Shown here: positions 1-64,000 of the stretch, one piece after another
Numbering within the stretch: position 1 is the stretch's first letter
How the letters are laid out: each line of letters begins with the position of its first letter
Assembly: GCF_024298765.1 (NCBI RefSeq)
Contig: NZ_CP101212.1
DNA length: 64,000 nt
Strand: one strand, 5' to 3'
From: Escherichia coli
Lineage (GTDB): Bacteria > Pseudomonadota > Gammaproteobacteria > Enterobacterales > Enterobacteriaceae
Program-made: the position numbers and the translations under genes
Notes under the pieces: generated by a model
What the model was told of the DNA's origin: nothing
Databases searched by the model: none
What the model saw: the letters and a program-made list of their open reading frames with translations, nothing else

Positions 1-978
1 GTGGATAAGTCCTCCGGTGAGCTGGTGACACTGACACCAAACAATAACAACACCGTACAACCTGTGGCGCTGATGCGTCTGGGCGTTTTTGTACCGACCC
101 TTAAATCACTGAAGAACAGTAAAAAAAATACACTGTCACGTACTGATGCCACGGAAGAGCTGACACGTCTTTCCCTGGCCCGTGCTGAGGGATTCGATAA
201 GGTTGAGATCACCGGCCCCCGCCTGGATATGGATAATGATTTCAAGACCTGGGTGGGGATCATTCATTCCTTTGCCCGCCATAACGTGATTGGTGACAAA
301 GTTGAACTGCCTTTTGTTGAGTTTGCAAAACTGTGTGGTATACCTTCAAGCCAGTCATCCCGCAGGCTGCGTGAGCGCATCAGCCCTTCCCTGAAGCGCA
401 TTGCCGGTACCGTGATTTCGTTTTCCCGTACCGATGAGAAGCACACCCGGGAATATATCACCCATCTGGTACAGTCAGCTTACTACGATACTGAGCGGGA
501 TATTGTGCAGTTACAGGCCGATCCCCGCCTGTTTGAACTGTACCAGTTTGACAGAAAAGTCCTTCTCCAGCTTAAGGCGATTAATGCCCTGAAGCGACGG
601 GAGTCCGCCCAGGCACTCTACACCTTTATAGAGAGCCTGCCCCGGGATCCGGCACCGATATCGCTGGCGCGGCTGCGTGCACGCCTCAATCTGAAGTCTC
701 CTGTATTTTCCCAGAACCAGACGGTCAGACGGGCAATGGAGCAGTTGCGCGAGATTGGATATCTTGATTACACGGAGATCCAGCGGGGGCGGACAAAATT
801 CTTCTGTATTCACTACCGGCGTCCCCGGTTAAAAGCGCCGAATGACGAGAGTAAGGAAAATCCGTTGCAACCTTCACCTGCGGAAAAAGTCAGTCCGGAG
901 ATGGCGGAGAAGCTTGCCCTGCTTGAGAAACTGGGCATCACGCTGGATGACCTGGAAAAACTCTTCAAATCCCGCTGA
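1..978 (+). CDS. repA: RepFIB replication initiator RepA (325 aa, GTG start at window edge)
   Basis: Full-length translation recognised as the RepFIB/P307-type RepA; iteron-like repeats immediately downstream. Confidence 0.85.
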
Positions 979-983
979 ACATA

Positions 984-1246
984 AACTGTAGTCAGTGAAG
1001 AGCGCTCCTTTACTGACTACAGCTTATATTAACCGGCGCAGTGAGTGGTCTGCTCACTGCAGTTTATATTCTGTTTCCTGCAGTGCTGTCTGTAGCTGAG
1101 CTGCCATCTGCCTGTCCCTTACGTAAGTGATCCCGTAACCTGATCCTGAGGCATTGCTCCCTTCATAAAACATGACTTACTCACTACAGCTTATATACAT
1201 GCTCCAGCTTATGTTATGTCTGTTCTGCTGACCACAGCTTATATAA
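984..1246. repeat. RepFIB downstream iteron region: palindrome (ctgtagtcagt...actgactacag) plus at least five cagcttatat-type direct repeats
   Basis: Repeats of acagcttatat / cagtttatat / cagcttatgtt read directly at about 1017, 1057, 1184, 1204, 1232. Confidence 0.55.
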
Positions 1247-1262
1247 GGAAGCGCGTATGCCG

Positions 1263-2003
1263 TCACCTCAGGGGAGGCAGTGTACGCAGGATCTCCGCAG
1301 CATCCCGCCCGTCACCTGTGAAAGGCACTGCCAGCGTGGCAGCCATATCCAGTGCAAACACTCTGGTATAAACCTCCATCGAACGTGGATCCCTGTGACC
1401 AACCAGTGCCTGGATGACTTTCCGGGGCTGGCGGTGATAGAGCATGTGCATGATATAGCTGTGCCGGAAGGTGTGTGGTGTGACCGGAATCGAAAAGTGT
1501 ACTCCGTCAGCTTCGGCCCGTCTGACAGCCTGCTTCAGCCAGTTGCGCATGGTTTCGTCGGTCACGGCCCATAATGGTTCACGACGACGGGGCCGGGTGG
1601 TGATCATCCAGCTTTCCATCTGCCTGACATAGCTTATATCTGTCAGCGGAACCAGGCGCACTTCATCTTTTGGCGGGCGTCCGCGTCGCGCACGCACTTT
1701 TTCGGACAGGATCCGCACAAACGGTCTTACTCCATTCAGGTCAAATGATTCCGGCGTCAGCATCCGGGCTTCGCCAATACGCATTCCGGTATTCCAGAGG
1801 GTGGCGAACAGCATATGGTGACGCTGATCCGGCATATAGAAGAGAAGGGCACTCACTTCCGGGGCCAGCAGGTAGGCCGGTGTGGCCCCCGTGGAAGTGG
1901 CCATTCTTCTCAGGGAGAGCGCTGTTGCAAAATCCACCCCCGGCGCAATGGGTAACAGGGAGACGCGTTCAGGTGAATTCTGCAGGGGAATGACATTGTT
2001 CAT
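1263..2003 (-). CDS. int: Tyrosine site-specific recombinase/integrase associated with RepFIB
   Basis: 246 aa; C-terminal HTFRHSY...LVGH motifs typical of tyrosine recombinases; position next to RepFIB repA. Confidence 0.8.
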
Positions 2004-2685
2004 GAGTTATTTTTCACGTAGCACACGCACTGTTTATGGATACAGGTATTCTGACCTGAACGCCCGGATCCTTCCACGACAATAAATCGCAGCGCGCGGA
2101 TCCTTTTGTTTGATTATCACGCATTATTGCGGGTAAAACCAAATACATAAAGGCGCATTTTGCCGCTGGGATCCCGTCTTAAGCCAGTCATGGTGCGGGC
2201 TGAGGGCTGGTTTACCGTTTTTGGGAGAATTGGGGTAATGCCAGGACAGGCAGAAACGGAAAAAAAATCCTGCAGACGCCCTTAAAAGACAACTGAAAAT
2301 TTCTGACTCCATATTCCTCTGGTTTCAGACTGCTTAATCACATCATCAACCTGATACATAATAAACAGATTCTGTTCACAGAATGAACAATTAAGTAAAT
2401 AGTTAGATTATGCGAAAAAGTACAGATATTTCTCACCATCGTTATTGAATAATATGTCTTCACACAAACAATATTAATATTTTGAGTGTAAGCCCTGACT
2501 CAAAGAAAGAAATGTCTGTTTTCGGAATCAAAAATATATAGTTATCAAAATACATTAATTTCAAATTTGAAATTAATGTAAAACGATTTAGTAAATGTTA
2601 TGACATTATAAATCTACTCCTCCATGTTTAGAGGAGTATTTGCAGACTGGACGCTCTTATATAGTTACTTACCTTTATACATATT

Positions 2686-3594
2686 CTAACATAAGCATTT
2701 ACCAACCTTACAGGGAACAGACCATAGTAGTTTATATTTCCATTCAGGTCTGAATGCACCGATAGAATATATCATCTTTTTATTATTATCCTGACAATAC
2801 CTTCGTGCTTTATCTATATTCAGCCACATAAGGACACTTCCCGGACTTAGTTTCATACAATTCTCATCATTCAGAACTGCACCATTTGGAACGTCATAAT
2901 AAACATTACATGAGCTTTCAGATTTCAGTACTATATCAATAGCACACGGTTTATTATCCCAGAATAGCACATGGCCAAACATAAGTTCTCGTAAGTGAGA
3001 AATAAACATTAACAGATTATCATATTCGTAGCAAGGTAGGGTACCTCCAAACCGGGAATGAAAAAGTGATATATAAGAGCTGGATATTTCTTTATCGGAT
3101 AACTGGCTTATACACTTAATCTCTCCGCCATTCCTGATAAATCTCTGGATTTCATTTCGGCGAGTTTTTTCAAATTTAGGTGAAAAAGATTCCTTTATAA
3201 TACAATTTTGTTTTTTTCTGGCTATTTTCCATGTTGCATTGATAATATTTTGTTTATTTATAATTGATAATTTATTAGTTTTATCCGGAAAAAAACATCT
3301 TGCATGTGGGGAAAAAGGAATTAATACCTCATCAGATGAAAGAGGATAAGACCTTCTTGCCATTATCCCAATTTGTTTTCCATTGCACAGAAAATATGAG
3401 CCTTTGATATCACCATCTTTTTCATAGTGAAAAAAATCAAACTTCCAGTCATGATGTATCATAAAGTATGAAACAACATCCGGATGCATGTTTACACTAC
3501 CACCGTATTTTTCAAAAGTTTTTTTGTACGTTTCGAATGTAGATGGTTTCCAGGCCGTAATAATGCGCTTTATATTTTTAATTGACAAAGTCAT
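2686..3594 (-). CDS. mig-14: Mig-14 family protein (antimicrobial peptide resistance-associated)
   Basis: 302 aa AT-rich ORF directly downstream of hlyF, the arrangement known from ColV-type plasmids. Confidence 0.55.
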   Translation of the reverse strand: MTLSIKNIKRIITAWKPSTFETYKKTFEKYGGSVNMHPDVVSYFMIHHDWKFDFFHYEKDGDIKGSYFLCNGKQIGIMARRSYPLSSDEVLIPFSPHARCFFPDKTNKLSIINKQNIINATWKIARKKQNCIIKESFSPKFEKTRRNEIQRFIRNGGEIKCISQLSDKEISSSYISLFHSRFGGTLPCYEYDNLLMFISHLRELMFGHVLFWDNKPCAIDIVLKSESSCNVYYDVPNGAVLNDENCMKLSPGSVLMWLNIDKARRYCQDNNKKMIYSIGAFRPEWKYKLLWSVPCKVGKCLC

Positions 3595-3656
3595 ATCCTC
3601 GGCGTTTTTATATGTTATGAGTGCAACACCAACAATAATTCTGATTATGATAAATA

Positions 3657-4766
3657 TTATTTAAAATCAACTTCCATTTGTTGTTGAATTGAAAGGTGTT
3701 TTGTCGTTTCTATACAGTATTTAATATAATCAGTAAACTTTGGCGGTTTAGGCATTCCGATACTCAGTAGCTTGTCGTTACTGAAACAAACATTGAGCAT
3801 ACTGAACGCTCCATATAAACGAATGGCTTTTAACATAAGGCGTTCGTTACAGGGACCAAAAATATTTTTAAAATCATGACGGCTCATTGCCAGTATGTCA
3901 TAACTGACTTTAGTATATCTGTCTCCAACAGGATCACAGTTCAAAGCACGGGCTACAGCTTCGTCAATAGCAGAGAACGTCACACTACTTTCTTTACCTG
4001 CTGATATATGAACAATCTCACCATTAATTAACGAACTTTCAAGCAACATTAGCAATGCATCAGCACAATAATCTACAGGGATAACATCTATTTTATCATC
4101 CAGAGAGCACATAAATTTTTGCAACATTAACCCCATTCTGAATACCCAGAAAATACTGGTTGAAGGTAAGCACCCTAAACGACTGTGGCCAACAATAATT
4201 GATGGTCGGGCAACCAACAAAGGTAAATCAGGACACTGCTTACGCATCAGATATTCTATTGTTGCTTTTGAATGCGTATACTCCACTAAATGTTCACCTG
4301 TTTCTGATGAAGCAGACTCTTCCTTAACTAGCGACCCCGTATGAGGTGTACAAGACATAGCAGTACCAACATGAAGGAAGCGTTTCAGTCCTGCCACTTT
4401 TGCCATTCTTCTTGCAAAAGCAAGTGTACCTGTAACATTCACATTCCATATAAAAGGATTATTACCAAAAGAAGCTATAGCCGCACAGTTTATAACATGA
4501 GTGACTTCATCAAGACGAGGATCCATGAGAAAGGCTTCCGGATTATTTAGATCCCCAGGCAAGATGTTATCATTAGTTAATGCATGCAACCTTTCCTCAC
4601 AAACATTAAATTTACGCATATTTTCTTTAATTCTTTCCAGTCCCGCTTGTGGAGTAGGTGCTCGTACTAAAAGTAGCAAATTTATATTATTACAGTTATC
4701 CAGCAGCTTATCCAGGACCGCGCCACCAAGAAATCCTGTTGCACCTGTAAGTAATAACAATTTCAT
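3657..4766 (-). CDS. hlyF: HlyF, NAD(P)-binding SDR/epimerase-family protein
   Basis: 369 aa; N-terminal TGATGFLG Rossmann motif; position between mig-14 and ompT. Confidence 0.7.
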   Translation of the reverse strand: MKLLLLTGATGFLGGAVLDKLLDNCNNINLLLLVRAPTPQAGLERIKENMRKFNVCEERLHALTNDNILPGDLNNPEAFLMDPRLDEVTHVINCAAIASFGNNPFIWNVNVTGTLAFARRMAKVAGLKRFLHVGTAMSCTPHTGSLVKEESASSETGEHLVEYTHSKATIEYLMRKQCPDLPLLVARPSIIVGHSRLGCLPSTSIFWVFRMGLMLQKFMCSLDDKIDVIPVDYCADALLMLLESSLINGEIVHISAGKESSVTFSAIDEAVARALNCDPVGDRYTKVSYDILAMSRHDFKNIFGPCNERLMLKAIRLYGAFSMLNVCFSNDKLLSIGMPKPPKFTDYIKYCIETTKHLSIQQQMEVDFK

Positions 4767-5198
4767 ATCTAACCTCTTTTGTTTTCATGTAATCATTATA
4801 AAAATAAATTATCTTACATAAACTATGATTAAACAAAATCAAGAGAGATTAAATGTAAAAACAATGTTTATTTTTATACGACAGGATCCTTCAGGTTATT
4901 GCGAGTGTTTTTATTGGATGGTCTTCTTATTATTGACGAGTAATAGAATTATAATAAAATTCATATTATTAACATCGCTTATCAATTATTTTTATGTCGA
5001 TAACACTGTGTCGTTATGCATGAAGAGTGGCAGAGCAGCATCTTTAAAAATACAAGAGTTAACAGAAACACTTTTATCGTTGAGCACATATACCCTCCAC
5101 ATATTATAAAAAATCAAAAGACCACCATCAGAAGTGCTGGCCTTTTGTTTATCATATTTAAAGTGTCATGAAAAAGTTAAAAACAGGCATGCTTCAGG

Positions 5199-6158
5199 TT
5201 AAAAATAATACTTCAGACCAGCTGTGGTCATAAAGTTATAGCTTTCAATGCCTGCACCATTTTTGGTGTGATCAGATATATTCAAATTTCTGGAGTACAG
5301 AGAAGTATCACCTTTCTTATTAGTAATACGGTTCCATGTTCCTTCGACATAAACTTTAGCTGCAGGTGTAATATAATAACCAGCATGTAGTGAGACAGAG
5401 TAATAGTTCTGATTATTTACATCGCTACGATAGGTGATCCTTTTCTCAGGGTTGTAATGCTCATCATTATCCGATGCCTTCACCCATCCGCTATATTTGA
5501 AACTCCCCCCGAACTCAAAGCTATCATACCGATAATTACCGGTTAACCCTATATAGGGCATTTTAAAGTGTTGTTTGTAGCCTATAGCTCTTTCACCATC
5601 TGGAAATGATCCCGTTTCATCCCGGAAGCCTCCCTCACTACTATAGATATAAGAGCCTCCTTTTGCTGTAAAGCTATAACGATTTTCCTGGTAACCAGCC
5701 ATAAGACCTAACTGATAGTCTGGTTGATTCAGGAGCCATCCCTTAATATTCAGGTCGAATTCATTAGCAAAATTTAGACGGGTATTCGGATGTTTACTCT
5801 CATCAGTCCAGGTTCCGGGATTGCTCGTATCCAGCCAGTCCCTGTCCACCATATTGCCTCCACGACCAGCTAATGTTGTCCACCCTGAGGCACCGACAGA
5901 TACTCTGGGTAACAGATCCCAGTTAAATGCCCCCTTGACAATTGGCGCATTACTGTATTTCCAGTCCAGCTGGCTGGCTTTGCGCCCTTTTTCTTCAGGC
6001 AGATAAACCCGTTCTTTGGCCTTGCCACTTAAAGTGCCAAAATCAATCTCCGTACTGATTTTCTCCGGTGTAAAAGAAAGCCCAGTATCAGAAGCCAGTG
6101 CAGCAAACGCTACAGGAGCTGAGAGTGCAGTAGCAAGAATCTTTAAGTACATAGACAA
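5199..6158 (-). CDS. ompT: Omptin-family outer-membrane protease (plasmid-borne OmpT)
   Basis: 319 aa with signal peptide and beta-barrel terminal F; omptin-like sequence throughout. Confidence 0.85.
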   Translation of the reverse strand: MSMYLKILATALSAPVAFAALASDTGLSFTPEKISTEIDFGTLSGKAKERVYLPEEKGRKASQLDWKYSNAPIVKGAFNWDLLPRVSVGASGWTTLAGRGGNMVDRDWLDTSNPGTWTDESKHPNTRLNFANEFDLNIKGWLLNQPDYQLGLMAGYQENRYSFTAKGGSYIYSSEGGFRDETGSFPDGERAIGYKQHFKMPYIGLTGNYRYDSFEFGGSFKYSGWVKASDNDEHYNPEKRITYRSDVNNQNYYSVSLHAGYYITPAAKVYVEGTWNRITNKKGDTSLYSRNLNISDHTKNGAGIESYNFMTTAGLKYYF

Positions 6159-7394
6159 GTTAACTCCATTCCACTCGTTTGTTTTTGATAAATATTTTTT
6201 TATTTACTCGTAGTAGTCAACTGAAAAATGCTGTTTTGTTTAACGTTTGTTTACAATGTGGCCGCATGTCGCTTTATTTATTCCCTTTTATGTCAGAATA
6301 TCAGGGGAGTCAGTCAAACCCGGTATGATTACTGCCCCGGTCATCCATGTTCCAGGAAATATCAGGGCATACAGGGTGCTGGTAACTGCGAATAAGGCCC
6401 TGGTCGGACACTTTATGCCGGGAACGTCTGTAACATGGAAACCGGTACCTTCTTCCTGGGTTTATTTTGTTAACTCTTATCTAAAGGGAGACAAAATGGC
6501 CAAATCCTGCGATTATGAAGCAATCAGGGTTTTTATTAGCGTTAATGTCGGCAAATATACCAATAACGCCATTACAGTTAATTATTCAGATAGCGTTTGT
6601 GCGACAAGGCATTACCATTCGACGAAAATAAACTCAGGTGGTTGATATCAGAAATCAACCGTGGCTCCACCTACAAAAAAAGTTGCTGGTTTATAAATCC
6701 CTCCTTTCTGATTAATAAGAAAACTAATAACATATGAGTATAATTACTTGTTCAGATAGGTTAATTATCTTCGTGATTGATATTTATTTGGTTTCAGTAA
6801 AAATGATGTTTTTATTATAAAGTTTATAAATACCAAGTCGGTGGTGTTTATTAGTGTAATGGAGGGGAGTGCGTAAATCGTTACATGTAACACTTCCTTC
6901 CAATAATACTTTATAAATCAATAAATGTATGATTACTTATTTCCTGAAATATCACATATATTGCTATATTTCTTAACGAGATATTCTTATTTTATTGATG
7001 ATTGCATCTCTTTTATTTAATGTAAAGCTTTCTTATTAATCTTCTAATGTATTGCAAAATGGTAGATGCTGAGTAATCAACAGACTTGTATGTAAAGTCA
7101 AGATTAACGTTGCTAAAGCACGCATCAATTTTCTGATAAAAGGATGTGGTTGTTTTTTTCGATAAAAAAAATTCTTGTCTAACCGCTGGTGAAATAAGAT
7201 TATTATTACCCCGGATTAATACTGAGCCTAACAATAGAATACAAAAAAAACAAAATGCTTTAAATAAGGGGAGCACTATAAGTTATCCTCTTTACTTTAT
7301 GCTTACCAACTCATTTTGTTACTTTATAACATAACTCATCTTGCGTTGTAAACAGACTCGTTTTAGTTCCATGCACCTTTTGAGATCGTGACCA

Positions 7395-7620
7395 AATAAT
7401 GGCGTTAGTGATGTTCTTCCAGTGTCATATGGTTAAGTGGTTGATATGGCGTTCACTGTTATATTCTGACAACCAGTTTGCCGCCAGTTCCCGCTTTTCA
7501 TCCAGCGTTCTGAACAGACAAAAACCGAGTATTTTTGTTCGGTATGTCCGGTTAAAACTCTCGATAAAAGCGTTCTGCGCCAACTTACCTGATTGGGTAA
7601 TCTCCAGTTTTACTACATGT
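7395..7620 (-). pseudogene. IS3-family transposase orfB 3' fragment
   Basis: Minus-strand translation gives ...GKLAQNAFIESFNRTYR...WLSEYNSERH..., the conserved IS3-family C-terminus; no N-terminal part present. Confidence 0.4.
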
Positions 7621-7766
7621 TTTTCTGCGCATTACGTCCGTGTTGGATAAAAAAAATCCTGGCCATAATCTATGCGAATCATAGCTGGATAGACATGGTT
7701 TTCCGCAATCCTTGAACCGCCCCGGGAATCCTGGAGACTAAACTCCCTGAGAAAGAGGTAAACAGG

Positions 7767-8093
7767 ATGACTAAAAATACTCGTTTTTCCCCCGAAGTCC
7801 GTCAGAGGGCGATTCGTATGGTTCTGGAAAGTCAGGGCGAATATGACTCACAGTGGGCGGCAATTTGTTCCATTGCCCCAAAGATTGGCTGTACACCGGA
7901 GACTCTGCGTGTCTGGGTACGCCAGCATGAGCGGGATACCGGAGGCGGTGATGGCGGGCTCACCACCGCTGAACGTCAGCGTCTGAAAGAGCTGGAACGT
8001 GAAAATCGTGAACTGCGCCGCAGTAACGATATCCTTCGCCAGGCTTCCGCTTATTTTGCGAAGGCGGAGTTCGACCGCCTCTGGAAAAAATGA
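7767..8093 (+). CDS. IS629-like transposase OrfA (HTH)
   Basis: 108 aa, recognised as IS629/IS1203-type OrfA. Confidence 0.8.
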
Positions 8094-8966
8094 TGCCACT
8101 GCTGGATAAGCTGCGTGAGCAGTACGGGGTCGGACCGCTATGCAGCGAACTGCATATTGCCCCGTCAACGTATTACCACTGTCAGCAACAGCGACATCAT
8201 CCGGATAAACGCAGTGCCCGTGCGCAGCGCGATGACTGGCTGAAGAGAGAGATACAGCGCGTATACGATGTACGGTGTGCGTAAAGTCTGGCGTCAGTTG
8301 TTACGGGAAGGAATCAGGGTGGCCAGATGTACAGTGGCGCGCCTCATGGCGGTTATGGGACTTTCCGGTGTTCTCCGGGGTAAAAAGGTCCGCACTACCG
8401 TCAGCCGGAAAGCCGTTGTCGCAGGCGACCGCGTAAACCGTCAGTTCGTGGCAGAACGTCCTGACCAGTTGTGGGTGGCTGATTCTACTTACGTCAGCAC
8501 ATGGCAGGGGGTCGTCTATGTGGCGTTCATCATTGATGTGTTTGCCGGATACATCGTGGGGTGGCGGGTCTCATCGTCTATGGAAACGACATTTGTGCTG
8601 GATGCTCTGGAGCAGGCGTTATGGGCCCGTCGACCGTCCGGCACAGTCCATCACAGTGATAAAGGTTCTCAGTATGTATCGCTGGCCTACACACAGCGGC
8701 TTAAGGAAGCCGGATTACTGGCATCAACAGGAAGTACAGGCGACTCGTATGACAACGCGATGGCGGAGAGCATCAATGGCCTTTACAAAGCGGAGGTAAT
8801 ACACCGTAAGAGCTGGAAAAACCGTGCAGAAGTGGAACTGGCCACACTCACGTGGGTGGACTGGTATAACAATCGACGATTGCTGGAAAGGCTGGGCCAT
8901 ACTCCTCCGGCAGAAGCAGAAAAAGCTTATTATGCTTCCATCGGAAACGATGATCTGGCAGCCTGA
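8090..8966 (+). pseudogene. IS629-like transposase OrfB, split between two frames near 8270
   Basis: ORFs 8090..8284 and 8268..8966 are in different frames; DDE core intact in second piece. Confidence 0.55.
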
Positions 8967-9105
8967 GTTCACAGATAAAACACTCTCCAGGAAACCCGGG
9001 GCGGTTCACCTACAGAGTACCGCTACCACTTGTGAAGCTGGCAGATTCAGATTGTTTTCAATCGACAACGCCTCATAGTTAAAGTCATCAACGACATTGA
9101 ACGTG

Positions 9106-11737
<2,632 letters not shown>

Positions 11738-11819
11738 CACACCTGTATAGCGGCGTAATCCCCAAAAACGATGCTGGTTGTCAGTAAACAAGCCATGAAT
11801 GACAGTCGTTCCTGAAATC

Positions 11820-12060
11820 ATAAGACCTGGAGGAGTGTATGCTCCGTCGCAGTAATTACCACGATACGCTTGCAGAATTTTTTCCAGTTACTGAAGCGTG
11901 AACGGATAAAGAAAAAGCTCTTCGGAACGCGGGAAGACGCCTCCAACGATATTTTTGAACATCGAAATGTTTTATAACAATAAGCGTCGGCATGGTTCCT
12001 GCGAACAGATGTCAACAATAGAATATAAAAACAATTATTATCAACAACTTGGAAGGAGTA
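11820..12060 (+). pseudogene. IS3-family orfB 3' fragment, frameshifted
   Basis: Plus-strand translation ...NFFQLLKRERIKKKLFGTREDASNDIFE / FYNNKRRHGSCEQMSTIEYKNNYY across two frames. Confidence 0.35.
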
Positions 12061-12668
12061 AGACTACTCGTGGCGATTCAATATTAGATCATTGATGGAG
12101 ATATAAATGGCTCACTTTTTATCGGTTGTTGACGATACGTTTATCAAGTATACATGAAAATTTCTTCATACCAGCTATATGAGACGTTAAGACTAATAAT
12201 CTTACTCCCAAAATGACTATGTTGTTGCAGTTTGGTTTATTGACTCTTGTCTATAGTTCACCGAATGCCAAGATGAGGGAGCGAGGAACTTTACTGTCTA
12301 CGCCTCTCTTCCTGGTTACAAAGACAAGCGTAAAACTCACCATCCATTAGAACTAAAGGCACTTTCCTGAGCAGAGTTTTCATCTGCAAGATAAAAGCTA
12401 TTTTACAGCCGTAAAGTCCAGTGAAACGAAAGAGAGGTTAGTGAATTAATTACTTGATGTATTAAAGTATAATGGGCGTAGATAACACCTTAATACGAAA
12501 TCTTGTCAGGCTTTCCCGGTAATTAGTAATACTGTTGAAACAAAGCGAGAGGGGGTTAGCCCAATTTACGCAAATAAATAATAATCTTGATTATGATTAA
12601 TTCCAAATAAGTATATTTTTCCAGTAGATGCTGGGCATTAACTAAGAAAACCCAGAATACCACTTTCA

Positions 12669-13877
12669 TTGTTATGGAAAACATGGACAATGTTAATGAA
12701 ATATATTTCTCACCGCGCCATCATTTGTACCTTGACACTGTTGATCATTATTATCACCGTTTTGTTCACCTTTCTGAGAAGCTCTGATGTGCCAGAATAT
12801 ATTACTGCCCCGGTGCGCAAAGGCGATATAGAAAATTCTGTTCTGGCGACAGGCCGTATTGATGCAATTGAACGGGTAAACGTAGGGGCACAGGTATCAG
12901 GGCAATTAAAATCACTGAAAGTGAAACAGGGCGACCATGTGACTAAAGGGCAGTTGATTGCCGAAATTGACGACCTACCTCAGTGTAACGATTTGCGTAA
13001 TGCCGAAGCTGCACTCAACGAAGTGAAAGCAGAACTTCAATCCAAGCAGGCGCTCCTGAAACAGGCTGAACTGCGTTTTAAACGCCAGCTCCGGATGCTA
13101 AGAGAAAATGCCAGCTCACACGAAGATTTTGAGTCTGCGGAGGCAATGCTTGCGACCACTCGCGCTGAATTACATTCTCTGAATGCCAAACTGGTCCAGG
13201 CACAGATAGAAGTAGATAAGAAAAAGCTTGCCCTTGAATATACGCGAGTCGTAGCGCCAATGGATGGAATTGTTATTGCCATTGTCACTCAGCAAGGGCA
13301 AACCGTTAACTCAAACCAGAGTGCCCCAACAATTATTAAACTCGCTCGTCTGGATGTCATGACCATTAAAGCACAGATCTCCGAGGCTGATATAACCCGT
13401 ATTTCTGTGGGGCAAAAAGCCCGCTTCTCTATCTTCTCCGAACCGGACAAGCACTACAGCGCAACACTGCGTGCCGTTGAACTGGCACCAGAATCGGTAA
13501 TGAAAGATGACTCTCTCGCCAGCAACACTTCAGCATCAGGCTCCGGAACTTCAAATGCGTCCGTTTATTACAATGCTCTATTCGATGTGCCTAACCCAGA
13601 AAATCGACTTCGTATTGCCATGACTGCTCAGGTTACCCTGATTACTGATGAAGCCCAAAATACACTGCTGGTACCCATTCAGGCAGTGCACAGAAATGAG
13701 GGGAAGAAGCAACAGGTCCTGGTGCTGGCAGCAGATGGCAGGCTGGAACCCCGGAATGTGAAAACTGGTATCACGAACAGCGTGGATATTCAGATCCTCG
13801 AAGGTTTAAATGTCGGAGAAAATGTCGTGCTGTCGCTGCCGGATAAGAAAGAGCCCGAAGAAAGGATTATGCTGTGA
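12669..13877 (+). CDS. etsA: Membrane fusion (HlyD/MacA-like) periplasmic adaptor of the Ets efflux/secretion system
   Basis: 402 aa with N-terminal TM, coiled coil; overlaps start of the next gene. Confidence 0.8.
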   Translation: MLWKTWTMLMKYISHRAIICTLTLLIIIITVLFTFLRSSDVPEYITAPVRKGDIENSVLATGRIDAIERVNVGAQVSGQLKSLKVKQGDHVTKGQLIAEIDDLPQCNDLRNAEAALNEVKAELQSKQALLKQAELRFKRQLRMLRENASSHEDFESAEAMLATTRAELHSLNAKLVQAQIEVDKKKLALEYTRVVAPMDGIVIAIVTQQGQTVNSNQSAPTIIKLARLDVMTIKAQISEADITRISVGQKARFSIFSEPDKHYSATLRAVELAPESVMKDDSLASNTSASGSGTSNASVYYNALFDVPNPENRLRIAMTAQVTLITDEAQNTLLVPIQAVHRNEGKKQQVLVLAADGRLEPRNVKTGITNSVDIQILEGLNVGENVVLSLPDKKEPEERIML

Positions 13878-15814
13878 AAAAACTTATTGAGTTAAAAGGG
13901 GTTAGCCGAACTTATGGCAACGGAGATCAAACGCGGACCGTCCTGAAAAATGTCGATTTGACAATCGTTGCTGGAGAAATGGTGGCAATCATTGGAGCCT
14001 CTGGCTCAGGCAAATCAACCTTAATGAACATAATGGGTTGCCTTGACGTACCCAATAGAGGTGATTACTACATCGACGGACAAAATGCCGCCTGTCTTTC
14101 ACCCGATGAGCTGGCTAGAGTGCGCCGGGAACACATTGGCTTTATATTCCAGCGCTACCATTTGATACCTGATCTTAGCGCACTTGGTAACGTGGAGATC
14201 CCGGCCATTTACGCCAACAGCGAACGCGACAGCCGTCGGCAACGTGCAACGGCGTTGCTGGGCAGACTGGGACTGGAAGGACGTGAGCATCATAAACCTT
14301 GCGAACTTTCAGGCGGTCAGCAGCAACGCGTCAGTATTGCCCGAGCACTGATCAACGGTGGAAAGATAATTTTGGCGGATGAGCCAACTGGTGCTCTGGA
14401 TTCGCAATCCGGGCAAGAAGTGTTAGCCATTCTGAATGAACTTAATCGACGTGGTCATACTGTAGTAATGGTGACCCACGATATGAAGGTCGCCCGGCAC
14501 GCAAAGCGAATCATTGAGCTGTGTGATGGCGAAATCATCGCTGATAGTGGAGGTTGCGTATCTGCGACGGAAACACTACCAAAAACCAACAGAATCCGGC
14601 AAAGCTATTGGAAAACACTGCTCGATCGAACGCGTGAATCGATGCAAATGGCGCTAAAAGCGATGAAGACGCATCGCTTACGCACCACGCTTACCATGAT
14701 CGGGATTGTTTTTGGTATCGCCTCCGTTGTCACTGTTGTGGCATTGGGTGAAGGAGCCAGGCAAGAAACACTGGAAGAGATTAAAAGTCTGGGGACAAAC
14801 GTGGTCAGCATTTATCCCGGGCAGGATTTGTTCGATGACAGCATTGAGAGTATTAGAACATTGGTACCTGCTGACGCAAATGCACTGGCGAAGCAAGGGT
14901 TTATCGATAGCGTCAGCCCGGAAGTTAGCGCTTCAGACAACATTCGTTTTCTGGGTAAATCTGCGATAGCGTCCATTAACGGCGTTGGGCGGGAACATTT
15001 CCGGGTAAAAGGTATTGAGTTGTTGCAAGGGACTACTTTTAGAGACGATCGCAACGCTCTACAGGAAGTTATTATCGATGAGAATACTCGTAAGGCCATT
15101 TTCGACAACACAGGGTTACAGGCTCTGGGGCAAATAGTCTTTCTTGGTTCTGTACCAGCACGAGTGGTTGGCATCGCTAAAAGTAACAACCGTAGTGATG
15201 CATCAAATCGCATTACTGTGTGGATGCCTTACAGCACGGTGATGTACCGTATTGTGGGTAAACCAGTTCTGACCGGTATTAGCGTCAGGCTAAAAGACAA
15301 TGTGGATAACGAGGCTGCAATCAGCGCTATCTCCCAACTATTAACCCGGCGTCACGGCATAAAAGACTTCCAGCTTTATAACTTTGAACAAATAAGAAAG
15401 TCTATCGAACACACCTCAATGACCTTCAGTATTTTAATTCTTATGGTCGCATGTATCTCACTAATGATCGGCAGTATCGGGGTGATGAACATCATGTTGA
15501 TTTCTGTAACGGAACGAACTCATGAAATTGGCGTACGAATGGCGGTTGGCGCGAGACGCAGCGACATTATGCAACAGTTTATTATTGAGGCCGTATTGGT
15601 TTGCCTGATTGGTGGCGCACTCGGTATTGCACTGTCGTATATCACAGGTGCGCTCTTTAACGCTCTGGCGGACGGGATATTCGCAGCTATATATTCGTGG
15701 CAGGCTGCTGTTGCTGCATTTTTTTGCTCAACCTTAATTGGCATAATCTTCGGGTATCTCCCAGCCCGCAAGGCAGCAAGGATGGACCCGGTTATTTCAC
15801 TGGCCAGCGAATAA
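13874..15814 (+). CDS. etsB: MacB-type ABC transporter, ATPase plus permease
   Basis: 646 aa; Walker A GASGSGKST, ABC signature LSGGQQQR, C-terminal FtsX-like permease. Confidence 0.8.
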   Translation: MKKLIELKGVSRTYGNGDQTRTVLKNVDLTIVAGEMVAIIGASGSGKSTLMNIMGCLDVPNRGDYYIDGQNAACLSPDELARVRREHIGFIFQRYHLIPDLSALGNVEIPAIYANSERDSRRQRATALLGRLGLEGREHHKPCELSGGQQQRVSIARALINGGKIILADEPTGALDSQSGQEVLAILNELNRRGHTVVMVTHDMKVARHAKRIIELCDGEIIADSGGCVSATETLPKTNRIRQSYWKTLLDRTRESMQMALKAMKTHRLRTTLTMIGIVFGIASVVTVVALGEGARQETLEEIKSLGTNVVSIYPGQDLFDDSIESIRTLVPADANALAKQGFIDSVSPEVSASDNIRFLGKSAIASINGVGREHFRVKGIELLQGTTFRDDRNALQEVIIDENTRKAIFDNTGLQALGQIVFLGSVPARVVGIAKSNNRSDASNRITVWMPYSTVMYRIVGKPVLTGISVRLKDNVDNEAAISAISQLLTRRHGIKDFQLYNFEQIRKSIEHTSMTFSILILMVACISLMIGSIGVMNIMLISVTERTHEIGVRMAVGARRSDIMQQFIIEAVLVCLIGGALGIALSYITGALFNALADGIFAAIYSWQAAVAAFFCSTLIGIIFGYLPARKAARMDPVISLASE

Positions 15815-15817
15815 TAT

Positions 15818-17188
15818 ATGAAAATTTTATCATCGTTGACTTTATGCCTTATCACCGCACTCTGTTCAGGTTGCACAAACGTGCTGAAAAGTGACTATCG
15901 CGCTCCCGAAGTGAACTATCCCATCAACTGGACCAAGGGCGATGTGGACGGAAATACATCCCCGTTTGACTGGGAAGAATTTAACGATCCTAATCTCGAT
16001 AACTGGCTTCACCTGGTGATGACAAGTAATAACGACATAGCTATAGCTGCACTGCGGATACATCGGGCGCAGCTGGATGCGGAAAGAACAGGTATCACCA
16101 ATACTCCTGCACTAAAGGCGGCACTGAGTATGGACGGAAAAAAACAGCTGAATAACTCGTCCGGCTGGGCAAAAAGCGGTTCTGCCAGCCTTGGCACCAG
16201 CTATGAGCTGGATCTCTGGGGAAAAATTGCCCGTCAGCGTGATGTTGCTGAGTGGGCAGTCCATGCCAGTGAAGAAGATTTTCGCTCCGCGCGCCTGATG
16301 CTGCTTTCAGAGGCCAGCAATAATTACTGGCGTATCGGTTTTGTAAATCAACAAATTACCACCCTCCAGCAGAGTATTGACTATGCAAAAGAGACGCTGC
16401 GTCTGGCCGAGGTTCGCTATCGTGCAGGAAATATCTCGTCGCTGGATGTGATTGACGCGCAGCAAAACCTGCTCACGCAAGAGAACCAGCTTACAGGGCT
16501 ACAACGAGAACATTCACAGCTACTCAATCAGCAGGCCGTTTTGCTCGGCACCGTGCCCGGTTGCCAGATAGTCGAGCCCACAACGCTGCCAAAAGGAAGC
16601 CTGCCTAAGGTCAATGCGAATATTCCTGCCAGCATACTGATGCGCCGGCCTGACATAAGTGCTAAAGAGTGGCAGTTGCGTGAGGCGCTAGCTACGGTTG
16701 ATATCAAGCGTAGCGAATATTACCCCACCTTCAACCTGACAGGCGCTTTGGGTACCAGCAGCGCTTCGCTACTGGCATTACTGCATAATCCGGTCGGTTC
16801 CGTAGGCGCTAACCTGACGCTACCGTTCCTGGAGTGGCGACAGCGGGACATAGAGGTAAAAATTGCCCGTAACGATTACGAACAGCGAGTGCTGGAGTTT
16901 AAACAGCTACTTTATAAGGCAATGAGCAGTATAGAGGACGCGCTTTCATTTCGTAACCAGTTGCTGCTTCAGGAGACAAGACTCAGGGAAGAACTGGAAC
17001 TTGCACGTAAGTCAGAGTGGTTAAACGAAGTTCGTTACCGGCATGGTGCAGTACGTATTTCATTCTGGCTTGATGCTCAGGAAAAACGTCGTCAGGCGGA
17101 GCTGCGACTGGATGAAAACCGCTTCAATCAGTTGCAGAATCTAGCAAAAATTTATCTTGAGTTTGGCGGGGCATCAACCTTTCCTTAA
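15818..17188 (+). CDS. etsC: TolC/NodT-family outer-membrane efflux lipoprotein
   Basis: 456 aa; lipobox LCSGC; third gene of the tripartite set. Confidence 0.8.
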   Translation: MKILSSLTLCLITALCSGCTNVLKSDYRAPEVNYPINWTKGDVDGNTSPFDWEEFNDPNLDNWLHLVMTSNNDIAIAALRIHRAQLDAERTGITNTPALKAALSMDGKKQLNNSSGWAKSGSASLGTSYELDLWGKIARQRDVAEWAVHASEEDFRSARLMLLSEASNNYWRIGFVNQQITTLQQSIDYAKETLRLAEVRYRAGNISSLDVIDAQQNLLTQENQLTGLQREHSQLLNQQAVLLGTVPGCQIVEPTTLPKGSLPKVNANIPASILMRRPDISAKEWQLREALATVDIKRSEYYPTFNLTGALGTSSASLLALLHNPVGSVGANLTLPFLEWRQRDIEVKIARNDYEQRVLEFKQLLYKAMSSIEDALSFRNQLLLQETRLREELELARKSEWLNEVRYRHGAVRISFWLDAQEKRRQAELRLDENRFNQLQNLAKIYLEFGGASTFP

Positions 17189-17499
17189 GTCTAATTGGGG
17201 ACAACCAGGAGCAATAAGGAGTGAAAAATAGCCACAGCTGAAAACACCATAGCCATTGACATTTGAGCTTTACCTGCTCTTGAAAACAAAAAATCACTGT
17301 TAAGCGCAATGCTATTCACTTCAGCAGAGCAGTATTGCGTGTCACGAGCATGTTTACCATTCTGTGTAAATATCTTTTCTTAAAAGTGATCATCAAAGCA
17401 GTCATCAAACTCGATAAATATCCACCGGCATAGCGTAATGCCGAGCAATTAAGGATCAATTGACCGCTCCTTAAACTGCGGCACTATAACGGCTTCTAC

Positions 17500-17880
17500 A
17501 ACAGGGAGCCGTTTTCTTGTGCATAGAAACCCCCCAGCTAGGCTGGGGGTTCCGGAAAGCTTTCAGCTTTGAGCCAGTTATTAAAACCCCTTTTGATTTA
17601 TTAAAACACCTTGCGGTCTGGCAACTGCAAGTGTCAAACAAGAAATCAAAAGGGGGTCCCAATGGGGAACGAAAAGAGCTTAGCGCACACCCGATGGAAC
17701 TGTAAATATCACATAGTATTTGCGCCAAAATACCGAAGACAGGTGTTCTACAGAGAGAAGCGTAGAGCAATAGGCTGTATTTTGAGAAAGCTGTGTGAGT
17801 GGAAAAGTGTACGGATTCTGGAAGCTGAATGCTGTGCAGATCATATCCATATGCTACAATGTTTGTCAAAGCTCAGTGAA
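17500..17880 (+). mobile_element. IS200 remnant: left-end hairpin and 3'-truncated tnpA (17662..about 17852)
   Basis: aaaccccccagctaggctgggggtt hairpin; translation MGNEKSLAHTRWNCKYHIVFAPKYRR...ECCADHIHML then divergence. Confidence 0.6.
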
Positions 17881-17920
17881 AATGTCTAATCACTGGCTCA
17901 TTATAAATGTCCATATATTG

Positions 17921-17956
17921 AAAAGGCCGCTGCGAAAATCCCTCCCGCAGCGGCCT
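17921..17956 (-). terminator. Rho-independent terminator-like hairpin downstream of the AbiJ-like gene
   Basis: ggccgctgcg...cgcagcggcc stem followed by a T-run on the minus strand. Confidence 0.5.
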
Positions 17957-17984
17957 CTTTAGCATAACGTCATTATGCGAACCA

Positions 17985-18926
17985 TCACTTAATGTTCTTC
18001 TCGCATTTTAAGAGAAATAGTAAATTTGTAGCAGTAAGATGAAGCATATAGCTTACCAATTCTTCCGGAACCTCTTTAATATCAGCTCCTTGCCCATGAC
18101 CTGCATTTTTGTTTCTGATGGTTGGAATTCCTGTTTCCAGCATTGTTTTCAGACTTGTGAACTGGCTTTGTAAATATGCCGGAATTAAATTTTGACTTAA
18201 ACAGCTATTTATTAGTTTTGATGCTGTATCATTAGGACTATATTTCCAGTTATTCTTATCATGTATTGCTTTCATTATACTTTCAAATGATTTCAGACAA
18301 TCATTTAGACATTCTTTATAACGCTTATGCCTGTAATGCTCATGCGCAGCAAGGAATTCATCATTGGCGCCTTCAAACAAGGGTTCTCCACTTAAAAGAA
18401 TCAGGGTTGGCTTTACGACATCAGCATGAATCAATTGAGAGTCTATCCTTATTATCTCTTCAGATTCAAACTGATAACCAACCCCATGTTCTCTAAACCT
18501 TTCATTTAGTTCAATAACTGCATCTCCAGGACTTTGACTTGTTATGTCTTTGAATTCATAATGGTTTTTCGCAACGTGGCTCACTAGTATCTGGAAGCAT
18601 ATTTCTATGAAATCTAGGCATTTCTCTGTATTTCTCTCTTTAAGGAAAAAGTCGACAAGAGCGTCAAAGTCATTCTTTGCAAATTCCTTCAAAGAAAAAA
18701 CACCATATTCCTTAGAAAGTATCTCATGGATATATGCATATACTTTGTCAGCTTCATTTCTATACGATGTGTAGCGTTCATTAGAAGAGGGGAAGCCGAT
18801 AGAATCAGTTATTATTTTAATAATTTGCACCCTGAGTGCATGTGGAATATTGTTATATTGATATACGTCATTTACTTCGCCACGAATTTTTCTTTGTCTC
18901 TTAGAATAAATATTAATAATTGCCAT
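17985..18926 (-). CDS. HEPN-domain protein, AbiJ-like (putative single-gene abortive-infection/defence protein)
   Basis: 313 aa, visibly AT-rich; C-terminal R-x5-H motif (RNKNAGH) of HEPN type; family assignment is from memory, not a search. Confidence 0.4.
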   Translation of the reverse strand: MAIINIYSKRQRKIRGEVNDVYQYNNIPHALRVQIIKIITDSIGFPSSNERYTSYRNEADKVYAYIHEILSKEYGVFSLKEFAKNDFDALVDFFLKERNTEKCLDFIEICFQILVSHVAKNHYEFKDITSQSPGDAVIELNERFREHGVGYQFESEEIIRIDSQLIHADVVKPTLILLSGEPLFEGANDEFLAAHEHYRHKRYKECLNDCLKSFESIMKAIHDKNNWKYSPNDTASKLINSCLSQNLIPAYLQSQFTSLKTMLETGIPTIRNKNAGHGQGADIKEVPEELVSYMLHLTATNLLFLLKCEKNIK

Positions 18927-19160
18927 GAAATAGCCTCAAGATTTTTTTACATGCTGTTCTGTGATACTTGCTGTTTGGCTCTTTGCACCGCGAAGCGGTT
19001 CGGGGTTCTGTGACACCCGAATTTTACCTCGGTTTCCTTTGTATATAATATCATTGAAGTTATTTGCATTTCTCAGAAATCTTCTCTGGCTTTGATTGCA
19101 ATAGCCGAAAGATAGCGCACACATCGCCGTTGGTCAGTTAGTACGAGGTTTCCGCCAAGT

Positions 19161-20550
19161 TCACCTTTTACCAAAGATGGCCTCAGAGCTTCCCTGAAGC
19201 TTTATCATGGCTTCAAGTAGGTCATCTTCGTTCAGTGAGCGCTGAGATTTGTTGATGCTAGGGGCGTGCCGTCTGCGGGAAGGCTCATCACCAGAACAAG
19301 GTAACGATTGTGAGCGATTATTGTCCCGTTTTCTCTGGACCTGACGGGCAACATCCAACACATGGCCAAGTCTCTTGTTATCTACAATGGCGACGGGATC
19401 AACCTCAGAAAGCCGGTCATAGGTGGAGTAGGGCAGCAGCACGCCATTTAGTCGCAGCTCCTTATGTCCGTCAGGATAATGCCAGACATCAATATACTTG
19501 CCGATGGCTCTTCGACTGTACTCGTTGTCCTCAATCAGATAGAGCATTTTATCGTATTGTACAGTCAGATTTTTTGATACCCGGCGAGGCTCTCGCTAGG
19601 TAAATTCTGCATCAAGGTCATCGTCTAATGCCAGCGGCCGGTGCGCGTTAAAATCATGCAAGGGTTCTTTGGCAAAGCGCCGGTTATAATCCTTCTGCAA
19701 ATGCATTGGCCGCTTCTATTGTACAGATCCCCTTAAGCCTGAGCTCCTTAACGAGTCGGTCCTGAAGTGTCAAATGAGCACGTTCAACGCGGCCTTTTGC
19801 CTGGCTGGTTTCAGCACACAAAGGAGTAATATTAAGGCAGCGCATGGCCCTGGCAAACTGGGTTTCGCCGGGGCCGGTGGTGGCGTGCTTATTATTGACT
19901 CTGAATACGCTGGCTTTATCGCTGTAGAGGATCATCGGTTTACCGTATTTCTCGATATAGCCACGTGTAGCTTCAAAATAGGTAAATGTGGACTCAGATT
20001 TCACAAACAGCAGGTGCATCAGGCGACTGGTGGCATCGTCAACATAGACCAGGGCAGAACAGGGTCGCCCCCGGTTTTCAAACCAGTGGTGGTCGCAGCC
20101 ATCAATTTGTATCAGCTCGCCAGTACAAGGACGCCGGTAACGAGGCTGATGAATTTTCGGTGCGCGTTGTCTGCGGGGAATCCAGAGTCCGGCCTTTATC
20201 ATGAGACGTCGGATGGTTTCCTTTCCAAGGACCAGACCGTGAACTTCCTCCAGCTTTTCCCGCGCTAGCGTGGGGCCAAAATCACGGTAGTGCTCCCGGA
20301 TTATACTGAGTGCCTGATCTGTCAGTGACGCTGGCAACAGACGGTTACCAGTGCGGCCACGACTCTGGTTGTTCATGCCAAGCGGCCCATACTGGCGATA
20401 ACGTTTGAGCAGACGGCTGCAATGACGTGGCGTGATGCCCAGCATTTCGGCAGCCTGTCCAGGACGGATATTGCGATCGATGACATCCTGAAGGATTTTG
20501 AGGCGATTGATTTCTTTCACGGTGAACATTCCGGCGTCATTTATAGCCAT
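19161..20550 (-). pseudogene. DDE (rve-core) transposase with N-terminal HTH, split into two ORFs
   Basis: ORFs 19684..20550 (HTH plus DGCDHHW...YSDKASVF...KGRVER core) and 19161..19547 (C-terminus) separated by a frame break. Confidence 0.5.
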
Positions 20551-20736
20551 AGAAAACTCCTCATCAGGAAAAAGTGAGTCGTTGTCTAGACATAGGGATC
20601 TGAGAAACTATAGCCTGGACATTCCTAATGAGCCACAAATAGACATTAGCATTGAGCCTCTACAATGTTTGTGCGCACAATCTATCTTATGTTAAATAAC
20701 ATTGAATATTAACTTACTTCATGAAGCTTACTGCTT

Positions 20737-21054
20737 CTATTTCCACTTCTTTTTCTTATTAATCGCTCCCCTAATCCACGCATTCATCTGCTCTACAGGC
20801 TCTAAAATATTTTTTCTGAGTACTGAGCACAAACTGCTCCATAAAAAACAGACCACAAGTTTGGGCATGATACTGATGTAGTCACGTTTTATTGTTTTCA
20901 TGAAGCTCTCTGCTATTCCATTACTCACCGGACTCCGCACCGCCGTGTTCTTCGATTTAAGTCCCAACATCCGAGCGAACTGGCGTGTTTCATTAACCCG
21001 GTAGTCAGAGTCAGCGGTCGAAAGACCTCCCAGGTAGCTACTCTGCATACCCAC
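20737..21054 (-). pseudogene. IS2-related orfB 3' fragment
   Basis: [43 protein letters not shown] matches the IS2 InsD region seen intact at 28684..29408. Confidence 0.5.
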
Positions 21055-21186
21055 TATAATGCAACTATTCTCGTGACGTGTGTTTCAGCTCTCCCCCGGC
21101 TATGATACGAGATGGTATGGAGAGCCCTTCTGGGGCCACTGCCTGCACCAGATGCAACAGGAAGCCTGATATGAATGCAATTTCTG

Positions 21187-22380
21187 TCAGGACAGGCGGG
21201 TAACTTTCTGTGGCCATGGATCAGGGAATACTCCACCCGACATCCACCACTGAATTTCTTCTTCAGTCAACAAGCAAAGGGATAAGGCATGTGTAAAATC
21301 ATTAACTTCAGTGGCATTGCCAATGATAGTCAACTGACAGCAGCGATCGCCAAATCGCCCAGAGGCTGTGTCGATGTGTCGCTGTAGCGCTGAACGTTCT
21401 TCACGAGTTAAATTATTGTCAGTATGTTCCAGTACTCCAGCTTTCCAGTAGCCAATGAGCGCCAGACTGATGCTTCCTGCTGACTGATTCCAGAGCAGGG
21501 CAAGATCATCTCTCCCGGGGAGCCAAAAAAAACCTTTACTGCGATAAACGCCCATGCCCATAAAGCGGTGACAGGTATCCCATAATCTTTGCGGATGGAA
21601 TGGCCTGTCGTCCCTGATGACGCGCCATATAAGTTCCTCATTGTTGCACGGAGTATCCATGTTTCCTACAAGTGCTTCCAGTTCACTGATGAGTAACTCA
21701 ACACGGTCAAAATTGTAGTCCGGGATCGCCAGTAATGTGCTCAGTTCAATATTTCCCCATGATACCGCGAGCACATCCACGGAGGGGTTAAGTGGGTGTA
21801 TGGCTTTTGCCACAGCGGAGATAATGTCAAAGGGCAGGCGGTCATTTCTGGTCAGCAGCAGCCTGTTGCAGAACATGATTTGCTCGGCCAGCAAATTCTC
21901 CAGGCCGCGTTTGTTATGCCGGAGATTTTCCTGAAGAGTGGGGATCAGTTTTTTCCCATCATTGTAATCTTCATGGAGCATGACAGTATCAACGAGTGTT
22001 AAAAACGCCTTCAGGCGTACACGTGAATGGCGACGCAGGTATTTGACCAGAGGAAGCGGATGACTGCTTCCGGAGGTTTCAATCAGCATCACATCCGGCT
22101 TGTTGTGATCAAGCAGGTGGTTAATTGCGAGATCCATCTTTTTGAGGCCTGCGGGGCTGCTGATGCTGTCTGCGGTGATACTTACGAAATTATTGTCTTT
22201 TGCATCTACAATATCTGTGTTGGCGATCAGCACGCCGTCCACATCCAGTTCGCTCATGTCATTGACTATGACAGAGACTGAAAGCTGTTTTTCGTGTGCC
22301 TGTATGAGCAGGTTTTTCAGCAGAGTGGTTTTCCCTGCGCCGAGGAAGCCATTGAGAATGATGACAGATGTTGTTTCCAT
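21187..22380 (-). CDS. CobW/COG0523 G3E-family P-loop GTPase (putative metallochaperone), divergent
   Basis: GFLGAGKTTLL Walker A, IETSG motif, CobW-like C-terminal domain; likely start at METTSV (22380) rather than 22494. Confidence 0.7.
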   Translation of the reverse strand: METTSVIILNGFLGAGKTTLLKNLLIQAHEKQLSVSVIVNDMSELDVDGVLIANTDIVDAKDNNFVSITADSISSPAGLKKMDLAINHLLDHNKPDVMLIETSGSSHPLPLVKYLRRHSRVRLKAFLTLVDTVMLHEDYNDGKKLIPTLQENLRHNKRGLENLLAEQIMFCNRLLLTRNDRLPFDIISAVAKAIHPLNPSVDVLAVSWGNIELSTLLAIPDYNFDRVELLISELEALVGNMDTPCNNEELIWRVIRDDRPFHPQRLWDTCHRFMGMGVYRSKGFFWLPGRDDLALLWNQSAGSISLALIGYWKAGVLEHTDNNLTREERSALQRHIDTASGRFGDRCCQLTIIGNATEVNDFTHALSLCLLTEEEIQWWMSGGVFPDPWPQKVTRLS

Positions 22381-23035
22381 ATCAGCAGTACACCAGTTAG
22401 TTAGCGAGGAAGGCGCTTGGTGGTACAAAGAGCATCCGGATTGAATCGCATAACGTCGACGGGAGTTGTTGTCGTTTTTCCTGTGAGGTCTCAACCTGCC
22501 ACAGAACGCACCGGATTTATTGGTATTTAGTCTCCATCAGCATAATTATCACCATTTTTATCTCCGGGGGAAGATTTGTTCTGAACAGGAGTGGGAGGTG
22601 TGACCTCCTGAAAGTAATTACAGATTGCTAGTTGTTGTATTTTTATTCGAATATGTCTCTTCGTATCAGTGATAGCACCTAGATAAAGTATATTCCGGGA
22701 GCGTTATCTGTTCTAGATATCAGAGAGTCAGTCATTTGTAAAAAAGAGAGCTGCATCATTCTATTTTTCCTGTCTATTCACCCTGTTGTCGTATCTAAAA
22801 GACATCCGTTCCGAGGATGTCGGGCACCCGTTCTGTACTAAGATACATAGCTTTTGGGTCTGCACTATTTGGAACCGACAGAAGTCTGTCTGTGATATCC
22901 GCATTTTTCTGTGTGCGATATATTCCGAAAAACTTCAAACCACTTAAAAGAGGTGTTTCCGGAGGATAAGTTCGACCAGGGAATAGTGTTTCCTGGTAAG
23001 TGTGGCGGAGCCAGTTCACCAGGAGTATCTTTCTT

Positions 23036-23072
23036 GGCACTGTTGCAAAGTTAGCGATGAGGCAGCCTTTTG
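23036..23072. mobile_element. 37-bp IS26 end fragment abutting the complete IS26
   Basis: ggcactgttgcaaagttagcgatgaggcagcctttt is the inverted IS26 end sequence. Confidence 0.55.
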
Positions 23073-23892
23073 GGCACTGTTGCAAATAGTCGGTGGTGAT
23101 AAACTTATCATCCCCTTTTGCTGATGGAGCTGCACATGAACCCATTCAAAGGCCGGCATTTTCAGCGTGACATCATTCTGTGGGCCGTACGCTGGTACTG
23201 CAAATACGGCATCAGTTACCGTGAGCTGCAGGAGATGCTGGCTGAACGCGGAGTGAATGTCGATCACTCCACGATTTACCGCTGGGTTCAGCGTTATGCG
23301 CCTGAAATGGAAAAACGGCTGCGCTGGTACTGGCGTAACCCTTCCGATCTTTGCCCGTGGCACATGGATGAAACCTACGTGAAGGTCAATGGCCGCTGGG
23401 CGTATCTGTACCGGGCCGTCGACAGCCGGGGCCGCACTGTCGATTTTTATCTCTCCTCCCGTCGTAACAGCAAAGCTGCATACCGGTTTCTGGGTAAAAT
23501 CCTCAACAACGTGAAGAAGTGGCAGATCCCGCGATTCATCAACACGGATAAAGCGCCCGCCTATGGTCGCGCGCTTGCTCTGCTCAAACGCGAAGGCCGG
23601 TGCCCGTCTGACGTTGAACACCGACAGATTAAGTACCGGAACAACGTGATTGAATGCGATCATGGCAAACTGAAACGGATAATCGGCGCCACGCTGGGAT
23701 TTAAATCCATGAAGACGGCTTACGCCACCATCAAAGGTATTGAGGTGATGCGTGCACTACGCAAAGGCCAGGCCTCAGCATTTTATTATGGTGATCCCCT
23801 GGGCGAAATGCGCCTGGTAAGCAGAGTTTTTGAAATGTAAGGCCTTTGAATAAGACAAAAGGCTGCCTCATCGCTAACTTTGCAACAGTGCC
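23073..23892 (+). mobile_element. IS26 (820 bp) with 14-bp terminal repeats GGCACTGTTGCAAA
   Basis: Both terminal repeats and full transposase read directly. Confidence 0.9.
23136..23840 (+). CDS. tnpA: IS26 transposase
   Basis: 234 aa from MNPFKGRHFQRDIILWAV...; identical protein encoded at 27322..28026. Confidence 0.9.
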   Translation: MNPFKGRHFQRDIILWAVRWYCKYGISYRELQEMLAERGVNVDHSTIYRWVQRYAPEMEKRLRWYWRNPSDLCPWHMDETYVKVNGRWAYLYRAVDSRGRTVDFYLSSRRNSKAAYRFLGKILNNVKKWQIPRFINTDKAPAYGRALALLKREGRCPSDVEHRQIKYRNNVIECDHGKLKRIIGATLGFKSMKTAYATIKGIEVMRALRKGQASAFYYGDPLGEMRLVSRVFEM

Positions 23893-23996
23893 CATCTAAC
23901 GCATAGTTGAGCGGCGGGCGCAGCCCGTCCGCTTGAACGCCGAGTTAGGCATCAGATGCCCTCGGCGCGGGTCGATGCACTTTTCGCACATGCCGC

Positions 23997-24785
23997 TCAA
24001 CGCAAGATTCTCTCAATCGTTGCTTTGGCATATCGAACGAACGCGGCCGTCTCTTCGACGCGCATTGCTAGGTCGTCGTCCTCGCTACCCAGGTACGCCG
24101 CGCGTGCCTTGCAGATGAGGGGCCGATGCTCGGCAGGCAAACGCTCCGATACCCATGCGGCAGCAACGTCCTTAGGAGCAATGAGACCAGTTGAAGCGCT
24201 GTACCAAATGCGAGCAAGAGCAAGAACGACGTTCCGCTCGTCACCCTTCCAATCCGACTCTGCATTCCACTGGGCAATAGTGTCGAAAAGCGCCTTGGAG
24301 AAATGCTCCTTCGGCACCGGCTCGAAAAACGTGGCTGCGGATGGGCCTAGAAGCGCAAGGCTGTGTTGCCTCGCCTTGGTCAGCAAAATCGCAAGATCGT
24401 GATCCAGAACGGCAGGCTCGAACGTTCCGGAAAGGATGTCGTGGCGGAGCCACTCACCGAACTGAAGCTCACGCCGCGCCGGATAGCGCCAAGGCACTAC
24501 TTCGCTTCGAGCGACAACAGTTAGCTCCAGCGGTCGCCATGTTCCGCCATCGCCTGGCGGTGATGAGACTTTCAGCAAATCGAGCATTAGCGCCTGCCGG
24601 AGCGAATCGTTAGGTGCGGCGCTGACGGTCACGAGCAAGTCTATGTCGCTGTCCGGCTTCAGCCCTCCATCGATCGCAGATCCGAACAGGTGGATTGTGT
24701 CCAGTGTCGCAGCCAGATGGCGCTCGATCACCGCGCGAGCGTGGGACAGCTGCTTGAAAACTTGTGCAGGGAAAAATTCACCCAT
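23997..24785 (-). CDS. aadA5: Aminoglycoside (3'') adenylyltransferase, AadA5-like cassette
   Basis: 262 aa nucleotidyltransferase with GS...DGGLKP..SDIDLL motif; second cassette after dfrA17. Confidence 0.8.
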   Translation of the reverse strand: MGEFFPAQVFKQLSHARAVIERHLAATLDTIHLFGSAIDGGLKPDSDIDLLVTVSAAPNDSLRQALMLDLLKVSSPPGDGGTWRPLELTVVARSEVVPWRYPARRELQFGEWLRHDILSGTFEPAVLDHDLAILLTKARQHSLALLGPSAATFFEPVPKEHFSKALFDTIAQWNAESDWKGDERNVVLALARIWYSASTGLIAPKDVAAAWVSERLPAEHRPLICKARAAYLGSEDDDLAMRVEETAAFVRYAKATIERILR

Positions 24786-24915
24786 GATGCCTAACGTTAA
24801 GTTCAGCGGCAGCTTTTAAGTTGCGGCTTTGTGGAATACTTTTGCGCAGCAAAACCACAAAGACGCGACTTAAAAGCTGTCCAAGGAGCGAAGCGACTGG
24901 TGCTGCAACGCATTG

Positions 24916-25389
24916 TTAGCCTTTTTTCCAAATCTGGTATGTATAATTTATATTAGACATAAAAAACTGTTCAAAAACCAAATTGAAATTCTCAGGCATT
25001 ATAGGGAATTTGATATCACCTTCGACTTCAACGTGAACAGTAGACAAATGAATTATATCTGCTTTTTCAATAAGGCTATTATAGATTTGACCCCCGCCAG
25101 AGACATATACATGATCTGTAACTTTTGATAGCTCTTTCAAAGCATTTTCTATTGAAGGAAAAACTAGGACGTTTTCATTTGAGCTTGAAATTCCGTTCTT
25201 TGACACTACTGCATATTTGCGATTTGGAAGAACACCCATAGAGTCAAATGTTTTTCTTCCGACAAGGAGCCATTGATTATATGTGAGCGCTTTAAAGAGT
25301 AGTTGCTCACCTTTTACTGACCACGGGATATCAGGACCACTACCGATTACGCCATTTTCTGACACTGCAGAAATCAATGATATTTTCAA
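24916..25389 (-). CDS. dfrA17: Trimethoprim-resistant dihydrofolate reductase, DfrA17-like cassette (TTG/GTG start)
   Basis: (M)[15 protein letters not shown]... about 157 aa DHFR; first cassette next to attI1. Confidence 0.75.
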
Positions 25390-25546
25390 TTTAACTCCCT
25401 TAATGGCTAACTTTGTTTTAGGGCGACTGCCCTGCTGCGTAACATCGTTGCTGCTCCATAACATCAAACATCGACCCACGGCGTAACGCGCTTGCTGCTT
25501 GGATGCCCGAGGCATAGACTGTACAAAAAAACAGTCATAACAAGCC
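25390..25546. promoter_or_regulatory. Class 1 integron attI1 and cassette promoter region
   Basis: Position between intI1 start and first cassette; not dissected base by base. Confidence 0.4.
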
Positions 25547-26560
25547 ATGAAAACCGCCACTGCGCCGTTACCACCGCTGCGTTCGGTCAAGGTTCTGGAC
25601 CAGTTGCGTGAGCGCATACGCTACTTGCATTACAGTTTACGAACCGAACAGGCTTATGTCCACTGGGTTCGTGCCTTCATCCGTTTCCACGGTGTGCGTC
25701 ACCCGGCAACCTTGGGCAGCAGCGAAGTCGAGGCATTTCTGTCCTGGCTGGCGAACGAGCGCAAGGTTTCGGTCTCCACGCATCGTCAGGCATTGGCGGC
25801 CTTGCTGTTCTTCTACGGCAAGGTGCTGTGCACGGATCTGCCCTGGCTTCAGGAGATCGGAAGACCTCGGCCGTCGCGGCGCTTGCCGGTGGTGCTGACC
25901 CCGGATGAAGTGGTTCGCATCCTCGGTTTTCTGGAAGGCGAGCATCGTTTGTTCGCCCAGCTTCTGTATGGAACGGGCATGCGGATCAGTGAGGGTTTGC
26001 AACTGCGGGTCAAGGATCTGGATTTCGATCACGGCACGATCATCGTGCGGGAGGGCAAGGGCTCCAAGGATCGGGCCTTGATGTTACCCGAGAGCTTGGC
26101 ACCCAGCCTGCGCGAGCAGCTGTCGCGTGCACGGGCATGGTGGCTGAAGGACCAGGCCGAGGGCCGCAGCGGCGTTGCGCTTCCCGACGCCCTTGAGCGG
26201 AAGTATCCGCGCGCCGGGCATTCCTGGCCGTGGTTCTGGGTTTTTGCGCAGCACACGCATTCGACCGATCCACGGAGCGGTGTCGTGCGTCGCCATCACA
26301 TGTATGACCAGACCTTTCAGCGCGCCTTCAAACGTGCCGTAGAACAAGCAGGCATCACGAAGCCCGCCACACCGCACACCCTCCGCCACTCGTTCGCGAC
26401 GGCCTTGCTCCGCAGCGGTTACGACATTCGAACCGTGCAGGATCTGCTCGGCCATTCCGACGTCTCTACGACGATGATTTACACGCATGTGCTGAAAGTT
26501 GGCGGTGCCGGAGTGCGCTCACCGCTTGATGCGCTGCCGCCCCTCACTAGTGAGAGGTAG
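25547..26560 (+). CDS. intI1: Class 1 integron integrase
   Basis: 337 aa, recognised as IntI1 ([44 protein letters not shown]...). Confidence 0.9.
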
Positions 26561-26737
26561 GGCAGCGCAAGTCAATCCTGGCGGATTCACTACCCCTGCG
26601 CGAAGGCCATCGGTGCCGCATCGAACGGCCGGTTGCGGAAAGTCCTCCCTGCGTCCGCTGATGGCCGGCAGCAGCCCGTCGTTGCCTGATGGATCCAACC
26701 CCTCCGCTGCTATAGTGCAGTCGGCTTCTGACGTTCA

Positions 26738-26762
26738 GTGCAGCCGTCTTCTGAAAACGACA
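26738..26762. repeat. Class 1 integron IRi (25-bp terminal inverted repeat)
   Basis: tgcagccgtcttctgaaaacgaca read directly. Confidence 0.5.
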
Positions 26763-27237
26763 ATGGAGGTGGTAGCCGAGGGTGTGGAAACACCCGACTG
26801 CCTTGCGTGGTTGCGGCAGGCGGGTTGCGGCACGGTGCAGGGTTTCCTGTTCGCCAGGCCGATGCCGGCGGCGGCCTTCGTCGGCTTCGTCAACCAATGG
26901 AGGAACACCACCATGAACGCCAATGAACCGAGCACCAGTTGCTGCGTGTGCTGCAAGGAAATCCCGCTCGATGCCGCCTTCACGCCGGAAGGGGCCGAGT
27001 ACGTGGAGCATTTCTGCGGGCTGGAGTGCTATCAGCGCTTCCAGGCGCGGGCCAGCACTGCGACCGAAACCAGCGTCAAACCGGACGCTTGTGATTCGCC
27101 GCCGTCAGGTTGAGGCATACCCTAACCTGATGTCAGATGCCATGTGTAAATTGCGTCAGGATAGGATTGAATTTTGAATTTATTGACATATCTCGTTGAA
27201 GGTCATAGAGTCTTCCCTGACATTTTGCAGGGAATTC
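26763..27237 (+). other. Tn21-type urf2/tnpM remnant and res site
   Basis: Sequence between IRi and the tnpR start includes AT-rich res-like region tgtaaattgcgtcaggataggattgaattttgaatttattgacatatctcg. Confidence 0.4.
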
Positions 27238-27269
27238 CATGACTGGACAGCGCATTGGGTATATCAGGG
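27238..27269 (+). pseudogene. tnpR: tnpR (Tn21-type resolvase) 5' stub cut by IS26
   Basis: atgactggacagcgcattgggtatatcagg encodes MTGQRIGYIR, then the IS26 end begins. Confidence 0.5.
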
Positions 27270-28089
27270 GGCACTGTTGCAAAGTTAGCGATGAGGCAGC
27301 CTTTTGTCTTATTCAAAGGCCTTACATTTCAAAAACTCTGCTTACCAGGCGCATTTCGCCCAGGGGATCACCATAATAAAATGCTGAGGCCTGGCCTTTG
27401 CGTAGTGCACGCATCACCTCAATACCTTTGATGGTGGCGTAAGCCGTCTTCATGGATTTAAATCCCAGCGTGGCGCCGATTATCCGTTTCAGTTTGCCAT
27501 GATCGCATTCAATCACGTTGTTCCGGTACTTAATCTGTCGGTGTTCAACGTCAGACGGGCACCGGCCTTCGCGTTTGAGCAGAGCAAGCGCGCGACCATA
27601 GGCGGGCGCTTTATCCGTGTTGATGAATCGCGGGATCTGCCACTTCTTCACGTTGTTGAGGATTTTACCCAGAAACCGGTATGCAGCTTTGCTGTTACGA
27701 CGGGAGGAGAGATAAAAATCGACAGTGCGGCCCCGGCTGTCGACGGCCCGGTACAGATACGCCCAGCGGCCATTGACCTTCACGTAGGTTTCATCCATGT
27801 GCCACGGGCAAAGATCGGAAGGGTTACGCCAGTACCAGCGCAGCCGTTTTTCCATTTCAGGCGCATAACGCTGAACCCAGCGGTAAATCGTGGAGTGATC
27901 GACATTCACTCCGCGTTCAGCCAGCATCTCCTGCAGCTCACGGTAACTGATGCCGTATTTGCAGTACCAGCGTACGGCCCACAGAATGATGTCACGCTGA
28001 AAATGCCGGCCTTTGAATGGGTTCATGTGCAGCTCCATCAGCAAAAGGGGATGATAAGTTTATCACCACCGACTATTTGCAACAGTGCC
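27270..28089 (-). mobile_element. IS26, inverted relative to the copy at 23073
   Basis: Terminal repeats at both ends; identical transposase. Confidence 0.9.
27322..28026 (-). CDS. tnpA: IS26 transposase
   Basis: Identical 234-aa product. Confidence 0.9.
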   Translation of the reverse strand: MNPFKGRHFQRDIILWAVRWYCKYGISYRELQEMLAERGVNVDHSTIYRWVQRYAPEMEKRLRWYWRNPSDLCPWHMDETYVKVNGRWAYLYRAVDSRGRTVDFYLSSRRNSKAAYRFLGKILNNVKKWQIPRFINTDKAPAYGRALALLKREGRCPSDVEHRQIKYRNNVIECDHGKLKRIIGATLGFKSMKTAYATIKGIEVMRALRKGQASAFYYGDPLGEMRLVSRVFEM

Positions 28090-28683
28090 TCTTTCTTATC
28101 CAGTTATACTGGATTTTATTAGATGATCACCCTACCCTGCAGCAGTACGCTGACGGTGTTTTTTTGGGAGAACCATTATGAATAACGTCATCTTTGATTG
28201 GTATTTATCTAGGCAAAAATTCATTCAACGTCCACTGCCAAGATGCAACAGGCAGAGTCCTTAACTGTCAGAATCCAAGTGCTCGAAATTATTCGAATTC
28301 CTTACTAATTCCTCCTACACAACTATTGTTATGGAAGCTTGCGAAGATGCTCACTATATGGCACGGAAATTTTCGGAAATGCGTCATAAAACAAAGCTAA
28401 TACCTCCTCATTTTGTCCAACCCTTCGTTAAAATTAATAAAAATGATTTCTTTGAGGCTGAAACCATATGTGAAGTTACATCAAGCCATCAATGAGATTT
28501 GTAGCATTAGGAGCTGAATCCCAGCAGAGGATTCCACTTTTCATCCGTCGTTGACAATGGCCTTGAAAAACGCCGTTACTCACCGTTCTCCTTCACGGTA
28601 ATACGCAGTTATAGTTGCAGAGCAATGTAATGGATCTTTTATATTAAGAAATTGTGTGAGTGGAGAGGTGCATAGATTTGCCC

Positions 28684-29408
28684 CTATATTTCCAGACACC
28701 TGTTATCACTTAACCCATTACAAGCCCGCTGCCGTAGATATTCCCGTGGCGAGCGATAACCCAGTGCACTATGCGGATGCCATTCGTTATAATGCTCGAA
28801 CGCCTCTGCAAGGTTCTTTGCTGCCGTTAACCCGTCTGGTTTGGGCATGACACTGATGTAGTCACGCTTTATCGTTTTCACGAAGCTCTCTGCTATGCCG
28901 TTACTCTCCGGACTCCGCACCGCCGTGCTCTTCGGTTCAAGCCCCAACATCCGGGCAAACTGCCGTGTTTCATTAGCCCGGTAGCATGAACCATTATCCG
29001 TCAGCCACTCCACTGGAGACGCCGGAAGCTCGTTGCCGAAGCGGCGTTCCACCGCTCCCAGCATGACGTCCTGTACTGTTTCACTGTTGAAGCCGCCGGT
29101 AGTGACCGCCCAGTGCAGTGCCTCACGATCACAGCAGTCCAGCGCGAACGTGACACGCAGTCTCTCTCCGTTATCACAGCAGAACTCGAACCCGTCAGAG
29201 CACCATCGCTGATTGCTTTCTTTCACGGCCACTCTGCCTGTATGTGCCCGTTTCGATGGCGGTACAGCAGGTTTTCGCTCAAGCAACAGCGCATTCTGGC
29301 GCATGATCCGGTAAACACGTTTGGCATTGATCGCAGGCATACCATCAAGTTTTGCCTGTCTGCGAAGCAGCGCCCATACCCGACGATAACCATACGTGGG
29401 CAGCTCTC
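28684..29408 (-). pseudogene. IS2 orfB (InsD) 3' part, separated from its 5' part (30667..30850) by IS3
   Basis: InsD sequence reads into the IS3 end at 29409. Confidence 0.75.
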
Positions 29409-29464
29409 TGAGCTTACCCAGCAATAGTGGACACGCGGCTAAGTGAGTAAACTCTCAGTCAGAG

Positions 29465-29773
29465 GTGACTCACATGACAAAAACAGTATCAACCAGTAAA
29501 AAACCCCGTAAACAGCATTCGCCTGAATTTCGCAGTGAAGCCCTGAAGCTTGCTGAACGCATCGGTGTTACTGCCGCAGCCCGTGAACTCAGCCTGTATG
29601 AATCACAGCTCTACAACTGGCGCAGTAAACAGCAAAATCAGCAGACGTCTTCTGAACGTGAACTGGAGATGTCTACCGAGATTGCACGTCTCAAACGCCA
29701 GCTGGCAGAACGGGATGAAGAGCTGGCTATCCTCCAAAAGGCCGCGACATACTTCGCGAAGCGCCTGAAATGA
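29465..29773 (+). CDS. IS3 OrfA
   Basis: 102 aa [31 protein letters not shown]... Confidence 0.85.
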
Positions 29774-30636
29774 AGTATGTCTTTATTGAAAAACATCAGG
29801 CTGAGTTCAGCATCAAAGCAATGTGCCGCGTGCTCCGGGTGGCCCGCAGCGGCTGGTATACGTGGTGTCAGCGGCGGACAAGGATAAGCACGCGTCAGCA
29901 GTTCCGCCAACACTGCGACAGCGTTGTCCTCGCGGCTTTTACCCGGTCAAAACAGCGTTACGGTGCCCCACGCCTGACGGATGAACTGCGTGCTCAGGGT
30001 TACCCCTTTAACGTAAAAACCGTGGCGGCAAGCCTGCGCCGTCAGGGACTGAGGGCAAAGGCCTCCCGGAAGTTCAGCCCGGTCAGCTACCGCGCACACG
30101 GCCTGCCTGTGTCAGAAAATCTGTTGGAGCAGGATTTTTACGCCAGTGGCCCGAACCAGAAGTGGGCAGGAGACATCACGTACTTACGTACAGATGAAGG
30201 CTGGCTGTATCTGGCAGTGGTCATTGACCTGTGGTCACGTGCCGTTATTGGCTGGTCAATGTCGCCACGCATGACGGCGCAACTGGCCTGCGATGCCCTG
30301 CAGATGGCGCTGTGGCGGCGTAAGAGGCCCCGGAACGTTATCGTTCACACGGACCGTGGAGGCCAGTACTGTTCAGCAGATTATCAGGCGCAACTGAAGC
30401 GGCATAATCTGCGTGGAAGTATGAGCGCAAAAGGTTGCTGCTACGATAATGCCTGCGTGGAAAGCTTCTTTCATTCGCTGAAAGTGGAATGTATCCATGG
30501 AGAACACTTTATCAGCCGGGAAATAATGCGGGCAACGGTGTTTAATTATATCGAATGTGATTACAATCGGTGGCGGCGGCACAGTTGGTGTGGCGGCCTC
30601 AGTCCGGAACAATTTGAAAACCAGAACCTCGCTTAG
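29770..30636 (+). CDS. IS3 OrfB (DDE transposase domain)
   Basis: 288 aa with DDE core; overlaps orfA in -1 frame. Confidence 0.85.
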
Positions 30637-30807
30637 GCCTGTGTCCATATTACGTGGGTAGGATCACTCCGATAACATGGTGTATACGGAGAAGCACATC
30701 CGTATCATCAGTGTGACGACTGCGGCGGCCATCCATCCAGTCATCGGTTCGTCTGAGAATGACGTGCAACTGCGCACGCGACACCCGGAGACAACGGCTG
30801 ACTAAGC

Positions 30808-31173
30808 TTACTCCCCATCCCCGGGCAATAAGGGCGCGTGCGCTATCCACTTTTTTGCCCGTCCATATTCAACGGCTTCTTTGAGGAGTTCATTTTCCAT
30901 CGTTTTCTTGCCGAGCAGGCGCTGGAGTTCTTTAATCTGCTTCATGGCGGCAGCAAGTTCAGAGGCAGGAACAACCTGTTCTCCGGCGGCGACAGCAGTA
31001 AGACTTCCTTCCTGGTATTGCTTACGCCAGAGAAATAACTGGCTGGCTGCTACACCATGTTGCCGGGCAACGAGGGAGACCGTCATCCCCGGTTCAAAGC
31101 TCTGCTGAACAATTGCGATCTTTTCCTGTGTGGTACGCCGTCTGCGTTTCTCCGGCCCTAAGACATCAATCAT
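30808..31173 (-). CDS. IS2 OrfA (InsC)
   Basis: [41 protein letters not shown]... Confidence 0.8.
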
Positions 31174-31782
31174 CTGTTCTCCAATGACTAGTCTAAAAAC
31201 TAGTATTAAGACTATCACTTATTTAAGTGATACTGGTTGTCTGGAGATTCAGGGGGCCAGTCTAGTGCACGAATCCTAGAGGCAGAATGTTTCTCCACAT
31301 GCTTGTGGAGAAACCGCCGCATTTTGCCCGTTCTGTACGATACTCCGTAGCCAGAGATAAGATATTCTGTTGCTGTATGCTACATACATTACACTATACG
31401 AAATCAGGTCTGTTCAATCAGTAAGGAAATAAACGGACAAACGTTATGTAACCCAGACAGAGATATATTGTCTGGGAAAATAGTGGCTTTTGTGGCGAAA
31501 ACTAGTAAAACAGCAACCCGAACCACTTGATGTGCATCGTTTTTGATTATTCCCGTATACTCTTGCAGAAGGAGTTCTCCGTCGGGCTACTGTCATGGTT
31601 AATGCGGGGAATATGGCGACAATACAACACACCTAAAAGAGTAATGGACAGATGAAGCGGTTTATTCATTTCCCATGATTCTGAGTACCTACCAAGTCTG
31701 AGTAACCACTTTTATACTTTTAATTTTCGTTCATTTAGCTATCGTTTAATTATTATCACATAGGATTCTGCCGTTTTTAACA

Positions 31783-32091
31783 ATGCAGGATAATAAGATG
31801 AAAAAAATGTTATTTTCTGCCGCTCTGGCAATGCTTATTACAGGATGTGCTCAACAAACGTTTACTGTTGGAAACAAACCGACAGCAGTAACACCAAAGG
31901 AAACCATCACTCATCATTTCTTCGTTTCGGGAATTGGACAAGAGAAAACTGTTGATGCAGCCAAAATTTGTGGCGGTGCAGAAAATGTTGTTAAAACAGA
32001 AACTCAGCAAACATTCGTAAATGGATTGCTCGGTTTTATCACTTTTGGCATCTATACTCCGCTGGAAGCCCGGGTATATTGCTCACAATAG
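31783..32091 (+). CDS. iss: Iss/Bor-family serum-survival lipoprotein
   Basis: 102 aa with lipobox LITGC; recognised as Iss. Confidence 0.85.
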   Translation: MQDNKMKKMLFSAALAMLITGCAQQTFTVGNKPTAVTPKETITHHFFVSGIGQEKTVDAAKICGGAENVVKTETQQTFVNGLLGFITFGIYTPLEARVYCSQ

Positions 32092-32950
32092 TTGCCCATC
32101 GATATGGGGAGCTCATCTGCACTGTTCATTAATATACTTCTGGGCTCCCTACAGTTGTTTTTGCATAGTGATAAGCCTCTCTCTGAGGGAGGAAATAATC
32201 CTGTTCAGCGATGTCTGCCAGTCGGGGGGGCTGCATTATCCACGCCCGAGGCGGTGGTGGCTTCACGCGGGGATGGGCAGATTGATCTGATATGCAACCG
32301 ACGACGACCAGCGGCAACATCATCACGCAGAGCTTCATTTTCAGATTTGGGCCACCTTTTGATTTCTCGTTTAACTTTTGCAGTCACCAGACTGTGATTT
32401 ATTTTAACAAATCAATAGCTTTCATAAAATTCTCGAAGCTGAAAGCTTAACTGAACCAACCAGCCTGGCTGGTGTTTTCTAAAGACAAAAAGGCCATCAG
32501 CAAAACACTGATAGTCTGAATCACCTTTATCAATCATGTATGAAGAAAATATGCGCAATTAGTTGACAGTGATTATCATTTTCATTAAAAAGAGCGCGTA
32601 GCATTCTTATTTCATGAGGAAATTTACCCGCCAACAACCTGAGTAGCGAAAGCTGTTCATCCCCAATATTTTTGCTGGCGGGTTCTTTTTTCTACTGTCC
32701 TCCTCCCCAGAGGAAGCATTCCCATTAATCATTACTGGCGAGGAGGCAAGAGAAAAAGTCGGTTCTTTGTCCCTAAATAACAGCATCATTTCAGTCCATG
32801 CAAAATCTGATTTACCAGCTCACATAATAACCTGATGATACACAGTGTAAGTTCACAGAGATATTGCAATTGCCTCCGGATAAGTAAGGGGAGATTGCAC
32901 TATGCAAATGCAGCACCTGAGGTTGGCTATCCTAAGCAGCCGATTATGCG

Positions 32951-34001
32951 TTGAGGCTTTCAGTGATGGCTGATATAGCAACAATGAGAATGAAGGCTCT
33001 GCACTTCTGGGATAAACACGGTATTTCTGCAGCTTCTGAAGCCTTTGGCGTATCCTGCCGCACGCTTTACTGGTGGCGTCAGTTACTGAACAAGGGAGGA
33101 CCTGAGGGGCTAATCCCGCACAGTAAGGCACCTCTGGTGCGACGAAAAAAGCACTGGCATCCCGATGTGCTGAAAGAGATTCGACGCCTCAGGACAGAGC
33201 TGCCGAACCTCGGTAAAGAGCAGATTTTTGTTCGCCTGAAGCCCTGGTGCGCATAACGCCATCAGACCTGCCCGAGTGTTTCCACCATCGGCAGAATGAT
33301 CGCCACCGCACACGATAAAATGCGGATGATACCAGTACGTCTGAGCTCGCGGGGTAAGGCTCTGCTTGTCAAAAAGCGAACCACCAAACCCCCGCAGGCC
33401 AAAGCACTACCGTCCGGTAAAGACAGGAGAGCTCATTGGGATGGACGCCATTGAGCTCAGAATGGGTGAAATGCGTCGCTATATCATTACCATGATCGAC
33501 GAACACAGCGATTACGTACTGGCGCTGGCTGTGCCGTCGCTCAACAGTGATATCGTCAATCACTTTTTCAGCCGTGCAGCCCGGCTGTTCCCTGTCGGTA
33601 TCAGCCAGATCATCACAGATAACGGGAAAGAGTTCCTGGGAAGCTTTGACAAAACGCTGCAGGAAGCCGCCATCAAACACCTCTGGACCTATCCCTACAC
33701 GCCAAAAATGAACGCTATCTGTGAACGTTTTAACCGGGCATTAAGAGAGCAATTCATTGAATTTAATGAAATTTTACTCTTTGAGGATCTGGCGTTGTTT
33801 AACCTGAAACTGGCGGAATATCTGGCGCTGTATAACAGCAAAAGACTCCACAAGGCGCTCGCACTAACGACGCCCGTGGAATATATTTTAAAAGAGAACA
33901 AAAATTGCAATATGTGGTGGACCCATACACAGCAAACGCACAGGCCGCCCCGGTTGGGTAGATATGTGGGATGGCTGGTTCAGACTTCAGGATATGGTTG
34001 A
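32951..34001 (+). pseudogene. DDE transposase (HTH + rve core) split into two ORFs
   Basis: 32951..33256 HTH part and 33366..34001 core (ITDNGKEF...ERFNR) in different frames. Confidence 0.45.
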
Positions 34002-34770
34002 GGCTGGTGATGAAGTCTCTTTATCAGGAGATCTGATCAAGAGACAGCCGCGCAGGGGGATTCACTATGCTGGATTCTTTTAACAAATTCTCCGCTAACC
34101 AAAAAATAGACTTTTTGCATTCGTAAATGCGTTAAGAGATAATTTTTAAAGTTCCATCAATCTCCCGGCCAGTTCGTCTCGCGGCATTACTCACTATCCG
34201 CACAACTTCAGTAAGATCATGACTTTTTCAATCGTTATCTGTTGACCAAGCTTTGAAACCACTAGCGTCCCGTCAACCTGACCTGGAATCGTCGAGAACC
34301 GCCCATAGTTGTGAATTGGCTAGAGTGTGATGGAAAGCAACGCTAAACGACCTAGTCACACATTCTCTTTTCCCTAACAATGACCATTTAGTGAAATAAC
34401 GTATCCAAAATGATGACGTGAAAGCCTGACACTGGCAGCGAAAAGCCGAAAAAACTCACCTGGTCAGGAGCAAAAATCGGATTATTCGCCAACAGCGTAA
34501 TATCAGCAGTAGTTCTCGACACGCTTGCGCTATAGACAGAGGATGAAACGCTGCTGGTCGGAGTTCTCTATACATTTTTGGCGACGGCAGAACCGCTCAC
34601 CAATGCCTTAACGTCTATCAGCCTTCCGGTGAGTTGGAACAGCATGCTCAGCGTTTGCAAGATATTCTCCACGGTCTGTAGCAGCGTAGGTTTCAATTTA
34701 AATATCCCCAGATAGCCCTCTGGGAGCTTCCCTTTTTATTAAGTTTTAATTACCGTTGCAATAGTTAAAT

Positions 34771-34795
34771 GATATTGGTAATTATTATCATTAGC
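34771..34795. promoter_or_regulatory. Fur-box-like sequence upstream of iroB
   Basis: gatattggtaattattatcattagc; rather far (about 440 bp) from the iroB ATG. Confidence 0.3.
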
Positions 34796-35236
34796 ATTTG
34801 TGTCTGTGTTGTTTCTGGTAAGGCTGAAAGGGAACAAACATCGCCTGTACAACGGCGTTTTTACTTACAGACCAGCGAAGGCGAGACTATCAGGATGATG
34901 CATCGTGTGTCTAAGAAATCACGGTTCTTTCCAGATTCGTTGTTCGGTCTAACACTGCACAAATGCGTCAGAACATCCCGGCGTAGCTGTCCGACGCCAT
35001 TTGGGCTGTTCAACAGGACAATGGCGCGTAAGCGTTAATGGAAGTGGGGATACGGAGTTCCCTGTTCACCTGTGTATGTCACGGAAAAGTCTCTGACTGA
35101 GCTGTCCATAACGCTGGTGAAGCACAAATGGCGCAGCATCTGGTAAAGCAGGTTTAACGAAAAGTCGTGTCCTGCTGCTGGCATATGAGTGCGTCGACTG
35201 CCTGATTTAGATCGTCAAGCGGAGAGGGATTTTCTC

Positions 35237-36352
35237 ATGCGTATTTTGTTTGTAGGCCCGCCTCTCTATGGGCTGTTGTATCCTGTGCTGTCTCTGGCGC
35301 AGGCATTTCGCGTTAACGGTCATGAAGTGCTGATCGCCAGTGGAGGACAATTCGCACAAAAAGCGGCAGAGGCCGGGTTGGTGGTGTTTGACGCCGCACC
35401 CGGTCTGGATTCCGAAGCTGGTTACCGCCACCATGAGGCACAGCGGAAAAAAAGTAATATCGGAACCCAAATGGGCAACTTCTCATTCTTCAGCGAAGAA
35501 ATGGCCGACCATCTGGTGGAGTTTGCCGGACACTGGCGGCCTGACCTCATCATCTACCCTCCGCTCGGAGTCATCGGGCCGCTGATTGCCGCCAAATATG
35601 ATATACCGGTCGTGATGCAAACCGTAGGCTTCGGCCATACCCCCTGGCATATCAAGGGTGTAACGCGTTCGCTCACGGACGCCTATCGTCGCCACAATGT
35701 GGGGGCCACACCACGTGATATGGCCTGGATCGACGTAACACCGCCGAGTATGAGCATTCTGGAAAACGACGGTGAACCCATTATTCCGATGCAGTACGTC
35801 CCGTATAACGGTGGCGCGGTGTGGGAACCATGGTGGGAGAGAAGGCCCGAGCGTAAACGTCTGCTGGTGAGTCTCGGCACTGTCAAACCGATGGTTGACG
35901 GCCTTGATCTAATCGCCTGGGTTATGGATTCTGCCAGTGAGGTCGATGCCGAGATCATCCTGCATATTTCAGCCAATGCGCGGTCCGATTTGCGCTCGCT
36001 GCCGTCAAATGTTCGCCTGGTTGACTGGATACCCATGGGTGTCTTCCTCAACGGCGCAGATGGTTTCATTCATCATGGCGGAGCAGGCAATACCCTGACA
36101 GCGCTACACGCTGGTATTCCACAAATCGTCTTCGGCCAGGGAGCCGATCGCCCGGTAAATGCCCGCGTTGTTGCCGAACGCGGCTGCGGGATTATCCCTG
36201 GCGACGTCGGCCTGTCGAGTAACATGATCAATGCTTTCCTCAACAATCGCTCACTTCGCAAAGCCTCTGAAGAGGTAGCAGCGGAAATGGCGGCGCAACC
36301 CTGCCCAGGTGAAGTGGCGAAAAGCCTGATCACAATGGTACAGAAAGGGTAA
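35237..36352 (+). CDS. iroB: Enterobactin C-glucosyltransferase
   Basis: 371 aa from MRILFVGPPLYG...; GT1-family glycosyltransferase; first gene of iro cluster. Confidence 0.85.
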   Translation: MRILFVGPPLYGLLYPVLSLAQAFRVNGHEVLIASGGQFAQKAAEAGLVVFDAAPGLDSEAGYRHHEAQRKKSNIGTQMGNFSFFSEEMADHLVEFAGHWRPDLIIYPPLGVIGPLIAAKYDIPVVMQTVGFGHTPWHIKGVTRSLTDAYRRHNVGATPRDMAWIDVTPPSMSILENDGEPIIPMQYVPYNGGAVWEPWWERRPERKRLLVSLGTVKPMVDGLDLIAWVMDSASEVDAEIILHISANARSDLRSLPSNVRLVDWIPMGVFLNGADGFIHHGGAGNTLTALHAGIPQIVFGQGADRPVNARVVAERGCGIIPGDVGLSSNMINAFLNNRSLRKASEEVAAEMAAQPCPGEVAKSLITMVQKG

Positions 36353-36365
36353 CCACTACACCTTC

Positions 36366-39300
36366 ATGATAATCATATGCCAGCACCCATCCAGGAGTCA
36401 TGCATCCATAACAATGCGGGACCGGAGCGTGCTGGCTTTTTTGCGGAACGATCCGGCCAGTGGATCGTATTTTACAGACGGAGGAGGCTTAATGCCTGCG
36501 AATCACACTCCCACACCGGCTCAGTCATGGATAGTTCGCCTAGCGCGCGTGTGCTGGGAACGTAAGAAACTTAGTGTCATCGTGGTGGTAGCGTCAGTAT
36601 CGACTATTTTGCTGGCTGCGCTGACGCCACTGCTGACAAGACAGGCTGTGAATGACGCACTGGCGGGCAATCCGGCCCGCCTGCCGTGGCTGGCCTGCGG
36701 GTTACTGTTGATCGCTTTTTTTGATTTCATCGGTAACTATGTGCGCCGTGGTTATGCCGGGATGCTCTCACTCTGGGTGCAGCATACCCTCAGAGGACGG
36801 GTATTCGACAGTATTCAGAAACTTGACGGCGCAGGCCAGGATGCGCTGCGCACCGGGCAGGTGATTTCACGGACCAACAGCGATCTGCAGCAGGTGCATA
36901 CCCTGCTGCAGATGTGCCCGGTGCCGCTGGCAGTGTTCACTTATTACATTGCCGGCATTGCCGTGATGCTGTGGATGTCCCCTGCCATGACGCTTATCGT
37001 CGTGTGCGTACTGGTATGCCTGGCGATCACCGCGCTTCGTGCGCGTCGTAGGGTCTTCGCGCAAACCGGGCTGGCCTCGGACCAACTGGCGAATCTCACC
37101 GAACATATACGCGAGGTGCTGGCACAGATCTCAGTGGTAAAATCCTGTGTGGCAGAGATGCGTGAAACGCACTGGCTCGATAGGCAGTCGCGGCAGATTG
37201 TGCGTGTACGCATCGGTGCGGTTATCTCGCAGGCGATGCCTGGGGCCACCATGCTGGCGCTACCGGTGCTCGGGCAAATCGTCCTGCTGTGCTACGGCGG
37301 GTGGTCGGTCATGCACGGGCGGATCGATCTCGGTACCTTCGTTGCATTCGCCAGCTTCCTCGCGATGCTGACCGGGCCAACCCGCGTACTGGCATCGTTT
37401 CTGGTTATCGCACAGCGCACTCAGGCGTCCGTGGAGCGGGTGTTTGCACTGATCGACACCCGTTCACAGATGGAGGACGGGACGGAGTCGATTAACAGTC
37501 AGGTTGTCGGACTGGAACTGGAGAATATGAGCTTTGACTACCACCATGGCGACAGACATATCCTCAGCGATATCTCCTTTTCCCTGCGCGCCGGTGAAAC
37601 CGTGGCGGTGGTGGGCGCATCGGGTTCAGGAAAATCGACCCTGTTGATGCTGCTGGCGCGTTTTTATGATCCCTGCTCCGGAAAGATATGGCTCAACACC
37701 AGCGAAGGCCGACAAAATCTTCGCGATATCAGACTGGAGGCGCTTCGTCGCCGGGTAGGCATCGTATTTGAAGATGCTTTTCTGTTTGCCGGTACGGTGG
37801 CGGAAAATATCGCCTATGGCCACCCTCAGGCAACGGCGGACGACATTCGCCGTGCGGCAGCTGCTGCAGGAGCCAGCGATTTTATCAACGCCCTGCCGAA
37901 AGGCTTCGATAGCCTGTTAACCGAACGGGGTACGAATCTTTCCGGCGGGCAGAGGCAGCGAATAGCGCTGGCGCGGGCGCTCATTACTGCACCGGACGTG
38001 TTAATCCTGGATGATACCACCTCAGCGGTTGATGCTGTTACGGAAGCGGAGATTAATACCGCGCTGGGTCGCTATGCTGACGAAGGGCATATGCTGCTGG
38101 TGATTGCCCGACGGCGTTCAACACTTCAGCTAGCCAGCCGGGTTGTGGTGCTGGATAAGGGCCGTATGGTGGATACCGGAACCCCGGCAGAACTTGAAGC
38201 GCGCTGTCCGGCGTTCCGCGCACTGATGACCGGCGACAGCGATTTTCTGGCCACGTCCCACAATAGCCACAACGAATTGTGGCCGGCTGAACCAGCGACA
38301 CAAGACGATGTAACGGATACGGGGGATAAAGGTTTTGTCGCCCGTATGACCCGCGTACCGGAAAATGCAGTACAGCAGGCGCTGGCCGGTAAAGGCCGCA
38401 AAGTCACGTCACTACTGAAGCCTGTGGCGTGGATGTTCGTCATCGCCGCTCTGCTGATCGCACTCGATTCTGCGGCAGGCGTAGGGGTGCTGATACTGTT
38501 GCAGCACGGCATTGACTCCGGTGTCGCCGCAGGCGATATGTCGACCATCGGCCTCTGTGCCCTGCTCGCCCTGAGCCTGGTCATTGTGGGCTGGTGCAGT
38601 TATTCTCTGCAGACGGTCTTCGCCGCCAGAGCGGCGGAATCAGTTCAGCATTCGGTGCGCTTGCGCAGCTTCGGCCATATGCTGCGTCTTGGACTCCCCT
38701 GGCATGAAAAGCATGCCGATTCGCGTCTTACCCGCATGACCGTTGATGTGGACTCTCTCGCCCGCTTTCTGCAAAACGGCCTTGCCGGTGCGGCCACCAG
38801 TCTGGTGACGATGTTCGCAATCGCCGCCACCATGTTCTGGCTCGACCCGTTCCTGGCGCTGACGGCATTAAGCGCAGTGCCAGTGGCCGCACTGGCAACC
38901 ATGATTTATCGCCGCCTCAGTACCCCTGCTTATGCACAGGCACGGCTGGAAATAGGCAAAGTCAACAGCACCCTGCAGGAAAAAGTCTCTGGCATGCGTG
39001 TCGTGCAATCGCATGGTCAGCAGGAACTGGAGGGCGCCCGGCTGCGCGCGTTATCGGAGCGTTTCCGCGCAACCCGTGTGCGAGCACAAAAATACCTTGC
39101 AGTCTATTTTCCGTTCCTGACATTCTGCACCGAGGCCTCCTATGCCGCTGTTCTGTTAGTGGGAGCTTCGCAGGTCGCCGCTGGAGAAATGACTGCCGGG
39201 GTACTGGCGGCTTTCTTCCTGTTGCTGGGGCAATTCTATGGGCCAGTGCAGCAGTTATCAGGGATTGTCGACGCCTGGCAGCAGGCGACAGCCAGCGGCA

Positions 39301-40151
39301 AACATATTGATGAACTACTGGCGACAGAAGGCACTGAGAACCTCGGCTCCTCTTCGGTCCTCCCTGTCACCGGTGCACTGCATCTTGATGAGGTCACGTT
39401 CAGTTATCCCGACAGTCACGAGCCAGCTCTGAACAAACTTACCCTGACGATCCCAGAGGGAATGGTTGTTGCGGTCGTCGGTCGCAGCGGTGCGGGTAAG
39501 TCGACGCTGATTAAGCTGATTGCCGGGTTGTATTTCCCCACGCACGGCAACATCAGAATCGGTGTGCAAATGCTCGATGATGCCTCGCTCGCTGAGTATC
39601 GTCGCCAGATTGGGCTTGTCGATCAGGATGTAGCACTGTTTAGTAGTGATATTGCAGAAAACATTCGTTATTCACGGCCATCCGCCACCAATGAAGACGT
39701 TGAAATTGCCTCACAGCGGGCAGGGCTGTATGAGATGGTGTGCAATCTGCCGCAGGGATTCCGGACACCAGTGAATAACGGCGGAGCCGATCTGTCCGCA
39801 GGTCAGCGCCAGTTGATTGCGCTGTCCCGCGCGCAACTGGCTAATGCTCACATCCTGCTGCTCGACGAAGCCACGTCATGTCTGGATCGCACATCCGAAG
39901 AACGACTGATGTCATCGTTAACAGATGTCGTGCATGCCGGGAAGCACTCGGCGCTGATTGTTGCACATCGTCTGACCACCGCGCAACGCTGCGATCTGAT
40001 TGCCGTTATTGATAAGGGGTTACTTGCGGAATACGGAACCCACGAACAGCTGTTATCTGCGGGCGGCCTCTATACCCGCTTATGGCATGACAGCGTCAGC
40101 AGTACTGCGCTCCATCGCCAGCACAACATGAAGGAGGAAACCCCGGGATAG
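36366..40151 (+). CDS. iroC: Salmochelin ABC exporter (fused permease-ATPase, two halves)
   Basis: Two Walker A (GASGSGKST, GRSGAGKST) and two ABC signature motifs; true start may lie downstream of 36366. Confidence 0.85.
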   Translation: MIIICQHPSRSHASITMRDRSVLAFLRNDPASGSYFTDGGGLMPANHTPTPAQSWIVRLARVCWERKKLSVIVVVASVSTILLAALTPLLTRQAVNDALAGNPARLPWLACGLLLIAFFDFIGNYVRRGYAGMLSLWVQHTLRGRVFDSIQKLDGAGQDALRTGQVISRTNSDLQQVHTLLQMCPVPLAVFTYYIAGIAVMLWMSPAMTLIVVCVLVCLAITALRARRRVFAQTGLASDQLANLTEHIREVLAQISVVKSCVAEMRETHWLDRQSRQIVRVRIGAVISQAMPGATMLALPVLGQIVLLCYGGWSVMHGRIDLGTFVAFASFLAMLTGPTRVLASFLVIAQRTQASVERVFALIDTRSQMEDGTESINSQVVGLELENMSFDYHHGDRHILSDISFSLRAGETVAVVGASGSGKSTLLMLLARFYDPCSGKIWLNTSEGRQNLRDIRLEALRRRVGIVFEDAFLFAGTVAENIAYGHPQATADDIRRAAAAAGASDFINALPKGFDSLLTERGTNLSGGQRQRIALARALITAPDVLILDDTTSAVDAVTEAEINTALGRYADEGHMLLVIARRRSTLQLASRVVVLDKGRMVDTGTPAELEARCPAFRALMTGDSDFLATSHNSHNELWPAEPATQDDVTDTGDKGFVARMTRVPENAVQQALAGKGRKVTSLLKPVAWMFVIAALLIALDSAAGVGVLILLQHGIDSGVAAGDMSTIGLCALLALSLVIVGWCSYSLQTVFAARAAESVQHSVRLRSFGHMLRLGLPWHEKHADSRLTRMTVDVDSLARFLQNGLAGAATSLVTMFAIAATMFWLDPFLALTALSAVPVAALATMIYRRLSTPAYAQARLEIGKVNSTLQEKVSGMRVVQSHGQQELEGARLRALSERFRATRVRAQKYLAVYFPFLTFCTEASYAAVLLVGASQVAAGEMTAGVLAAFFLLLGQFYGPVQQLSGIVDAWQQATASGKHIDELLATEGTENLGSSSVLPVTGALHLDEVTFSYPDSHEPALNKLTLTIPEGMVVAVVGRSGAGKSTLIKLIAGLYFPTHGNIRIGVQMLDDASLAEYRRQIGLVDQDVALFSSDIAENIRYSRPSATNEDVEIASQRAGLYEMVCNLPQGFRTPVNNGGADLSAGQRQLIALSRAQLANAHILLLDEATSCLDRTSEERLMSSLTDVVHAGKHSALIVAHRLTTAQRCDLIAVIDKGLLAEYGTHEQLLSAGGLYTRLWHDSVSSTALHRQHNMKEETPG

Positions 40152-40254
40152 TTACTGGACACGTAATGTATTAAAAACACAGTCAGAAGCGGCGGTACCG
40201 TGAATAGCCGCTTTAATTATTTATACTGACATCCTTAATTTTTAAAGAGTATGA

Positions 40255-41484
40255 ATGCTGAACATGCAACAACATCCCTCTGCTATCGCCAGCCTGCGCA
40301 ACCAACTGGCAGCGGGCCACATTGCTAACCTTACTGACTTCTGGCGCGAAGCTGAGTCGCTGAATGTTCCTCTTGTGACGCCAGTCGAAGGAGCGGAAGA
40401 TGAGCGAGAAGTTACCTTTCTGTGGCGCGCCCGACATCCTCTGCAGGGCGTTTATCTGCGTCTGAACCGGGTGACGGATAAAGAGCACGTAGAAAAAGGA
40501 ATGATGAGCGCCCTTCCCGAAACGGATATCTGGACACTGACACTGCGTTTACCCGCAAGTTACTGCGGCTCCTATTCGCTGCTGGAAATCCCCCCCGGCA
40601 CTACGGCTGAGACGATTGCACTGTCCGGAGGCCGTTTTTCCACCCTCGCCGGAAAAGCCGATCCGCTAAACAAAATGCCGGAGATCAACGTTCGGGGGAA
40701 CGCAAAGGAATCAGTGCTGACACTTGATAAAGCTCCCGCCCTGTCGGAATGGAACGGCGGCTTCCACACCGGACAACTGCTTACCTCCATGCGCATTATC
40801 GCCGGGAAATCTCGCCAGATTCGGCTCTATATTCCGGATGTTGATATTTCTCAGCCCCTCGGGCTGGTCGTGCTGCCCGATGGTGAAACCTGGTTTGATC
40901 ACCTTGGCGTATGCGCGGCAATTGACGCCGCCATAAATAACGGGCGCATCGTGCCCGTGGCTGTACTGGGCATTGACAACATTAATGAACATGAACGCAC
41001 TGAGATACTCGGCGGGCGCAGCAAACTGATAAAGGATATCGCCGGACATCTGCTGCCGATGATTCGCGCTGAACAACCGCAGCGTCAGTGGGCAGACCGT
41101 TCGCGCACAGTGCTGGCCGGGCAGAGCCTCGGCGGGATCAGTGCGCTAATGGGGGCTCGTTACGCACCGGAAACGTTCGGTCTGGTGCTCAGCCACTCTC
41201 CTTCAATGTGGTGGACGCCAGAAAGAACCAGTCGACCAGGCTTGTTCAGCGAAACCGATACCTCATGGGTGAGTGAGCATCTGCTTTCTGCCCCACCGCA
41301 GGGCGTACGTATCAGCCTGTGCGTGGGATCGCTGGAAGGTTCGACAGTGCCTCACGTTCAGCAGCTTCACCAGCGGCTGATTACCGCTGGCGTCGAAAGC
41401 CATTGCGCAATTTACACCGGTGGTCACGATTACGCATGGTGGCGCGGTGCACTGATTGACGGGATTGGTTTACTACAGGGTTGA
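40255..41484 (+). CDS. iroD: Salmochelin/enterobactin esterase
   Basis: 409 aa Fes-like esterase with GQSLGG serine motif. Confidence 0.85.
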   Translation: MLNMQQHPSAIASLRNQLAAGHIANLTDFWREAESLNVPLVTPVEGAEDEREVTFLWRARHPLQGVYLRLNRVTDKEHVEKGMMSALPETDIWTLTLRLPASYCGSYSLLEIPPGTTAETIALSGGRFSTLAGKADPLNKMPEINVRGNAKESVLTLDKAPALSEWNGGFHTGQLLTSMRIIAGKSRQIRLYIPDVDISQPLGLVVLPDGETWFDHLGVCAAIDAAINNGRIVPVAVLGIDNINEHERTEILGGRSKLIKDIAGHLLPMIRAEQPQRQWADRSRTVLAGQSLGGISALMGARYAPETFGLVLSHSPSMWWTPERTSRPGLFSETDTSWVSEHLLSAPPQGVRISLCVGSLEGSTVPHVQQLHQRLITAGVESHCAIYTGGHDYAWWRGALIDGIGLLQG

Positions 41485-41568
41485 GTTGACCCACAAACAC
41501 TTTCAGGAAACGGTACAGACTTCCCGAATAAATCAAATTGTCACCTGCGGAAAAGGAATAATCATCAG

Positions 41569-42525
41569 ATGTATGCCCGCGAGTATCGCTCAACACGCCC
41601 GCATAAAGCGATTTTCTTTCATCTTTCTTGCCTCACCCTTATCTGTAGTGCGCAAGTTTATGCGAAGCCGGATATGCGGCCACTGGGGCCGAATATAGCC
41701 GATAAAGGCTCCGTGTTTTACCATTTCAGCACCACCTCTTTCGACTCTGTCGATGGCACACGCCATTATCGGGTATGGACGGCCGTGCCGAATACAACCG
41801 CACCGGCATCGGGTTACCCGATTTTATATATGCTTGACGGTAACGCAGTTATGGACCGCCTGGATGACGAACTGCTCAAACAATTGTCAGAAAAAACACC
41901 GCCAGTGATCGTGGCTGTCGGGTATCAGACCAACCTCCCTTTCGATCTCAACAGCAGGGCTTACGACTATACGCCAGCAGCAGAAAGCAGAAAAACAGAT
42001 CTCCACTCAGGGCGTTTTAGCCGTAAGAGTGGTGGCAGCAACAACTTCCGCCAGTTACTGGAAACGCGTATTGCCCCAAAAGTGGAACAGGGACTGAATA
42101 TCGATCGGCAACGCCGCGGCTTATGGGGGCACTCCTACGGCGGCCTCTTCGTGCTGGATTCCTGGCTGTCCTCCTCTTACTTCCGGTCGTACTACAGTGC
42201 CAGCCCGTCGTTGGGCAGAGGTTATGATGCTTTGCTAAGCCGCGTTACGGCGGTTGAGCCTCTGCAATTCTGCGCCAAACACCTGGCGATAATGGAAGGC
42301 TCGGCGACACAGGGTGATAACCGGGAAACGCATGCTGTCGGGGTGCTGTCGAAAATTCATACCACCCTCACTATACTGAAAGATAAAGGCGTCAATGTCG
42401 TATTTTGGGATTTCCCCAACTTGGGACACGGGCCGATGTTCAATGCCTCCTTTCGCCAGGCACTGTTAGATATCAGTGGTGAAAACGCAAATTACACAGC
42501 AGGTTGTCATGAGTTAAGCCACTAA
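41569..42525 (+). CDS. iroE: Periplasmic salmochelin esterase
   Basis: 318 aa alpha/beta hydrolase with GHSYGG motif. Confidence 0.8.
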   Translation: MYAREYRSTRPHKAIFFHLSCLTLICSAQVYAKPDMRPLGPNIADKGSVFYHFSTTSFDSVDGTRHYRVWTAVPNTTAPASGYPILYMLDGNAVMDRLDDELLKQLSEKTPPVIVAVGYQTNLPFDLNSRAYDYTPAAESRKTDLHSGRFSRKSGGSNNFRQLLETRIAPKVEQGLNIDRQRRGLWGHSYGGLFVLDSWLSSSYFRSYYSASPSLGRGYDALLSRVTAVEPLQFCAKHLAIMEGSATQGDNRETHAVGVLSKIHTTLTILKDKGVNVVFWDFPNLGHGPMFNASFRQALLDISGENANYTAGCHELSH

Positions 42526-42528
42526 ACA

Positions 42529-42550
42529 CTGCCCGCTTTTACGCGGGCAG
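42529..42550. terminator. Bidirectional hairpin terminator between convergent iroE and iroN
   Basis: ctgcccgc-tttta-gcgggcag hairpin. Confidence 0.5.
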
Positions 42551-42569
42551 TACGCCTGAAACACTACGA

Positions 42570-44747
42570 TCAGAATGATGCGGTAACTCCGGCATAGTAA
42601 GCCCGGCCTGGCTCGTTATAGGTATTCGCCCCTTCAGAAGATCGGAAGATCTGTTTATTGAGGATATTACTGACGCCGACATTAAGACGCAGATTTTTAT
42701 TAATATCGTAATTGAAGTTCGTCCCCACCAGTGAATAAGCGCCCAGCTCTTTACCTGACAGACCGCCAGTATCTTCACTGCGGGTTTCCGCATGAGTACG
42801 CGGTTTTTGTCTGCCATATAACGTCCAGTTGACGCTGGCAGAAAACGCCTGGGTGATGGTCCAGTTAAGCGAGTTATTGATAGTATATTTCGGGATGACC
42901 GACAGAGGATTACCGGTGTCTTTTTGCTCCGAAGTGATCATCCATGTGGCATTGGTATTCCAGTTCAGACGATCTTTCACCAGTGGGAAAGACATACTGG
43001 CTTCGATACCGTCCACCAGAGCTTTCCCGCCATTCTGCCACTTGAGGATATATGCGCCTGAAGCGGTTTGCCCGATAACGTTATCCCCGGCCACGATCTT
43101 ATTCTGGTAATCATTGCGGAAGTAGGTCACACTTGCGTGGTAATCTTCCCAGGTGAACTCCAGCCCAATTTCTTTATTGACGCTGATTTCCGGATCGAGA
43201 TCTTTATTACCGATCAGGTAGCACCCGCCTGATGTAATATCTTTTGGACAGCCATTGCCTTTCGAGTAGAGCAGATAGCCTTCACTGGATTGATACAGGT
43301 TTGGGGCTTTAAAGGTTCGGGCAACCCCTGCTTTGACTTTGAAATAATCGCCCAATTCCTGCGAAAGATTCAGACTGGGGCTGAAGTTCCCGCCGGAGTC
43401 GCTGAGATAATCAAAGCGCAGGCCGGGAATGATATTCGTGCCAGGAACCGGCTCAATGTTATCTTCAATATACAGCGCACTGATTTGAGAATGATTTTTA
43501 CTGCTGCGATCCGCAGCAGAGCCAGAAATACCGCTGATATCACTGTCATTCACCGTCAGGCTGGTAGAGGAAGGATCATCGAGCTTATCGCGGTTCCACT
43601 CTGCACCAACGGTCAGCGTTTGATCAACCATCACATTCAAAGGAATATTAAGCTCGCCGCTGGTTCGCCAGGAACTCAGGCGATTGGTCGTAAACTTTTC
43701 ACCCGCTAAAATACGCCCTTCACCACCGCCGGATAATCCTTCATTCATGCGGGTATTATTGGTTTTCTCGTAATAAACACCAAAGCGACTTTGTCCCCAG
43801 TCCCAGATACCATTATGCGTAATGCCATAATTCTGTCGGTACAGGCGGTTCGTCTCTTTGCCGGATTTTGCCAGGCTTTCGGTAACTGCACTGGAAGAAC
43901 TGTTTTGCGTATCGCCCGCATAGATATTCCCCTGGCGGCTATATCCGGCTTCGAAATCGAGAATCTGCTGCGGATTTAATTTCCACGAGACAACGCCGTT
44001 AATATCTTTGTTACGTACCCCTTCATGCCCGGCTGCGTTTTTCGTACCGACCGGAGAATTAATATCCCAACTGTCAGCATCCGTTTTATTCAGGTTACCA
44101 TACAAACGCGTGGTAAGAGCATTACCAGCCAGAGGCCCACTAAGGCTGAAATTGGCGCGACGCGTAGCGCCCTCATCGCTACTTTCCGGCTGATTGGTGT
44201 ATAACGACAGCGAACCGTGCCAGTCGTTGGTGGGACGTTTGGTAATGATGTTCACCACCCCCCCGGCTGCCCCCGAACCGTAGCGCGCCGCCGCAGGGCC
44301 GCGGATCACTTCAATACGCTCAACCTGTTCCGGTGGCACCCAGTTGGTGTCACCGCGGGTATCACGCTCTCCACGCCAGCTATAACGCACGGAGTTACGT
44401 GACGTCACCGGTACACCATCAATTAAAATTAAGGTGTTTTCCGGCCCCATACCACGAATATCGATCTGGCGGTTGTTACCGCGTGTGCCCGAGGCGCTAT
44501 TGCCGGTAAGATTGACGCCAGGCATTTTACGAATAATATCTGAAAGGTCGTTTACCGGAGGGGTCTTTTTAATATCCTCGCTGGTAATAACCGACACGCC
44601 CGGCTGCTGTTTTAATACCTGCTCAGCGGTGGCTTCCACCACCAGAGTCTCGTCATTATCATCGTCGGAGGATTTGGCTACTGATACCTGGCTATTCAAC
44701 CCAACCAGGAGCACAGTTAGCGACCAGAGGATTTTGTTAATTCTCAT
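42570..44747 (-). CDS. iroN: TonB-dependent salmochelin outer-membrane receptor
   Basis: 725 aa with TonB box region and terminal F; recognised as IroN. Confidence 0.9.
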   Translation of the reverse strand: MRINKILWSLTVLLVGLNSQVSVAKSSDDDNDETLVVEATAEQVLKQQPGVSVITSEDIKKTPPVNDLSDIIRKMPGVNLTGNSASGTRGNNRQIDIRGMGPENTLILIDGVPVTSRNSVRYSWRGERDTRGDTNWVPPEQVERIEVIRGPAAARYGSGAAGGVVNIITKRPTNDWHGSLSLYTNQPESSDEGATRRANFSLSGPLAGNALTTRLYGNLNKTDADSWDINSPVGTKNAAGHEGVRNKDINGVVSWKLNPQQILDFEAGYSRQGNIYAGDTQNSSSSAVTESLAKSGKETNRLYRQNYGITHNGIWDWGQSRFGVYYEKTNNTRMNEGLSGGGEGRILAGEKFTTNRLSSWRTSGELNIPLNVMVDQTLTVGAEWNRDKLDDPSSTSLTVNDSDISGISGSAADRSSKNHSQISALYIEDNIEPVPGTNIIPGLRFDYLSDSGGNFSPSLNLSQELGDYFKVKAGVARTFKAPNLYQSSEGYLLYSKGNGCPKDITSGGCYLIGNKDLDPEISVNKEIGLEFTWEDYHASVTYFRNDYQNKIVAGDNVIGQTASGAYILKWQNGGKALVDGIEASMSFPLVKDRLNWNTNATWMITSEQKDTGNPLSVIPKYTINNSLNWTITQAFSASVNWTLYGRQKPRTHAETRSEDTGGLSGKELGAYSLVGTNFNYDINKNLRLNVGVSNILNKQIFRSSEGANTYNEPGRAYYAGVTASF

Positions 44748-44843
44748 ACCTATTCCCTAATAAATGCCTAACTTAAAATGTTTGATCGTTAAGCTCACAT
44801 CCTTGCCAGATATTTCTTACTGCCATTATTGTTTTTATATAAG

Positions 44844-44864
44844 AATGATAATTAATATCATTTA
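44844..44864. promoter_or_regulatory. Fur-box-like sequence in the iroN promoter
   Basis: gaatgataattaatatcattt about 100 bp upstream of the iroN start. Confidence 0.45.
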
Positions 44865-45612
44865 GTAAAAGAAAAAGCAATCCCTCACAAGATACATATA
44901 TTGATTTTTCATAAATATCAAATTGATATATAACATATGTTTTTTATTTCATTGCACTTGTCGATCATCGGGAATTTTGTCACAATTTCTCACGGATAGT
45001 GTTCACATTGTTTCTGACCTGCATTTCAGGCGCGGGCGCTGCTTATGTATATAAGGGCCTGTGGTCGACGAATCAGCATAATCAGATCTTCCTGCGAACA
45101 ATTTCTTTCAGCGTATCAGGCAGCACTATCGGATTATCTACGAGCGTTTTTGATTCACATTGTGTGTGAAACTTCATACATCATGATTCGCTTTCCCTAC
45201 TCAGTTCTGATGATTGTTTTTTATTCTATTAACACGGAGTTAAGATTCTACCCTCGGTGTCCTCATTATTAATGAGGAATGCTACCTATCTAAAAACTGA
45301 CCGAAACTTTGGGGCATCCCTGGAGGTTTCCAAGGAGAAAAAGGTGACAGTGATAGTGCCACATTGTGAGGAAATTCCTGAGAAACTCCTGAGAAACTCC
45401 TGGTTCACACACATAATTCAGGAGCTTGCCATAGATAGTAACCAATTGTTTTATATTTTAAGACCATTAAATACGCGGCTACGATAGCGCTTTATATAAT
45501 CATAAACTGTAGAGATAAAATATCTGCTTCTCTGATAACACTAATTGAGTGTCTTAAACTAAGTAATTTCATTTTTCCCCCTTTAAAAGCAATATATGTG
45601 CAATAGTTGAAG

Positions 45613-46647
45613 TTAAAGCTGTGCTGCCAGAGTTGATAATAATTGTTCTGTCTGTTGCCATGATATGCATTCATCAGTAACAGACTGACCATACTCTAGC
45701 GGAAAACTATCGGATTGTTTTCCATCTTGTAAAAAGCTTTCCACCATAATGCCAGCTACATATCCTGGTATTTTTTTCCGATTATCTATAACTTGACGTG
45801 CAACGGAAATTTGCCGTTTAGCCACTTTACCGCTATTACCATGGCTACAATCAATTATCAGACGATGGTTAATGCCCTCATCATGCATTAATTTCACTGC
45901 CTTAGTTATATCAGACAAACCATAGTTAGGTTCTCTACCTCCACGTAATATTAGATGTCCATGTGGATTGCCATCGGTTAATAGTGTAGATATACTATTT
46001 GTTAAAGATGTCATATATACAATATGTTGTTCACGGGCTGCAATAATAGCGTCAATAGCTAAGTTAATATTTCCATCAGTACTGTTTTTAAATCCAACTG
46101 GACAATGTAAACCAGACGCAAGTTGACGATGCGTTTGTGATTCAGTGGTTCTGGCACCAATAGCACCCCAACATATTAAATCAGCAATATAGGGAGTAAG
46201 AAAAGGATCGAGGAATTCTGTAGCGGTTGCGACACGCATCGTTGTGATTGAAGACAAACACTGGCGAGCATATCGTATCCCTTTCTCAACATCATAACTT
46301 CCATTTAGATCAGGATCGTGCATTATTCCCTTCCAGCCTTTACGGGTTCGAGGTTTCTCAAAATAAGTGCGCATTACAATGTACATTTTCGATAAGTACT
46401 TATTCTGTAATACGAACAATCGCTTCGCATAATCAACTGCGGCCTGAACGTCATGGATTGAGCATGGACCAACAATCACAAGTAAGCGAGGATCTTTTCC
46501 CAGCAAAATATTCGCTATAATATCTCGTTGCAGAGAGATCCATGTTACGGTTTCTTCCGATACTGCGATTTCTTTATGAATCTCGCCCACAGTGGGTAAA
46601 CTGCCAAGCAACTTCCCGCGGTAGATTAATTTACTAGCTGACTGCAT
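45613..46647 (-). CDS. 3-deoxy-7-phosphoheptulonate (DAHP) synthase, class I AroF/G/H-like, divergent
   Basis: 344 aa with conserved GPCSIHD, KPRT, GARTTESQTHR, DCSHGNS motifs; visibly AT-rich codon usage. Confidence 0.85.
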   Translation of the reverse strand: MQSASKLIYRGKLLGSLPTVGEIHKEIAVSEETVTWISLQRDIIANILLGKDPRLLVIVGPCSIHDVQAAVDYAKRLFVLQNKYLSKMYIVMRTYFEKPRTRKGWKGIMHDPDLNGSYDVEKGIRYARQCLSSITTMRVATATEFLDPFLTPYIADLICWGAIGARTTESQTHRQLASGLHCPVGFKNSTDGNINLAIDAIIAAREQHIVYMTSLTNSISTLLTDGNPHGHLILRGGREPNYGLSDITKAVKLMHDEGINHRLIIDCSHGNSGKVAKRQISVARQVIDNRKKIPGYVAGIMVESFLQDGKQSDSFPLEYGQSVTDECISWQQTEQLLSTLAAQL

Positions 46648-46696
46648 CTTGTCTCCTAAAAGCGCTATTTCAGACCATCAGTTGCACACAGTAGAT

Positions 46697-46715
46697 GATA
46701 ATGATAATCATTTAC
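46697..46715. promoter_or_regulatory. Near-consensus Fur box upstream of the DAHP synthase gene
   Basis: gataatgataatcatttac against consensus GATAATGATAATCATTATC; about 50 bp upstream of the start. Confidence 0.5.
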
Positions 46716-46855
46716 TGTATAATTGGCAATATATGGGGATTCATAGTCATTTCTGAGATAATATACGTTAGGCCTTCTCTCCCGTACGGAAATCACTTGT
46801 TTTCCGTAAATTACCTGAATCTTAATCCCTGAGCTGCGGCGGTAATGACTCCAAC

Positions 46856-47359
46856 TTATTGATAGTGTTTTATGTTCAGATAATGCCCGATGACTTTGTC
46901 ATGCAGCTCCACCGATTTTGAGAACGACAGCGACTTCCGTCCCAGCCGTGCCAGGTGCTGCCTCAGATTCAGGTTATGCCGCTCAATTCGCTGCGTATAT
47001 CGCTTGCTGATTACGTGCAGCTTTCCCTTCAGGCGGGATTCATACAGCGGCCAGCCATCCGTCATCCATATCACCACGTCAAAGGGTGACAGCAGGCTCA
47101 TAAGACGCCCCAGCGTCGCCATAGTGCGTTCACCGAATACGTGCGCAACAACCGTCTTCCGGAGCCTGTCATACGCGTAAAACAGCCAGCGCTGGCGCGA
47201 TTTAGCCCCGACGTATCCCCACTGTTCGTCCATTTCCGCGCAGACGATGACGTCACTGCCCGGCTGTATGCGCGAGGTTACCGACTGCGGCCTGAGTTTT
47301 TTAAATGGCGGAAAATCGTGTTGAGGCCAACGCCCATAATGCGGGCGGTTGCCCGGCAT
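46856..47359 (-). CDS. insB: IS1 InsB
   Basis: 167 aa. Confidence 0.85.
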
Positions 47360-47553
47360 CCAACGCCATTCATGGCCATATCAATGATTTTCTGGTGCGT
47401 ACCGGGTTGAGAAGCGGTGTAAGTGAACTGCAGTTGCCATGTTTTACGGCAGTGAGAGCAGAGATAGCGCTGATGTCCGGCGGTGCTTTTGCCGTTACGC
47501 ACCACCCCGTCAGTAGCTGAACAGGAGGGACAGCTGATAGAAACAGAAGCCAC
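47278..47553 (-). CDS. insA: IS1 InsA
   Basis: 91 aa. Confidence 0.85.
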
Positions 47554-47801
47554 TGGAGCACCTCAAAAACACCATCATACACTAAATCAGTAAGTTGGCA
47601 GCATCACCGGAACTTCAAAACTGCGCAAAACACGCAAATACGCACAAGAAAGTAGGGCTGCGCTTGGAATTCGGAAAATAAACCACATCAAAACTACTTT
47701 TTAGCCAAATAACGTTTGGGAATCACCAGAATGGTGGGACAACAGCGGTTTTAGTGCCCTAAATCGTACGTTTTCATCCAGTTGCCCCTCAAACCCCATG
47801 T

Positions 47802-48134
47802 TCAAGTCAGAATAGTGGACAGGCGGCCAAGAACTTCGTTCATGATAGTCTCCGGAACCCGTTCGAGTCGTTTTCCGCCCCGTGCTTTCATATCAATTGT
47901 CCGGGGTTGATCGCAACGTACAACACCTGTGGTACGTATGCCAACACCATCCAACGACACCGCAAAGCCGGCAGTGCGGGCAAAATTGCCTCCGCTGGTT
48001 ACGGGCACAACAACAGGCAGGCGGGTCACGCGATTAAAGGCCGCCGGTGTGACAATCAGCACCGGCCGCGTTCCCTGCTGCTCATGACCTGCGGTAGGAT
48101 CAAGCGAGACAAGCCAGATTTCCCCTCTTTCCAT
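47802..48134 (-). CDS. pemK: PemK/Kid (MazF-family) toxin
   Basis: 110 aa from MERGEIWLVSLDPTAGHEQQGTRPVLIV...; track ORF is extended upstream. Confidence 0.85.
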   Translation of the reverse strand: MERGEIWLVSLDPTAGHEQQGTRPVLIVTPAAFNRVTRLPVVVPVTSGGNFARTAGFAVSLDGVGIRTTGVVRCDQPRTIDMKARGGKRLERVPETIMNEVLGRLSTILT

Positions 48135-48135
48135 G

Positions 48136-48393
48136 TCAGATTTCCTCCTGACCAGTCGCCGGTGCATCCAGCCATTCTCGTTCTTCAGCTGATATTTCAG
48201 CATTCGGATCACACTGTGCCAGTAGCTCAGCCAGTGAATATTGCGGGCGTCTGTACGGCTCAACAATCAGCCGGCCATTATCAATGACCATGCCAACTTC
48301 ATTATCTGTGCCCAGAGACAGCGCATTCAGCAGTGCCGGTGGGACGGTCAGCATAACTGAGCCGCCAACCCTCTTCAGTCGGGTGGTATGCAT
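48136..48393 (-). CDS. pemI: PemI/Kis antitoxin
   Basis: 85 aa MHTTRLKRVGGSVMLTVPPALLNALSLG...; adjacent to pemK. Confidence 0.85.
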   Translation of the reverse strand: MHTTRLKRVGGSVMLTVPPALLNALSLGTDNEVGMVIDNGRLIVEPYRRPQYSLAELLAQCDPNAEISAEEREWLDAPATGQEEI

Positions 48394-48485
48394 TCTTCAC
48401 CTCCATAAAAGTTATATTTAAATATAACATCCACTAAAAAAACACACCAGGCTTTAACGCACAATGTTTAATAAAAATATAACTT

Positions 48486-49139
48486 TCAACCAAACAGTAA
48501 ACCCAGCGTGGTTGCTTCCATATGCAGCAATACCGGCAGCAGCAGGCCACCACTTCTGATCCTGGCCACTGATGTAATCAACCCCACCAGGAACAGTTCT
48601 GCCAGTGTCAGCAGGTTCTGATACTGGCTGTGCGCGGCGACGAACAACAACGACGTTATCAGCGCCCCCAGCCACATCGTCCAGCAGTACCGTGAACGGA
48701 AGACGTTCAGCATAATCCCCCGGAACAGCGTTTCCTCATTCAACGGGGCAAGGATAAAGATGGTCAGCAACGTCAGGATCACGTCAGGTATGGACTTATC
48801 GGCAAAAAGTTTCGTCATAAATGGCTCAGCAGGCAGAGCCAGCGCCTTACCGAGCAGAAATACACCGACATACACCACGGCCATCGCACCGACCAGCCAC
48901 GGTACGCCAACGTTGCGCAGCTGACCAACGACCGGTAGCGGAGCTATCCAACGGCGGTATACCAGGAAAACACACAGCAGGTACATCAGAACAGTACCAT
49001 GACTGAAGAACAAATAGTTTTTTCCTGATCCATAAAGCAGAACGGCCTGCTCCATGACAAATCTGGCTCCCCAACTAATGCCCCATGCAGCCAGCATAAC
49101 CAGCATAAACTGCAGATATTGATTACGTGTTTGAATCAT
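48486..49139 (-). CDS. CPBP-family (Abi/CAAX-protease-like) membrane protein at the position of R100 tir
   Basis: 217 aa multi-TM protein with EETLFRG and HSQYQ motifs; lies between ori/repA4 region and pemI as tir does in R100. Confidence 0.55.
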   Translation of the reverse strand: MIQTRNQYLQFMLVMLAAWGISWGARFVMEQAVLLYGSGKNYLFFSHGTVLMYLLCVFLVYRRWIAPLPVVGQLRNVGVPWLVGAMAVVYVGVFLLGKALALPAEPFMTKLFADKSIPDVILTLLTIFILAPLNEETLFRGIMLNVFRSRYCWTMWLGALITSLLFVAAHSQYQNLLTLAELFLVGLITSVARIRSGGLLLPVLLHMEATTLGLLFG

Positions 49140-49850
49140 TGCATCGCCTGTAAATTTTTAACTTGTCCTATTTTTGTCATTACCACGTATATACACATGT
49201 ATAACAATTCAGATATCGTTACCAGGATATGCCGCATCAGCGGCATGGAAGGCGGCACTCTGTTGTTTCATATGATACAGGAGTAAAACCGCCGAAGCCC
49301 GGCGTAAGCCGGTACTGATTGATAGATTTCACCTTACCCATCCCCAGCCCTGCCAGACCATACCCGCTTTCAGCCATGAGAGAGCTTCTGTGCGCGGTCG
49401 GAGTGGTCCCGACGAGGGTTTACCCGAAGTCGGGGCGTATCTCCGCGTTAGCGGGCCGTGAGGGCCGCTTACGAGCGTGTACTGAGAACTTCCAGCGAGA
49501 AGACTGACAGCGATGAAGATGTAGTTACAACATTCATAATTAAAAGCGACTCTGTTCCGGCCCGAAGGGCCGGGGCGGGGCCGCTTTTCAGTTATGAGGG
49601 AGGGGCTTTGTGGTTTCAGTTCTGCGCTGGTTCGGGGTTTTTCTGGAGGTTGGTTTTGTGTGTTGTAACTAAAGTGGCTCCGGTTGGGGCCCGCCGTTTA
49701 CGGTGGGAGGTGCATATCTGTCTGTCCACAGGACAGGCAGTGAATAGGTTTTCTTTTTAAATGAATGTAATTAAGTAGTTTAAAGGAGATATAAACAGGT
49801 GTTTAAAAGATACATTGCACCCTGTAAGGGGTCAGTTTGGATATCGAAAA

Positions 49851-52800
49851 TTATTGTACGTTAAGGCTGTTTTTTGACCTTTCGACTTTAGCTGGTCTTA
49901 GCCGACGAAACTTACCAGAAGCCGGTATCCGGTTGCTTTTCCAGATATAATCACCTGTCAGATTGATGTGTTCCCAGCCCAACGGCGACAAATGCGACAG
50001 CAGTTGCTCGTTGATCTTCACCCCTTTACGCTTCAGGGCATCGACCGCTCTTTCCATATAGACGGTATTCCACAGGGATATGGCAGCCGTCAGCAGCGTC
50101 AGTCCACTGGCGCGATAGCTCTGATTTTCCGGTTTTCTGTCCCTGATTTCTCCCAGTCGGTGCATAAATACCGCACGCGCCAGCGCGTTACGGGCTTCGC
50201 CTTTATTCAGCCCCGCCTGTACCCGCCGACGCAGAGCCGGGTCGCGGAACCAGTCGAGCATAAACAGGGTTCGCTCAATGCGGCCAATTTCTCTCAGTGC
50301 TTTGGCAAGTCCGTTTTGCTTGGGATAGCTGGCAAGCTTTTTCAGCATCAGGGATGCCGTCACGGTTCCCTGCTTTATCGAGGTTGCCAGACGCAGCACT
50401 TCACGCCAGTGGATTTCGATCTCTTTCAGATTCAGGCTGGTCGTTGATATCAGTGACTGAAGCGCCGGGTATTTCTCTGCTTTCCCTTTGATAAACAGTT
50501 TTTTGTCGTGGAGATCCCTGATTCGCGGACAGAACGCAAATCCCAACAGATGCATCAGGGCAAAGACATGATCGGTGAAACCAGCGGTATCGGTGTAATG
50601 TTCCCTGATTTCCAGGTCGCTTTCGTGGTACAGCAAGCCATCGAGAACATGGGTTGAATCCCTGACCCGACTGATTATGCAGGTGTAAAACGGGCTGTAT
50701 TGATCCGAAATATGGGTATAAAACTGACGTCCAGGCTCTTGCCCATATTTCGGGTTAACCTGCCCTGCGTAGCGGCCTGAGCTGCCGGTTCTGAAATTTT
50801 GTCCATCTGATGATGACGTTGTTCCGTCTCCCCAAAATGCCGCCAACGGTCTTTTCCCCTGCGCATTTACCAGCTCTGCAAGAGCGGCTGAATAGGTTTC
50901 GTCACGGATGTACCATGCCTGAATATCTTCGAGTGATGATTTGGTGCTCCCGGGGCAGGCTTCTGCCATTTTGGTCAGGCCAAGATTGATGCCATCCGCA
51001 AGAATGGTGGTGAGGAGCAAGCGGGTATCGGGACGGGTAATGTCATTTTTTATATGCGAAAAATGTCGGGTAAACGTCGTCCAGCTGTTTACCTCATCGA
51101 GAATTTCCGTGATTTTAGGTCGCGGTAGCATGCTGTAAACCAGCTCTGCCAGCGGTGAAACCTGCGCCGGAACGCAGTTATCCAGCGGAGAGACTTTTAC
51201 GCCCCTGTCGGATATTTCCACATCGGGCAGTTCACCAAGGGCAGCCATGGCATTGACCTCTTCAAGTCTGGACTGAAGCAGGGTCATACGGCTGGTAATG
51301 TACTCATGATAATCAGCAGATACGGGCAGTGGCAGTGCCGGTGTGAGTTTGTCAAAGTCCTTCTCGGGTATGAGGTAATCATCAAAATTTTTGTAGCGGC
51401 GCGAGCCTTTAACCCAGATATCCCCGGAGCGCAACGCCCCCTTAAGCTCGCTGAGTGCACAAAACTCATAGTACTGCCGGTCAATACCCACAGGTGTAAT
51501 CACCACCTTGCGCCAGCTTTCAGGGACAAACTCAAGCGGCGCTGCCGCCGGAACTTTACGTGACTGCTTCCGGTACATATCCTTGATCACAACCAGTGCA
51601 TCAGCCAGAGGTTGCGCTGCCGGGGTTGCGACTAACTGTAAAGCGGACAACATGCGTGGGGCATATTTCCGTAATGTGCTGTATTTCTCGGTAATAATAT
51701 GCAGCGGGTCAAAATTATTTTTTCTGGCGAGATGGCGTGTTTCATCCAGACTGGCGACAAATTCAGCCCATGGGAGTATGTTTTCTATTGCGAGCCAGGG
51801 ATCGCCACCGGAATCACGGGCATCAGACAGCGCCTGACCGACATCGATGTACTGCCTCAGTTTTGACTGGATCAGCTTTCCGGTCTGCTGAAGGCGCTCA
51901 GCCTGTGTTCGTTTGGCTTTGCTGAAAAGACTATTCAGCATTCGCTCATGCAGCTCAATCACTTCGTCTGTCAGTGTGGCTCTGGCTTCTTCCAGCACGC
52001 ACACCAGGATCGCATGACGCCGGGCAGCTGAAAATCGGGTCAAATCCCGGCTACTCATCTTTCGGCCTTCCCGCGCCAGTTTCAGCAACCGGTTCTGGTG
52101 AATGGTACGATCTATACCTTCAGGTAATGCCAGCGATTCAATGCTGCTGAGCCGATCAAGATGTTGCAGCACGTTCTTACCATTGATTTTACCCGGCGGT
52201 TGCAGAAGCCATGTCAGCCTGGAAGGCTGATTATCTGATGACTCAAGTAAATGATCCAGGGCATCCCTGTGAGCCGGAGTTAACGGGGCATTCAGGGTCT
52301 GAAATACGATTTTATCGCCGCCTGCCATGACTTCAGCACAGGTACGCTCCACGACATCAATCGCGGGGATTATCACGTTGTTCTGCCGGAGATAGACAAG
52401 TAACTCTTCGGCTAGGAGAATGCCTTTATCGGTGCGCGTCGCCATCGATAACAGGTGCGTAATACAGTCCTGCTGTATTTTGCCGGTGAACGCCTTTACG
52501 CCAAGATAGCGGTACAGTTCGGTTAAATGCTCACGCCGGGTCGTATCCCGGCCGGAAAGGTAAGCAGGCCAGAGATCCCCGGTAAGCTTTAGCCTGCTGG
52601 CGATATGCTTCAGCAGCGCATCAGAGGGAGAGATTTTTTTATCCGGGGCAAAGCCGACATTTTTCAGATAGCAAAGAAGGACGGCAAAACCAAAACGGCT
52701 GGCGGGTTTACGGTGAGCACTGATAAGCGCCAGATCATGCTCACTGAAATAGGCCATTCGGGTCAGCGTTAACTCATCGTCCGGTAATGCCAGTAATGAT

Positions 52801-52880
52801 TCTCTTTCCGACAGAGAAAGAATCTGCCTCCTTGCCATATAGTTTTCCTCATAAATTATTCGATGCGTTATTTTTAACAA
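49851..52880 (-). CDS. tnpA: Tn3-family transposase TnpA
   Basis: 1009 aa; C-terminal region with GDGTTSSSDGQ...HYTDTAGFTDHVFAL motifs; 3' end runs into the IR. Confidence 0.85.
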   Translation of the reverse strand: MLKITHRIIYEENYMARRQILSLSERESLLALPDDELTLTRMAYFSEHDLALISAHRKPASRFGFAVLLCYLKNVGFAPDKKISPSDALLKHIASRLKLTGDLWPAYLSGRDTTRREHLTELYRYLGVKAFTGKIQQDCITHLLSMATRTDKGILLAEELLVYLRQNNVIIPAIDVVERTCAEVMAGGDKIVFQTLNAPLTPAHRDALDHLLESSDNQPSRLTWLLQPPGKINGKNVLQHLDRLSSIESLALPEGIDRTIHQNRLLKLAREGRKMSSRDLTRFSAARRHAILVCVLEEARATLTDEVIELHERMLNSLFSKAKRTQAERLQQTGKLIQSKLRQYIDVGQALSDARDSGGDPWLAIENILPWAEFVASLDETRHLARKNNFDPLHIITEKYSTLRKYAPRMLSALQLVATPAAQPLADALVVIKDMYRKQSRKVPAAAPLEFVPESWRKVVITPVGIDRQYYEFCALSELKGALRSGDIWVKGSRRYKNFDDYLIPEKDFDKLTPALPLPVSADYHEYITSRMTLLQSRLEEVNAMAALGELPDVEISDRGVKVSPLDNCVPAQVSPLAELVYSMLPRPKITEILDEVNSWTTFTRHFSHIKNDITRPDTRLLLTTILADGINLGLTKMAEACPGSTKSSLEDIQAWYIRDETYSAALAELVNAQGKRPLAAFWGDGTTSSSDGQNFRTGSSGRYAGQVNPKYGQEPGRQFYTHISDQYSPFYTCIISRVRDSTHVLDGLLYHESDLEIREHYTDTAGFTDHVFALMHLLGFAFCPRIRDLHDKKLFIKGKAEKYPALQSLISTTSLNLKEIEIHWREVLRLATSIKQGTVTASLMLKKLASYPKQNGLAKALREIGRIERTLFMLDWFRDPALRRRVQAGLNKGEARNALARAVFMHRLGEIRDRKPENQSYRASGLTLLTAAISLWNTVYMERAVDALKRKGVKINEQLLSHLSPLGWEHINLTGDYIWKSNRIPASGKFRRLRPAKVERSKNSLNVQ

Positions 52881-53099
52881 AAATGGTTATCGCATAAGGG
52901 TATACCCTGACACCATAATCTAAACGTGACGGCACACAATGAACGACATAGCCTATATGCGATAGATTAAATGCAATAACCTAAATGCGGTAATGCGGTG
53001 AAAAAATGTTCATCAGCACTTATTTAAGGGCATAGACGGAAGATCAGTTCACCGATCGGGCAAAAGAGATGCTGGAGCAGTTTGTTTAGGAGCGGGGGC

Positions 53100-53410
53100 A
53101 TAAAATAGCCAGTTACTACCGGGAGAATATCAGCGGTACAAAACTTGACCGACCGGAACTGGGTCGCTTACTGATGGACAGTCACCGCAATGATATTTTG
53201 CTGGTCGAGCAAATTGACCGCCAGCGCCAAAAGCAGGGAGTTGAACTCGCACATACGCTGGGTAAATATCAGGGAAAACAGGTCGCTCAGGAACGGCATC
53301 AAAAGGTACTTTACTACCGGCAGGTCAAGAAAGAAACGGCAGATGCAACAGGGTACAGCACCTCCCAGATATGCCACATTCAGGCACTGTACCGACAATC
53401 AGAATCATGA
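53100..53410 (+). pseudogene. Serine resolvase (tnpR) remnant
   Basis: Fragmentary translation ...DSHRNDILLVEQIDRQRQ... resembles resolvase core but no intact ORF. Confidence 0.35.
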
Positions 53411-53537
53411 GACTTTGGTTAAGCAGGTATGCAGAGCAGAATTTATAATCTATTTCATTCAGACTGATTAAATGGATTACAGAAGCTAAAGGGTCTTCTT
53501 TGTTCAACATGAAACCAGAAGACCCTTACTATTATTA

Positions 53538-54373
53538 TTAAAAAAGCAATTGGGTCAGATACCCCATAAGTATGGCCATACCCAGGATTACTGTCAGAAA
53601 AGCGACTATCATAGGCATTCTGAACATTGATTTAAGCAGTATTACTTCTGTCAAACTCGCTCCAGCACTACCGATTATCAAGGCCATTAATGCCCCCAGG
53701 CCCATTCCTTTAGTCATCAGCACTGATGCAAGTGGTATCACTGCCTCTGCGCGGATATACAACGGAATACCAACAACTGCACTCAGCGGTATGGCTAAGG
53801 GATTATCTGCTCCGGCATGAGCTGCAATCCACTCTGAAGGGATAAAGCCATAAATAAATGAACCTATTAATACACTTAACAAAAGATAAGGCAGAACATC
53901 CTTAAACTGCTGTAAGGCATCTTTCATAGCTAACTTTATTGGGCCAGAGGTGGTATTCGTTGTGAGATTCACATTGCCCAGATTCTCGCTGCTGCAACAG
54001 CTAACAGCTGGTTGTTCAGATGATATTGATGAACAACACGCTGATACGTTCTGCTCGTTCTTTACCGTCCTTAAGTTAATTATGGGGTTCGCTGATGAAG
54101 TACAGCAACTCGTTTTTAAAGGCAATTGAGTCGAGCTAGTGCTGCAACAACTGGAACCCGCCGACGTTTTTACCGAAGCTTCGGAATCATCGCATTTCGT
54201 GGTGCAACCACTTGATGCTGAGTTTTTGTGATCAACAATATGACGTTCAAATCCTAGTAAATCCAATACGATACTGGCAAGGACTGAGACACCGGCAGCG
54301 ATGATCGCGTACAACAAAGTTACTTTCCAGCCAAAGGTAACCCACATTAACCCCACGATAATGGGATTAAGCG
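53538..54373 (-). pseudogene. ArsP-like permease, C-terminal part (downstream of IS66 insertion)
   Basis: Continues in frame from the N-terminal part across the 8-bp duplication (…SPLLN|PIIVGLMWVTFG…); contains a Cys/Ser-rich loop with repeated vicinal CC. Confidence 0.55.
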
Positions 54374-54402
54374 TAAGCGGCTCGTCAGAACCGTATTGAT
54401 AT

Positions 54403-55974
54403 TTACTGAGAGCTCAGATCAACTTTCCAGGGCAACAGATCGCGTACCCGGTTTGCCGGCCAGTCCTGGATATGTTCAATGACGTAACGCAGCCACTTTT
54501 CTGGCTCCACATTGTTCAGACGGCATGTGCCGATCAGCGAGTACAACACCGCCGCATGTTCACCACCGCTGTCGGAACCCGCGAACATCCAGTTTTTCCG
54601 GCCTACGGCCACTCCCCGTAAGGCGTTCTCTGCGATGTTGTTGTCGATTTCCACCCAGCCATTACTGCAGTACACGTTCAGTGCATCCCACTGTTTCAGC
54701 AGGTATGCGAACGCTTTTGCCGTATCTGAGTGACGCGACAGTGTTTTCATCTGTTGCTGTATCCAGTCATACAGTGACTGCATCAGTGGCGCGGCTCTGG
54801 CTTTTCTTGCCGCCAGACGCTGTTCTGCTGAACAGCCCCGGACCTCTGCCTCGATGGCATACAGTTCACCGATACGCTGCAGGGCTTCCGTGGTGATGTC
54901 GGTGGGCGCTCTTGCATGCACATCGTGGATTTTTCTCCGGGCATGAGCCATACACGCGGCTTCCGTTATTCTGCCGGATTCGTATAACACCCGGTAACCA
55001 CCGTAAGCATCGGCCTGAAGCACACCGCTGTAACCGGCCAGGTGATTTTGTGGATGGATACCTTTCCGGTCCGGACTGTACGCGAACCAGACCGCCGGGG
55101 GCATCTGTGAACCGGCGTTGCGATCATCACGGACGTAGACCCACAGCCGGGCTGTCCGGGTTTTACCGCTGCCCGGCTCCTGGACCGGGACGGGGATATC
55201 ATCGGCATGGACTTTACCGGGCATCAGCACATACTGGCGCAGGACGTCATACAGCGGCTCCAGCAGTTCAGCAACAGCACCTGTCCAGCGCCCCAGTGTG
55301 GCACGGCTCAGCTCCACGCCCTGGCGACGGTATATTTCTGACTGGCGGTATAACGGCAGATGGTCTGCATATTTCCCGGTGACAACATGGGCCAGAAGCC
55401 CCGCTCCGGCATAACTGCGTGCAATGGGTTTTGAAGGCACCGGTGCCTGCACGATATGGTCGCACCGGCAACAGGCCTGTTTCGGACGTTGTGTTTCGAT
55501 AACCTTAAAGGCACTGCTGATAAGCTCCAGTTGCTCTGACACATCACATCCCAGTGGACTGAGTTCACCACCACAGGCCGGACAGCATTCCTCTTCCGGC
55601 CGGATGACCCGGGGTTCACGGGGAAGTGAAGCCGGTAACGGTTTACGGGCTGAAGACTGGCGCAGGGGGGATGGCAGTACCGGGTCATATTGCTCACCCA
55701 GCGTTTCTGCCATTTCTTCCTGAAGTGCGCTGATTCGCTCCTGTGCTTCCTGTATCTGCCGTTCGGTTTTTGCGCGAAGTTTTTCTGAGCTTTTACCGAA
55801 CTGCATACGCTGCAGTTTCGCAACCAGCGCCTTCAGCCGGTTGATTTCGGAAGCATAAGCCGCCACCCGCTGTGAGAGCAGGCGGTTGTATTCGGCCATC
55901 TGGCGGATGGTGTCCTGTTGCGTCTGCAACAGTGCCTGCAGGCGGGCATTCTCATGAGCAAGTGAGGTGTCCAT
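54403..55974 (-). CDS. IS66-family transposase TnpC
   Basis: 523 aa with zinc-finger-like CPACGG...CRCDH and DDE domain. Confidence 0.85.
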
Positions 55975-55993
55975 ATCCTCACTTTACAACGGG

Positions 55994-56341
55994 TTATATA
56001 CGGATTCCAGCGCGTTCCGTTCGTTTCGGGTGCTTCCAGTCGATGCCCTCGAGAAGCATGGATAACTGAGCCGGAGTAAGGTGCACCTTGCCGTCACGGG
56101 TGACTGGCCAGACGAAGCGGCCCCGCTCCAGGCGTTTGGTGAAGAGGCACAGTCCGTCACTGTCAGCCCACAACACTTTTATCTGGTCACCCCGGCGTCC
56201 GCGGAAGATGAACAGGTGTCCGGAGAACGGGTCATCCTTCAGGACGTTCTGAACTTTTGAGGCCAGGCCGTTAAAGCCATTTCGCATATCGGTGATACCT
56301 GCAACCAGCCAGATACGCGAACCTGCAGGGAGAGATATCAT
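55994..56341 (-). CDS. IS66-family TnpB
   Basis: 115 aa. Confidence 0.8.
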   Translation of the reverse strand: MISLPAGSRIWLVAGITDMRNGFNGLASKVQNVLKDDPFSGHLFIFRGRRGDQIKVLWADSDGLCLFTKRLERGRFVWPVTRDGKVHLTPAQLSMLLEGIDWKHPKRTERAGIRI

Positions 56342-57018
56342 CAGTGGCTGCTCCCTTTTATTTCGCGGATAAGTGTCTGTAATAACGCCGGCGTCAGTTT
56401 ACCTTTAAGCCTGAGAGTTCCGGCCGGCAGAACCAGCTCACAACACAGACTGTCGGACGGTGTATTTATCTGCTCTGGTTCCTGTGCGGGGGCCGGGATT
56501 TTATTATCCGGCTCCGGCGTTAACGTCACGGGAAGCAGTGCCGGCATATTTTTTCCGGAAGGCAGCAGGCCACCTTTCCGGTATTGATGGCGCCAGTTGA
56601 AGAGCAGGTTATCGTTGATTCCGTTTTCCCGGGCGATCTGCGCCACACAGGCTCCGGGCTGCAGTGACTGCTCCACTAAGGCGATTTTAAACTCATAAGG
56701 GAAGTTGGGCCGCCGGGGACGTTTTTTTACCACGGGGGCTTCGGATATAACGGTGCTTTCAGGACGTACGACTGGTACCGTGGAAAATTGTCCGTAAAGG
56801 CAGGCATCAAGTTCCTGCTCCGACATGCCTGCGGGCAAAGGCCACGAAAGGCCAGCTCTCCGAAAGCGCACGAACATACTACAAACTGTTGATTTTGATA
56901 CACCCAGGCGACGCCCGGCCACAACCCGGGGTAAATGTTCTTCAAAGTGAAGACGTAAAGCTTCAGTGATCCAGGTCCGGTGTTTCATACGATAGTGTCC
57001 ATTAAAAATGATGGACAT
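56341..57018 (-). CDS. IS66-family accessory protein TnpA (orf1)
   Basis: 225 aa, HTH-containing. Confidence 0.7.
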   Translation of the reverse strand: MSIIFNGHYRMKHRTWITEALRLHFEEHLPRVVAGRRLGVSKSTVCSMFVRFRRAGLSWPLPAGMSEQELDACLYGQFSTVPVVRPESTVISEAPVVKKRPRRPNFPYEFKIALVEQSLQPGACVAQIARENGINDNLLFNWRHQYRKGGLLPSGKNMPALLPVTLTPEPDNKIPAPAQEPEQINTPSDSLCCELVLPAGTLRLKGKLTPALLQTLIREIKGSSH

Positions 57019-57071
57019 TATTTTTGTAGAGCCGGAGGAAACAGACCAGACGGTTTAAATGAGCCGGTTAC

Positions 57072-57396
57072 GATTAAGCAACGGTGAAACAAACAAAAAA
57101 GTGAGTGTCGGACCAAACCCTGCTTTCGCCGACAACAACCCTCGTAGCATTGGAATTGTTGAGCAACTACAGAAAGGGGTAACGGCTCCCAACAACGAGG
57201 CCAGCAGGTAGCCTTTTCCTTTTTTCGCCCCTATCAATTGCTGGATTTTATGGTCCGGGACCTTTTGCCTTATCAGGCTCACACCGGCACTGATGACAAT
57301 AAACAGCAAAGATAGCTCGACGGCCAAAAACAAAAACATCTCTGCGGCATCTTGCAGCATAGAAATCCAACTATTCATACTAAACCCTCTTGACAA
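57072..57396 (-). pseudogene. ArsP-like permease, N-terminal part with TPFCSCSTIP motif
   Basis: 108 codons ending at the IS66 junction. Confidence 0.55.
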
Positions 57397-57483
57397 AATC
57401 TACGTTTCTAGAATAATCGAAATATAATTCTGGTCAAGATATTTCTGGTATTATCGAAATATCATTAGACAGAGGGTTGTCAC

Positions 57484-57807
57484 ATGCAACTGGAAGAAGT
57501 AGCTAAAGCACTAAAAGAGCTGGGTCACCCGACCCGTTTGTTCATATTCAAACATCTTGTAAAAGCTGGAGAACAAGGTTTGCCTGTAGGTGAATTGCAA
57601 AAGCAGCTTGGCATTCCCTCATCAACGTTAAGTCATCATATTTCAGCCCTGGTATCAGTAGGGCTCGTCACACAAAACCGGGAGAGTCGAACGCTCATGT
57701 GTGTCTCTCAATACGAAATACTGGAAGCTATCATCGAATTCTTACGTGAAGAGTGCTGTGTAAACAGTAAAACAGATGTTGCGGAACACGCTGGCAAAAA
57801 TGGATAA
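57484..57807 (+). CDS. ArsR/SmtB-family metalloregulatory repressor
   Basis: 107 aa winged-HTH protein divergent from the permease gene; dyad tcgaaatat...atatttc in the shared intergenic region. Confidence 0.7.
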   Translation: MQLEEVAKALKELGHPTRLFIFKHLVKAGEQGLPVGELQKQLGIPSSTLSHHISALVSVGLVTQNRESRTLMCVSQYEILEAIIEFLREECCVNSKTDVAEHAGKNG

Positions 57808-57908
57808 GTAACCGGAAAACTCATAACTGTCATGATTGACGAAAGCTGCATCGGGTGATGCTGCCAACTTACTGATTTAGTGTATGATGGTGTTTTTGAG
57901 GTGCTCCA

Positions 57909-58184
57909 GTGGCTTCTGTTTCTATCAGCTGTCCCTCCTGTTCAGCTACTGACGGGGTGGTGCGTAACGGCAAAAGCACTGCCGGACACCAGCGCTATCT
58001 CTGCTCTCACTGCCGTAAAACATGGCAACTGCAGTTCACTTACACCGCTTCTCAACCCGGTACGCACCAGAAAATCATTGATATGGCCATGAATGGCGTT
58101 GGATGCCGGGCAACTGCCCGCATTATGGGCGTTGGCCTCAACACGGTTTTACGTCACTTAAAAAACTCAGGCCGCAGTCGGTAA
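57909..58184 (+). CDS. insA: IS1 InsA
   Basis: 91 aa. Confidence 0.85.
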
Positions 58185-58606
58185 CCTCGCGCATACAACC
58201 GGGCAGTGATGTGATTGTCTGCGCTGAAATGGACGAACAGTGGGGCTACGTCGGTGCTAAATCACGTCAGCGCTGGCTGTTTTACGCGTATGACAGGATA
58301 CGGAGGACAGTTGTGGCGCACGTTTTCGGTGAACGCACTCTGGCCACACTGGAGCGTCTTCTGAGCCTGCTGTCACCCTTTGACGTGGTGATATGGATGA
58401 CGGATGGCTGGCCGCTGTATGAATCCCGCCTGAAGGGAAAGCTGCACGTAATCAGCAAGCGATATACGCAGCGAATTGAGCGGCATAACCTGAATCTGAG
58501 GCAGCACCTGGCACGGCTGGGACGGAAGTCGCTGTCGTTCTCAAAATCGGTGGAGCTGCATGACAAAGTCATCGGGCATTATCTGAACATAAAACACTAT
58601 CAATAA
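58103..58606 (+). CDS. insB: IS1 InsB
   Basis: 167 aa. Confidence 0.85.
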
Positions 58607-58999
58607 GTTGGAGTCATTACCCGCATGATTCAGCAGATAAATCCTTGAAAGCAGGTACTCAGCCCTCAGTGAACAGAATAAGTCAGCGTAATGTACTTTA
58701 GTGCTGACCACGTGCTCTGTATGATACAGAATCTATCTACTATAAACGAAAATACAGCACGATCAATGCTCACACTCTATATGGGACGTTCGTACCTGGA
58801 CATGATTATCTGTGTTCAATGTCCCCGCATGACCGTCTTAACATCCAGAATATTACGTTTCCAAAAAAACCAGAAATGATAAAAAATGAGCTTAACGTAC
58901 AATAATTTTCGATATCCAAACTGACCCCTGTAAGGCTGGCGCCTGGCGCTTTATGACATGAACGGTTGTAACCTTATGGGGAAGTCCATTGCAGTTAAA

Positions 59000-59008
59000 T
59001 GTGGATAA
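59000..59008 (-). promoter_or_regulatory. DnaA box (TTATCCACA on minus strand), probable RepFIIA oriR
   Basis: tgtggataa on plus strand, downstream of repA1 in the position expected for oriR. Confidence 0.4.
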
Positions 59009-59111
59009 GCAAAATTCCCCGTCTGTGAGGCGTGTTTTGTATCAAAAACAGGGGGGGCCAGATGCACCAGAAGGGTAAGCGTGCAGCAAGAACCGTATTG
59101 ACGGGGATGTG

Positions 59112-60650
59112 TTATTCAGTCGGCAGTGCTACGCGCCAGGGGAGCAGTTCGCCGACCCGGTTTATCGGCCAGTCGGCTATGACGTCAAGGACATAGCGGA
59201 GGTAGCTTTCTGGCTCCACTCCGTTCAGTTTGCACGTCCCGATCAGGCTGTACAGCAGCGCTCCCCGCTCTCCTCCATGATCCGAACCGAAGAACAGGTA
59301 GTTTTTGCGGCCCAGACTGACCATCCGCAACGCATTTTCAGCGATGTTATTGTCCGCCTCAGCCCAGCCATCATCTGCATAGTACGTCAGCGCCGGCCAC
59401 TGGTTCAGGGCGTATGCGAACGCTTTCGCCAGTTCTGAGTGTCGCGACAGGGTTTTCATCTTTTCACGCAGCCAGCTTTCCAGGGATTTCAGCAGCGGTT
59501 TCGTTTTCAACTGACGTTCGGCAAGGCGCTGCTCCGCCGTCATTCCCCTTATCTCTGCCTCGATGGCGTACAGTTCGCCGATCCGTTTCAGCGCTTCCTC
59601 CGTCAGGGCTGACGGGGTGCGAACGTGCACATCGTGGATTTTACGGCGGGCGTGAGCCCAACAGGCGGCTTCCGTTATCCGGCCATCCCGGTACAGCTCG
59701 TTGAACCCGGCGTATGCATCCGCCTGCAGTACACCACTGAACCCCGCAAGATGGGTCTGCGGATGGATGCCTTTTCTGTCCGGGCTGTAAGCGAACCACA
59801 CCGCCGGCGCCAGCGTTGACCCGGCGTTACGGTCGTCACGAACGTAGGTCCATAACCGCCCGGTCTTCGTTTTCTTATTGCCTGGCAACAGCACCGGGAC
59901 AGGCGTGTCATCAGCATGGAGCTTACCGTCAGTCAGCACATAGTCCTGAAGCGCTTCTTCCAGCGGTGACAGTAGCCGGCAGCATGCATCCACCCAGCCC
60001 GACAGCAGTGAACGACTCAGCTCCACGCCCTGGCGGCCGTACATTTCAGACTGGCGGTACAGCGGGGTGTGCTCTGCATACTTTGAGATCAGCACGCGGG
60101 CCAGCAGCCCCGGTCCTGCGATACCCCGCTCGATGGGCCGTGAAGGCGCGGGGGCCTGCACGATGGCATCGCACTGAGTACAGGCATGCTTTTCACGTAC
60201 AGTCCGGATAACCCGGAAGGCGCTGCGCATCAGCTCCAGCTGTTCGGCGGCATCCTCACCCAGATAGCTCAGCGAGCCTCCACATTCCGGGCAGCATGAC
60301 GCTGCCGGCAGCAGCCGTTTTTCATCGCGGGGGAGTGATTCGGGGAACGGTTTGCGGGTGCGGGTTTGACGCAGCGGGCGCTGCACGGCCGGGTCGTCAA
60401 CCCGACCGGTAAGGGTATCACTTTCTTTCTGAAGTGCCTTCAGGTCAGCTTCCATCTGTGCGATACGACGGGAGACTTTTTCCGAGCGGCTGCCGAAGTT
60501 CATCCGGCGCAGCTTATCCAGCTGTGCCTGCAGATGGTCTATTTCGCGTTCACGCTCGTTCAGCTTTTCCTGCAGGGCACGGTTCAGCGCCTCCTGTTCG
60601 GCAAGGAGACGTTTCAGTGCATTGATATCGTCAGGAAGTGAGCTGCTCAT
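59112..60650 (-). CDS. IS66-family transposase TnpC
   Basis: 512 aa, paralogous to 54403..55974. Confidence 0.85.
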
Positions 60651-60698
60651 ACCGGGTATATTACCAGGCTCATTCAGCGTCGACCAGGATAAAGAGGC

Positions 60699-61046
60699 TT
60701 ACAACATAGTCAGGGACGTAAGCAGTCTTTTAGGCTGCCGCCAGTCGATACCTTCCAGCAGCATCGCCAGCTGTGCCGGTGTGAGGAACACTTTGCCATC
60801 CCGGGCTGACGGCCAGGCGAAGCGGCCGCGCTCCAGCCGTTTGGTCAGCAGACACAGTCCATCGCCGGTAGACCAGAGGAGCTTTACCTGACTGCCATTA
60901 CGCCCACGGAAGATAAAAACGTGACCTGACATCGGATCGTCTTTCAGCGTCGTCTGCACCTTTGCCGCCAGGCCGTTGAAGCCGTTTCTCATATCGGTGA
61001 TGCCAGCGACCAGCCAGATCTTTGTCCCTGATGGTAATGGGATCAA
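60699..61046 (-). CDS. IS66-family TnpB
   Basis: 115 aa. Confidence 0.8.
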   Translation of the reverse strand: MIPLPSGTKIWLVAGITDMRNGFNGLAAKVQTTLKDDPMSGHVFIFRGRNGSQVKLLWSTGDGLCLLTKRLERGRFAWPSARDGKVFLTPAQLAMLLEGIDWRQPKRLLTSLTML

Positions 61047-61447
61047 CGTTTGAGCTCCCGTATCAGCAGGTTCAGGATATTTTCACTGATGGCACCATTC
61101 AGACGGAGTGATCCGTGCCGGAACGTCACTTCACAGCTGATATTGAGTGATTCAGGTGTCGCAGTAGCTACAGGTTGTGACCGGGGGGAGGTTGTAGGGA
61201 CAACATCTTCGGCATCAAGTGTTATCGGGAGCAGCTCAGGCACGTTGTTTTCTGTTGTTGAAGGAGGACGTAGTTTTCCTTCGCGCCAGTACTGGCGCCA
61301 CTTGAACAGCAAATTATCGTTGATCCCATGCTCACGAGCGAGTTGCGCTACGGAGATCTCTGGTCGATGCGAGAGTTCAACCATTTTGATTTTGAACTCA
61401 ACGGGATAATTAGGGCTTTTTTTACGCACTGCGGTTAATGATTTCAT
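61043..61447 (-). CDS. IS66-family accessory protein TnpA (orf1)
   Basis: 134 aa. Confidence 0.7.
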   Translation of the reverse strand: MKSLTAVRKKSPNYPVEFKIKMVELSHRPEISVAQLAREHGINDNLLFKWRQYWREGKLRPPSTTENNVPELLPITLDAEDVVPTTSPRSQPVATATPESLNISCEVTFRHGSLRLNGAISENILNLLIRELKR

Positions 61448-61645
61448 GGATAGCGTCCACCATATTTGGTGTCCACTATTCTCTCAGGAATTTCAGGATC
61501 TGCCAGACGGTGCTGAGACGACGCTTACCCAGAAGGTGGATGATGAGGTTGTTTTTTGTATGAGGTGCTGCTTTTTTGTTCGCTGGCAGGCTTCAGGCGT
61601 GCGAATGCCTCCGGTGCGGGCCGGATTATTCAGAAGAGGTCACTT

Positions 61646-62503
61646 TCAGGGGGAAGCTGTGGCCAGCCGGCTGTAATTACGGTTACGTGACAGAATCATG
61701 CGCTCTTTCACACGACGCTCCACTTCGCGTTTTACCGCCTCACGATTGGCAGTGAAGCGCCCTTCCGAGATTTCACGCGTCAGCTGCCGTTTCACCAGGG
61801 TGACGATATCCTGACGTTCCCTGTTCGCATCACGACGCGCACGGGCACGCTTTATTCCACGGGACTTAAGCTCTGTCTGGTAACTGCGGAAACGCTCACG
61901 CACAAAACGCCAGGCTTTCGCTATCAGTTCATCCATACCCAGGGTATCCAGCCCCTGCTTTTTGCGCTGTCTGTTTTCCCATTCAACACGACTGCGGCGC
62001 GCAGCAACCACTGCATCCTCAGACACATCAAGGGCGGCAAATAACGCCGGTGTGAACGTGATATCGGTCGGAATGTAGCACCCGATAAGCGGATCATATT
62101 CCGTCTGGTAGGTAATCAGTCCCAGCTCTGCAAGGAACGTCAAGGCTCGGGAGGCCCGGGTGATGGAGAGTTTTCCGGCAGCAGACTCCGTCGCCAGTCC
62201 GCACTCAATGGCCAGCGTAGTGATGGAGCACTGGACGCGGTTGGCCAGCGGGTCATAGTGAAAACACAGCCCCTGCAGCAGCGCATCAATAGCCCGGCGA
62301 CGCAGTACCGGTGGCATGCGCCGACGCAGTCCCTTCGAACGGGCATGTGCCACATGAATGGCGAAATCAAAACGGGAGGTGAAGCCCACCGCCTTTTCCA
62401 TCAGTTTTTCGCAGAACTTCAGCGTTCCGGCACCTTCACGGGGTGTGAACACCGGATTCGGATTTTTAACCTGTGAATAGTATTTTTGAAGGAGATCAGC
62501 CAT
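61646..62503 (-). CDS. repA1: RepFIIA replication initiator RepA1
   Basis: 285 aa from [24 protein letters not shown]...; recognised as IncFII RepA1. Confidence 0.85.
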
Positions 62504-62990
62504 GTCCCCCTCCAACACTATTCCCCCTCCTACGGGCGGTAACTAGCTCGTCTGGGCCGACACGTAAAGTTTCGAACATATCTGGTCTGAACCAGATGGT
62601 TCCTCCATCAAAAGCGATGAGATGAAGATCATTATCAAGAGTTTTGAGGGCTCTCCAAACACGAGTGTATGAACCTCCACTACAAACTGAAAGCTCTTTA
62701 ACAGATAAGTTAACTTTGTTCGTATCAGGGATGTAGTGTGCGCACATTACTTGTACGAGGGAAACATAAAAACTAACCATCGACGCGCTGATTTTATTTT
62801 TACGTTTGCCATGCGCTATTGCAAGCAAACCTCTGATGAAGATCAGATGCTTGAAGGAGTCAAAATGAGCCCTTTTCTGGAGAAGGCTGCAAAACGGGTG
62901 AGGATACTTGCTGGAATCAATGTGAAGATCTGATTCAATCCCACCCGCTATTACTGAATGTGTTTCATGATTAGCCACACCATCCTGCAC
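62496..62990 (-). CDS. Leader-position ORF homologous to the N-terminal half of RepA1; stop overlaps repA1 ATG (ATGGCTGA)
   Basis: Hand alignment: FCSLLQKRA vs FCEKLMEKA; [29 protein letters not shown] vs [29 protein letters not shown]; [11 protein letters not shown] vs [11 protein letters not shown]. Confidence 0.4.
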
Positions 62991-63109
62991 TTACAATGCA
63001 CAGAAGGAGTGAGCACAGAAAGAAGTCTTGAACTTTTCCGGGCATATAACTATACTCCCCGCATAGCTGAATTGTTGGCTATGCGGTTTTATGGGGCCCC
63101 GGTAATCTT

Positions 63110-63210
63110 TCTAGTCGCCAAACTTGAAGAAGATTATCGGGGTTTTCGCTTTTCTGGCTCCTGTAAATCCACATCAGAACCAGTTCCCTGCCACCTTACG
63201 GCGTGGCCAG
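63110..63210 (+). ncRNA. copA: CopA-like antisense RNA region of the IncFII copy-control system (approximate)
   Basis: Stem-loop ctgccac-cttacggc-gtggcag between repA2 and the repA1 leader; boundaries not determined. Confidence 0.35.
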
Positions 63211-63276
63211 CCACAAAATTCCTTAAACGATCAGCAATCTACCACTCACTCCTGAGATAAGCAAGAATGTGAATAT

Positions 63277-63534
63277 TTACGAAGTCGCTCTGCGTTTCAG
63301 CTCTGATTCAATCAGTTTTTCAAGCATCTGCGCCTGAGTAATACCTTCCTCATCCGCCAGTTCACTCAGCCTGTCTTTTAACCGGGCCTGAATAACCGCA
63401 TGAAAAGCCTTATGAGTGTTGCTTCTGCGAGCCAGAGAAGCTCTTTGCCTCTCTCTGGCCGGAACAGGGTTACCTTTCCGGTATGTACGCTTGGTGCCTG
63501 ATGAGGAAGTCACTGCATTTTCTGTCTGCGACAT
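63277..63534 (-). CDS. repA2: RepA2/CopB copy-number repressor
   Basis: 85 aa [31 protein letters not shown]... Confidence 0.8.
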
Positions 63535-63817
63535 CTCGCCTCCTCAATTCTCAAACAGGGATCGTTTCGCAGAGAATACTACAGTTTTTTGAAATCAGCG
63601 ACTTGAAAGTTGTGACGATGATCTGTGTTGGCGCACAAATCATGTCTGATTACGACCGTTTAATGTGATTTTGATAATGAAATGACTGAAAAGCTGGAAA
63701 TGCCTTAGCCAGGGTGCCGGCCCCGGGCGGGACCGGCTGTTTCTGGTATATAGGGTGTCTGCCCCTGAAATACCTCACACTTCCGGAAAGCGGGGACTTC
63801 CGTCCCCGCCCGGCAGC

Positions 63818-63967
63818 TTACTTCCGTGCTTCGTAGGCCAGAGTTACCTGCACCACTGTATTTCCTCTGTGAATATTCAGCTCACATAACCGTTCCCTGA
63901 ATATCAGTGAAAAACACAACACCGTGGCGCACACGGCGAGCAACCCGATAAGGGCATATTTCGTCAT
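63818..63967 (-). CDS. srnB: Hok/Gef-family toxin (SrnB-like), 49 aa; below the ORF-track size cut-off
   Basis: Minus-strand translation MTKYALIGLLAVCATVLCFSLIFRERLCELNIHRGNTVVQVTLAYEARK; hairpin cggggacttccgtccccg just downstream. Confidence 0.7.
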   Translation of the reverse strand: MTKYALIGLLAVCATVLCFSLIFRERLCELNIHRGNTVVQVTLAYEARK

Positions 63968-64000
63968 AAACTTTGACCTCTCAGCAAAGAAGAGGCTACA

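Follow-up and report, generated by a model that had tools for sequence, protein, structure and literature searches.

Insertion sequences of the IS110 group share a layout in which a long non-coding left end (LE) precedes the gene for a DEDD/Tnp recombinase. As described for the IS621/IS110 bridge-RNA system, this left end encodes a bridge RNA, and the promoter is rebuilt across the junction of right end (RE) and left end in the excised circle (Durrant et al. 2024, PMC11208160).

ISEc20 of E. coli (NZ_CP158443.1, 1954018-1955214; transposase WP_001296203.1) belongs to this group: its 398-aa product is an IS110-family RNA-guided transposase with the domains PF01548 and PF02371 and the NCBIfam assignment NF033542. 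Its ends were fixed by comparing an occupied site with a second copy in another context and with an empty site, giving an element of 1,460 bp whose left end starts (CCCCC)GTTACTTTATTCG and extends for 232 nt before the ATG. It inserts at runs of C; in the ATCC 25922 copy, CCCCC is common to the flank and both ends. A perfect TTGACA lies in the right end, 20 nt from its terminus, and a perfect TATAAT lies 25 nt inside the left end. These two boxes are too far apart to form a single promoter across the circle junction, and a composite RE-LE promoter could not be identified by eye for ISEc20. In its leader, a CUCCC/GGGAG stem sequesters the Shine-Dalgarno (SD) sequence of the transposase gene. 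Membership of the family and a conserved fold suggest that the leader of the ISEc20 clade is a bridge RNA.

The locus considered here lies in the ompTp-hlyF module of ColV-type plasmids, in a window of 64,000 nucleotides (the whole stretch of DNA analysed; E. coli contig NZ_CP101212.1). Like IS621 and ISEc20 it has a long non-coding leader in front of a recombinase gene start; unlike them it has no recombinase and no right end to supply a promoter, and its leader fold is partly destroyed. ISEc20 measures 1,460 bp with a complete transposase gene, a right end and 58 of 58 consensus RNA pairs, whereas the window copy comprises about 400 bp, is frameshifted and keeps 43 of the 58 pairs.

A transposase start upstream of plasmid ompT

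The features to which the text refers are the following.

3657..4766, minus strand: hlyF, left of the ORF
5199..6153 (or 6158), minus strand: plasmid-type ompT (ompTp), divergent and left of the ORF, placed from the annotation of homologous plasmids
6220..6191, minus strand: promoter-like TTGACT-18-AATATT, a prediction that fits an ompT promoter and lies outside the IS remnant
6247..6645, plus strand: 132-codon ORF with a TTG start, from the ORF list; the 49-codon ORF is its 3' part
6266..6495, plus strand: leader remnant of an IS110-family left end, by blastn from 6308 on and by local alignment before that; left boundary +/-5 nt
6484-6490, plus strand: Shine-Dalgarno AAGGGAG with a 5-nt spacer before the ATG, aligned with the SD of the IS transposase gene
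6496-6498 (ATG) to 6643-6645 (stop), plus strand: 49-codon ORF, peptide MAKSCDYEAIRVFISVNVGKYTNNAITVNYSDSVCATRHYHSTKINSGG, from the sequence and the ORF list
6496..6591, plus strand: codons 1-32, genuine IS110-family transposase N-terminus, by tblastn and BLASTP
6592..6645, plus strand: codons 33-49 and stop, an out-of-frame read after a 1-nt deletion; three-frame translation agrees
6594..6662, plus strand: transposase remnant continued in the +2 frame, RLCDKALPFDENKLRWLISEINR, matched by tblastn to ISEc20 aa 34-56

The initial annotation had pointed to a small ORF with a strong ribosome-binding site in this divergent region, placing its start at 6481, a few bases 5' of the SD AAGGGAG. The SD, the 49 codons, the stop ending at 6645 and the location inside a 132-aa ORF are all present in the sequence and the ORF list, and the ORF start (SD, spacer and ATG) reads AAAGGGAGACAAAATG.

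A sensitive blastn search of E. coli genomes, with more than 1000 records matched, aligned window positions 6308-6652 with the 5' end of ISEc20 at 73.7% identity over 345 nt. In the ISEc20 of ATCC 25922 this match takes in ~193 nt of leader immediately 5' of the transposase start codon and continues for ~158 nt into the gene. Pairwise and multiple alignments place AAGGGAGACAAAATG of the window column for column on AAGGGAGACAGAATG of ISEc20, SD on SD and ATG on ATG, so that leader, SD, start and the first ~55 codons are collinear. A tblastn search of the 64 kb with the ISEc20 transposase assigned aa 1-31 to 6496-6588 in the frame of the 49-codon ORF and aa 34-56 to 6594-6662 in the +2 frame (70% identity), with E=1e-10. 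Between 6591 and 6592 the window reads TTCAGAT-AGCG where every relative in the ISEc20 clade has TTCAGGTAAACG. This 1-nt deletion shifts the frame, and codons 33-49 are therefore not ancestral coding sequence. Over 56 residues, the 57-mer obtained by correcting the frame has 59% identity to the N-terminus of the ISEc20 transposase (BLASTP, E=4e-21). The first catalytic Asp of the DEDD domain, in GVDVGK, has become Asn in the window (SVNVGK).

Transposase homology stops at about 6662. Beyond aa 56 no credible tblastn match to the 398-aa transposase was found across the 64 kb, the remaining matches having E>=0.02, and the C-terminal Tnp domain with its conserved Ser (PF02371) is absent by the same search with the full protein. 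[quoted passage not shown] Neither the right end nor core-flanked boundaries were recovered when the whole of ISEc20 was compared with the window by blastn at word size 7, which returned 6308-6652 only; DNA similarity beyond 6652 does not exceed that of shuffled sequences. Two further candidates were discarded: a weak tblastn match at 13578-13703 lies inside etsA and is attributed to chance, and a candidate extension of the transposase beyond 6662 ('TGCTGGTT') scores no higher than shuffled sequence. Pfam and NCBIfam models matched neither the 49-mer nor the frame-corrected 57-mer, and the 132-mer matched no Pfam family at E<=10 and no NCBIfam model; these peptides are too short and too decayed for domain models to detect.

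Comparison with other members of the clade places the window copy apart. ISSfl4 and unnamed IS110 copies in Shigella, Klebsiella variicola, Enterobacter and E. albertii are collinear with the window over the same 5' region (73-74% identity), and none of them is closer to it than ISEc20. The compared Shigella copies are mostly annotated as intact transposase genes, the other compared copies being pseudogenes or truncated. Identity within the ISEc20/ISSfl4/Enterobacter/Klebsiella cluster is 83-98%, and the window copy falls outside it.

The left-end leader and its predicted RNA fold

The homology extends through the non-coding leader. Some 230 nt (6266-6495) are collinear with the 232-nt ISEc20 left end as far as the terminal GTYRCTTTATT, where GTCGCTTTATT of the window matches GTTACTTTATT of ISEc20. 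Local alignment carries the similarity back to about 6266-6272 (GTCGCTTTATTTATTCCC); since it reaches ~6266, the left end looks complete, about 105 bp from the ompT start. The upstream region of K-12 ompT, compared with the window to locate the insertion breakpoint, shows only weak similarity, to about 6255.

The leader also accounts for the longer ORF. Intact ISEc20 members have two in-frame stops in the leader, both of which are lost in the window, and the 132-aa ORF exists because of this loss. The 132-codon TTG ORF is an accidental open frame running from the IS leader into the transposase stub. The earlier remark that its upstream part lacks a start context comparable to that of the 49-codon ORF is thus borne out, this part being the non-coding LE leader.

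The secondary structure of the leader was predicted by RNAalifold from seven clade members and two ColV alleles, an input in which the consensus is dominated by the intact clade. The consensus comprises two long interrupted stem-loops and a small stem sequestering the SD. The seven clade members keep 55-58 of the 58 consensus pairs, even at 13-17% sequence divergence, whereas the ColV remnant keeps 43-44 (43 in the window copy), with one compensatory pair against at least 12 broken ones. The damage is uneven: stem-loop 1 retains 15-16 of 25 pairs and its G-run is gone, stem-loop 2 retains 18 of 23 and the SD-sequestering stem 9 of 10. The -10-like TATAAT has become CAGAAT, and the minimum free energy of the leader is unremarkable (z=-1.3). 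No Rfam model matching the leader was found at E<=10 in 6000-7500; the only hit was a chance match to CbSR1 at 6697-6773 on the minus strand.

Six clade members agree at 291 alignment columns; the remnant departs from them at 62 of these (40 GC>AT and 15 AT>GC changes), and the GC content of the left end is 45% in the remnant as against 57% in ISEc20.

It might be proposed that this left end is still active, either as the source of an orphan bridge-RNA-like transcript serving ISEc20-type recombinases in trans or as a regulatory part of ompTp. The leader is essentially full length, its stem-loop 2 and SD-sequestering stem are largely kept, the bridge RNAs encoded by IS110 leaders can act in trans (PMC11208160), ISEc20 copies are common in E. 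coli chromosomes, and no more than about 45 bp separate the predicted ompT -35 from the start of the remnant. Against this, stem-loop 1 has lost 9 of its 25 pairs together with the G-run, the fold is neither unusually stable nor matched in Rfam, the -10-like box is altered, and identity to ISEc20 is only about 74%. The natural promoter of a bridge RNA needs the right end (PMC11208160), which is absent here, and substitutions in the leader have accumulated at a non-coding rate. As to a regulatory role, the predicted ompT promoter lies outside the remnant, and ompTp is a pseudogene in two diverged modules. Continued activity of the left end is very unlikely. ompTp has been reported as a separate transcription unit (PMC5913352).

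Polymorphism, distribution and coding potential

The 602 bp upstream of ompT are found at 98-100% identity in 659 PLSDB plasmids and 724 complete E. coli genomes, where they are nearly always unannotated. Two more distant versions of the module are informative. The first, on pVirR1 (NZ_CP031707.1), has a hlyF-ompT module 92-94% identical to that of the window, with ompT a frameshifted pseudogene, and carries the same frameshift and stop in the remnant; truncation and frameshift therefore predate the split from pVirR1. The second, on pRM11911 (NZ_CP051656.1), has a module ~80% identical in which ompT is not annotated, and is counted among the diverged modules with an ompTp pseudogene. Its similarity to the window covers the ompT-proximal DNA and no more than the first ~45 nt of the leader, after which it diverges; the ORF is missing.

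Other orphan left-end fragments of ISEc20 type occur on p2RM10740 after fedF (2501-2655 of the extracted locus), in E. albertii NBRC 107761 and on pEA7_2 (1501-1848 of the extracted locus). Each is a truncated leader, in some cases followed by a few transposase codons, that rearrangement has left behind. These fragments are ~98-100% ISEc20-like and recent, whereas the ColV remnant is much older, more diverged and fixed in a widespread virulence module. On pEA7_2 an IS66-family end interrupts the copy right after 'AATATC', within ~3 nt of the point at which the window copy loses clear DNA homology.

An intact parental element was sought in several ways. A word-indexed protein search returned self-matches only. 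A full phmmer search of 1.84 billion representatives gave best N-termini at 60-62% identity, no better than ISEc20. A pattern scan of species-representative genomes recovered E. albertii and an Enterobacter (both about 73%) and a contaminated metagenome-assembled genome (MAG). The frame-restored version had 0 matches in a metagenome scan, and a leader motif specific to the lineage was found by metagenome scan in 19 contigs, all of them ColV or pVirR1-type remnants. With no intact parent found, decay is not fully separable from lineage-specific divergence. A 5.9-kb contig assigned to a Firmicutes MAG ('Planococcaceae bacterium UBA3370', DEQI01000184.1) matches the window at 97.5-98.9% identity according to the segment compared; it almost certainly comes from an E. 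coli plasmid that contaminated the bin.

On the other side of the ORF, 6663-7346 is very AT-rich (28.8% GC), occurs among E. coli genomes only in ColV-type modules and is the most polymorphic segment of the region. It contains an 87-aa ORF (7013..7276, minus strand) named 'O2ColV28' hypothetical protein, present in more than 1000 contigs and without a Pfam match. IS3-family debris follows at 7347-8966, with an rve_3 integrase-core fragment at 7425..7583 on the minus strand and an apparently intact IS3-like orfA/orfB pair at 7767..8966.

Polymorphism was scored in 19 distinct sequences (22 in total, from plasmids and metagenome contigs) spanning 5199-7400. Leaving out two pVirR1-type sequences, segregating sites amount to 0.42% in the ompT coding sequence, 2.6% in the leader, 3.1% in codons 1-32, 5.6% in the ORF tail and 6.4% in the AT-rich sequence downstream. 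Among ColV-type sequences, variation in the ORF is thus about that of the non-coding flank and 7-13 times that of ompT. Considering all alleles, the 49 codons hold ~10 nonsynonymous changes (S4P, S5C, V12G, D21Y, G32D, R38M, H41Y, N46K, S47T and S47F) against 4 synonymous ones, which is near the neutral ratio. The pVirR1-type allele, with S5, D21 and G32, agrees with ISEc20 at those positions, which identifies C5, Y21 and D32 of the window as derived losses of family-conserved residues.

The frame itself is unbroken throughout the 19 distinct sequences, among them the pVirR1 type at 92-94% identity. As all carriers are at least 92% identical, its survival is expected by common descent and is no evidence of constraint; frameshifted database variants exist but are rare (P0001 and P0004). 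The initial annotation had held that a reading frame not conserved in homologous regions would refute its proposal. The frame is indeed kept in its carriers, which at such identity is uninformative, and the 80% identical module lacks the ORF altogether. Between pVirR1 and the window the ORF differs at 5 of 150 positions (3.3%), the leader at 7.8%, 6646-6700 at 12.7% and the sequence further downstream at 8.9% (87 of 985 for the flanks jointly). Mosaic recombination, heterogeneity of mutation rate or weak constraint are possible reasons for the lower divergence of the ORF.

Automatic annotation of these frames has been inconsistent. The 129/132-aa form falls into a 485-member protein cluster, seen on more than 1000 contigs and often labelled 'GlcNAc transferase' (NCBI/UniRef) and once 'outer membrane protease'; PGAP sometimes annotates one of the two frames, long or 49-codon, as a hypothetical protein. 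The label 'GlcNAc transferase' is rejected: the 132-mer has no Pfam family at E<=10, and its sequence is IS leader read-through. For plasmid pS88, a qRT-PCR signal has been reported for pS88154, a hypothetical ORF of the original annotation adjoining ompT (pS88155) and not necessarily the 49-codon ORF; the values were 4.4-fold in serum, not significant, and 3.0 in vivo (PMC3438092). The current RefSeq record of pS88 (NC_011747.1) has nothing annotated in the region equivalent to 6160-7400.

These data bear on the proposal that the ORF is a functional 49-aa small protein, a transposase N-terminus put to a new use and translated from the strong ribosome-binding site that came with it. Its SD, spacer and ATG are perfect, its frame is unbroken in the 19 distinct sequences and the pVirR1 type, its divergence is mildly below that of the flanks in the pVirR1 comparison alone (5/150 vs 87/985), and several pipelines call a hypothetical protein. 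However, a third of the peptide is out-of-frame sequence, its polymorphism is flank-like and mostly nonsynonymous, frameshifted variants occur, and the copies are too closely related for retention of the frame to count. No sigma-70-like promoter was predicted on the plus strand upstream of the ORF. No homologues were found other than the ORF itself and IS110 transposase N-termini, consistent with the failure of Pfam and NCBIfam models to match it. We consider a functional small protein very improbable. The alternative offered at the outset, a small protein or a gene remnant, is settled in favour of the remnant, identified as the 5' end of an IS110-family (ISEc20-clade) transposase gene with its own ribosome-binding site; the out-of-frame tail and the mostly nonsynonymous polymorphism at non-coding level speak against the protein.

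There is practically no chance that the ORF and its SD arose at random and are unrelated to any gene: the SD+ATG motif on its own is no more than chance (AGGGAG-N3-8-ATG has 1 match in the 64 kb against 2.7 expected, with at least one match in 89 of 100 shuffles) and ORFs of at least 30 aa are plentiful (50 in the 4.5 kb around it), but the column-for-column homology of SD, ATG and 55 codons to IS110 transposase genes (E=4e-21), besides 230 nt of collinear leader, sets the ORF apart and refutes this reading.

A remnant of an old IS110-family insertion

A locus with this homology, frameshift, truncation, loss of RNA pairs and pattern of polymorphism is, on sequence evidence, very probably a fossil: the 49-codon ORF would be the dead, frameshifted and truncated 5' stub of an IS110-family element of the ISEc20/ISSfl4 clade. 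Such an element would have entered the plasmid upstream of ompT, about 105 bp from its start, and internal deletion or truncation would then have removed the remainder of the gene and the right end. The surviving parts are the leader (6266-6495), the ribosome-binding site and start (6484-6498) and ~55 N-terminal codons (6496-6662). The strong ribosome-binding site is inherited from the transposase gene and did not evolve for a small protein, and the stop at 6643-6645 is the first one met in the wrong frame. The segment probably travels as a passenger of the ompTp-hlyF-mig-14 virulence module on ColV-type plasmids, decaying neutrally. Most likely it has no present-day function and is presumably not expressed.

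A more speculative scenario is conceivable, in which the fossil left end is transcribed by read-through or from a weak promoter and bound through stem-loop 2 by chromosomal ISEc20-type recombinases, or in which the 49-aa stub is made and interferes; we give it an extremely slim chance. Were a fossil leader bound in this way, the ompTp-hlyF module would be a preferred substrate for RNA-guided rearrangement. New biology would be implied only if the leader RNA proves to be expressed.

Reading the ORF as an IS110 remnant has practical consequences for curation. It removes a candidate small protein and accounts for the presence, upstream of a virulence gene, of a strong ribosome-binding site in seemingly non-coding DNA, and it identifies the 485-member cluster labelled "GlcNAc transferase" or "hypothetical protein" as IS110 leader plus transposase stub. 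The fragment is a previously unannotated, divergent example of a well-known type of element. Its presence means that an old insertion of IS110 type took place before the ompTp-hlyF-mig-14 module diverged into its ColV, pVirR1 and pRM11911 versions; being older than this divergence, the fragment can be used as a marker of module lineage.

Follow-up and report, generated by a model that had tools for sequence, protein, structure and literature searches.

A predicted AbiJ-NTD4/HEPN gene as the swappable passenger of a decayed IS1202-family transporter element on ColV-type plasmids of Escherichia coli

A lone, AT-rich gene wedged between remnants of insertion sequences (IS) on an Escherichia coli plasmid poses a double question: what kind of protein does it encode, and is its position accidental or part of a larger arrangement? 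The gene lies in a stretch of 64,000 nucleotides (contig NZ_CP101212.1 of RefSeq assembly GCF_024298765.1; hereafter, the window) that represents a ColV/ColBM-type IncF plasmid, with etsABC-like efflux genes just upstream; the gene region is 100% identical to that of many such plasmids. A first-pass annotation had read the locus as an orphan HEPN/AbiJ-like gene in IS debris and as a candidate single-gene defence system. Through profile searches, structure prediction and comparison of gene neighborhoods, we examined the protein, the element that holds it, and the other genes found in the same position in related elements.

The gene and its predicted protein family

The open reading frame (ORF) occupies 17985–18926 on the minus strand, encodes 313 amino acids and is identical to RefSeq WP_000974762.1. 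It begins with ATG, preceded 8 nt upstream by a GAGG ribosome-binding site (18934–18937). Its AT-richness, noted at first reading, is borne out by a GC content of 0.345, against 0.492 for the window, and the ORF falls within a dip to 0.34–0.39 over 17800–19200, on either side of which the values are 0.45–0.55.

Sequence comparisons place the protein in a known predicted family to which it has, in practice, already been annotated. The NCBIfam profile NF046078 (STM4504/CBY_0614) matched residues 23–306 at profile positions 1–280 of 281, with 431.7 bits against a cut-off of 150 (E 1.1e-129). In Pfam, both an AbiJ N-terminal family and a HEPN family were recovered: AbiJ_NTD4 (PF18863) at residues 5–174 (18405–18914, minus strand; E 2.6e-24, model positions 1–150 of 152) and DUF7014 (PF22809)/Abi_C, the C-terminal HEPN-fold domain, at residues 182–312 (17991–18383, minus strand; E 8.8e-63). 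The Pfam release used for the direct scan did not list Abi_C itself; Abi_C (PF14355) together with AbiJ_NTD4 is, however, precomputed in Pfam on every listed homolog, including one that is 99% identical (P0001). These matches support the HEPN/AbiJ-like identity proposed earlier and agree with the existing database annotation, some RefSeq records labeling the identical gene "abortive infection family protein" or "AbiJ-NTD4 domain-containing protein"; that reading was right, yet an ordinary one for a specialist. The family is large, with 2634 clusters at 50% identity among the STM4504/CBY_0614-type relatives (E ≤ 1e-3, kept full-length), and a match to PHROG 20794 (2e-139; annotated function unknown) places it in phage genomes as well. 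The PADLOC comparison gave a divided answer: the candidate single-gene family PDC-S32 was matched in part (residues 11–226, 4e-9) and was the only hit, whereas the PADLOC AbiJ model gave no match at E ≤ 1, and no validated system was returned. The relation of the protein to AbiJ runs through the Pfam Abi_C domain only.

Among known proteins, the closest counterpart is CBY_0614 of Clostridium butyricum, the exemplar of AbiJ-NTD4 + AbiJ-HEPN proteins (Anantharaman et al. 2013, PMC3710099). Proteins of this type share the two-domain architecture, the length and the RNx4H motif of the window protein, with no difference at the protein level, and their function is known by computational prediction only. 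Our literature searches on PDC-S32, STM4504 or DUF7014 retrieved no functional studies, nor an experimental test of any AbiJ-NTD4 protein. More distant relatives have been studied at the bench. The Lactococcus lactis AbiJ (Abi-859), which likewise carries a C-terminal Abi_C/AbiJ-type HEPN, gives phage resistance (PMC11381338; PMC13064643), for which the one gene suffices, although the PADLOC AbiJ model is the very profile that the window protein fails to match at E ≤ 1. AbiJ-escape mutants map to a phage ssDNA-annealing protein (PMC13064643). Taranis, an Abi_C-containing cassette that protects V. cholerae from phages (bioRxiv 10.1101/2024.07.02.601686), resembles the window gene in being an Abi_C-type HEPN single gene on a mobile cassette, in its case within the V. 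cholerae superintegron; its N-terminus is AbiJ_NTD5-like rather than NTD4, and it is a different protein. Such variation of the N-terminus is a feature of AbiJ-type proteins (bioRxiv 10.1101/2024.07.02.601686).

The R-x5-H motif previously noticed near the C-terminus is present as RNKNAGH, R271–H277 (18096–18116, minus strand), an Rx5H (RNx4H) arrangement that constitutes the HEPN signature and is near-invariant among relatives. In an alignment of 147 homologs with 37–73% identity to the query, R271 is retained in 145, N272 in 144 and H277 in 146, the Rx5H spacing in 142, and the glycines G278 and G280 of the GxG that follows H277 in 145 each. As a second R.{4,6}H occurs elsewhere in the protein, RNKNAGH is not significant on its own, and it is the conservation that counts. 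In the AF2 model (pLDDT 91.2), the motif lies between helices 250–265 and 288–311, the third and fourth core helices, ahead of the last helix. This is the position described for HEPN active sites (PMC3710099). Loop 270–275, which includes part of the RNx4H, is the sole low-confidence segment of the model (pLDDT < 50). Structure comparison of the model retrieved defence and toxin HEPNs among its matches (AbiA at 10.2, LsoA at 9.2, HepT-type toxins, Csm6, RnlA and HepS), and Foldseek likewise recovered HEPN domains, at a probability of 0.98–1.0, consistent with a four-helix up-down arrangement. Searches of PDB sequences, with the single protein and with a profile of the 147 sequences, gave no meaningful match, so that the HEPN relation is visible by fold only. 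The structure prediction thus returned the expected fold, and we regard the C-terminal domain as a HEPN fold at the level of the model.

Some HEPN domains are non-catalytic, and the domain could by analogy be a nucleotide- or ligand-binding module or a scaffold, as in sacsin, MtlR or the KNTase C-terminal domain, with a regulatory role and no RNA cleavage. We consider this very unlikely: the window protein has the full RN....H with a polar residue after the arginine, as is typical of catalytic HEPNs, the motif is about 99% conserved together with the following GxG, and one of the two residues, R or H, is usually missing from HEPN families that lack catalytic activity (table in PMC3710099).

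The AbiJ_NTD4 domain is modeled as helical with one β-hairpin, and structure comparison yielded no convincing solved relative for it. Near-invariant residues in the 147-homolog alignment include N141, R143, G150 and H167, and a second conserved motif, R160-x6-H167, sits at the start of the last N-terminal helix. This motif prompted us to ask whether the N-terminal half conceals a second HEPN in a tandem arrangement; hhalign comparison of the N- and C-terminal profiles gave a probability of 0.4%, for which reason we do not claim one. Instead, AbiJ_NTD4 is presumed to be a sensor and regulatory (inhibitor) domain, a role suggested by the 2013 proposal (PMC3710099) and by analogy with characterized single-protein HEPN defences.

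The host insertion sequence and its passenger slot

Repeat analysis and alignment delimit an element of 2801 bp (17864–20664) that surrounds the gene. Its imperfect terminal inverted repeats of about 50 nt comprise a right repeat at 17864–17913, with the tip TGT, and a left repeat at 20616–20664, with the tip ...ACA, each holding two GCTCAnTnnAAATGTC sub-repeats. The element is bracketed by a 5-bp target-site duplication, ATGTT, detected by repeat analysis at 17859–17863 (left copy) and 20665–20669 (right copy), the latter also forming the 5 bp that separate the IS from the XerC arm of a dif-like XerC/D site (20670–20697, plus strand; TGTGCGCACAA-TCTATC-TTATGTTAAAT). This site, the IS target on the plasmid, agrees with E. 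coli dif at 11/11 positions of the XerD arm and 9/11 of the XerC arm, and the left, transposase-proximal end of the IS lies exactly 5 bp from the latter (20664 / ATGTT / TGTGCGCACAA). TGT...ACA tips, imperfect repeats with an extra internal binding site and a 5-bp duplication are the hallmarks of the dif-targeting IS1202 subgroup (PMC10132070). All three are found here, and on this basis we assign the element to the dif-targeting IS1202-family transporter IS.

The transposase gene of the element is a pseudogene (IS1202 family, ISNCY; DDE transposase; 19161–20550, minus strand). Its halves lie at 19684–20550, which matches NF033594 at 3e-114, and at 19161–19547, and the frameshift stems from an 11-nt deletion near 19691, seen among other changes relative to an intact copy; PGAP describes it as an ISNCY transposase "frameshifted; internal stop". 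Intact 465-aa transposase genes are present in two related copies (L005 and L015). The second of these, at the chromosomal dif of E. coli 23AR0885, is an intact IS with an ATACT duplication that is perfect on both sides and an exact dif 5 bp away, and its passenger protein differs from the window protein by a single substitution, V291A. An exact dif holds the equivalent position in L003 also, as it does in L015; in L003 the homologous unit has this exact dif (GGTGCGCATAATGTATATTATGTTAAAT) at its far end. The ColV copy is a decayed relative of the intact 23AR0885 IS, its passenger now fixed in place. A search of E. coli genomes also recovered hipA-adjacent chromosomal copies without the gene, represented by two stretches: the 71 bp that follow the stop codon and a 173-bp segment upstream of 18988. 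The hipA gene itself adjoins dif.

This arrangement alters the view of the flanks, which had been described as IS debris. To the left, the ORF at 17611–17889 (plus strand) matches positions 2–62 of the 126-position IS200 transposase profile in a profile search and belongs to an IS200C remnant (17529–17856, plus strand) composed of the 5′UTR sRNA STnc490 (17529–17652) and a truncated tnpA (about 17662–17856). PGAP labels the gene as IS200C without its C-terminus, and in RefSeq pAPEC-O1-ColBM the identical stretch is annotated as a truncated IS200C plus a frameshifted ISNCY transposase with an internal stop. The truncated IS200 and the frameshifted transposase are therefore real, but to call the flanks random debris would be wrong, since a single element comprises both the ISNCY pseudogene and the 313-aa gene; the IS200C remnant abuts this element and lies outside it.

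Members of the IS1202 family termed "transporter" IS, such as tISKpn21 and tISKpn65, carry an extra ORF of unknown function (PMC10132070; bioRxiv 10.1101/2022.12.17.520857). Like these members of the ISAba32/ISAjo2 subgroup, the window element has TGT/ACA tips, sub-terminal transposase-binding repeats and a 5-bp duplication; its left end faces the XerC arm of a dif-like site at a distance of 5 bp, and it carries an additional ORF as passenger. It differs in what it carries: the published passengers of tISKpn21 and tISKpn65 are "hypothetical" with no Pfam match, whereas the passenger in the window is an AbiJ-type HEPN gene. It further differs in that its slot is polymorphic for defence-like genes and comes with a filamentous-phage-like attachment hairpin.

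The passenger cassette spans 17985–18986 (minus strand; 1002 bp, GC 0.347 against 0.499 for the remaining IS) and comprises the ORF and the 60 bp preceding it, in which the GAGG lies. Having room for one ORF only, it confirms the earlier remark that the gene has no adjacent partner. The slot boundaries, 17984|17985 and 18986|18987, are sharp, the flanks being conserved to the same nucleotides in related copies that hold other genes. On the upstream side, the interval from the transposase stop to the cassette (18987–19160, minus strand) is a conserved spacer, present in all cargo variants at 81–100% identity. On the downstream side, an internal dif-like sequence (17957–17983, minus strand; GGTTCGCATAA-TGACG-TTATGCTAAAG) starts 1 nt after the stop codon and is kept beside every cargo type as well as at the end of dif-integrated filamentous prophages. 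It is followed by a terminator-like hairpin (17921–17959, minus strand) with a 17-bp G+C-rich stem and then UUUUC, predicted at −36 kcal/mol (z = −5; none of 200 shuffled sequences equally stable), which a simple terminator scan missed. The gene had been credited with its own terminator hairpin; a strong hairpin is indeed there, but it belongs to the slot and not to the gene, because it is common to copies with all cargo types, including unrelated genes. We also considered whether this hairpin might be an IS200 end and rejected the idea, as the IS200 remnant stops near 17856 and the hairpin region also occurs in contexts without IS200.

Alternative cargo in the same slot takes several forms. 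Many chromosomes carry, beside dif, a SIR2-family gene (PADLOC PDC-S25 at 2e-82; ThsA/LmuA-like); a Shigella plasmid and an E. coli plasmid carry PDC-M50A plus a ThsB-like TIR gene (2e-48); and pColV-PU1, an Enterobacter plasmid and others carry three small genes (ECs_2282 zinc-binding, DUF8453; PDC-M14A at 2e-8), the pColV-PU1 copy occupying the same plasmid site as the window copy. The units are mosaic: 17864–19160 of the window is 98–100% identical to the 23AR0885 copy, with the transposase only 85–87% identical, and the window transposase is about 98% identical to that of a SIR2-carrying copy. It follows that cassettes have moved between IS backbones. The gene is a swappable passenger cassette of a decayed IS, and not a stray gene in loose debris.

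Filamentous prophages, integrons and cassette exchange

The module downstream of the gene recurs outside the IS. In E. coli and Salmonella, filamentous prophages integrated at dif, which encode a II/X-family replication protein, Zot and a secretin, end in a sequence 93% identical to the 71 bp that follow the stop codon of the gene. The module reads GGTTCGCA(T/C)AA-TGACG-TTATGCTAAAG and then the hairpin, and in the prophages it comes after the last cargo gene and runs straight into the hybrid dif junction, so that the slot hairpin matches the hairpin beside the prophage attachment junction. The two inverted dif-like half-sites around the hairpin presumably resemble the folded single-strand attachment site of CTX-type phages. 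The cargo of the prophages overlaps with that of the IS: a homolog from the STM4504 family, with 60% identity at the protein level in Salmonella and 69% at the nucleotide level in E. coli, is terminal cargo there, in the repressor-side operon, and in other prophages its place is taken by, for example, an Aga helical-REase-like protein. A third setting is the V. cholerae superintegron, where a 59%-identical homolog forms a single cassette.

How the cassettes are exchanged is less clear. One reading is that the slot, together with the equivalent prophage slot beside the attachment hairpin, is a dedicated, integron-like cassette-exchange platform for small defence systems, with the AbiJ-NTD4/HEPN gene as one circulating cassette, and that exchange is site-specific (e.g. 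by XerCD, with the dif-like site and hairpin as its substrate) and not a matter of ordinary homologous recombination. We hold this as a tentative proposal that is more probably wrong than right. The window resembles Acinetobacter pdif modules and CTX-type filamentous phages, which integrate at dif by XerCD, in that cargo adjoins XerC/D-like half-sites; it differs from pdif modules in having a recognizable dif-like site on one side only, with a centre of 5 nt. At the upstream cassette boundary (ACCGCGAAGCGGTTCG...), we found no credible XerC/D site and no credible XerD arm. A pdif-type module, with inverted XerC/D sites on both sides, was accordingly rejected, the dif-like site being present only downstream, at 17957–17983. 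Neither the IS1202 papers (PMC10132070; bioRxiv 10.1101/2022.12.17.520857) nor our wider literature search yielded a report of the passenger as a swappable defence-like cassette, or of its sharing with filamentous prophage ends. The finding of a swappable, defence-like IS1202 passenger that is common to filamentous prophage ends constitutes, in our assessment, a moderate and testable lead.

The same distribution bears on what the protein is for. A one-gene module on three unrelated cassette platforms provides the best indirect evidence that the gene acts alone and is for defence, and its slot co-occupants (SIR2, TIR/ThsB-like, a PDC-M14A-like set and, in prophages, REase-like) argue for defence through guilt by association. 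The distribution could also be read differently. The platforms that carry the gene are always mobile ones using or targeting dif (the transporter IS, the filamentous prophage end, the integron), the prophage copies lie in a repressor-side operon, and HEPN toxins are common in toxin–antitoxin systems, as the structure matches 5yep, 7ae2 and 8xdj illustrate. The protein might therefore serve the mobile element, stabilizing or promoting the IS, prophage or plasmid, for instance through the death of cells from which it is lost or the exclusion of dif/Xer rivals, with phage defence at most a side effect. Several observations make this improbable. The cassette has no antitoxin gene, the integron and IS settings supply no partner, and the searches for repeats and Rfam families gave neither significant tandem repeats nor an antitoxin RNA. 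Classical addiction would thus lack its unstable partner. Moreover, SIR2, TIR/ThsB-like and REase-like co-occupants are typical anti-phage effectors, and related Abi_C proteins, cloned on their own, make cells resistant to phage. We separately considered repeats or an antitoxin RNA of type III upstream of the gene and set both aside after the repeat and Rfam searches found none.

Predicted action, expression and spread in ColV plasmids

Taken with the family assignment, these contexts make it reasonably probable that the gene encodes a self-contained, single-polypeptide, abortive-infection-type defence RNase of the AbiJ-NTD4/HEPN family, carried as an IS passenger. By analogy with characterized HEPN nucleases, the C-terminal HEPN would be the effector and would dimerize, two RNx4H motifs forming a metal-independent RNase site; the dimer may cut host and/or phage RNA (tRNA, mRNA or rRNA), upon which translation would stop and the infection would be aborted. 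AbiJ-NTD4 would hold the nuclease inactive as long as the cell is uninfected and set it free once a phage component is sensed, and because this domain would itself restrain the nuclease, no antitoxin gene would be needed. Its carrier is an IS1202-family transporter IS whose insertions lie 5 bp away from XerC arms at dif-like sites. RNase activity, dimerization, the trigger, N-terminal auto-inhibition, a defence phenotype and expression in the plasmid are all features that we infer for this protein.

Precedents for such a design exist in DARNA (PD-T7-3) and HepS, single-protein HEPN defences that cut tRNA on sensing phage SSB–ssDNA or the tail tip (PMC13043305). Their domain order differs from that of the window protein (the DARNA HEPN is N-terminal), their sensors are unrelated and sequence similarity is undetectable, so that the likeness would be one of mechanism only.

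Whether the plasmid copy is active depends on its expression. The promoter scan found no convincing sigma-70 promoter upstream of the gene, the matches reaching only 8/12, and the spacer at 18987–19160 holds only weak candidates, such as an extended −10-like TGATATTAT near 19045–19053. With promoter matches of this kind, a pseudogene for a transposase upstream, plasmid variants that do without the gene and about 375 genomes whose units, at ≥99% identity, show too little divergence to reveal selection within ColV, the gene in this plasmid could be a silent or inert hitch-hiker in a dead IS, devoid of its own promoter and kept since ColV plasmids are young and clonal. We judge this unlikely, given that ORF, ribosome-binding site and catalytic motif show no damage, that the intact transporter IS at the chromosomal dif holds the same protein with one substitution, that the upstream spacer is kept whatever the cargo, as would be expected of a sequence driving the slot, and that read-through from the transposase promoter could transcribe the gene.

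The widespread ColV/ColBM virulence plasmids found in avian and extraintestinal pathogenic E. coli are thus shown to bear a gene for a predicted abortive-infection nuclease made of one protein, which is relevant to phage therapy against such strains, and the gene offers easy entry to a first biochemical test of the AbiJ-NTD4 subfamily. The context is the more useful lead: the passengers of IS1202 transporter elements, published as hypothetical, prove here to be defence-like genes that can replace one another (HEPN, SIR2, TIR, REase-like) and that reach dif and dif-like sites by this route, in a module common with dif-integrating filamentous prophages. The chromosome terminus and plasmid Xer sites would then become a defence-gene hotspot with its own delivery vehicle.

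As to spread, about 7% of complete E. coli genomes have the exact unit. The high conservation among ColV plasmids could be hitch-hiking with the plasmid. The plasmid variants without the gene are represented in our set by H62–H67 and H107–H112.

An IS1202-family element beside a plasmid dif-like site

The AbiJ-NTD4/HEPN gene is enclosed by a 2801-bp IS1202-family transporter IS at 17864-20664, which ends in TGT/ACA tips and is flanked by a 5-bp duplication, ATGTT, found at 17859-17863 with its second copy at 20665-20669. The element lies 5 bp away from a dif-like XerC/D site of the ColV plasmid (TGTGCGCACAATCTATCTTATGTTAAAT, 20670-20697), and in E. coli 23AR0885 an intact copy with the same passenger is located at the dif of the chromosome. 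Next to the duplication on its left side, 5 nt (CTACA, 17854-17858) are identical to the left-end tip of the IS. pColV-PU1 carries a diverged ISNCY fragment on the left side of its element (positions considered in that locus: ~579-1026 and 1501-1510). Together, these observations suggest that successive IS insertions have stacked in the same 5-bp spacer beside the dif-like site.

Inside the truncated IS200 remnant, an intact STnc490 RNA (Rfam; 135 bits, E 2e-28) was recovered at 17529-17652 (+); STnc490 is the Hfq-binding 5'UTR RNA of IS200. Just past the dif-like site lie an IS2/IS3-family transposase fragment (20737-21054, -) and, after it, a CobW/ZigA-like GTPase gene (21187-22494, -), whose ORF spans 435 aa versus the ~397 aa of the RefSeq annotation.

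A passenger slot with exchangeable contents

Comparison of the window (slot at 17985-18986) with the chromosomal dif locus L003 (1606-3000), pColV-PU1 (1633-2819) and the comparison loci L006 (2062-3248) and L007 (2591-4018) revealed identical slot boundaries around differing, defence-like contents: among the copies, the slot carries AbiJ-NTD4/HEPN, SIR2, three small genes including one for a zinc-binding protein, or PDC-M50A (a PADLOC candidate family) with a ThsB-like TIR. Between the window and E. coli 23AR0885, cassette and spacer are 99.8-100% identical and the transposases 85-87%. The IS backbones carrying the slot are mosaic. In a set of ColV-like plasmids (plasmid and E. coli hits H62-H67 and H107-H112), the match is 99.9% identical and confined to window 19099-20700; since they retain the transposase pseudogene without the AbiJ-like cassette and the left end, these plasmids are deletion variants.

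Prophage and integron relatives

Directly downstream of the stop codon, a 71-bp stretch (17914-17984) comprises a dif-like sequence and a hairpin. It is ~93% identical to the ends of filamentous prophages integrated at dif in E. coli and Salmonella, in which the counterpart directly adjoins the prophage-chromosome dif junction. Counterparts were located at 2501-2572, 8001-8072 and 6931-7030 of comparison loci L002, L004 and L009, respectively. This region looks like, and may be, a folded CTX-type attachment site.

In the V. cholerae superintegron (chromosome 2, L012-L014), a cassette encodes a 59%-identical homolog (gene at 6001-6930). In L013, this cassette adjoins one encoding a DUF4145 (HEPN-family) protein, with the integron integrase nearby.

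A second R-x6-H motif

A second conserved R-x6-H, RIDSQLIH (residues 160-167; window 18426-18449, -), opens the final helix of the N-terminal domain. An hhalign comparison of this domain with the HEPN domain detected no homology (probability 0.4%). Within the motif, the arginine is conserved at 84% and the histidine at 98%.

Follow-up and report, generated by a model that had tools for sequence, protein, structure and literature searches.

Why does an Escherichia coli virulence plasmid carry, with no partner beside it, a CobW-type GTPase that lacks the cysteine motif of its family? The gene lies on the minus strand of a 64,000-nucleotide stretch of DNA that we analysed as a whole (the window), which is a ColV-type IncF virulence plasmid. 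An initial annotation of this DNA described an orphan, divergent GTPase of unclear role, without the CxCC motif in the expected region and alone between insertion sequence (IS) fragments, its partner missing or elsewhere. COG0523, the family concerned, poses one of the main unsolved questions in bacterial metal homeostasis and nutritional immunity. The gene itself is an already well-annotated ColV passenger; what is new, judging from sequence, is the variant of COG0523 that it stands for: large, conserved, linked to zinc regulons and without the defining metal site.

Published work on the family has centred on that site, a metal-binding motif lying between switch I and Walker B. COG0523 sequences were chosen by the presence of CXCC in Haas 2009, where all members were stated to have the motif; the Giedroc laboratory has termed CxCC invariant and family-defining, and the Blaby-Haas laboratory dropped sequences without it from alignments. 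Filters of this kind would exclude the clade described here. Our literature search, which did not cover the published family-wide similarity network, turned up no account of a COG0523 clade without CxCC, and it returned nothing relevant on ColV together with cobW or on the protein's accession, WP_000450494.1.

Serines in place of the cysteine motif

The coding sequence (21187..22380, minus strand) runs from an ATG at 22380 to a stop codon at 21187-21189 and encodes 397 amino acids, as placed by the list of open reading frames, RefSeq and PLSDB annotation, and Pfam. The start at 22380 is that of the RefSeq annotation; in RefSeq and PLSDB the identical gene is a coding sequence of 1,194 nt, homologues align from M1, and both DNA and protein similarity to relatives begin there. 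The initial annotation had taken the open reading frame at its full span on the minus strand (21187..22494), which adds 38 in-frame codons from a TTG at 22494 (22381..22494, minus strand). That start is used by no homologue and no annotation, and the extension is probably not translated.

The product, named 'GTP-binding protein' or 'CobW family GTP-binding protein' in the records for its accession, has the two domains of a G3E GTPase, as first proposed: a G domain (Pfam cobW, PF02492; 89.6 bits, E = 2.4e-25) and a C-terminal domain (CobW_C, PF07683; 54.8 bits, E = 8.8e-15). An AF2 model built from the family alignment (pLDDT 79, pTM 0.78) has a predicted fold closest in the PDB to YjiA, then to HypB and UreG; among solved structures YjiA is the best match in sequence (1.7e-9) as well as in fold (Foldseek, 2e-14). 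HMM classification within COG0523, which the initial annotation had proposed, left the protein below every cut-off, with 200.2 bits against 600 for ZigA (NCBIfam NF038288), 80.2 against 332 for CobW (TIGR02475), 67 against 375 for MRF and 48 against 361 for NF008578 (NCBIfam PRK11537 'GTPase').

We placed the metal site in a MAFFT alignment of 168 sequences: 128 from the clade and, as the canonical COG0523 set, 40 proteins among which are YjiA and a ZigA from Klebsiella. Where 40/40 canonical sequences show G-C-I-C-C, the plasmid protein has D71-S72-I73-S74-S75 (22156..22170, minus strand; codons GAC AGC ATC AGC AGC). In this register the CxCC motif is truly absent from the predicted product, and the initial observation stands. 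A phmmer register against YjiA, which set NNFVSI against NGCICC, was dropped for the MAFFT register because the latter keeps the isoleucine of C-I-C-C aligned and a single one-residue insertion suffices.

The absence extends well beyond this plasmid. An exhaustive HMMER search over 1.84 billion representatives, used to set the clade boundary, showed that all full-length matches scoring about 165 bits or above are without CxCC; the motif returns (as NGCICC) at about 150 bits, where identity is 28-31%, and prevails at lower scores, although a few of these lower-scoring full-length matches are without it too. The clade has 473 loci in species-representative genomes, distributed over Enterobacterales, Vibrio, Pseudoalteromonas, Planctomycetota, Bacteroidota and others. 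Across these matches the missing cysteines are the hallmark of a large conserved clade and not a private defect of the plasmid gene.

Within the clade, S74 is kept in 119/128 and S75 in 117/128 members (91-93%), and the position of the first cysteine holds S, N, V or T. At Ser74 and Ser75 across 77 loci, 154 sites in total, every codon except one is AGC or AGT, and an AGY serine codon is a single transversion away from a TGY cysteine codon. This codon pattern fits a CxCC ancestor from which SxSS arose once, with the serines held under constraint thereafter.

The rest of the GTPase is retained. The G1 (Walker A) P-loop, G11-F-L-G-A-G-K-T-T19 (22324..22350, minus strand), is invariant in 128/128 clade members and in the canonical sequences. 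In the G3 (Walker B) element, E101-T-S-G followed by S-S-H107 (22060..22080, minus strand), E101 and G104 are invariant. In the C-terminal domain, MAFFT places an RxKG 'arginine finger' at R280-S-K-G283 (21532..21543, minus strand), with R280 present in 127/128 and K282 and G283 in 128/128 clade members (canonical: R and K 40/40, G 39/40); in ZigA and MigC, RxKG was recently shown to act as the arginine finger (bioRxiv 10.64898/2026.03.03.709369). The clade keeps switch I (NDMSELDVDG) alongside the P-loop, the Walker B ETSG, TKxD and RxKG. The base-recognition motif G4, T177-R-N-D in the plasmid protein (21841..21852, minus strand), is TKxD in the clade, NKxD in canonical sequences and TKTD in YjiA; K178 is found in 126/128 clade members and 40/40 canonical proteins, and K to R occurs in just 2/128 clade members. 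The alignments show a clade under strong purifying selection. Because K178R is the sole departure of the plasmid allele at the 80 clade columns conserved at 95% or more, the plasmid GTPase is, by this measure, an intact clade member with no sign of decay.

Clade-specific switches cluster around the former metal site. Canonical N becomes D at position 46 in 120/128 clade members, canonical G becomes D, C, H or E at position 71 in about 90%, I becomes S at position 105, and position 107 is His in 122/128 clade members versus Glu in 39/40 canonical sequences.

Relatives and zinc starvation

Homologues in Klebsiella pneumoniae and Kosakonia, 67-70% identical to the plasmid protein, sit in a zinc-starvation island. 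Its genes comprise a very divergent, divergently transcribed Fur-family gene, dksA2, folE2, a gamma-carbonic-anhydrase-like gene, a QueD-like gene, paralogues of CysRS and ThrRS, ZnuA/ZnuB-like genes and a FeoB-like GTPase, joined in Klebsiella by a bona fide ZigA (702 bits against the cut-off of 600). Since the clade gene and a true ZigA occur in one Klebsiella island, the clade gene is a paralogue of ZigA and not its orthologue.

A survey of homologue neighbourhoods, which the initial annotation had suggested, extended this picture to 82 loci. Immediately downstream and on the same strand, dksA2 is found in 24 of the 82, and a canonical CxCC-bearing COG0523 gene lies within 8 kb in 24, standing in Pantoea and Erwinia in tandem with and upstream of the clade gene. 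We predicted Zur boxes from the consensus TGTTATAATATAACA, which applies to Gammaproteobacteria only, allowing three mismatches within 250 nt upstream; such a box precedes the gene in 27/82 loci versus about 2% of background windows, with perfect boxes in Pluralibacter and on a Pseudomonas graminis plasmid. The clade gene neighbours folE2 in 8 loci and a gamma-carbonic-anhydrase-like gene in 6. At least one zinc-linked feature is present in 49/82 loci, including about 44 of roughly 50 from Gammaproteobacteria; the 33/82 with none are mostly from Planctomycetota and Bacteroidota, a division to be read with the gammaproteobacterial Zur consensus in mind. No cob genes occur among the examined neighbours in the 82 loci, and the recurrent families are zinc-related. 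The recurrent Zur, dksA2 and ZigA context places the clade in zinc-starvation regulons and links it with zinc starvation, not with iron or cobalamin. The initial description holds, and two points extend it: the SxSS of the gene is shared by a conserved clade, and members of that clade have a recurrent zinc context.

These neighbourhoods also bear on the name of the gene. Some records read 'cobalamin biosynthesis protein CobW', and the Pfam domains are those of CobW, as expected of an authentic cobalt chaperone for cobalamin synthesis. Against that assignment stand the TIGR02475 score far under its cut-off, the lack of a CxCC with which to bind Co(II), the absence of cob neighbours, and an Rfam scan at permissive threshold over 20500-23200 that gave no match and no B12 riboswitch. 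An authentic CobW is effectively refuted, its probability vanishingly small.

A second possibility concerns the metal site itself. The three correlated clade-specific switches that flank the old site (N46D, G71 to D/C/H/E, and E107H) could mark a remodelled metal site, in which D46, D/C/H71, H107 and perhaps S74/S75 would make a harder, N/O-type site and the protein would act as a GTP-dependent chaperone for Fe2+, Mn2+ or Co2+ instead of zinc. Its clients would be adjoining cambialistic, zinc-independent paralogues (FolE2, gamma-carbonic anhydrase, PyrC2-type), for which Haas 2009 proposes other metals, and both folE2 and the carbonic-anhydrase-like gene are indeed among the neighbours. Serine, however, is a poor ligand for transition metals, those two genes adjoin a minority of loci, and at many loci the clade gene is solo. 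We hold a remodelled site to be distinctly unlikely.

Klebsiella plasmids provide a further group of relatives: about 690 carry a 67.7%-identical SxSS-clade gene (tblastn), which adjoins iucABCD-iutA and rmpA. Haas 2009 noted that pLVPK, a Klebsiella virulence plasmid, has a cluster regulated by Zur, and in Turton 2019 'cobW' appears among the markers of Klebsiella virulence plasmids and is ascribed to cobalamin synthesis.

The ColV copy between insertion sequences

In the window, the GTPase gene is preceded along the plasmid by hlyF (3657-4766), ompT (5199-6158), a group II intron reverse transcriptase (9538-11061), etsABC (12669-17188) and an AbiJ-like/DUF7014 gene (17985-18926). Directly downstream of the GTPase lies IS debris recognized with Pfam (19161..21054, minus strand), composed of a broken HTH/integrase element (19161-20550; HTH_28/HTH_23 on 19684-20550) and an rve_3 fragment (20737-21054) with a weak match (E = 2e-4); RefSeq labels the equivalent of this debris a partial pseudogene. 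Upstream, a non-coding stretch of 655 nt (22381..23035, minus strand) travels with the gene and ends at an IS26 (approximately 23036..23855, plus strand; DDE_Tnp_IS240 transposase at 23118-23840). ColV homology stops at 23035, the ancestral ColV upstream region having been cut by IS26 in the window. The IS26 side carries an aadA/dfrA integron, and iro genes lie beyond. The gene thus lies between IS26 or IS3 on its upstream side and transposase remnants on the other.

The AbiJ-like gene, 2 kb from the GTPase and matched by PADLOC (PDC-S32, 4e-9), raised the reading of the GTPase as an NTPase acting within an anti-phage defence system, as did an 'ABC-three component system' that adjoins the gene on one plasmid. 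PADLOC matches to the GTPase itself are at the level of the P-loop only (E about 1e-3), and the defence neighbours, unlike zinc-regulon features, show no conservation among homologues. A defence NTPase is effectively excluded on these grounds and is highly improbable.

The island partners are missing. When 14 Klebsiella island proteins were compared by tblastn with the window and pAPEC-1, the GTPase alone was matched; nucleotide similarity to chromosomal loci runs only from its start codon to its stop codon, and the nearest proteins, from Kosakonia and 'Martelella', are 70% identical. BLAST matches of the 655-nt upstream stretch are confined to the same 561 plasmids that carry the gene (below), and the donor genome was not found. 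As these comparisons read, the ColV GTPase is a single gene of the zinc island stranded between IS elements with its partners absent, in keeping with the initial description of its surroundings. At about 67% identity, the ColV and Klebsiella plasmid alleles represent separate acquisitions.

The native control elements are missing as well. The initial annotation had proposed a search for Zur or Fur sites over 22381-22700; run over 22381-22800, it found neither, with no Zur box (the best 15-mer in these 420 nt upstream has five mismatches) and no Fur box at three mismatches or fewer. Elsewhere in the window, Fur boxes occur at 32565, 34771-34795 and 46697 and nowhere else. The Klebsiella-type operator is not present upstream of the ColV gene, and a simple sigma-70 scan of 20900-23100 returned no promoter-like site. 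The upstream stretch does contain a terminator-like hairpin at 22821-22801. If expressed, the ColV GTPase is probably not zinc-regulated.

For all this, the gene is widespread. At 99% identity or more it is found on 561 ColV-type plasmids in PLSDB (530 from Escherichia, 17 from Salmonella, 9 from Klebsiella and 5 from Shigella) and is present in 643/5426 complete E. coli genomes (about 12%), with 657/662 positions plasmid-borne. It is full-length in 636/648 E. coli records, and truncated copies are rare (P0010, P0035, P0100, H55 and H114).

Such a distribution could also be that of a functionless hitch-hiker, a zinc-island fragment caught by IS elements and kept by recent clonal spread of the ColV backbone. 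That account would explain a gene with IS elements on either side and its operator, promoter and partner genes missing; copies at least 99% identical have had scant time to decay, and the few truncated ones do occur. Weighing against it are the persistence of full-length copies amid dense IS traffic, the single deviation at 80 conserved positions, and the retention of an independent allele of the same clade on the Klebsiella virulence plasmids, beside iuc and rmpA. On balance we think a functionless passenger rather unlikely. The account is compatible with both biochemical models, a zinc-free protein and a remodelled site.

Function and comparison with known systems

The explanation we moderately favour is that the ColV GTPase is a cysteine-free, 'zinc-sparing' counterpart of ZigA, with a GTP cycle that would run without gating by thiolate-bound zinc. 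An ancestral ZigA-like CxCC zinc site would have become (S/N/V)-x-S-S in the clade, for which DksA2 and the C-minus ribosomal proteins may be parallels within Zur regulons. In ZigA and MigC, GTP hydrolysis has been described as gated by zinc; with no zinc on thiolates, the clade GTPase would not be gated by Zn at CxCC, and would still cycle GTP and engage a client or partner. The ColV copy would in addition have been cut off from the Zur/Fur-family operator and the island partners, bracketed by IS elements.

Three observations sit beside this zinc-sparing explanation. Serine at the old cysteine sites is conserved and not random, which hints at a positive role beyond a site simply lost. The changes at D46, D/C/H/E71 and H107 could mean that the metal site is remodelled and not abolished. 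And K178R in G4 might alter nucleotide binding by the plasmid allele.

The broader proposition, that a whole COG0523 clade works without the family-defining thiolate zinc site, is tentative, and we lean towards doubting it. If true, clade proteins could be zinc-free regulators or partners of canonical ZigA, or could chaperone a different metal through a new D46 / D-C-H71 / H107 site, and COG0523 function could no longer be equated with zinc transfer through CxCC. The SxSS clade is a natural separation-of-function variant, in which the role of the GTPase and C-terminal domain without thiolate zinc can be addressed directly. There is a practical side too: with the ColV allele in about an eighth of complete E. 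coli genomes and a second allele on most hypervirulent Klebsiella plasmids, as the 'cobW' marker wrongly tied to cobalamin, the clade is represented on both major virulence-plasmid families of Enterobacteriaceae and in at least 473 bacterial species.

Among characterized proteins, a close comparison is with ZigA (A1S_3411 in A. baumannii, PA5535 in P. aeruginosa), a Zur-regulated zinc metallochaperone GTPase of COG0523. The two align end to end over both domains (residues 6-377 against 3-376 of the 390 in the NCBIfam ZigA model) and have in common the switch I NDMSE, an ExxG Walker B, the RPFHP..R linker/CTD signature and the RxKG finger, and clade homologues have a Zur box and an adjoining dksA2, like PA5535 in Pseudomonas. 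They differ in that the plasmid GTPase is 28-31% identical to ZigA and scores below the NF038288 cut-off, has SxSS for CxCC and H107 for E, and, in its ColV copy, has no controlling Zur box in the window. DksA2 and the C-minus L31/L36 proteins offer a different likeness: these Zur-regulon paralogues of Cys-ligated zinc proteins have lost the Cys ligands, as the clade has, and clade loci, with Zur control predicted for part of them, place the GTPase beside DksA2 itself. There, however, a structural zinc site is lost, whereas in the GTPase it is a proposed cargo or regulatory site.

YjiA and YeiR of the E. coli chromosome share the G3E domain and the CobW_C domain. The metal ligands of YjiA are reportedly E37, C66 and C67 of the CxCC region (Sydor 2013), in agreement with the title of PDB entry 4IXN; the plasmid GTPase has serine at the C66 and C67 positions, and falls short of the NF008578 model. 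Rv0106 of M. tuberculosis and Mrf of M. smegmatis are likewise Zur-regulated COG0523 relatives with imperfect canonical motifs, but they have lost GTPase loops, whereas the SxSS clade keeps the loops and loses the cysteines only; the score against the MRF model is similarly low. The list also includes the 'cobW' of pLVPK-like Klebsiella plasmids, a member of the same SxSS clade, which differs from the ColV copy in keeping the divergent Fur-family regulator and its operator, both of which the ColV copy lacks.

Zur-like and Fur-box matches in the window

Two 15-mers resembling a Zur box, TGTTATAAAGTAACA (window 7317-7331) and TGTCAGAATATAACA (window 7457-7471), each carry 2 mismatches. Both lie in AT-rich non-coding or IS-fragment DNA between ompT on one side and an IS3 element on the other, with no plausible gene downstream of either, and are probably chance matches. 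Fur-box matches with 2-3 mismatches were found at window positions 32565-32583, 34771-34795 and 46697-46715, with 0.02 expected by chance. The pair at 34771-34795 lies ~400 nt upstream of ORF 35189-36352, which, going by the order on related plasmids, is presumed to start the iro genes. None of these Fur-box matches lies near the GTPase gene (window 21187-22380, minus strand).

A 507-aa ORF (window 9538-11061, minus strand) encodes a group II intron reverse transcriptase with RVT_1 and group II intron maturase domains; its insertion is flanked by an IS3 element on one side and etsABC on the other. The gene at 17985-18926 (minus strand), annotated as STM4504/CBY_0614 family, encodes an AbiJ_NTD4 plus DUF7014 protein matching the PADLOC candidate defence family PDC-S32 (4e-9). 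ColV plasmids may thus share a conserved gene of the abortive-infection type here.

A shared promoter-like element in homologue islands

Across eight loci of GTPase homologues (L003, L004, L009-L012, L015 and L025), we observed a conserved intergenic arrangement, ~100 nt upstream of the GTPase, of a promoter-like element (TTGAAT-N17-TATTAT) followed by a TGCAA-N5-TTGCA palindrome (for example, L004 7903-8001). The islands sharing it come from Klebsiella, Kosakonia, Tatumella, Superficieibacter and Shimwellia, and in none of these does a Zur box occur at the element. Adjoining it is a divergently transcribed gene for a Fur-family protein of 150 aa, for which none of the Fur, Zur and PerR models gives a score above 35 bits; the arrangement may represent an uncharacterised metal regulator with its operator.

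Sequence variation and copies in unexpected assemblies

Codon 178 of the ColV allele (window 21847-21849), in the G4 (N/T)KxD motif, encodes Arg at a position where Lys is near-invariant, both in the SxSS clade of relatives with serines replacing CxCC (126/128) and in canonical, CxCC-bearing COG0523 proteins (40/40). Klebsiella variicola P0024 likewise has Arg here, its motif reading TRAD. K178R could affect guanine binding.

At the protein level, a copy 100% identical to the ColV GTPase is present in a metagenome-assembled genome labelled 'MAG: Lachnospiraceae bacterium' (SFGN01000100.1, L008 2243-3433); it sits on a 6.9-kb contig and is probably a binning contaminant. The closest non-identical relative of the plasmid gene (70%) sits in an island of Martelella alba (NZ_SZPQ01000059.1, L009), on a scaffold assigned to an alphaproteobacterium. 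This island has the zinc-linked features scored in Klebsiella and Kosakonia, namely dksA2, folE2, a Fur-family regulator and a canonical COG0523 gene, and reflects either horizontal transfer or assembly contamination. A JGI metagenome (L091 657-3039) contains a distantly related clade member (39% identity, motif GTLSS) and, starting 115 nt downstream of it, the gene for a canonical COG0523 protein of 357 aa with CLCC, a further Cys-less/Cys-bearing tandem pair outside Gammaproteobacteria-type loci.

Klebsiella virulence plasmids

A 67.7%-identical SxSS-clade gene, with a Fur-family repressor alongside, is carried by ~690 hypervirulence-type Klebsiella plasmids, where it lies <6 kb from iucABCD-iutA and <11 kb from rmpA (for example, K. 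pneumoniae plasmid CP052232.1, L088 10517-12200). Both major virulence-plasmid families of Enterobacteriaceae have therefore acquired the SxSS clade independently.

Follow-up and report, generated by a model that had tools for sequence, protein, structure and literature searches.

The window, a 64,000-nucleotide stretch of Escherichia coli DNA, contains a 5,054-bp block (positions 23036-28089) that is bounded as a whole by a direct 8-bp repeat, TCTTTCTT (23028-23035 and 28090-28097). The same site is uninterrupted in hundreds of plasmids, and therefore the locus began as one simple IS26 insertion at TCTTTCTT. The two ends of that element are the outer end of a 37-bp IS26 stub on the left and the outer end of a complete IS26 copy on the right. 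Only the three inner junctions of the block stem from later IS26 reactions. The block is an ordinary IS26-flanked, Tn21-borne class 1 integron fragment in an avian-pathogenic-type ColV plasmid, and all of its components are known. The full history that we favor, with a probability of roughly 45%, is that this resident IS26 later captured a piece of Tn21 by cointegrate formation followed by an adjacent deletion.

The two complete IS26 copies, IS26-L (23073-23892, plus strand, tnp26 at 23136-23840) and IS26-R (27270-28089, minus strand, tnp26 at 27322-28026), form an inverted repeat and are 100% identical over 820 bp each. Both have the perfect 14-bp terminal inverted repeats GGCACTGTTGCAAA at each end and a single IS6-family DDE transposase gene that matches profile NF033587 with 275.6 bits (cut-off 125; E = 2e-82 for IS26-L), and IS26-L is the same as RefSeq IS26 copies encoding WP_001067855. 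IS26-R has its IRL end outward, with the right-hand TCTTTCTT directly beside it. The stub (23036-23072, minus strand) adjoins IS26-L directly. It is an exact match to the IRR end of IS26, comprising the 14-bp terminal repeat and 23 further bp, and diverges from base 38. It is oriented like IS26-R, as it should be if its IRR end and the IRL end of IS26-R once bounded the same element. The only IS26 ends in the 64-kb window are those of this block.

The original prediction held that two inverted IS26 copies bracket aadA5, dfrA17, intI1, IRi, a Tn21-type urf2/tnpM-res remnant and 10 codons of tnpR, that the left copy had removed the 3' conserved segment (3'-CS), and that a 37-bp IS26 end fragment abutting this copy recorded an earlier IS26 event. 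All of these elements are present at the positions given here, and the record of an earlier event is supported by the target duplication on the outer flank of the stub. Matching 8-bp duplications at each IS26 copy, the pattern of independent simple insertions, had been said to be missing, and a comparison of the flanks agrees: IS26-L lies between GCCTTTTG and CATCTAAC and IS26-R between TATCAGGG and TCTTTCTT, both mismatched. The matching pair belongs instead to the outer end of the stub and the IRL end of IS26-R. The conclusion drawn earlier, rearrangement rather than simple insertion, thus holds for the three inner junctions but not for the origin of the locus; the TCTTTCTT duplication around the whole block had been overlooked. 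For annotation, this means that target duplications should be sought across IS fragments, beyond complete copies; such a check yields an ordered history in place of "no duplication, so rearrangement".

The TCTTTCTT repeat is no chance match, because the two flanks joined by a single TCTTTCTT are found in one piece and identical at 1400 of 1400 positions in 512 E. coli records and 456 PLSDB plasmids; the carriers of this empty site are about 500 IncFIB/FIC ColV-type plasmids. When aligned to pAPEC-1 (NC_011980.1), the two flanks share exactly 8 bases of the subject (20693-20700). Window positions 66-9447, 11718-23035 and 28090-33789 are 99.93-99.98% identical to pAPEC-1 and colinear with it, so that colinearity spans 23 kb to the left of the block and about 5.7 kb to its right. 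The backbone has the genes of a ColV/APEC-type IncFIB-IncFIC virulence plasmid (RepFIB, mig-14, an SDR-family oxidoreductase gene and an omptin-family protease gene), and a MacB-type efflux operon, a cobW-like GTPase gene, IS3 and iss are also colinear with pAPEC-1. The insertion site has the cobW-like GTPase gene on one side and the IS3/iss region on the other. Neither the whole assembly nor any IS26 at the TCTTTCTT site was found in PLSDB or among complete E. coli genomes, and junction probes J0 and J4, which would detect the intermediate with a lone IS26 at TCTTTCTT, had no match in either collection. One apparent full match, pHXH-1 (NZ_MH202955.1), with 100% coverage of the locus and its flanks, was rejected; the coverage comes from joined pieces, and its resistance region occupies another site about 4 kb away.

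Between the IS26 copies are a full-length intI1, attI1, Pc, IRi and two cassettes with attC sites, the features of a class 1 integron. The aadA5 gene (streptomycin/spectinomycin adenylyltransferase; 23997-24785, minus strand) matches NF012157 (E = 3e-135), and identical DNA in RefSeq encodes AadA5 WP_000503573. The dfrA17 gene (trimethoprim-resistant DHFR with a TTG start; 24916-25389, minus strand) matches positions 1-157 of 157 in NF000330 (E = 2e-90), and identical DNA is annotated as DfrA17. The spacer between the cassettes (24786-24915, minus strand) holds the dfrA17 attC; its boundaries, read from the sequence, are approximate. The integrase gene intI1 (25547-26560, plus strand, 337 aa) covers positions 1-337 of 337 in NF011946 (E = 2.5e-241). 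All three genes have NCBIfam matches and are 99.97-100% identical to RefSeq-annotated loci. Exact string matches locate attI1 (25408-25484, minus strand), the cassette promoter Pc inside intI1 (25634-25662, minus strand, TGGACA-17-TAAACT) and the 25-bp inverted repeat IRi at the intI1 end of the integron (26738-26762). The string matched for attI1 is the canonical one, and the promoter is the variant named PcH1.

Comparison with the intact aadA5-3'-CS junction in locus L003 and a string search define the other end of the integron (23893-23996, minus strand). The aadA5 attC is complete to its core, GTTAGAT (23894-23900), and is followed by a single base of the 3'-CS (G, read as C at 23893) and then by IS26-L. 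The structure is an integron remnant without a 3'-CS, because IS26-L starts one base past the attC core and the block has no qacEdelta1, sul1, tni or IRt. Beyond IRi is the C-terminal remnant of Tn21 urf2M (tnpM; 26763-27113, plus strand), an EAL-domain tail plus DUF3330 with weak EAL/phosphodiesterase C-terminal matches; identical DNA in RefSeq is annotated as a "DUF3330 domain-containing protein, missing N-terminus". The stretch between tnpM and tnpR (27114-27238) is 100% identical to Tn21-type loci that run on into tnpR-tnpA and is the Tn21 res region, presumably with the function that res has in Tn21. Translation and comparison with the intact tnpR of L003 and pG12a reveal 10 codons of tnpR (MTGQRIGYIR) and 1 further nt (27239-27269, plus strand). 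A Tn21-subgroup transposon has tnpM/urf2M-res-tnpR-tnpA and mer between 38-bp inverted repeats; here tnpM, res and 31 nt of tnpR are all that is left, and the Tn21 part is a fragment, not a transposon.

Judged from its sequence, the integron is functional-looking, with intI1, attI1, PcH1 and two complete cassettes, and it could probably still acquire further cassettes. The block confers resistance to trimethoprim and to streptomycin/spectinomycin on the ColV-type virulence plasmid. Since neither qacEdelta1 nor sul1 is present, screens based on the 3'-CS or on sul1 would miss this integron.

The 3,377-bp integron segment matches plasmid pG12a (NZ_CP129273.1) perfectly, including the IS26|attC junction, and pG12a is the only other record in PLSDB and complete E. 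coli genomes with this junction. Among 10 loci compared, a G at position 26830 is common only to the window and pG12a, and the eight other loci have A. Because the junction and this SNP (a link that covers the 10 loci compared) are shared, the segment almost certainly came from a pG12a-type Tn21 in which IS26 had replaced the 3'-CS. Past the point at which tnpR is cut in the window, pG12a has tnpR-tnpA intact. The usual ST131-plasmid origin was considered and rejected; these plasmids share the segment, but their tnpR is cut 137 bp further in, the 3'-CS is kept and the allele is A. The tnpR|IS26 junction is also present in p1-S1-ZIM-01-A, in a different allele background (A at the 26830 position), which could mean that the block inherited this junction instead of forming it anew. 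IS26 uses TATCAGGG in tnpR repeatedly as a target: in pTB44P1 it is occupied by an IS26 variant in the reverse orientation, flanked by a TATCAGGG duplication of its own. Each of the three inner junctions is known separately: several records have stub|IS26, pG12a has IS26|attC and p1-S1-ZIM-01-A has tnpR|IS26. The two that flank the integron segment are together in no other record of PLSDB or complete E. coli genomes.

In the favored history, a pAPEC-1-like IncFIB/FIC ColV plasmid first gained one IS26 at TCTTTCTT, with tnp26 on the minus strand, and this resident IS26 would later have captured part of a pG12a-type Tn21 whose 3'-CS another IS26 had already replaced. We infer a route of two steps. 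The resident IS26 would form a replicative cointegrate by attacking TATCAGGG at tnpR codon 10, bringing mer-urf2-IS26-aadA5-dfrA17-intI1-tnpM-res-delta-tnpR up to the right-hand IS26 copy at its IRR end. The Tn21-borne IS26, now IS26-L, would then make an adjacent deletion from its IRL end, stopping 37 bp inside the left-hand IS26 copy and removing the rest of that copy, tnpR-tnpA, the remaining donor and mer-urf2. The end product would be TSD-stub-IS26(+)-integron fragment-IS26(-)-TSD. This product is compatible with later events of more than one kind and order: at least two other IS26 routes yield the same structure, and the window covers 64 kb of the replicon.

One of these routes, which we consider unlikely, assumes a donor that already carried IS26(+)-aadA5...delta-tnpR-IS26(-). 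After the same first step, IS26-L would have transposed replicatively into the resident IS26 at 37|38, and homologous recombination between the donor IS26(-) and the 791-bp resident remainder would have lost the rest of the donor. Both inner junctions do occur in other plasmids, in pG12a and p1-S1-ZIM-01-A respectively, ready recombination between IS26 copies is known, and an inverted IS26 set against the remainder would form a long palindrome that may favor loss. The absence of any PLSDB or complete E. coli record with the two junctions together argues against such a donor, as does the common A allele at the 26830 position in p1-S1-ZIM-01-A, where the window and pG12a have G.

Less likely again is a pair of intramolecular replicative inversions, one after the other, within a single plasmid holding both the resident IS26 and a pG12a-type Tn21::IS26. 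The resident IS26 would hit tnpR in trans and the Tn21-borne IS26 would then hit 37|38 of the new copy in trans, which would restore the backbone orientation with no loss of DNA. On paper this accounts for the outer duplication and each of the four junctions (inversion scheme in PMC7986276), and pG12a, also an IncFIB/FIC plasmid, belongs to the same backbone family. By this route, other parts of the plasmid should carry extra IS26 copies, a truncated IS26, mer and tnpR-tnpA, but none of these is in the 64-kb window, which is colinear with pAPEC-1 on both sides of the block. A single-step intramolecular inversion is excluded because it needs reverse-complement 8-bp repeats at the flanks, and there is no such match among the five flanks.

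Stub lengths were surveyed among the best matches of 5,800 matching records (a number this high because adjacent probes re-created natural IS26 sequence), each of these best matches being decoded from its sequence, and redesigned multi-length stub probes were run on PLSDB. The same 37-bp stub lies against a full IS26 at at least nine unrelated junctions, and 37-bp stubs are also found in two other IS6-family elements. At the same resident junction, stub lengths differ between plasmids: 37 versus 53 bp at tnpR ...CATTGGG, and 37 versus 51 bp at ...GAGCTTCAGC. In pCRST035_1, the stub and IS26 still have their original duplication, CTTTCGAC. Stubs are better explained as arising in place, through second hits on resident IS26 copies. 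A stub plus IS26 inherited as a single spreading 857-bp variant is weakened by the differing lengths at the same resident junctions and by the presence of the stub before IS26 in either orientation.

Second hits also weigh against the arrival of the whole 5,054-bp block as one unit, which we regard as improbable. The block would have behaved like an oversized IS26, with Tnp26 acting on the outer repeat of the stub and the IRL of IS26-R, followed by a cointegrate and its recombinational resolution. Its ends are correctly oriented 14-bp terminal repeats, its 8-bp duplication has the length typical of IS26, and stub plus IS26 adjoins many different sequences. These varied flanks are, however, better accounted for by second hits on resident copies, and neither the block nor its two inner junctions together were found elsewhere in PLSDB or complete E. 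coli genomes. An assembly artefact or mixed population, with the 820-bp repeats mis-joined or the 3,377-bp segment in both orientations through recombination between the inverted IS26 copies, is very improbable. The perfect inverted repeats are longer than short reads and can let the segment flip, which makes no new junction sequence and would be invisible in the window, but a chimeric join would not be expected to yield the outer duplication, restore the empty site exactly or give a segment perfectly identical to that of pG12a.

The octamer GCCTTTTG occupies positions 30-37 from the IRR tip and begins at the first arm of a small GCCTTT/AAAGGC hairpin that follows the stop codon of tnp26, and the second-commonest stub class, 53 bp, falls at the corresponding place in the other arm. 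The recurrence of the 37-bp stub and these positions are suggestive of a preferred IS26-family target, GCCTTTTG, within a resident copy of the element itself, a tentative reading to which we give somewhat less than even odds. If it is true, incoming copies would be guided to a fixed distance by an IS end that is structured or bound by transposase. The literature searched describes no such end-targeting for the IS6 family, and the preference, if real, would provide a testable rule for the way in which IS26 copies pile up in resistance regions. Nothing relevant on an IS26 stub of 37 bp, or on a hot spot for IS26 within IS26, came out of the literature search (matches to "37 bp" were IncN iterons), and the IS6 review PMC7986276 mentions no such hot spot. 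When contigs from genomes and metagenomes were scanned for pairs of IS26-type terminal repeats spaced 21-51 bp apart, only eight loci were found, three of which are unrelated coding repeats.

The cointegrate, deletion and inversion products of IS26 (IS6/IS26 family) are reviewed in PMC7986276 and PMC4471558. The block resembles known IS26 systems in its 820-bp elements with GGCACTGTTGCAAA repeats and an IS6-family DDE transposase, its 8-bp duplication, its truncated neighboring genes and its rearranged junctions without duplications. Unlike the usual IS26 pseudo-compound transposon or translocatable-unit product, its copies are inverted, not directly oriented, and unlike an ordinary IS26 insertion, its target duplication spans the stub plus a full copy rather than one element. 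A classical compound transposon would be seen as the same unit at other sites with different duplications; no other record in PLSDB or complete E. coli genomes has the unit or both inner junctions. The Tn21/In2-derived dfrA17-aadA5 region of pEK499 (NC_013122) and pEC958 (HG941719) shares the 3,377-bp segment at 99.97% identity and an IS26 cut in tnpR. Those IncF multiresistance plasmids are cut 137 bp further into tnpR and keep the 3'-CS (qacEdelta1-sul1-chrA...), whereas here the cut is at codon 10, the 3'-CS is gone and the backbone is that of a ColV virulence plasmid. Plasmid pG12a, an IncFIB/FIC plasmid from chicken E. coli, has the same IS26|attC-aadA5 junction and the identical 3,377 bp, but retains mer-urf2 to the left of IS26 and an intact tnpR-tnpA to the right, and has no IS26 at the TCTTTCTT site. 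A further parallel is IS15 (1,648 bp), which as cited in PMC7986276 (Trieu-Cuot & Courvalin 1984) is one IS15-delta/IS26-type element inside another. As in IS15 so described, an IS26-family element here landed inside a copy of itself, giving the stub; in IS15 the interrupted copy is retained on both sides, whereas the block retains 37 bp of one side and has 3.4 kb of passenger DNA before the other end.

The 5,054-bp block at 23036-28089 consists of a 37-bp IS26 fragment (the stub), a left IS26 copy (IS26-L), an integron segment and a right IS26 copy (IS26-R). The stub (23036-23072) is identical to the first 37 bp of the IS26 IRR end, has the orientation of IS26-R and, by script measurement, directly adjoins the IRL end of IS26-L (820 bp, 23073-23892, tnp26 on the + strand). 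It begins with a third terminal repeat at 23036, and the 64-kb window has no IS26 ends other than this repeat and those of the two full copies. The segment opens with the last base of the 3'-CS and a complete aadA5 attC (23893-23996), followed by aadA5 (23997-24785, - strand), dfrA17 (24916-25389, - strand), attI1 (25408-25484), intI1 (25547-26560, + strand) with the promoter PcH1 inside it (25634-25662), IRi (26738-26762), the C-terminal remnant of Tn21 urf2M known as tnpM (26763-27113), the res region (27114-27238) and 31 nt of tnpR encoding MTGQRIGYIR (27239-27269). IS26-R (820 bp, 27270-28089, tnp26 on the - strand) is identical to IS26-L, as an inverted repeat, and 3,377 bp separate the two. 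Protein identities are from NCBIfam and from 99.97-100% DNA identity to annotated RefSeq/PLSDB loci. attI1, PcH1 and IRi are exact string matches; we take the attI1 query to be the canonical form and PcH1 to be the right name for the promoter variant, and 27114-27238 presumably functions as res, as in Tn21. The original prediction described these components accurately in every particular (direct reading, script, NCBIfam, exact strings), including the IS26 end fragment against the left copy and the removal of the 3'-CS there, one base of which is left beside the aadA5 attC.

The block lies between two copies of an 8-bp target duplication, TCTTTCTT, at 23028-23035 and 28090-28097 (script measurement). 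Removing 23036-28097 and joining the flanks gives a 1,400-bp empty site with a single TCTTTCTT, which is present, 100% identical and uninterrupted, in 512 complete E. coli genome records and 456 PLSDB plasmids. All the records inspected are IncF plasmids with a cobW-family GTPase gene and an IS3 at this place. One relative, pAPEC-1 (NC_011980.1), is colinear with the window on both sides (99.93-99.98%), and in the alignment the two flanks share exactly eight subject bases, 20693-20700. The IRR end comes from the stub and the IRL end from IS26-R, and their orientations agree. The outer duplication, the empty site and these matched ends show that the locus began with one simple insertion, of a single IS26 at TCTTTCTT in a pAPEC-1-like ColV plasmid. 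What now lies between base 37 of that first IS26 and the rest of it was added later.

The original prediction saw no obvious matching 8-bp duplications at either copy and took this as consistent with rearrangement instead of simple insertion. This holds for the inner flanks, GCCTTTTG (stub positions 30-37), CATCTAAC and TATCAGGG (the tnpR octamer at the cut), which by script do not match one another directly or as reverse complements, so that neither IS26 copy has a duplication of its own. The outer pair was overlooked, however, and rearrangement accounts for the interior but not for the origin of the locus. Because the inner flanks are unmatched, independent simple insertion of each copy and a single-step inversion are both ruled out.

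Immediately right of the insertion, 28684-31218 contains IS debris, which pAPEC-1 has too: a truncated IS3-family orfB-like ORF (28684-29424, - strand), a complete-looking IS3 (orfA 29465-29773, orfB 29770-30636) and an ORF of 136 aa (30808-31218, - strand), which we take to resemble an IS2-type orfA. The IS26 target thus borders an older IS cluster. Relative to pAPEC-1, the window also has a 2,270-bp insertion at 9448-11717, whose minus strand encodes the reverse transcriptase/maturase of a group II intron, 507 aa long (TIGR04416, E = 8e-102). Two further repeats were recorded: an inverted repeat of 771 nt with 96% identity (46841-47611 and 57851-58621, arms 10.2 kb apart), in the insertion-sequence size range, and a direct repeat of 300 nt with 71% identity (54812-55111 and 59521-59820, 4.7 kb apart).

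Junctions were searched in PLSDB and the complete E. coli genomes with 30+30 bp probes under an E-value cut-off that shuts out half matches. The stub|IS26-L junction matched several records, IS26-L|attC matched pG12a (NZ_CP129273.1) only, tnpR codon 10|IS26(-) matched p1-S1-ZIM-01-A only, and the two junctions of IS26 with the backbone site had zero probe matches. An apparent full-coverage match, pHXH-1, was rejected, its resistance region being at a different place. pG12a is a chicken E. coli plasmid (IncFIB/FIC) with the order mer-urf2-IS26(+)-aadA5-dfrA17-intI1-tnpM-res-tnpR-tnpA, in which tnpR and tnpA are intact. All 3,377 bp of the segment are identical in pG12a, including the G at 26830 in the urf2M/tnpM remnant (Gly codon GGC), where the common base is A (Asp). 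Among 10 loci compared, the G is shared with pG12a only; eight others have A, one of them p1-S1-ZIM-01-A. The shared junction and SNP show that the passenger DNA derives from a Tn21 of the pG12a type, one that had already lost its 3'-CS to IS26.

The block most probably grew from the resident IS26 (probability about 0.85). How it did so can be proposed more tentatively, and a cointegrate followed by an adjacent deletion is the likeliest route, to which we give slightly less than even odds. The resident IS26 would have attacked TATCAGGG in tnpR of a pG12a-type Tn21, and the resulting replicative cointegrate would have the delta-tnpR|IS26-R junction, with the IRL end of IS26-R still on its original flank. 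An adjacent deletion by the Tn21-borne IS26, starting at its IRL end, would then have stopped 37 bp into the left-hand IS26 copy and eliminated the remainder of that copy together with tnpR-tnpA, the donor replicon and mer-urf2. All of these are documented IS26 reactions (PMC7986276; PMC4471558).

Two other routes would yield the same end product in the 64 kb of plasmid that the data comprise. One, which is unlikely, involves a donor with both inner junctions, copy-in of IS26-L at 37|38 and then recombination between IS26 copies; no record in PLSDB or the complete RefSeq E. coli genomes joins both inner junctions, and the plasmid with the tnpR|IS26 junction has A, not G, at the equivalent of 26830. 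The other, slightly less probable still, is two successive intramolecular inversions, which predicts that mer, tnpR-tnpA and a truncated IS26 are left over at other places on the plasmid. The entire 5,054-bp block could in principle have transposed with the stub repeat as one end, which is improbable, as a second copy of the block was not found anywhere in PLSDB or the complete E. coli genomes.

The tnpR octamer TATCAGGG (27262-27269), which the cointegrate route would use as its target, has been an IS26 target more than once, in independent events. In E. fergusonii pTB44P1 (L023 6013-6860) a three-SNP IS26 variant is inserted there in the opposite orientation with TATCAGGG on both sides. p1-S1-ZIM-01-A shares the window's tnpR|IS26 junction but differs in allele background. 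A separate resident IS26 junction in a Tn21-type tnpR (...GGACAGCGCATTGGG|IRR), 10 bp upstream of the window cut, is found in NZ_CP183127.1 (L030) and NZ_CP129872.1 (L009); the stub is 53 bp in one plasmid and 37 bp in the other, and an inverted IS26 follows in each.

Across plasmids and chromosomes, the window included, an identical 37-bp stub against a full IS26, which may be in either orientation, adjoins at least nine unrelated outer flanks (window 23036-23072; comparison loci L005, L006, L009-L013, L037, L038). These flanks are delta-blaTEM on an IncF plasmid, delta-wcaM in a group of E. coli chromosomes, a Tn21-type tnpR on a K. pneumoniae plasmid, five other plasmid or chromosomal sites, and that of the window. 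In pCRST035_1 the stub and IS26 lie within their own 8-bp duplication, CTTTCGAC, by the same logic as in the window, and stub lengths at one resident junction differ between plasmids (37 vs 53 bp; 37 vs 51 bp). These observations indicate that stubs arise in place, when a second IS26 hits a resident one.

When PLSDB was scanned with length-unbiased probes for IRR-end stubs between 30 and 74 bp, 30 records matched exactly, with lengths of 30, 37, 39, 40, 47, 50, 52, 53, 56, 63, 67, 68 and 70. Length 37 was joint highest with five records, and the four inspected have four different outer flanks. Matches in E. coli genomes added lengths of 17, 24, 26, 32, 51, 62 and 82, and far longer IS26 fragments beside full copies are common. 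Genome and metagenome contigs were also pattern-scanned for paired IS26-type terminal repeats with a spacing of 21-51 bp, and five IS-derived cases emerged (L018 1655-1705; L019 4044-4094; L021 119-169; L017 62-108; L014 4724-4786). Three are 37-bp stubs, each adjoining a full copy, of two other IS6-family elements that have IS26's 14-bp terminal repeat; the others are a 33-bp IS26 IRL-end stub and a 49-bp stub in Acinetobacter. Both 37|38 and 53|54 lie 2 nt beyond an arm of a GCCTTT/AAAGGC hairpin, the former beyond its first arm and the latter beyond its second. A rough binomial comparison with a uniform model gives p of about 1e-3 to 2e-4 for the excess at 37, assuming independent contexts and with 37 the first length probed. 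Suggestively, 37|38 looks like a favoured, not exclusive, breakpoint, and GCCTTTTG may be a preferred IS26-into-IS26 target. No mention of such a preference was found in the searchable literature.

All components of the block are textbook elements that match database copies at or very near 100% identity, and the finding, though real, is ordinary. It is of value for the corrected history of the locus and for the practical point of a sul1-less integron on a ColV virulence plasmid; the recurrence of the stub is the sole part possibly of specialist interest. The block is not a pseudo-compound transposon, because its IS26 copies are inverted; nor a complete class 1 'clinical' integron, since it lacks the 3'-CS, tni and IRt; nor Tn21, of which tnpM-res and 31 nt of tnpR are left. 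Since the 5,054-bp assembly is absent at the TCTTTCTT site in both PLSDB and the complete RefSeq E. coli genomes, it adds a new case to a very well-known kind. The ST131-type plasmids pEK499, pEC958 and AR_0055 have the segment, as the window does, but they keep the 3'-CS that the window lacks, and their IS26 cut in tnpR is 137 bp further in. The passenger DNA is closest to that of pG12a, and the backbone to plasmids of the pAPEC-1 type.

Follow-up and report, generated by a model that had tools for sequence, protein, structure and literature searches.

IS3 Nested Within IS2 Upstream of iss on a ColV-Type Escherichia coli Virulence Plasmid

Structure of the Nested Element

The region upstream of iss on this ColV-type E. 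coli virulence plasmid is an IS2 that carries an IS3, together occupying 28673-31264 of the window, that is, of the whole 64,000-nucleotide stretch of DNA analysed. The outer element is IS2 on the minus strand and the inner one is a full-length IS3 on the plus strand, and it is nearly certain that the structure was made by two successive transpositions, of IS2 near iss and then of IS3 into IS2. Nothing was found that contradicts this nested-insertion reading. The features of the locus are as follows:

28668-28672: IS2 5-bp target duplication, left copy GTGCA (direct reading and empty-site comparison)
28673-29408, minus strand: distal 736 bp of IS2 (IS2 positions 596-1331; gapless alignment to K-12 IS2A)
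about 28673-28713, minus strand: right terminal repeat (IRR) of IS2 (inverted repeat I1)
29393-29400: copy 1 of an 8-bp microhomology, TACGTGGG (CCCACGTA on the IS2 strand), in IS2
29406-29408: IS3 3-bp duplication, left copy CTC (GAG on the IS2 strand, IS2 positions 596-598)
29409-30666, plus strand: complete IS3, 1258 bp, with terminal repeats at both ends (alignment to K-12 IS3B/IS3D)
29474-29773, plus strand: IS3 orfA
29736-29740, plus strand: IS3 slippery site AAAAG
29770-30636, plus strand: IS3 orfB
30651-30658: copy 2 of the 8-bp microhomology, TACGTGGG, bases 9-16 of the IS3 IRR
30667-30669: IS3 3-bp duplication, right copy CTC (direct reading)
30670-31264, minus strand: proximal 595 bp of IS2 (positions 1-595; alignment to IS2A)
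30808-31173, minus strand: IS2 orfA/InsC, 100% identical to K-12 InsC
30850-30856, minus strand: IS2 A6G frameshift site, starting at IS2 position 409
about 31223-31264, minus strand: left terminal repeat (IRL) of IS2
31265-31269: IS2 5-bp duplication, right copy GTGCA (direct reading and empty-site comparison)

The sequence-only reading had proposed that the span equals IS2 plus IS3 plus 3 bp, and the sum is exact (1331 + 1258 + 3 = 2592 bp). When IS3 and one CTC are removed, the rejoined IS2 halves form 1331 bp that align without gaps to K-12 IS2A with 15 mismatches, and the nested match is therefore not due to chance. The alignment to reference IS2 and IS3, which had been put forward as the check, gave boundaries in agreement with that reading, with neither displaced ends nor gaps between the IS2 halves. 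RefSeq/PGAP annotation of identical plasmids also presents two IS2 fragments, both as partial pseudogenes, around an intact IS3 transposase with a programmed frameshift. A compound (composite) transposon is excluded, as the flanking IS2 sequences are the halves of one element and not two copies. The nested arrangement is an ordinary event whose pieces many RefSeq plasmids already list as fragments, and no specific description of the IS2::IS3 structure was found in the ColV plasmid literature. The idea that IS2 had landed in a decayed IS110-type transposase gene was dropped, given that the landing site has no Pfam match and no RefSeq annotation.

Target Duplications and Order of the Insertions

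The outer bounds of IS2 proposed earlier proved exact, with an independent test provided by plasmid NZ_CP054228.1 (L007), whose empty site holds a single GTGCA and whose two stretches of homology to the window share precisely those 5 bp. The GTGCA duplication itself had gone unmentioned in the sequence-only reading. The CTC reported on both flanks of IS3 is likewise present twice, but only once in the same-site IS2 that lacks IS3 (...ATCGGAGAGCTGCC... on the IS2 strand). Plasmid pVE-V11-M_1, for instance, carries an uninterrupted 1331-bp IS2 at the identical site, with the same GTGCA duplication and one mismatch to the rejoined IS2, and the uninterrupted same-site copies are up to 99.9% identical. 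The relative order of events that had been suggested holds, since this exact locus exists in three forms: empty, with IS2 alone and with IS2::IS3.

Among complete E. coli genomes, the empty site was detected in 129, IS2 at the exact site in 477, and IS2::IS3 in 124 (query of 300 bp of flank, 736 bp of IS2 and 300 bp of IS3), and the scar of IS3 loss was found at the site in three plasmids. The query for the left IS2::IS3 junction matched 126 genomes. A whole-composite query returned 314 genomes, an over-count that joins separate IS2 and IS3 pieces lying within about 1.9 kb and includes a nest on a chromosome; short junction queries can be inflated likewise by two-piece places. Some of the iss-bearing ColV-type plasmids can be recognised as a lineage by the IS2::IS3 junction, a stable marker present in 124 of the 477 genomes with IS2 at the site. 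Since every intermediate can still be found in public data, the locus also offers a clean worked example for ordering IS events.

In the proposed history, a ColV-type IncF plasmid would first have received IS2 in a non-coding stretch about 520 bp upstream of iss, with duplication of GTGCA, and the incoming element would have belonged to a subfamily with the right end TA-3' instead of CA-3'. IS3 would then have entered IS2 at codon 61 of orfB, with duplication of GAG (plus-strand CTC), after which the composite would have been passed on vertically with the plasmid lineage. [quoted passage not shown] Subsequently, IS3 could be lost by deletion between the 8-bp CCCACGTA in its right end and in the neighbouring IS2 sequence, which would put IS2 back in frame, 3 bp longer than before, and the IS2 copies of the plasmid family would swap sequence by homologous recombination.

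In principle, the intact IS2 copies at this site might be revertants that arose by precise excision of IS3, and not ancestors. However, they exceed the composites about 3 to 1, and the closest uninterrupted copy has the ancestral G at IS2 position 652, whereas the composites examined have A. It is also very unlikely that the IS2::IS3 cassette arose at another site and reached this locus through homologous recombination or gene conversion with a resident plain IS2. The IS2 halves match the uninterrupted same-site IS2 except at position 652, with no visible mosaic boundary, and the junction query and the locus query (126 versus 124 genomes) indicate that the junction is essentially confined to this locus. 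Gene conversion among IS2 copies is real in this plasmid family, having moved the IS3 scar to a second IS2, and an independent IS3-in-IS2 nest does exist on chromosomes, but the latter lies at another IS2 position (999-1001) and has another duplication (AGC). Finally, although IS elements are a classic source of misassembly, a mis-joining of repeated IS sequences has almost no credibility here, as dozens of complete plasmids, assembled independently and originating in several countries and hosts, share a 2792-bp segment with its unique flanks at 100% identity, the 124 complete genomes hold flank, IS2 and IS3 in one piece, and the exact duplications and the derived scar are biological signatures that no assembler would make.

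Inactivation of IS2 and Its Variant Right End

The sequence-only reading had placed IS3 in IS2 orfB and considered IS2 inactivated; both statements stand. The insertion point is codon 61 of orfB, upstream of the DDE core, and the rve/rve_3 fragment is cut off by IS3 from the IS2 promoter, orfA, the A6G site and the first 61 codons of orfB. In agreement with this division, Pfam matches to HTH_21, rve and rve_3 fall on the ORF 28684-29424 in the distal IS2 fragment, and HTH_Tnp_1 on the proximal fragment. With orfB cut upstream of the DDE core, the OrfAB transposase of IS2 is predicted not to be produced, and the element should be unable to move on its own. InsC (OrfA) and both IS2 ends are still intact.

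The IRR has been described as the exclusive donor end of IS2, and the direct repeat of this element has been tied to 5-bp spacing (PMC3299598). At the donor end, every same-site copy examined has TA-3' in place of the CA-3' expected for IS2 (position 1330, C>T), whereas the CA right end is found in IS2A and in the IS2 copies of L008, L014 and pF247-1. The TA end, together with C at IRR base 27, also occurs in a 34-bp solo remnant that 364 genomes carry at an unrelated site on the chromosome. Its presence at this second site suggests that TA-3' is an IS2 subfamily trait predating the insertion, rather than local decay, and the variant appears compatible with past insertion. TA-3' is a sequence variant and gives no ground for excluding the element from IS2. 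In addition, the proposal that IS2 is also dead in trans via its TA-3' donor end was rejected as stated, given the recurrence of the variant in those genomes.

Integrity of IS3 and Its Choice of Target

The inner element has the 1258 bp originally attributed to it and is 99.76% identical to K-12 IS3B and IS3D, with three differences, namely T>G at base 4, a synonymous change at base 200 and a change at base 1214 that results in K285Q. Its termini are TGA...TCA, with the base 4 variant in the IRL (29412, T>G), and a search for the TGAGC variant of the IS3 left end elsewhere found no copy. The overlapping orfA and orfB are intact, with Pfam matches to rve, rve_2 and HTH_21. As the frames, the frameshift site and both ends are preserved, IS3 is probably still active.

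The site chosen by IS3 is the best match to the IS3 inverted repeats (IR) within IS2, and insertion next to IR-like sequences has reportedly been observed for IS911. However, the idea that IS3 was targeted to an IR-like IS2 sequence is weak, since about 4% of random 40-nt windows reach the same score and two other IS3 targets score at background.

Loss of IS3 and Exchange Among IS2 Copies

The two copies of the microhomology lie 1258 bp apart, with copy 1 (TACGTGGG) located 5 bp beyond the left end of IS3. In plasmid pN66a, a scarred IS2 of 1334 bp reads GGAG-TGATCCTACCCACGTA-TGG, and a simulated deletion between the CCCACGTA copies of the window composite matches it at 1333/1334 bases, the lone mismatch being a known polymorphic base. 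The scarred IS2 is in frame, with a net gain of 3 bp that changes GELPT into GVILPT. These sequences suggest that the inactivation of IS2 by IS3 has been reversed in nature by IS3 loss.

The scar is confined to five plasmids, three with it at the iss-upstream site and two others with it in a second IS2 copy. A scarred IS2 located upstream of cvaA combines an interior of the window's lineage with the termini and the ATCAT duplication of the resident IS2; the usual occupant of this site is an unscarred IS2, likewise flanked by ATCAT. The retention of the resident termini points to gene conversion as the route by which the scar would have reached the cvaA-upstream copy, and transposition of the scarred IS2 to that site was rejected on the same grounds. 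Moreover, in one relative (L029) a single IS2 links the iss-side flank to the cvaA flank. The sequence-only reading had noted that the dead IS2 still offers homology for recombination, and this is seen in the relatives, which show IS2-IS2 gene conversion and IS2-mediated inversion; within the window there is no second copy of IS2 or IS3.

Excision of IS3-family elements at microhomologies has been described (bioRxiv 10.1101/2023.06.07.543989). Plain replication slippage between the repeats would explain the product of the pN66a-type IS3 loss as well as an involvement of transposase or IEE. It seems rather unlikely that the IR-like IS2 sequence attracted IS3 and that its loss was an aborted copy-out, with a strand switch at the microhomology, instead of slippage. 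The scarred copies indicate that an IS killed by another IS can be revived, and that "dead" IS copies still join the gene conversion and the inversions reshaping virulence plasmids. The locus may thus far have preserved, in nature, the record of an IS killed and then revived, with the repaired allele spread by gene conversion.

Comparison With Known Elements

The IS2 of the window, with IS3 removed, is 98.9% identical to K-12 IS2A (NC_000913.3 381260-382590) and collinear over its full length, sharing with it orfA/orfB, the A6G site, imperfect terminal repeats and a 5-bp target duplication (ATTAC/ATTAC in the IS2A control). However, it is broken at codon 61 of orfB, its right end is ...TCTA-3' and not the ...TCCA-3' of IS2A, and it differs at IRR base 27 (C). 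Similarly, the IS3 has the same OrfA, AAAAG slippery site, TG...CA ends and 3-bp duplication as K-12 IS3B and IS3D (ATC/ATC in the IS3B control), but its left repeat is TGAGC instead of TGATC, and OrfB contains K285Q in addition to one synonymous change.

The chromosomal IS3-in-IS2 nest (L014, NZ_CP098858.1) resembles that of the window in that its IS3 lies in orfB, has the same orientation relative to IS2, is flanked by a clean 3-bp duplication and splits IS2 into two pseudogene fragments. In contrast to the plasmid nest, it lies on a chromosome at IS2 positions 999-1001, with the duplication AGC/AGC and the canonical TGATC IS3 end. Regarding the loss of IS3, near-precise loss at microhomologies is known for ISApl1 from Tn6330 and for the IEE-stimulated excision of IS629 (bioRxiv 10.1101/2023.06.07.543989). 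Like these, the pN66a-type deletion runs between two copies of an 8-bp repeat, the first within the IS end and the second in the adjacent donor DNA, and leaves a small scar.

Structure of the Nest and Alignment to Reference Elements

The nest consists of two elements in opposite orientations, each with its own target duplication.

Features of the IS2::IS3 nest (window coordinates)
28673-31264, minus strand: IS2-type element (direct reading and repeat scan; imperfect terminal repeats, pair I1)
29409-30666, plus strand: IS3-type element inside IS2 (direct reading of the window)
29406-29408 and 30667-30669, flanks of IS3: CTC duplication (direct reading)
28668-72 and 31265-69, directly outside both IS2 ends: GTGCA duplication (direct reading)

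The sequence-only reading described an IS3 nested in IS2, with CTC on both flanks and a span of IS2 + IS3 + 3 bp; coordinates and lengths agree exactly (2592 = 1331 + 1258 + 3), and this reading was correct in observation and interpretation alike. The GTGCA duplication of IS2 is an addition to it. The annotated K-12 MG1655 copies IS2A, IS3B, and IS3D served as references, while IS3A, annotated at 1255 bp without its first three bases, was therefore left out for the IS3 end. Removal of IS3 and one CTC from the IS2 pieces gave a 1331-bp sequence aligning without gaps to IS2A (15 mismatches), and the inner element, of 1258 bp, showed three differences from IS3B and IS3D: base 4 (T>G, left terminal repeat), base 200 (synonymous), and base 1214 (K285Q in OrfB). 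The alignment places the element boundaries where they had been proposed. In the controls, IS2A is bordered by ATTAC/ATTAC and IS3B by ATC/ATC, the duplication sizes expected of IS2 and IS3. In RefSeq, identical plasmids are annotated in the same order, with two partial IS2-family transposases on either side of an intact IS3 transposase whose frameshift is programmed. The nest is ordinary, being composed of two long-known elements, and its annotation already exists in public records; the additions made here are the full set of locus states preserved in public data, a microhomology scar, and evidence for IS2-IS2 gene conversion.

The left terminal repeat of IS3 reads TGAGC at window 29412 (base 4), versus the usual TGATC. 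This G, common to the composites of the related plasmid L001 and of L013 (NZ_CP182283.1), completes with the flank a 5-bp palindrome, AGCTC (29402-06)/GAGCT (29410-14); the variant end had no exact match among metagenome contigs. L013 carries a same-locus composite whose IS3 is annotated as frameshifted and agrees with K-12 at position 200, a G in the window; its record is ~44 bp short of expectation across composite and flanks.

Order of Events and States of the Locus

A hypothetical empty site, built in silico by deleting IS2 and one GTGCA, was found unbroken in other plasmids. In NZ_CP054228.1, the two blocks of homology with the window overlap by exactly five bases, GTGCA, and the IS2 boundaries are therefore fixed without recourse to a reference IS2. 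A search with the rejoined IS2 plus 60 bp of flank on each side, a length at which copies interrupted by IS3 cannot merge into one place, detected uninterrupted IS2 at exactly the site of the nest in other plasmids. The copy in pVE-V11-M_1 also has the GTGCA duplication and is one base off the rejoined IS2 of the window, at IS2 position 652 (pVE-V11-M_1 versus window, G versus A; E80K in the broken orfB).

Among 5426 complete E. coli genomes, the empty site was present in 129, IS2 at this site in any form in 477, IS2::IS3 at this locus in 124, and the IS2/IS3 left junction in 126. These counts make IS2 alone the common state and the nest a derived sub-lineage. The proposed order, IS2 first and IS3 later, is borne out by the presence of the empty site, IS2 alone, and IS2::IS3 at the same locus. 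A whole-composite count of 314 genomes was rejected as an over-count, because the search tool merges nearby separate IS2 and IS3 pieces; many of the extra matches probably stem from nests such as that of L014 (NZ_CP098858.1 chromosome).

Loss of IS3

In pN66a, N58, and N63, the IS2 at the site of the nest measures 1334 bp and reads, on the IS2 strand, ...GGAG-TGATCCTACCCACGTA-TGGTTATCG..., the inserted bases corresponding to bases 1-16 of the IS3 right end. The composite of the window has two copies of CCCACGTA, 1258 bp apart: one at 30651-30658, within the right terminal repeat of IS3, and one at 29393-29400, in IS2 sequence immediately beyond the IS3 left end. Deletion between these copies in silico gave 1334 bp, identical to the pN66a element except for position 652; the three plasmids therefore descend from IS2::IS3 by microhomology deletion, with or without transposase. 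Such loss has been described for IS3-family and other copy-out-paste-in elements (bioRxiv 10.1101/2023.06.07.543989). The scarred IS2 is in frame (GELPT to GVILPT) and is annotated by PGAP as an intact IS2 transposase.

Recombination between IS2 Copies

Exactly five plasmids carry the scar sequence at 100% identity. Two of these, CH436 and pF247-1, have it in another IS2, which is flanked by ATCAT and situated upstream of cvaA, a colicin V export gene. Transposition of a repaired IS2 to this position is contradicted by a resident IS2 with the same ATCAT and by the retained resident ends: the site usually holds an unscarred IS2 of 1331 bp bordered by this duplication (L027, L035, L036), L030 and L032 have no IS2 there and only one ATCAT, and the scarred copy keeps the end features of the resident (32A, 42T, 43T, terminal CA). 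Its bases between position 239 and at least position 1239, scar included, are those of the IS2 lineage of the window. Resident ends around such an interior indicate gene conversion between IS2 copies.

In L029 (JAXRGV010000189.1), arranged as iss-IS2-cvaA, a single IS2 connects the flank of the iss-side IS2 with the ATCAT flank of the cvaA site, the product expected of recombination (inversion) between two inverted IS2 copies. Within positions 777-876, the same-site IS2 of pMS1170_2 and pVTB777v-1 shows a patch of seven changes, and five of these also occur in the IS2 of pAPEC-O2-211A-ColV. The scar conversion, the L029 junction, and this patch, all in relatives, support the suggestion that the dead IS2 offers homology for recombination. 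The 64-kb window holds no second copy of IS2 or IS3.

Effect of the Insertion and the IS2 Right End

IS3 lies at codon 61 of IS2 orfB, ~190 bp downstream of the A6G frameshift site. The proximal fragment retains the left end, the HTH_Tnp_1 domain, and orfA, whose product InsC matches K-12 at 100% identity, and the distal fragment carries HTH_21, rve, and rve_3, including the DDE catalytic core. With orfB split from this core, no OrfAB transposase and no autonomous IS2 transposition follow, in agreement with the inactivation first proposed. OrfA could still be expressed. IS3 is probably active, because its reading frames, AAAAG slippery site, and both ends are intact.

The IS2 of the window ends in TA-3' (28673-28674), and IS2A in CA-3'. 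Only the right end of IS2 acts as donor; it terminates in CA-3', and mutations in its cleavage domain abolish circle formation (PMC3299598). A suspicion, prompted by that study, that the TA end leaves IS2 dead in trans as well was set aside, as this end is common to other copies. It is found in all same-site IS2 copies examined and, in exact-pattern scans, with a second shared change in a 34-bp solo remnant at an unrelated chromosomal site, adjoining a DUF1076 gene and present in 364 complete genomes. Loci with the variant end include L017, L020, and L021. The TA end is therefore a trait of an IS2 subfamily inserted at least twice, not local decay, and no claim of blocked mobilisation is made.

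Plasmid Context

Collinearity with pF247-1, a plasmid of ColV/ColBM type, and with NZ_CP062870.1 starts at the first base of the window. Around the nest, the gene order is MacB- and TolC-family efflux genes, an IS200C remnant, an ISNCY pseudogene, a CobW-family gene, IS2::IS3, iss, Rz/Rz1 remnants, and iroBCDEN. In other plasmids, IS2 occupies two further positions upstream of iss, as in L008 (pAPEC-O2-211A-ColV) and L024 (pF247-1, 21336-22666). One abuts window 28586 and lacks window 22824-23035 and 28090-28585; the other abuts 28653 and 31433. As both copies end in CA and lack a target duplication, deletions associated with IS2 are suggested.

Window 23036-28089 is a 5054-bp block not in the related plasmids L001 and L007 (NZ_CP054228.1), with the 8-bp direct repeat TCTTTCTT on either side. 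It contains two inverted 820-bp IS26 copies (23073-23892 and 27270-28089), the first abutted by a 37-bp IS26 end fragment (23036-23072). Between them lie an aadA-type adenylyltransferase, a dihydrofolate reductase, a tyrosine recombinase (Phage_integrase family) interpreted as the integron integrase IntI1, and an EAL/DUF3330 fragment. A 146-bp IS2-like fragment (20859-21004), ~92% identical to the IS2 of pAPEC-O2-211A, lies near the ISNCY pseudogene, ~7.7 kb left of the nest in the window and ~2.6 kb in plasmids without the IS26 block.

Target Choice and Comparison with Other Insertions

The IS2 sequence beside the insertion (CTGCCCACGTA) matches bases 6-16 of the IS3 right repeat at 10/11, the best such match within IS2; about 4% of random 40-nt windows score equally. 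Targeting of IS3 to a repeat-like sequence in IS2 is at this stage a lead rather than a result. For IS911, PMC7986276 cites targeted insertion beside sequences that resemble its repeats. Two other IS3 targets, the L014 nest and K-12 IS3B, score at background. L014 (locus 1499-4090) is a second, independent IS3-in-IS2 nest, in which a canonical IS3 interrupts IS2 at positions 999-1001 and has duplicated AGC; the two elements are oriented to each other as in the nest of the window.

Follow-up and report, generated by a model that had tools for sequence, protein, structure and literature searches.

The window analysed here, a stretch of 64,000 nucleotides of Escherichia coli DNA, carries at 45613..46647 on the minus strand a coding sequence of 344 amino acids (stop codon included in the coordinates) for a class I-alpha DAHP synthase, which corresponds to WP_001190234.1 and is referred to as ssbL for the reasons given below. 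In the list of open reading frames, the frame opens at the earliest possible start codon after the upstream stop, and a Shine-Dalgarno sequence, AGGAG, was read from the sequence at 46657..46653 (minus strand), 5 nt before the ATG. The downstream neighbor of ssbL, at a distance of 865 bp, is iroN (42570..44747, minus strand), which encodes the salmochelin receptor; the original prediction had placed the gene next to the salmochelin locus, and this was confirmed. The genes iroB, iroC, iroD, and iroE, located at about 35189..42525 on the plus strand, encode the salmochelin glucosyltransferase, exporter, and esterases, and the iroBCDE products depend on the catechol precursor fed by ssbL. Transcription of ssbL and iroN as one operon was considered less likely, because the 865-bp gap contains a terminator-like hairpin at 45362..45344 and iroN has its own Fur-like site at 44841..44859, which is weaker than the box of ssbL.

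On the upstream side, the synteny with plasmid pS88 stops at an IS1 copy (46841..47608), 194 nt before the ssbL ATG. This insertion leaves the ssbL promoter and Fur box intact. Beyond IS1, a ChpB/MazF-type toxin-antitoxin pair, a Tn3-family transposase, two IS66 copies, and an IncFII repA were found.

Identity of the gene with pS88 ssbL

The protein encoded in the window was identical to that of ORF 123 (ssbL) of pS88 (pECOS88, NC_011747.1) at 344/344 amino acids. At the nucleotide level, 1033 of the 1035 positions agreed with NC_011747.1 97964..98998, both differences being synonymous, and the 193 nt upstream of the ATG, which include the Fur box, were also identical. In pS88, a 3-deoxy-7-phosphoheptulonate synthase gene is found just upstream of iroN. 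Likewise, the gene in the window has iroN downstream of it, belongs to the conserved virulence plasmidic region, and is preceded by a Fur-box-like sequence. Based on the complete protein identity, the location, and the Fur box, we therefore concluded that the gene is ssbL, a published gene of ColV-type IncF virulence plasmids.

The similarity to pS88 extends well beyond the gene. Positions 30667..46840 aligned collinearly, with 99.5% identity, to the iss-iro-ssbL region of pS88, and 1..46840 as a whole was collinear with its conserved virulence region (RepFIB, ompT/hlyF, ets, iss, iroBCDEN, and ssbL) at 97-99.9% identity. This collinearity is broken by two gaps, 9448..11717 and 23036..30666, the latter of which holds a short matching block at 28090..29411. 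The two loci thus share the protein, the 5' region with the Fur box, and the place upstream of iroN, but differ farther upstream, where pS88 has a DUF6404 gene, yacAB, and the cva operon, whereas the window has IS1.

The properties of this gene have been described previously. Lemaitre et al. (2012) reported that no other pS88 gene was induced as strongly as ORF 123, whose expression rose by a factor of more than 100 in iron-depleted LB, in human serum, and in urine (PMC3438092). In the same study, its product was found to be 45-50% identical to the three isozymes of K-12, and the gene to lie just upstream of iroN behind a Fur-box-like sequence; it occurred only in genomes with iro, CFT073 (c1220) and 536 carrying it on the chromosome, and was proposed as an ancillary iron-acquisition gene (PMC3438092). 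According to later summaries of work published in 2014 (J Bacteriol 196:1343), ssbL raises the output of salmochelin, yersiniabactin, and enterobactin via the shikimate pathway (PMC6918656, PMC4723317). The same summaries describe ssbL as an auxiliary virulence factor and the ssbL mutant as making less siderophore (PMC6918656, PMC4723317). The gene and its role are hence already known, from 2012-2014 for the identical gene and from 2013-2020 for the chromosomal allele. Because the identical gene was published in 2012-2014, finding ssbL here adds nothing new in itself. The original prediction had implied novelty and had itself named a widely characterised plasmid gene as the outcome that would speak against it; the comparison with pS88 and the literature showed that the gene is of this kind, a known ColV-type plasmid gene with a product 100% identical to that of pS88 ORF 123.

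Active site, promoter, and alleles of ssbL

The SsbL sequence matched the Pfam family DAHP_synth_1 (PF00793) with an E value of 9.1e-76 over residues 41-337, covering model positions 8-269 of 270, and scored 420.3 bits against TIGR00034 (aroFGH), for which the cut-off is 173.2, placing SsbL within the family. The best relatives of solved structure were the N. meningitidis DAHPS (E about 1e-99), followed by E. coli AroF and AroG. The metal ligands were kept as C62, H269, E303, and D325 (C61, H268, E302, and D326 in AroG), as were the residues binding PEP and E4P, namely R93, K98, R100, R166, K187, and R235 (R92, K97, R99, R165, K186, and R234 in AroG). All 10 catalytic, metal-binding, and PEP-binding residues of AroG were conserved in SsbL. 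These results indicated that SsbL is a class I (type I-alpha) DAHP synthase with an intact active site, and we infer that it is catalytically active in vitro. The class I motifs that the original prediction had seen in the frame were thus recovered by both family models and by the residue comparison.

E. coli AroH, AroF, and AroG are the Trp-, Tyr-, and Phe-sensitive DAHP synthases, respectively. SsbL resembles them in its Pfam and TIGR family, in its length class with an N-terminal extension, and in the identity of the catalytic, metal-binding, and PEP-binding residues. However, the alignment gave identities of only 44.5% to AroF, 43.4% to AroG, and 48.8% to AroH of K-12, and the ssbL promoter carries a Fur box. 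The base composition also differs: the GC content of ssbL is 39.9% (GC3, 29%), against 52-53% (GC3, 50-57%) for aroF, aroG, and aroH, and that of the whole window is 49%. The frame had been described at the outset as divergent, AT-rich, and no recent copy of aroF, aroG, or aroH, which agrees with these values. With the isozyme-specific NCBIfam models for AroH and AroG (NF009396 and NF006723), SsbL scored 442.1 and 362, below the respective cut-offs of 463 and 568. Since SsbL fell below both curated cut-offs and formed a separate clade in the neighbor-joining (NJ) tree described below, it was not regarded as an orthologue of AroH or AroG. No relevant paper was found in a literature search on the enzymology or feedback behavior of SsbL or of other DAHP synthases linked to siderophores; Lemaitre et al. 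(2014) may discuss these properties.

The Fur box of ssbL, GATAATGATAATCATTTAC, is located at 46697..46715, 49 nt before the ATG, and matches the consensus GATAATGATAATCATTATC at 17 of 19 positions. A near-consensus box about 50 bp before the start codon had been predicted, and the Fur-site scan substantiated it. When up to three mismatches to the consensus were allowed, the window gave five matches at three sites, compared with a chance expectation of 0.02 per window obtained from dinucleotide-preserving shuffles, and the ssbL box, with two mismatches, was the best of them. A consensus scan proposed a sigma-70-like promoter at 46701..46729 (minus strand), with a -35 element TTGCCA (46729..46724), a 17-nt spacer, and a -10 element TATCAT (46706..46701). 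This candidate promoter matches the consensus at 10 of 12 positions, and the number of promoter matches in the region was not above that in shuffled sequence. The Fur box spans the -10 element of the predicted promoter together with 9 nt of its spacer, and such a box over a putative -10 element is the classical arrangement for Fur repression. ssbL accordingly shows the sequence feature by which members of the Fur regulon are recognised, a near-consensus box overlapping the predicted promoter, and Fur probably binds to the plasmid ssbL promoter. The interval of the original prediction ended at 46720 and included the Fur box, with the -35 element lying a few bases beyond.

Comparison with the chromosomal allele of strain Nissle 1917 supported the predicted elements. 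A 19-nt block over the core of the Fur box, TAAATGATTATCATTATCA, was perfectly conserved between the plasmid and Nissle alleles while its flanks had diverged, and the -35 element was kept in the chromosomal allele, where it is nearer to the consensus (TTGTCA). Farther upstream, a second conserved block of 21 nt, TTACGGAAAACAAGTGATTTC, was found at 46789..46809 (minus strand; feature 46785..46809). This block overlaps an 8-bp inverted repeat with arms at 46785..46792 and 46801..46808 and may be another regulatory site. In an Rfam scan, the ssbL locus gave nothing credible, the single match being to a snoRNA at chance level (E 0.39), indicating that no known riboswitch or leader RNA is present at ssbL.

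The chromosomal ssbL (c1220), carried on the serX island of CFT073, 536, and Nissle 1917, resembles the plasmid gene in length, Fur-box core, and -35 region. Unlike the plasmid gene, it lies beside microcin H47 genes, 20-30 kb from iro. The protein identity between SsbL of the window and the Nissle allele was 93.6%, and the DNA identity to the chromosomal allele was about 90% over the gene and its flanks. The plasmid and Nissle alleles differed at 69 nucleotides and 22 residues, and their dN/dS of 0.12 indicated purifying selection on ssbL. The CFT073 allele c1220 belongs to the direct Fur regulon (PMC7157518); it was also picked up by TraDIS, and co-infection confirmed that the mutant was less fit in spleen and liver (PMC3855560).

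With a query from which IS1 was omitted, ssbL was detected in 623 of the 5426 complete E. coli genomes, 451 times on plasmids and 188 times on chromosomes. The records comprised 438 that were at least 99% identical to the query and 182 that were 90-95% identical; the chromosomal copies among the matches listed (n = 8, Nissle 1917 included) were about 90% identical. The same kind of query, again omitting IS1, found ssbL on 387 PLSDB plasmids, of which 360 were from Escherichia, 17 from Salmonella, 8 from Klebsiella, and 2 from Shigella, and all but one of the matches listed were annotated as 3-deoxy-7-phosphoheptulonate synthase. One plasmid, CP099238.1, was rearranged and had IS1 between ssbL and iro.

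Relatives of SsbL and the inhibitor pocket

A search of 5.8 billion proteins returned few close relatives of SsbL. The closest, with 70% identity, were from Citrobacter amalonaticus and Morganellaceae, followed by three sequences with 59-68% identity and by proteins of Vibrionaceae, Shimwellia, and others with 50-55% identity; ordinary AroH orthologues ranked beneath these at 50-52%. In an NJ tree, the 36 proteins with Pro at the position of AroG residue 151 formed a single clade apart from AroH, AroG, and AroF, where the tree carries no bootstrap values, the sample is biased to top matches, and Pro151 itself was used to define the group. The Vibrio vulnificus, V. fluvialis, Veronia, Shimwellia, Citrobacter, and Morganellaceae genes share with ssbL their place in this clade, with 50-70% identity, Pro at position 151, and a residue other than Ser at position 180.

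The genomic context was surveyed for eight members, consisting of seven relatives and the E. coli gene itself. Siderophore-type genes adjoined the DAHP synthase gene in all eight, and catechol genes resembling EntA, EntB, EntC, or EntE in four. The V. vulnificus and V. fluvialis genes adjoin genes for NRPS condensation and adenylation functions, an EntA-like dehydrogenase, an EntC-like isochorismate synthase, an EntE-like ligase, and an EntB-like isochorismatase, and the Veronia pacifica gene adjoins EntA- and EntC-like genes. An isochorismate synthase gene neighbors that of Shimwellia, and NRPS genes, FecCD-type uptake genes, and a TonB-dependent receptor gene neighbor that of C. amalonaticus. 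In the two Morganellaceae loci, a TonB-dependent receptor gene and NRPS genes were located about 3 kb off. The DAHP synthase genes of the relatives sit inside a biosynthetic cluster, whereas E. coli ssbL sits beside iro, a locus for tailoring, export, and uptake, with ent elsewhere on the chromosome.

Fur-like boxes of varying strength were present upstream in all eight members: 18/19 at 74 nt in Veronia, 17/19 at 47 nt in V. vulnificus, 16/19 at 54 nt in V. fluvialis, 16/19 at 226 nt in Shimwellia, and 14/19 at 39 nt in Citrobacter and Morganellaceae. The placement of SsbL in an apparently monophyletic clade of siderophore-linked DAHP synthases, as judged from these comparisons, is a modest addition to what was known.

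The residues of the inhibitor pocket, which is located at an interface between subunits, differed between AroG and SsbL at P150 (T151 in SsbL), Q151 (P152), S180 (H181), F209 (V210), and S211 (M212), and SsbL therefore lacks the residue pattern expected for effector binding of the AroF, AroG, or AroH type. The conserved residues Q151 and S180 of AroG (Q152 and S181 of AroF) are in contact with the bound inhibitor through its main chain, and P150L, S180F, F209A, and other substitutions give feedback-resistant AroG (PMC9529685). Every member of the SsbL clade had Pro at position 151 and a residue other than Ser at position 180. In the AroH-like group, the mean entropy of the eleven pocket positions was 0.06 against an average of 0.56 (P = 0.0008, permutation), whereas the pocket positions of the SsbL clade were no more conserved than the background (1.25 and 1.24, respectively). 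The catalytic residues were invariant in both the AroH-like group and the 36-member SsbL clade.

An effector pocket that is not conserved in the SsbL clade fits a loss of amino-acid feedback control, and the divergence of the pocket suggests an escape from inhibition by Phe, Tyr, and Trp. We tentatively propose, with slightly more doubt than confidence, that SsbL represents, in E. coli, a separate fourth clade of type I-alpha enzymes that is sister to AroH, occurs next to siderophore genes with Fur boxes in Enterobacterales and Vibrionaceae, and would have an effector pocket freed from constraint (position 151 being always Pro and the positions of Ser180, Phe209, and Ser211 varying freely), so that the enzyme would escape feedback by Phe, Tyr, and Trp.

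Probable role of ssbL in siderophore supply

Here, we consider it very probable that ssbL encodes an auxiliary fourth DAHP synthase isozyme that is repressed by Fur and raises the supply of chorismate for catechol siderophores. When iron is sufficient, Fe2+-Fur would occupy the box over the -10 element and keep ssbL off; when iron is limiting, Fur would leave and ssbL would be strongly transcribed. SsbL would then condense phosphoenolpyruvate and erythrose-4-phosphate to DAHP, and the extra DAHP would increase the flux through the shikimate pathway and yield more chorismate. Chorismate would in turn be converted to the 2,3-dihydroxybenzoate and salicylate that are built into enterobactin, salmochelin, and yersiniabactin, and the neighboring iro genes would glucosylate, export, and take up the product. 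In the present analysis, this model draws on the identity of the gene, its active site, the Fur box that covers the predicted promoter, the linkage to iro, the purifying selection, and the prevalence of ssbL. Lemaitre et al. (2014) reportedly found that chorismate restores the wild-type phenotype. Iron induction, the Fur dependence of the chromosomal allele, and the lower siderophore output and virulence of the mutant come from the literature. The original prediction that an iron-regulated copy would raise the supply of catechol precursor matches what has been published for the identical gene (PMC3438092) and the summaries of the later work (PMC6918656, PMC4723317).

Two known systems offer partial parallels. 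The gene shiF next to iucABCD-iutA (pS88 and SHI-2) is likewise a Fur-controlled auxiliary gene that is linked to a siderophore locus and raises its output, but it encodes an unrelated MFS transporter and the siderophore concerned is aerobactin. PhzC of phenazine operons is, like SsbL, an extra DAHP synthase linked to a cluster and supplies chorismate independently of amino-acid control. Unlike SsbL, it is a type II DAHP synthase of another sequence family and is not controlled by Fur.

Since the product of SsbL feeds a common pathway, the flux cannot be reserved for siderophores alone, and SsbL might instead serve as a general back-up for the synthesis of aromatic amino acids, folate, and quinones when iron limitation cripples the iron-dependent chromosomal DAHP synthases, replacing these enzymes and not boosting siderophores. 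The E. coli DAHP synthases are generally known to be metalloenzymes, and a paralogue released from Fur repression could stand in for isozymes starved of metal. However, the Cys, His, Glu, and Asp metal ligands of SsbL are those of AroG and give no sign of a different metal requirement, and the neighbors of all eight sampled members are siderophore-type rather than aromatic amino acid genes, four of them being beside genes for catechol biosynthesis. The restriction of the gene to genomes carrying iro (PMC3438092) and the lower siderophore output of the mutant, as summarised in PMC6918656 and PMC4723317, also argue against a back-up function, which we regard as improbable. Another conceivable client for the chorismate is the group of catechol-modified siderophore-microcins (MccH47 and MccM), in which case the plasmid ssbL would be a relic of that link: in Nissle, the allele and the microcin H47 genes mchB, mchI, and mchF are about 3 kb apart, and microcin H47 maturation genes are among the Fur targets (PMC7157518). 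Microcins are nevertheless very unlikely to be the main client, given that the neighbors in the window and in pS88 are iroBCDEN and not mch, that the more distant relatives lie in plain siderophore-type clusters, and that the phenotype summarised from the published work concerns secreted siderophores (PMC6918656, PMC4723317). Colicin V, moreover, is not known to be catechol-modified.

We also considered that the Fur match might be fortuitous, or that ssbL might be a decaying, functionless passenger of the virulence region. The region is AT-rich, resemblance to the Fur consensus is commoner in such DNA, and the promoter scan was not enriched over shuffled sequence. Against this stand a site with two mismatches where 0.02 matches were expected at up to three mismatches, the conserved 19-nt block TAAATGATTATCATTATCA, the dN/dS of 0.12, the full set of intact catalytic residues, and the published iron-dependent induction of more than 100-fold (PMC3438092). 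This explanation, to which we give hardly any credence, is for practical purposes refuted.

[quoted passage not shown] An escape of SsbL from feedback would explain why a fourth isozyme is carried, since host fluids rich in amino acids would shut down the three chromosomal enzymes at the very time when the cell needs catechol siderophores. Feedback insensitivity, if true, would give the fourth isozyme a mechanistic reason, and SsbL-type enzymes might then offer metabolic engineering a DAHP synthase that is feedback-resistant by nature.

SsbL relatives in other genera

Relatives of SsbL, the DAHP synthase encoded by ssbL, were sampled from Citrobacter amalonaticus (locus L007), Morganellaceae (L008 and L009), Veronia pacifica (L010), Vibrio vulnificus (L012), Shimwellia (L013), and V. 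fluvialis (L014), and their identities to SsbL were 50–70%. These proteins formed one clade, in which Pro replaces the inhibitor-contacting Gln151 of AroG. Siderophore-type genes of one kind or another (NRPS, EntA/B/C/E-like, TonB receptor, or FecCD) neighbored the DAHP synthase gene at every sampled locus, and Fur-like boxes were located 5' of every sampled gene.

Fur-like boxes and other elements around ssbL

Further Fur-like boxes were identified in the window. Two overlapping boxes, each matching 16 of the 19 consensus positions, lie approximately 400 nt upstream of iroB (34771..34795), and a weaker box (44841..44859), with a 15/19 match, precedes the iroN ATG by 93 nt. Hence, iroB and iroN appear to have their own predicted Fur sites, distinct from that of ssbL. 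At 32562..32583, an orphan promoter-like TTGACA is directly followed by the box GAAAATGATAATCACTGTC on the minus strand, with a 16/19 match; a match as good as this is expected by chance 0.02 times per window. This site, equivalent to approximately position 112000 of pS88, has an integrase pseudogene on one side and a fragment of a phage Rz gene on the other, and no obvious gene was found downstream of it.

The plasmid ssbL and the approximately 90%-identical chromosomal allele of strain Nissle share, without a single mismatch, a 21-nt block, TTACGGAAAACAAGTGATTTC, approximately 140 nt 5' of the ATG, whereas the flanking DNA has diverged. An 8-bp inverted repeat (TACGGAAA / TTTCCGTA) overlaps this block (together 46785..46809, minus strand). 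The block occurs once in the window and had no match in Rfam. It is a candidate for a second regulatory site. On the other side of the gene, the iroN–ssbL spacer contains a tandem duplication of the 11-nt unit CCTGAGAAACT (45377..45398), with a terminator-like hairpin just downstream (45362..45344, minus strand).

Genomic surroundings of the plasmid and chromosomal alleles

Synteny with pS88 stops 194 nt upstream of ssbL, at an IS1 copy (46841..47608). Past this point, pS88 carries yacAB and the colicin V (cva/cvi) genes. In contrast, positions 46841..64000 of the window carry a toxin–antitoxin pair (47802..48393; the toxin is ChpB/MazF-like and the antitoxin MazE-like), an unassigned, membrane-like 217-aa ORF, a transposase of the Tn3 family (49851..52880), two copies of IS66, a further IS1 (approximately 57850..58621), and an IncFII repA (61646..62518). 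Because of this difference in content, the ColV operon may be absent from its usual place on this plasmid.

In E. coli Nissle (L003 1..9082, chromosome NZ_CP148105.1), approximately 3 kb separates the chromosomal ssbL allele from the microcin H47 genes, comprising mchB, mchI, mchF, and an HlyD-type gene. Microcin H47 is a siderophore-microcin with a catechol moiety; therefore, it could be a further consumer of the extra chorismate derived from ssbL.
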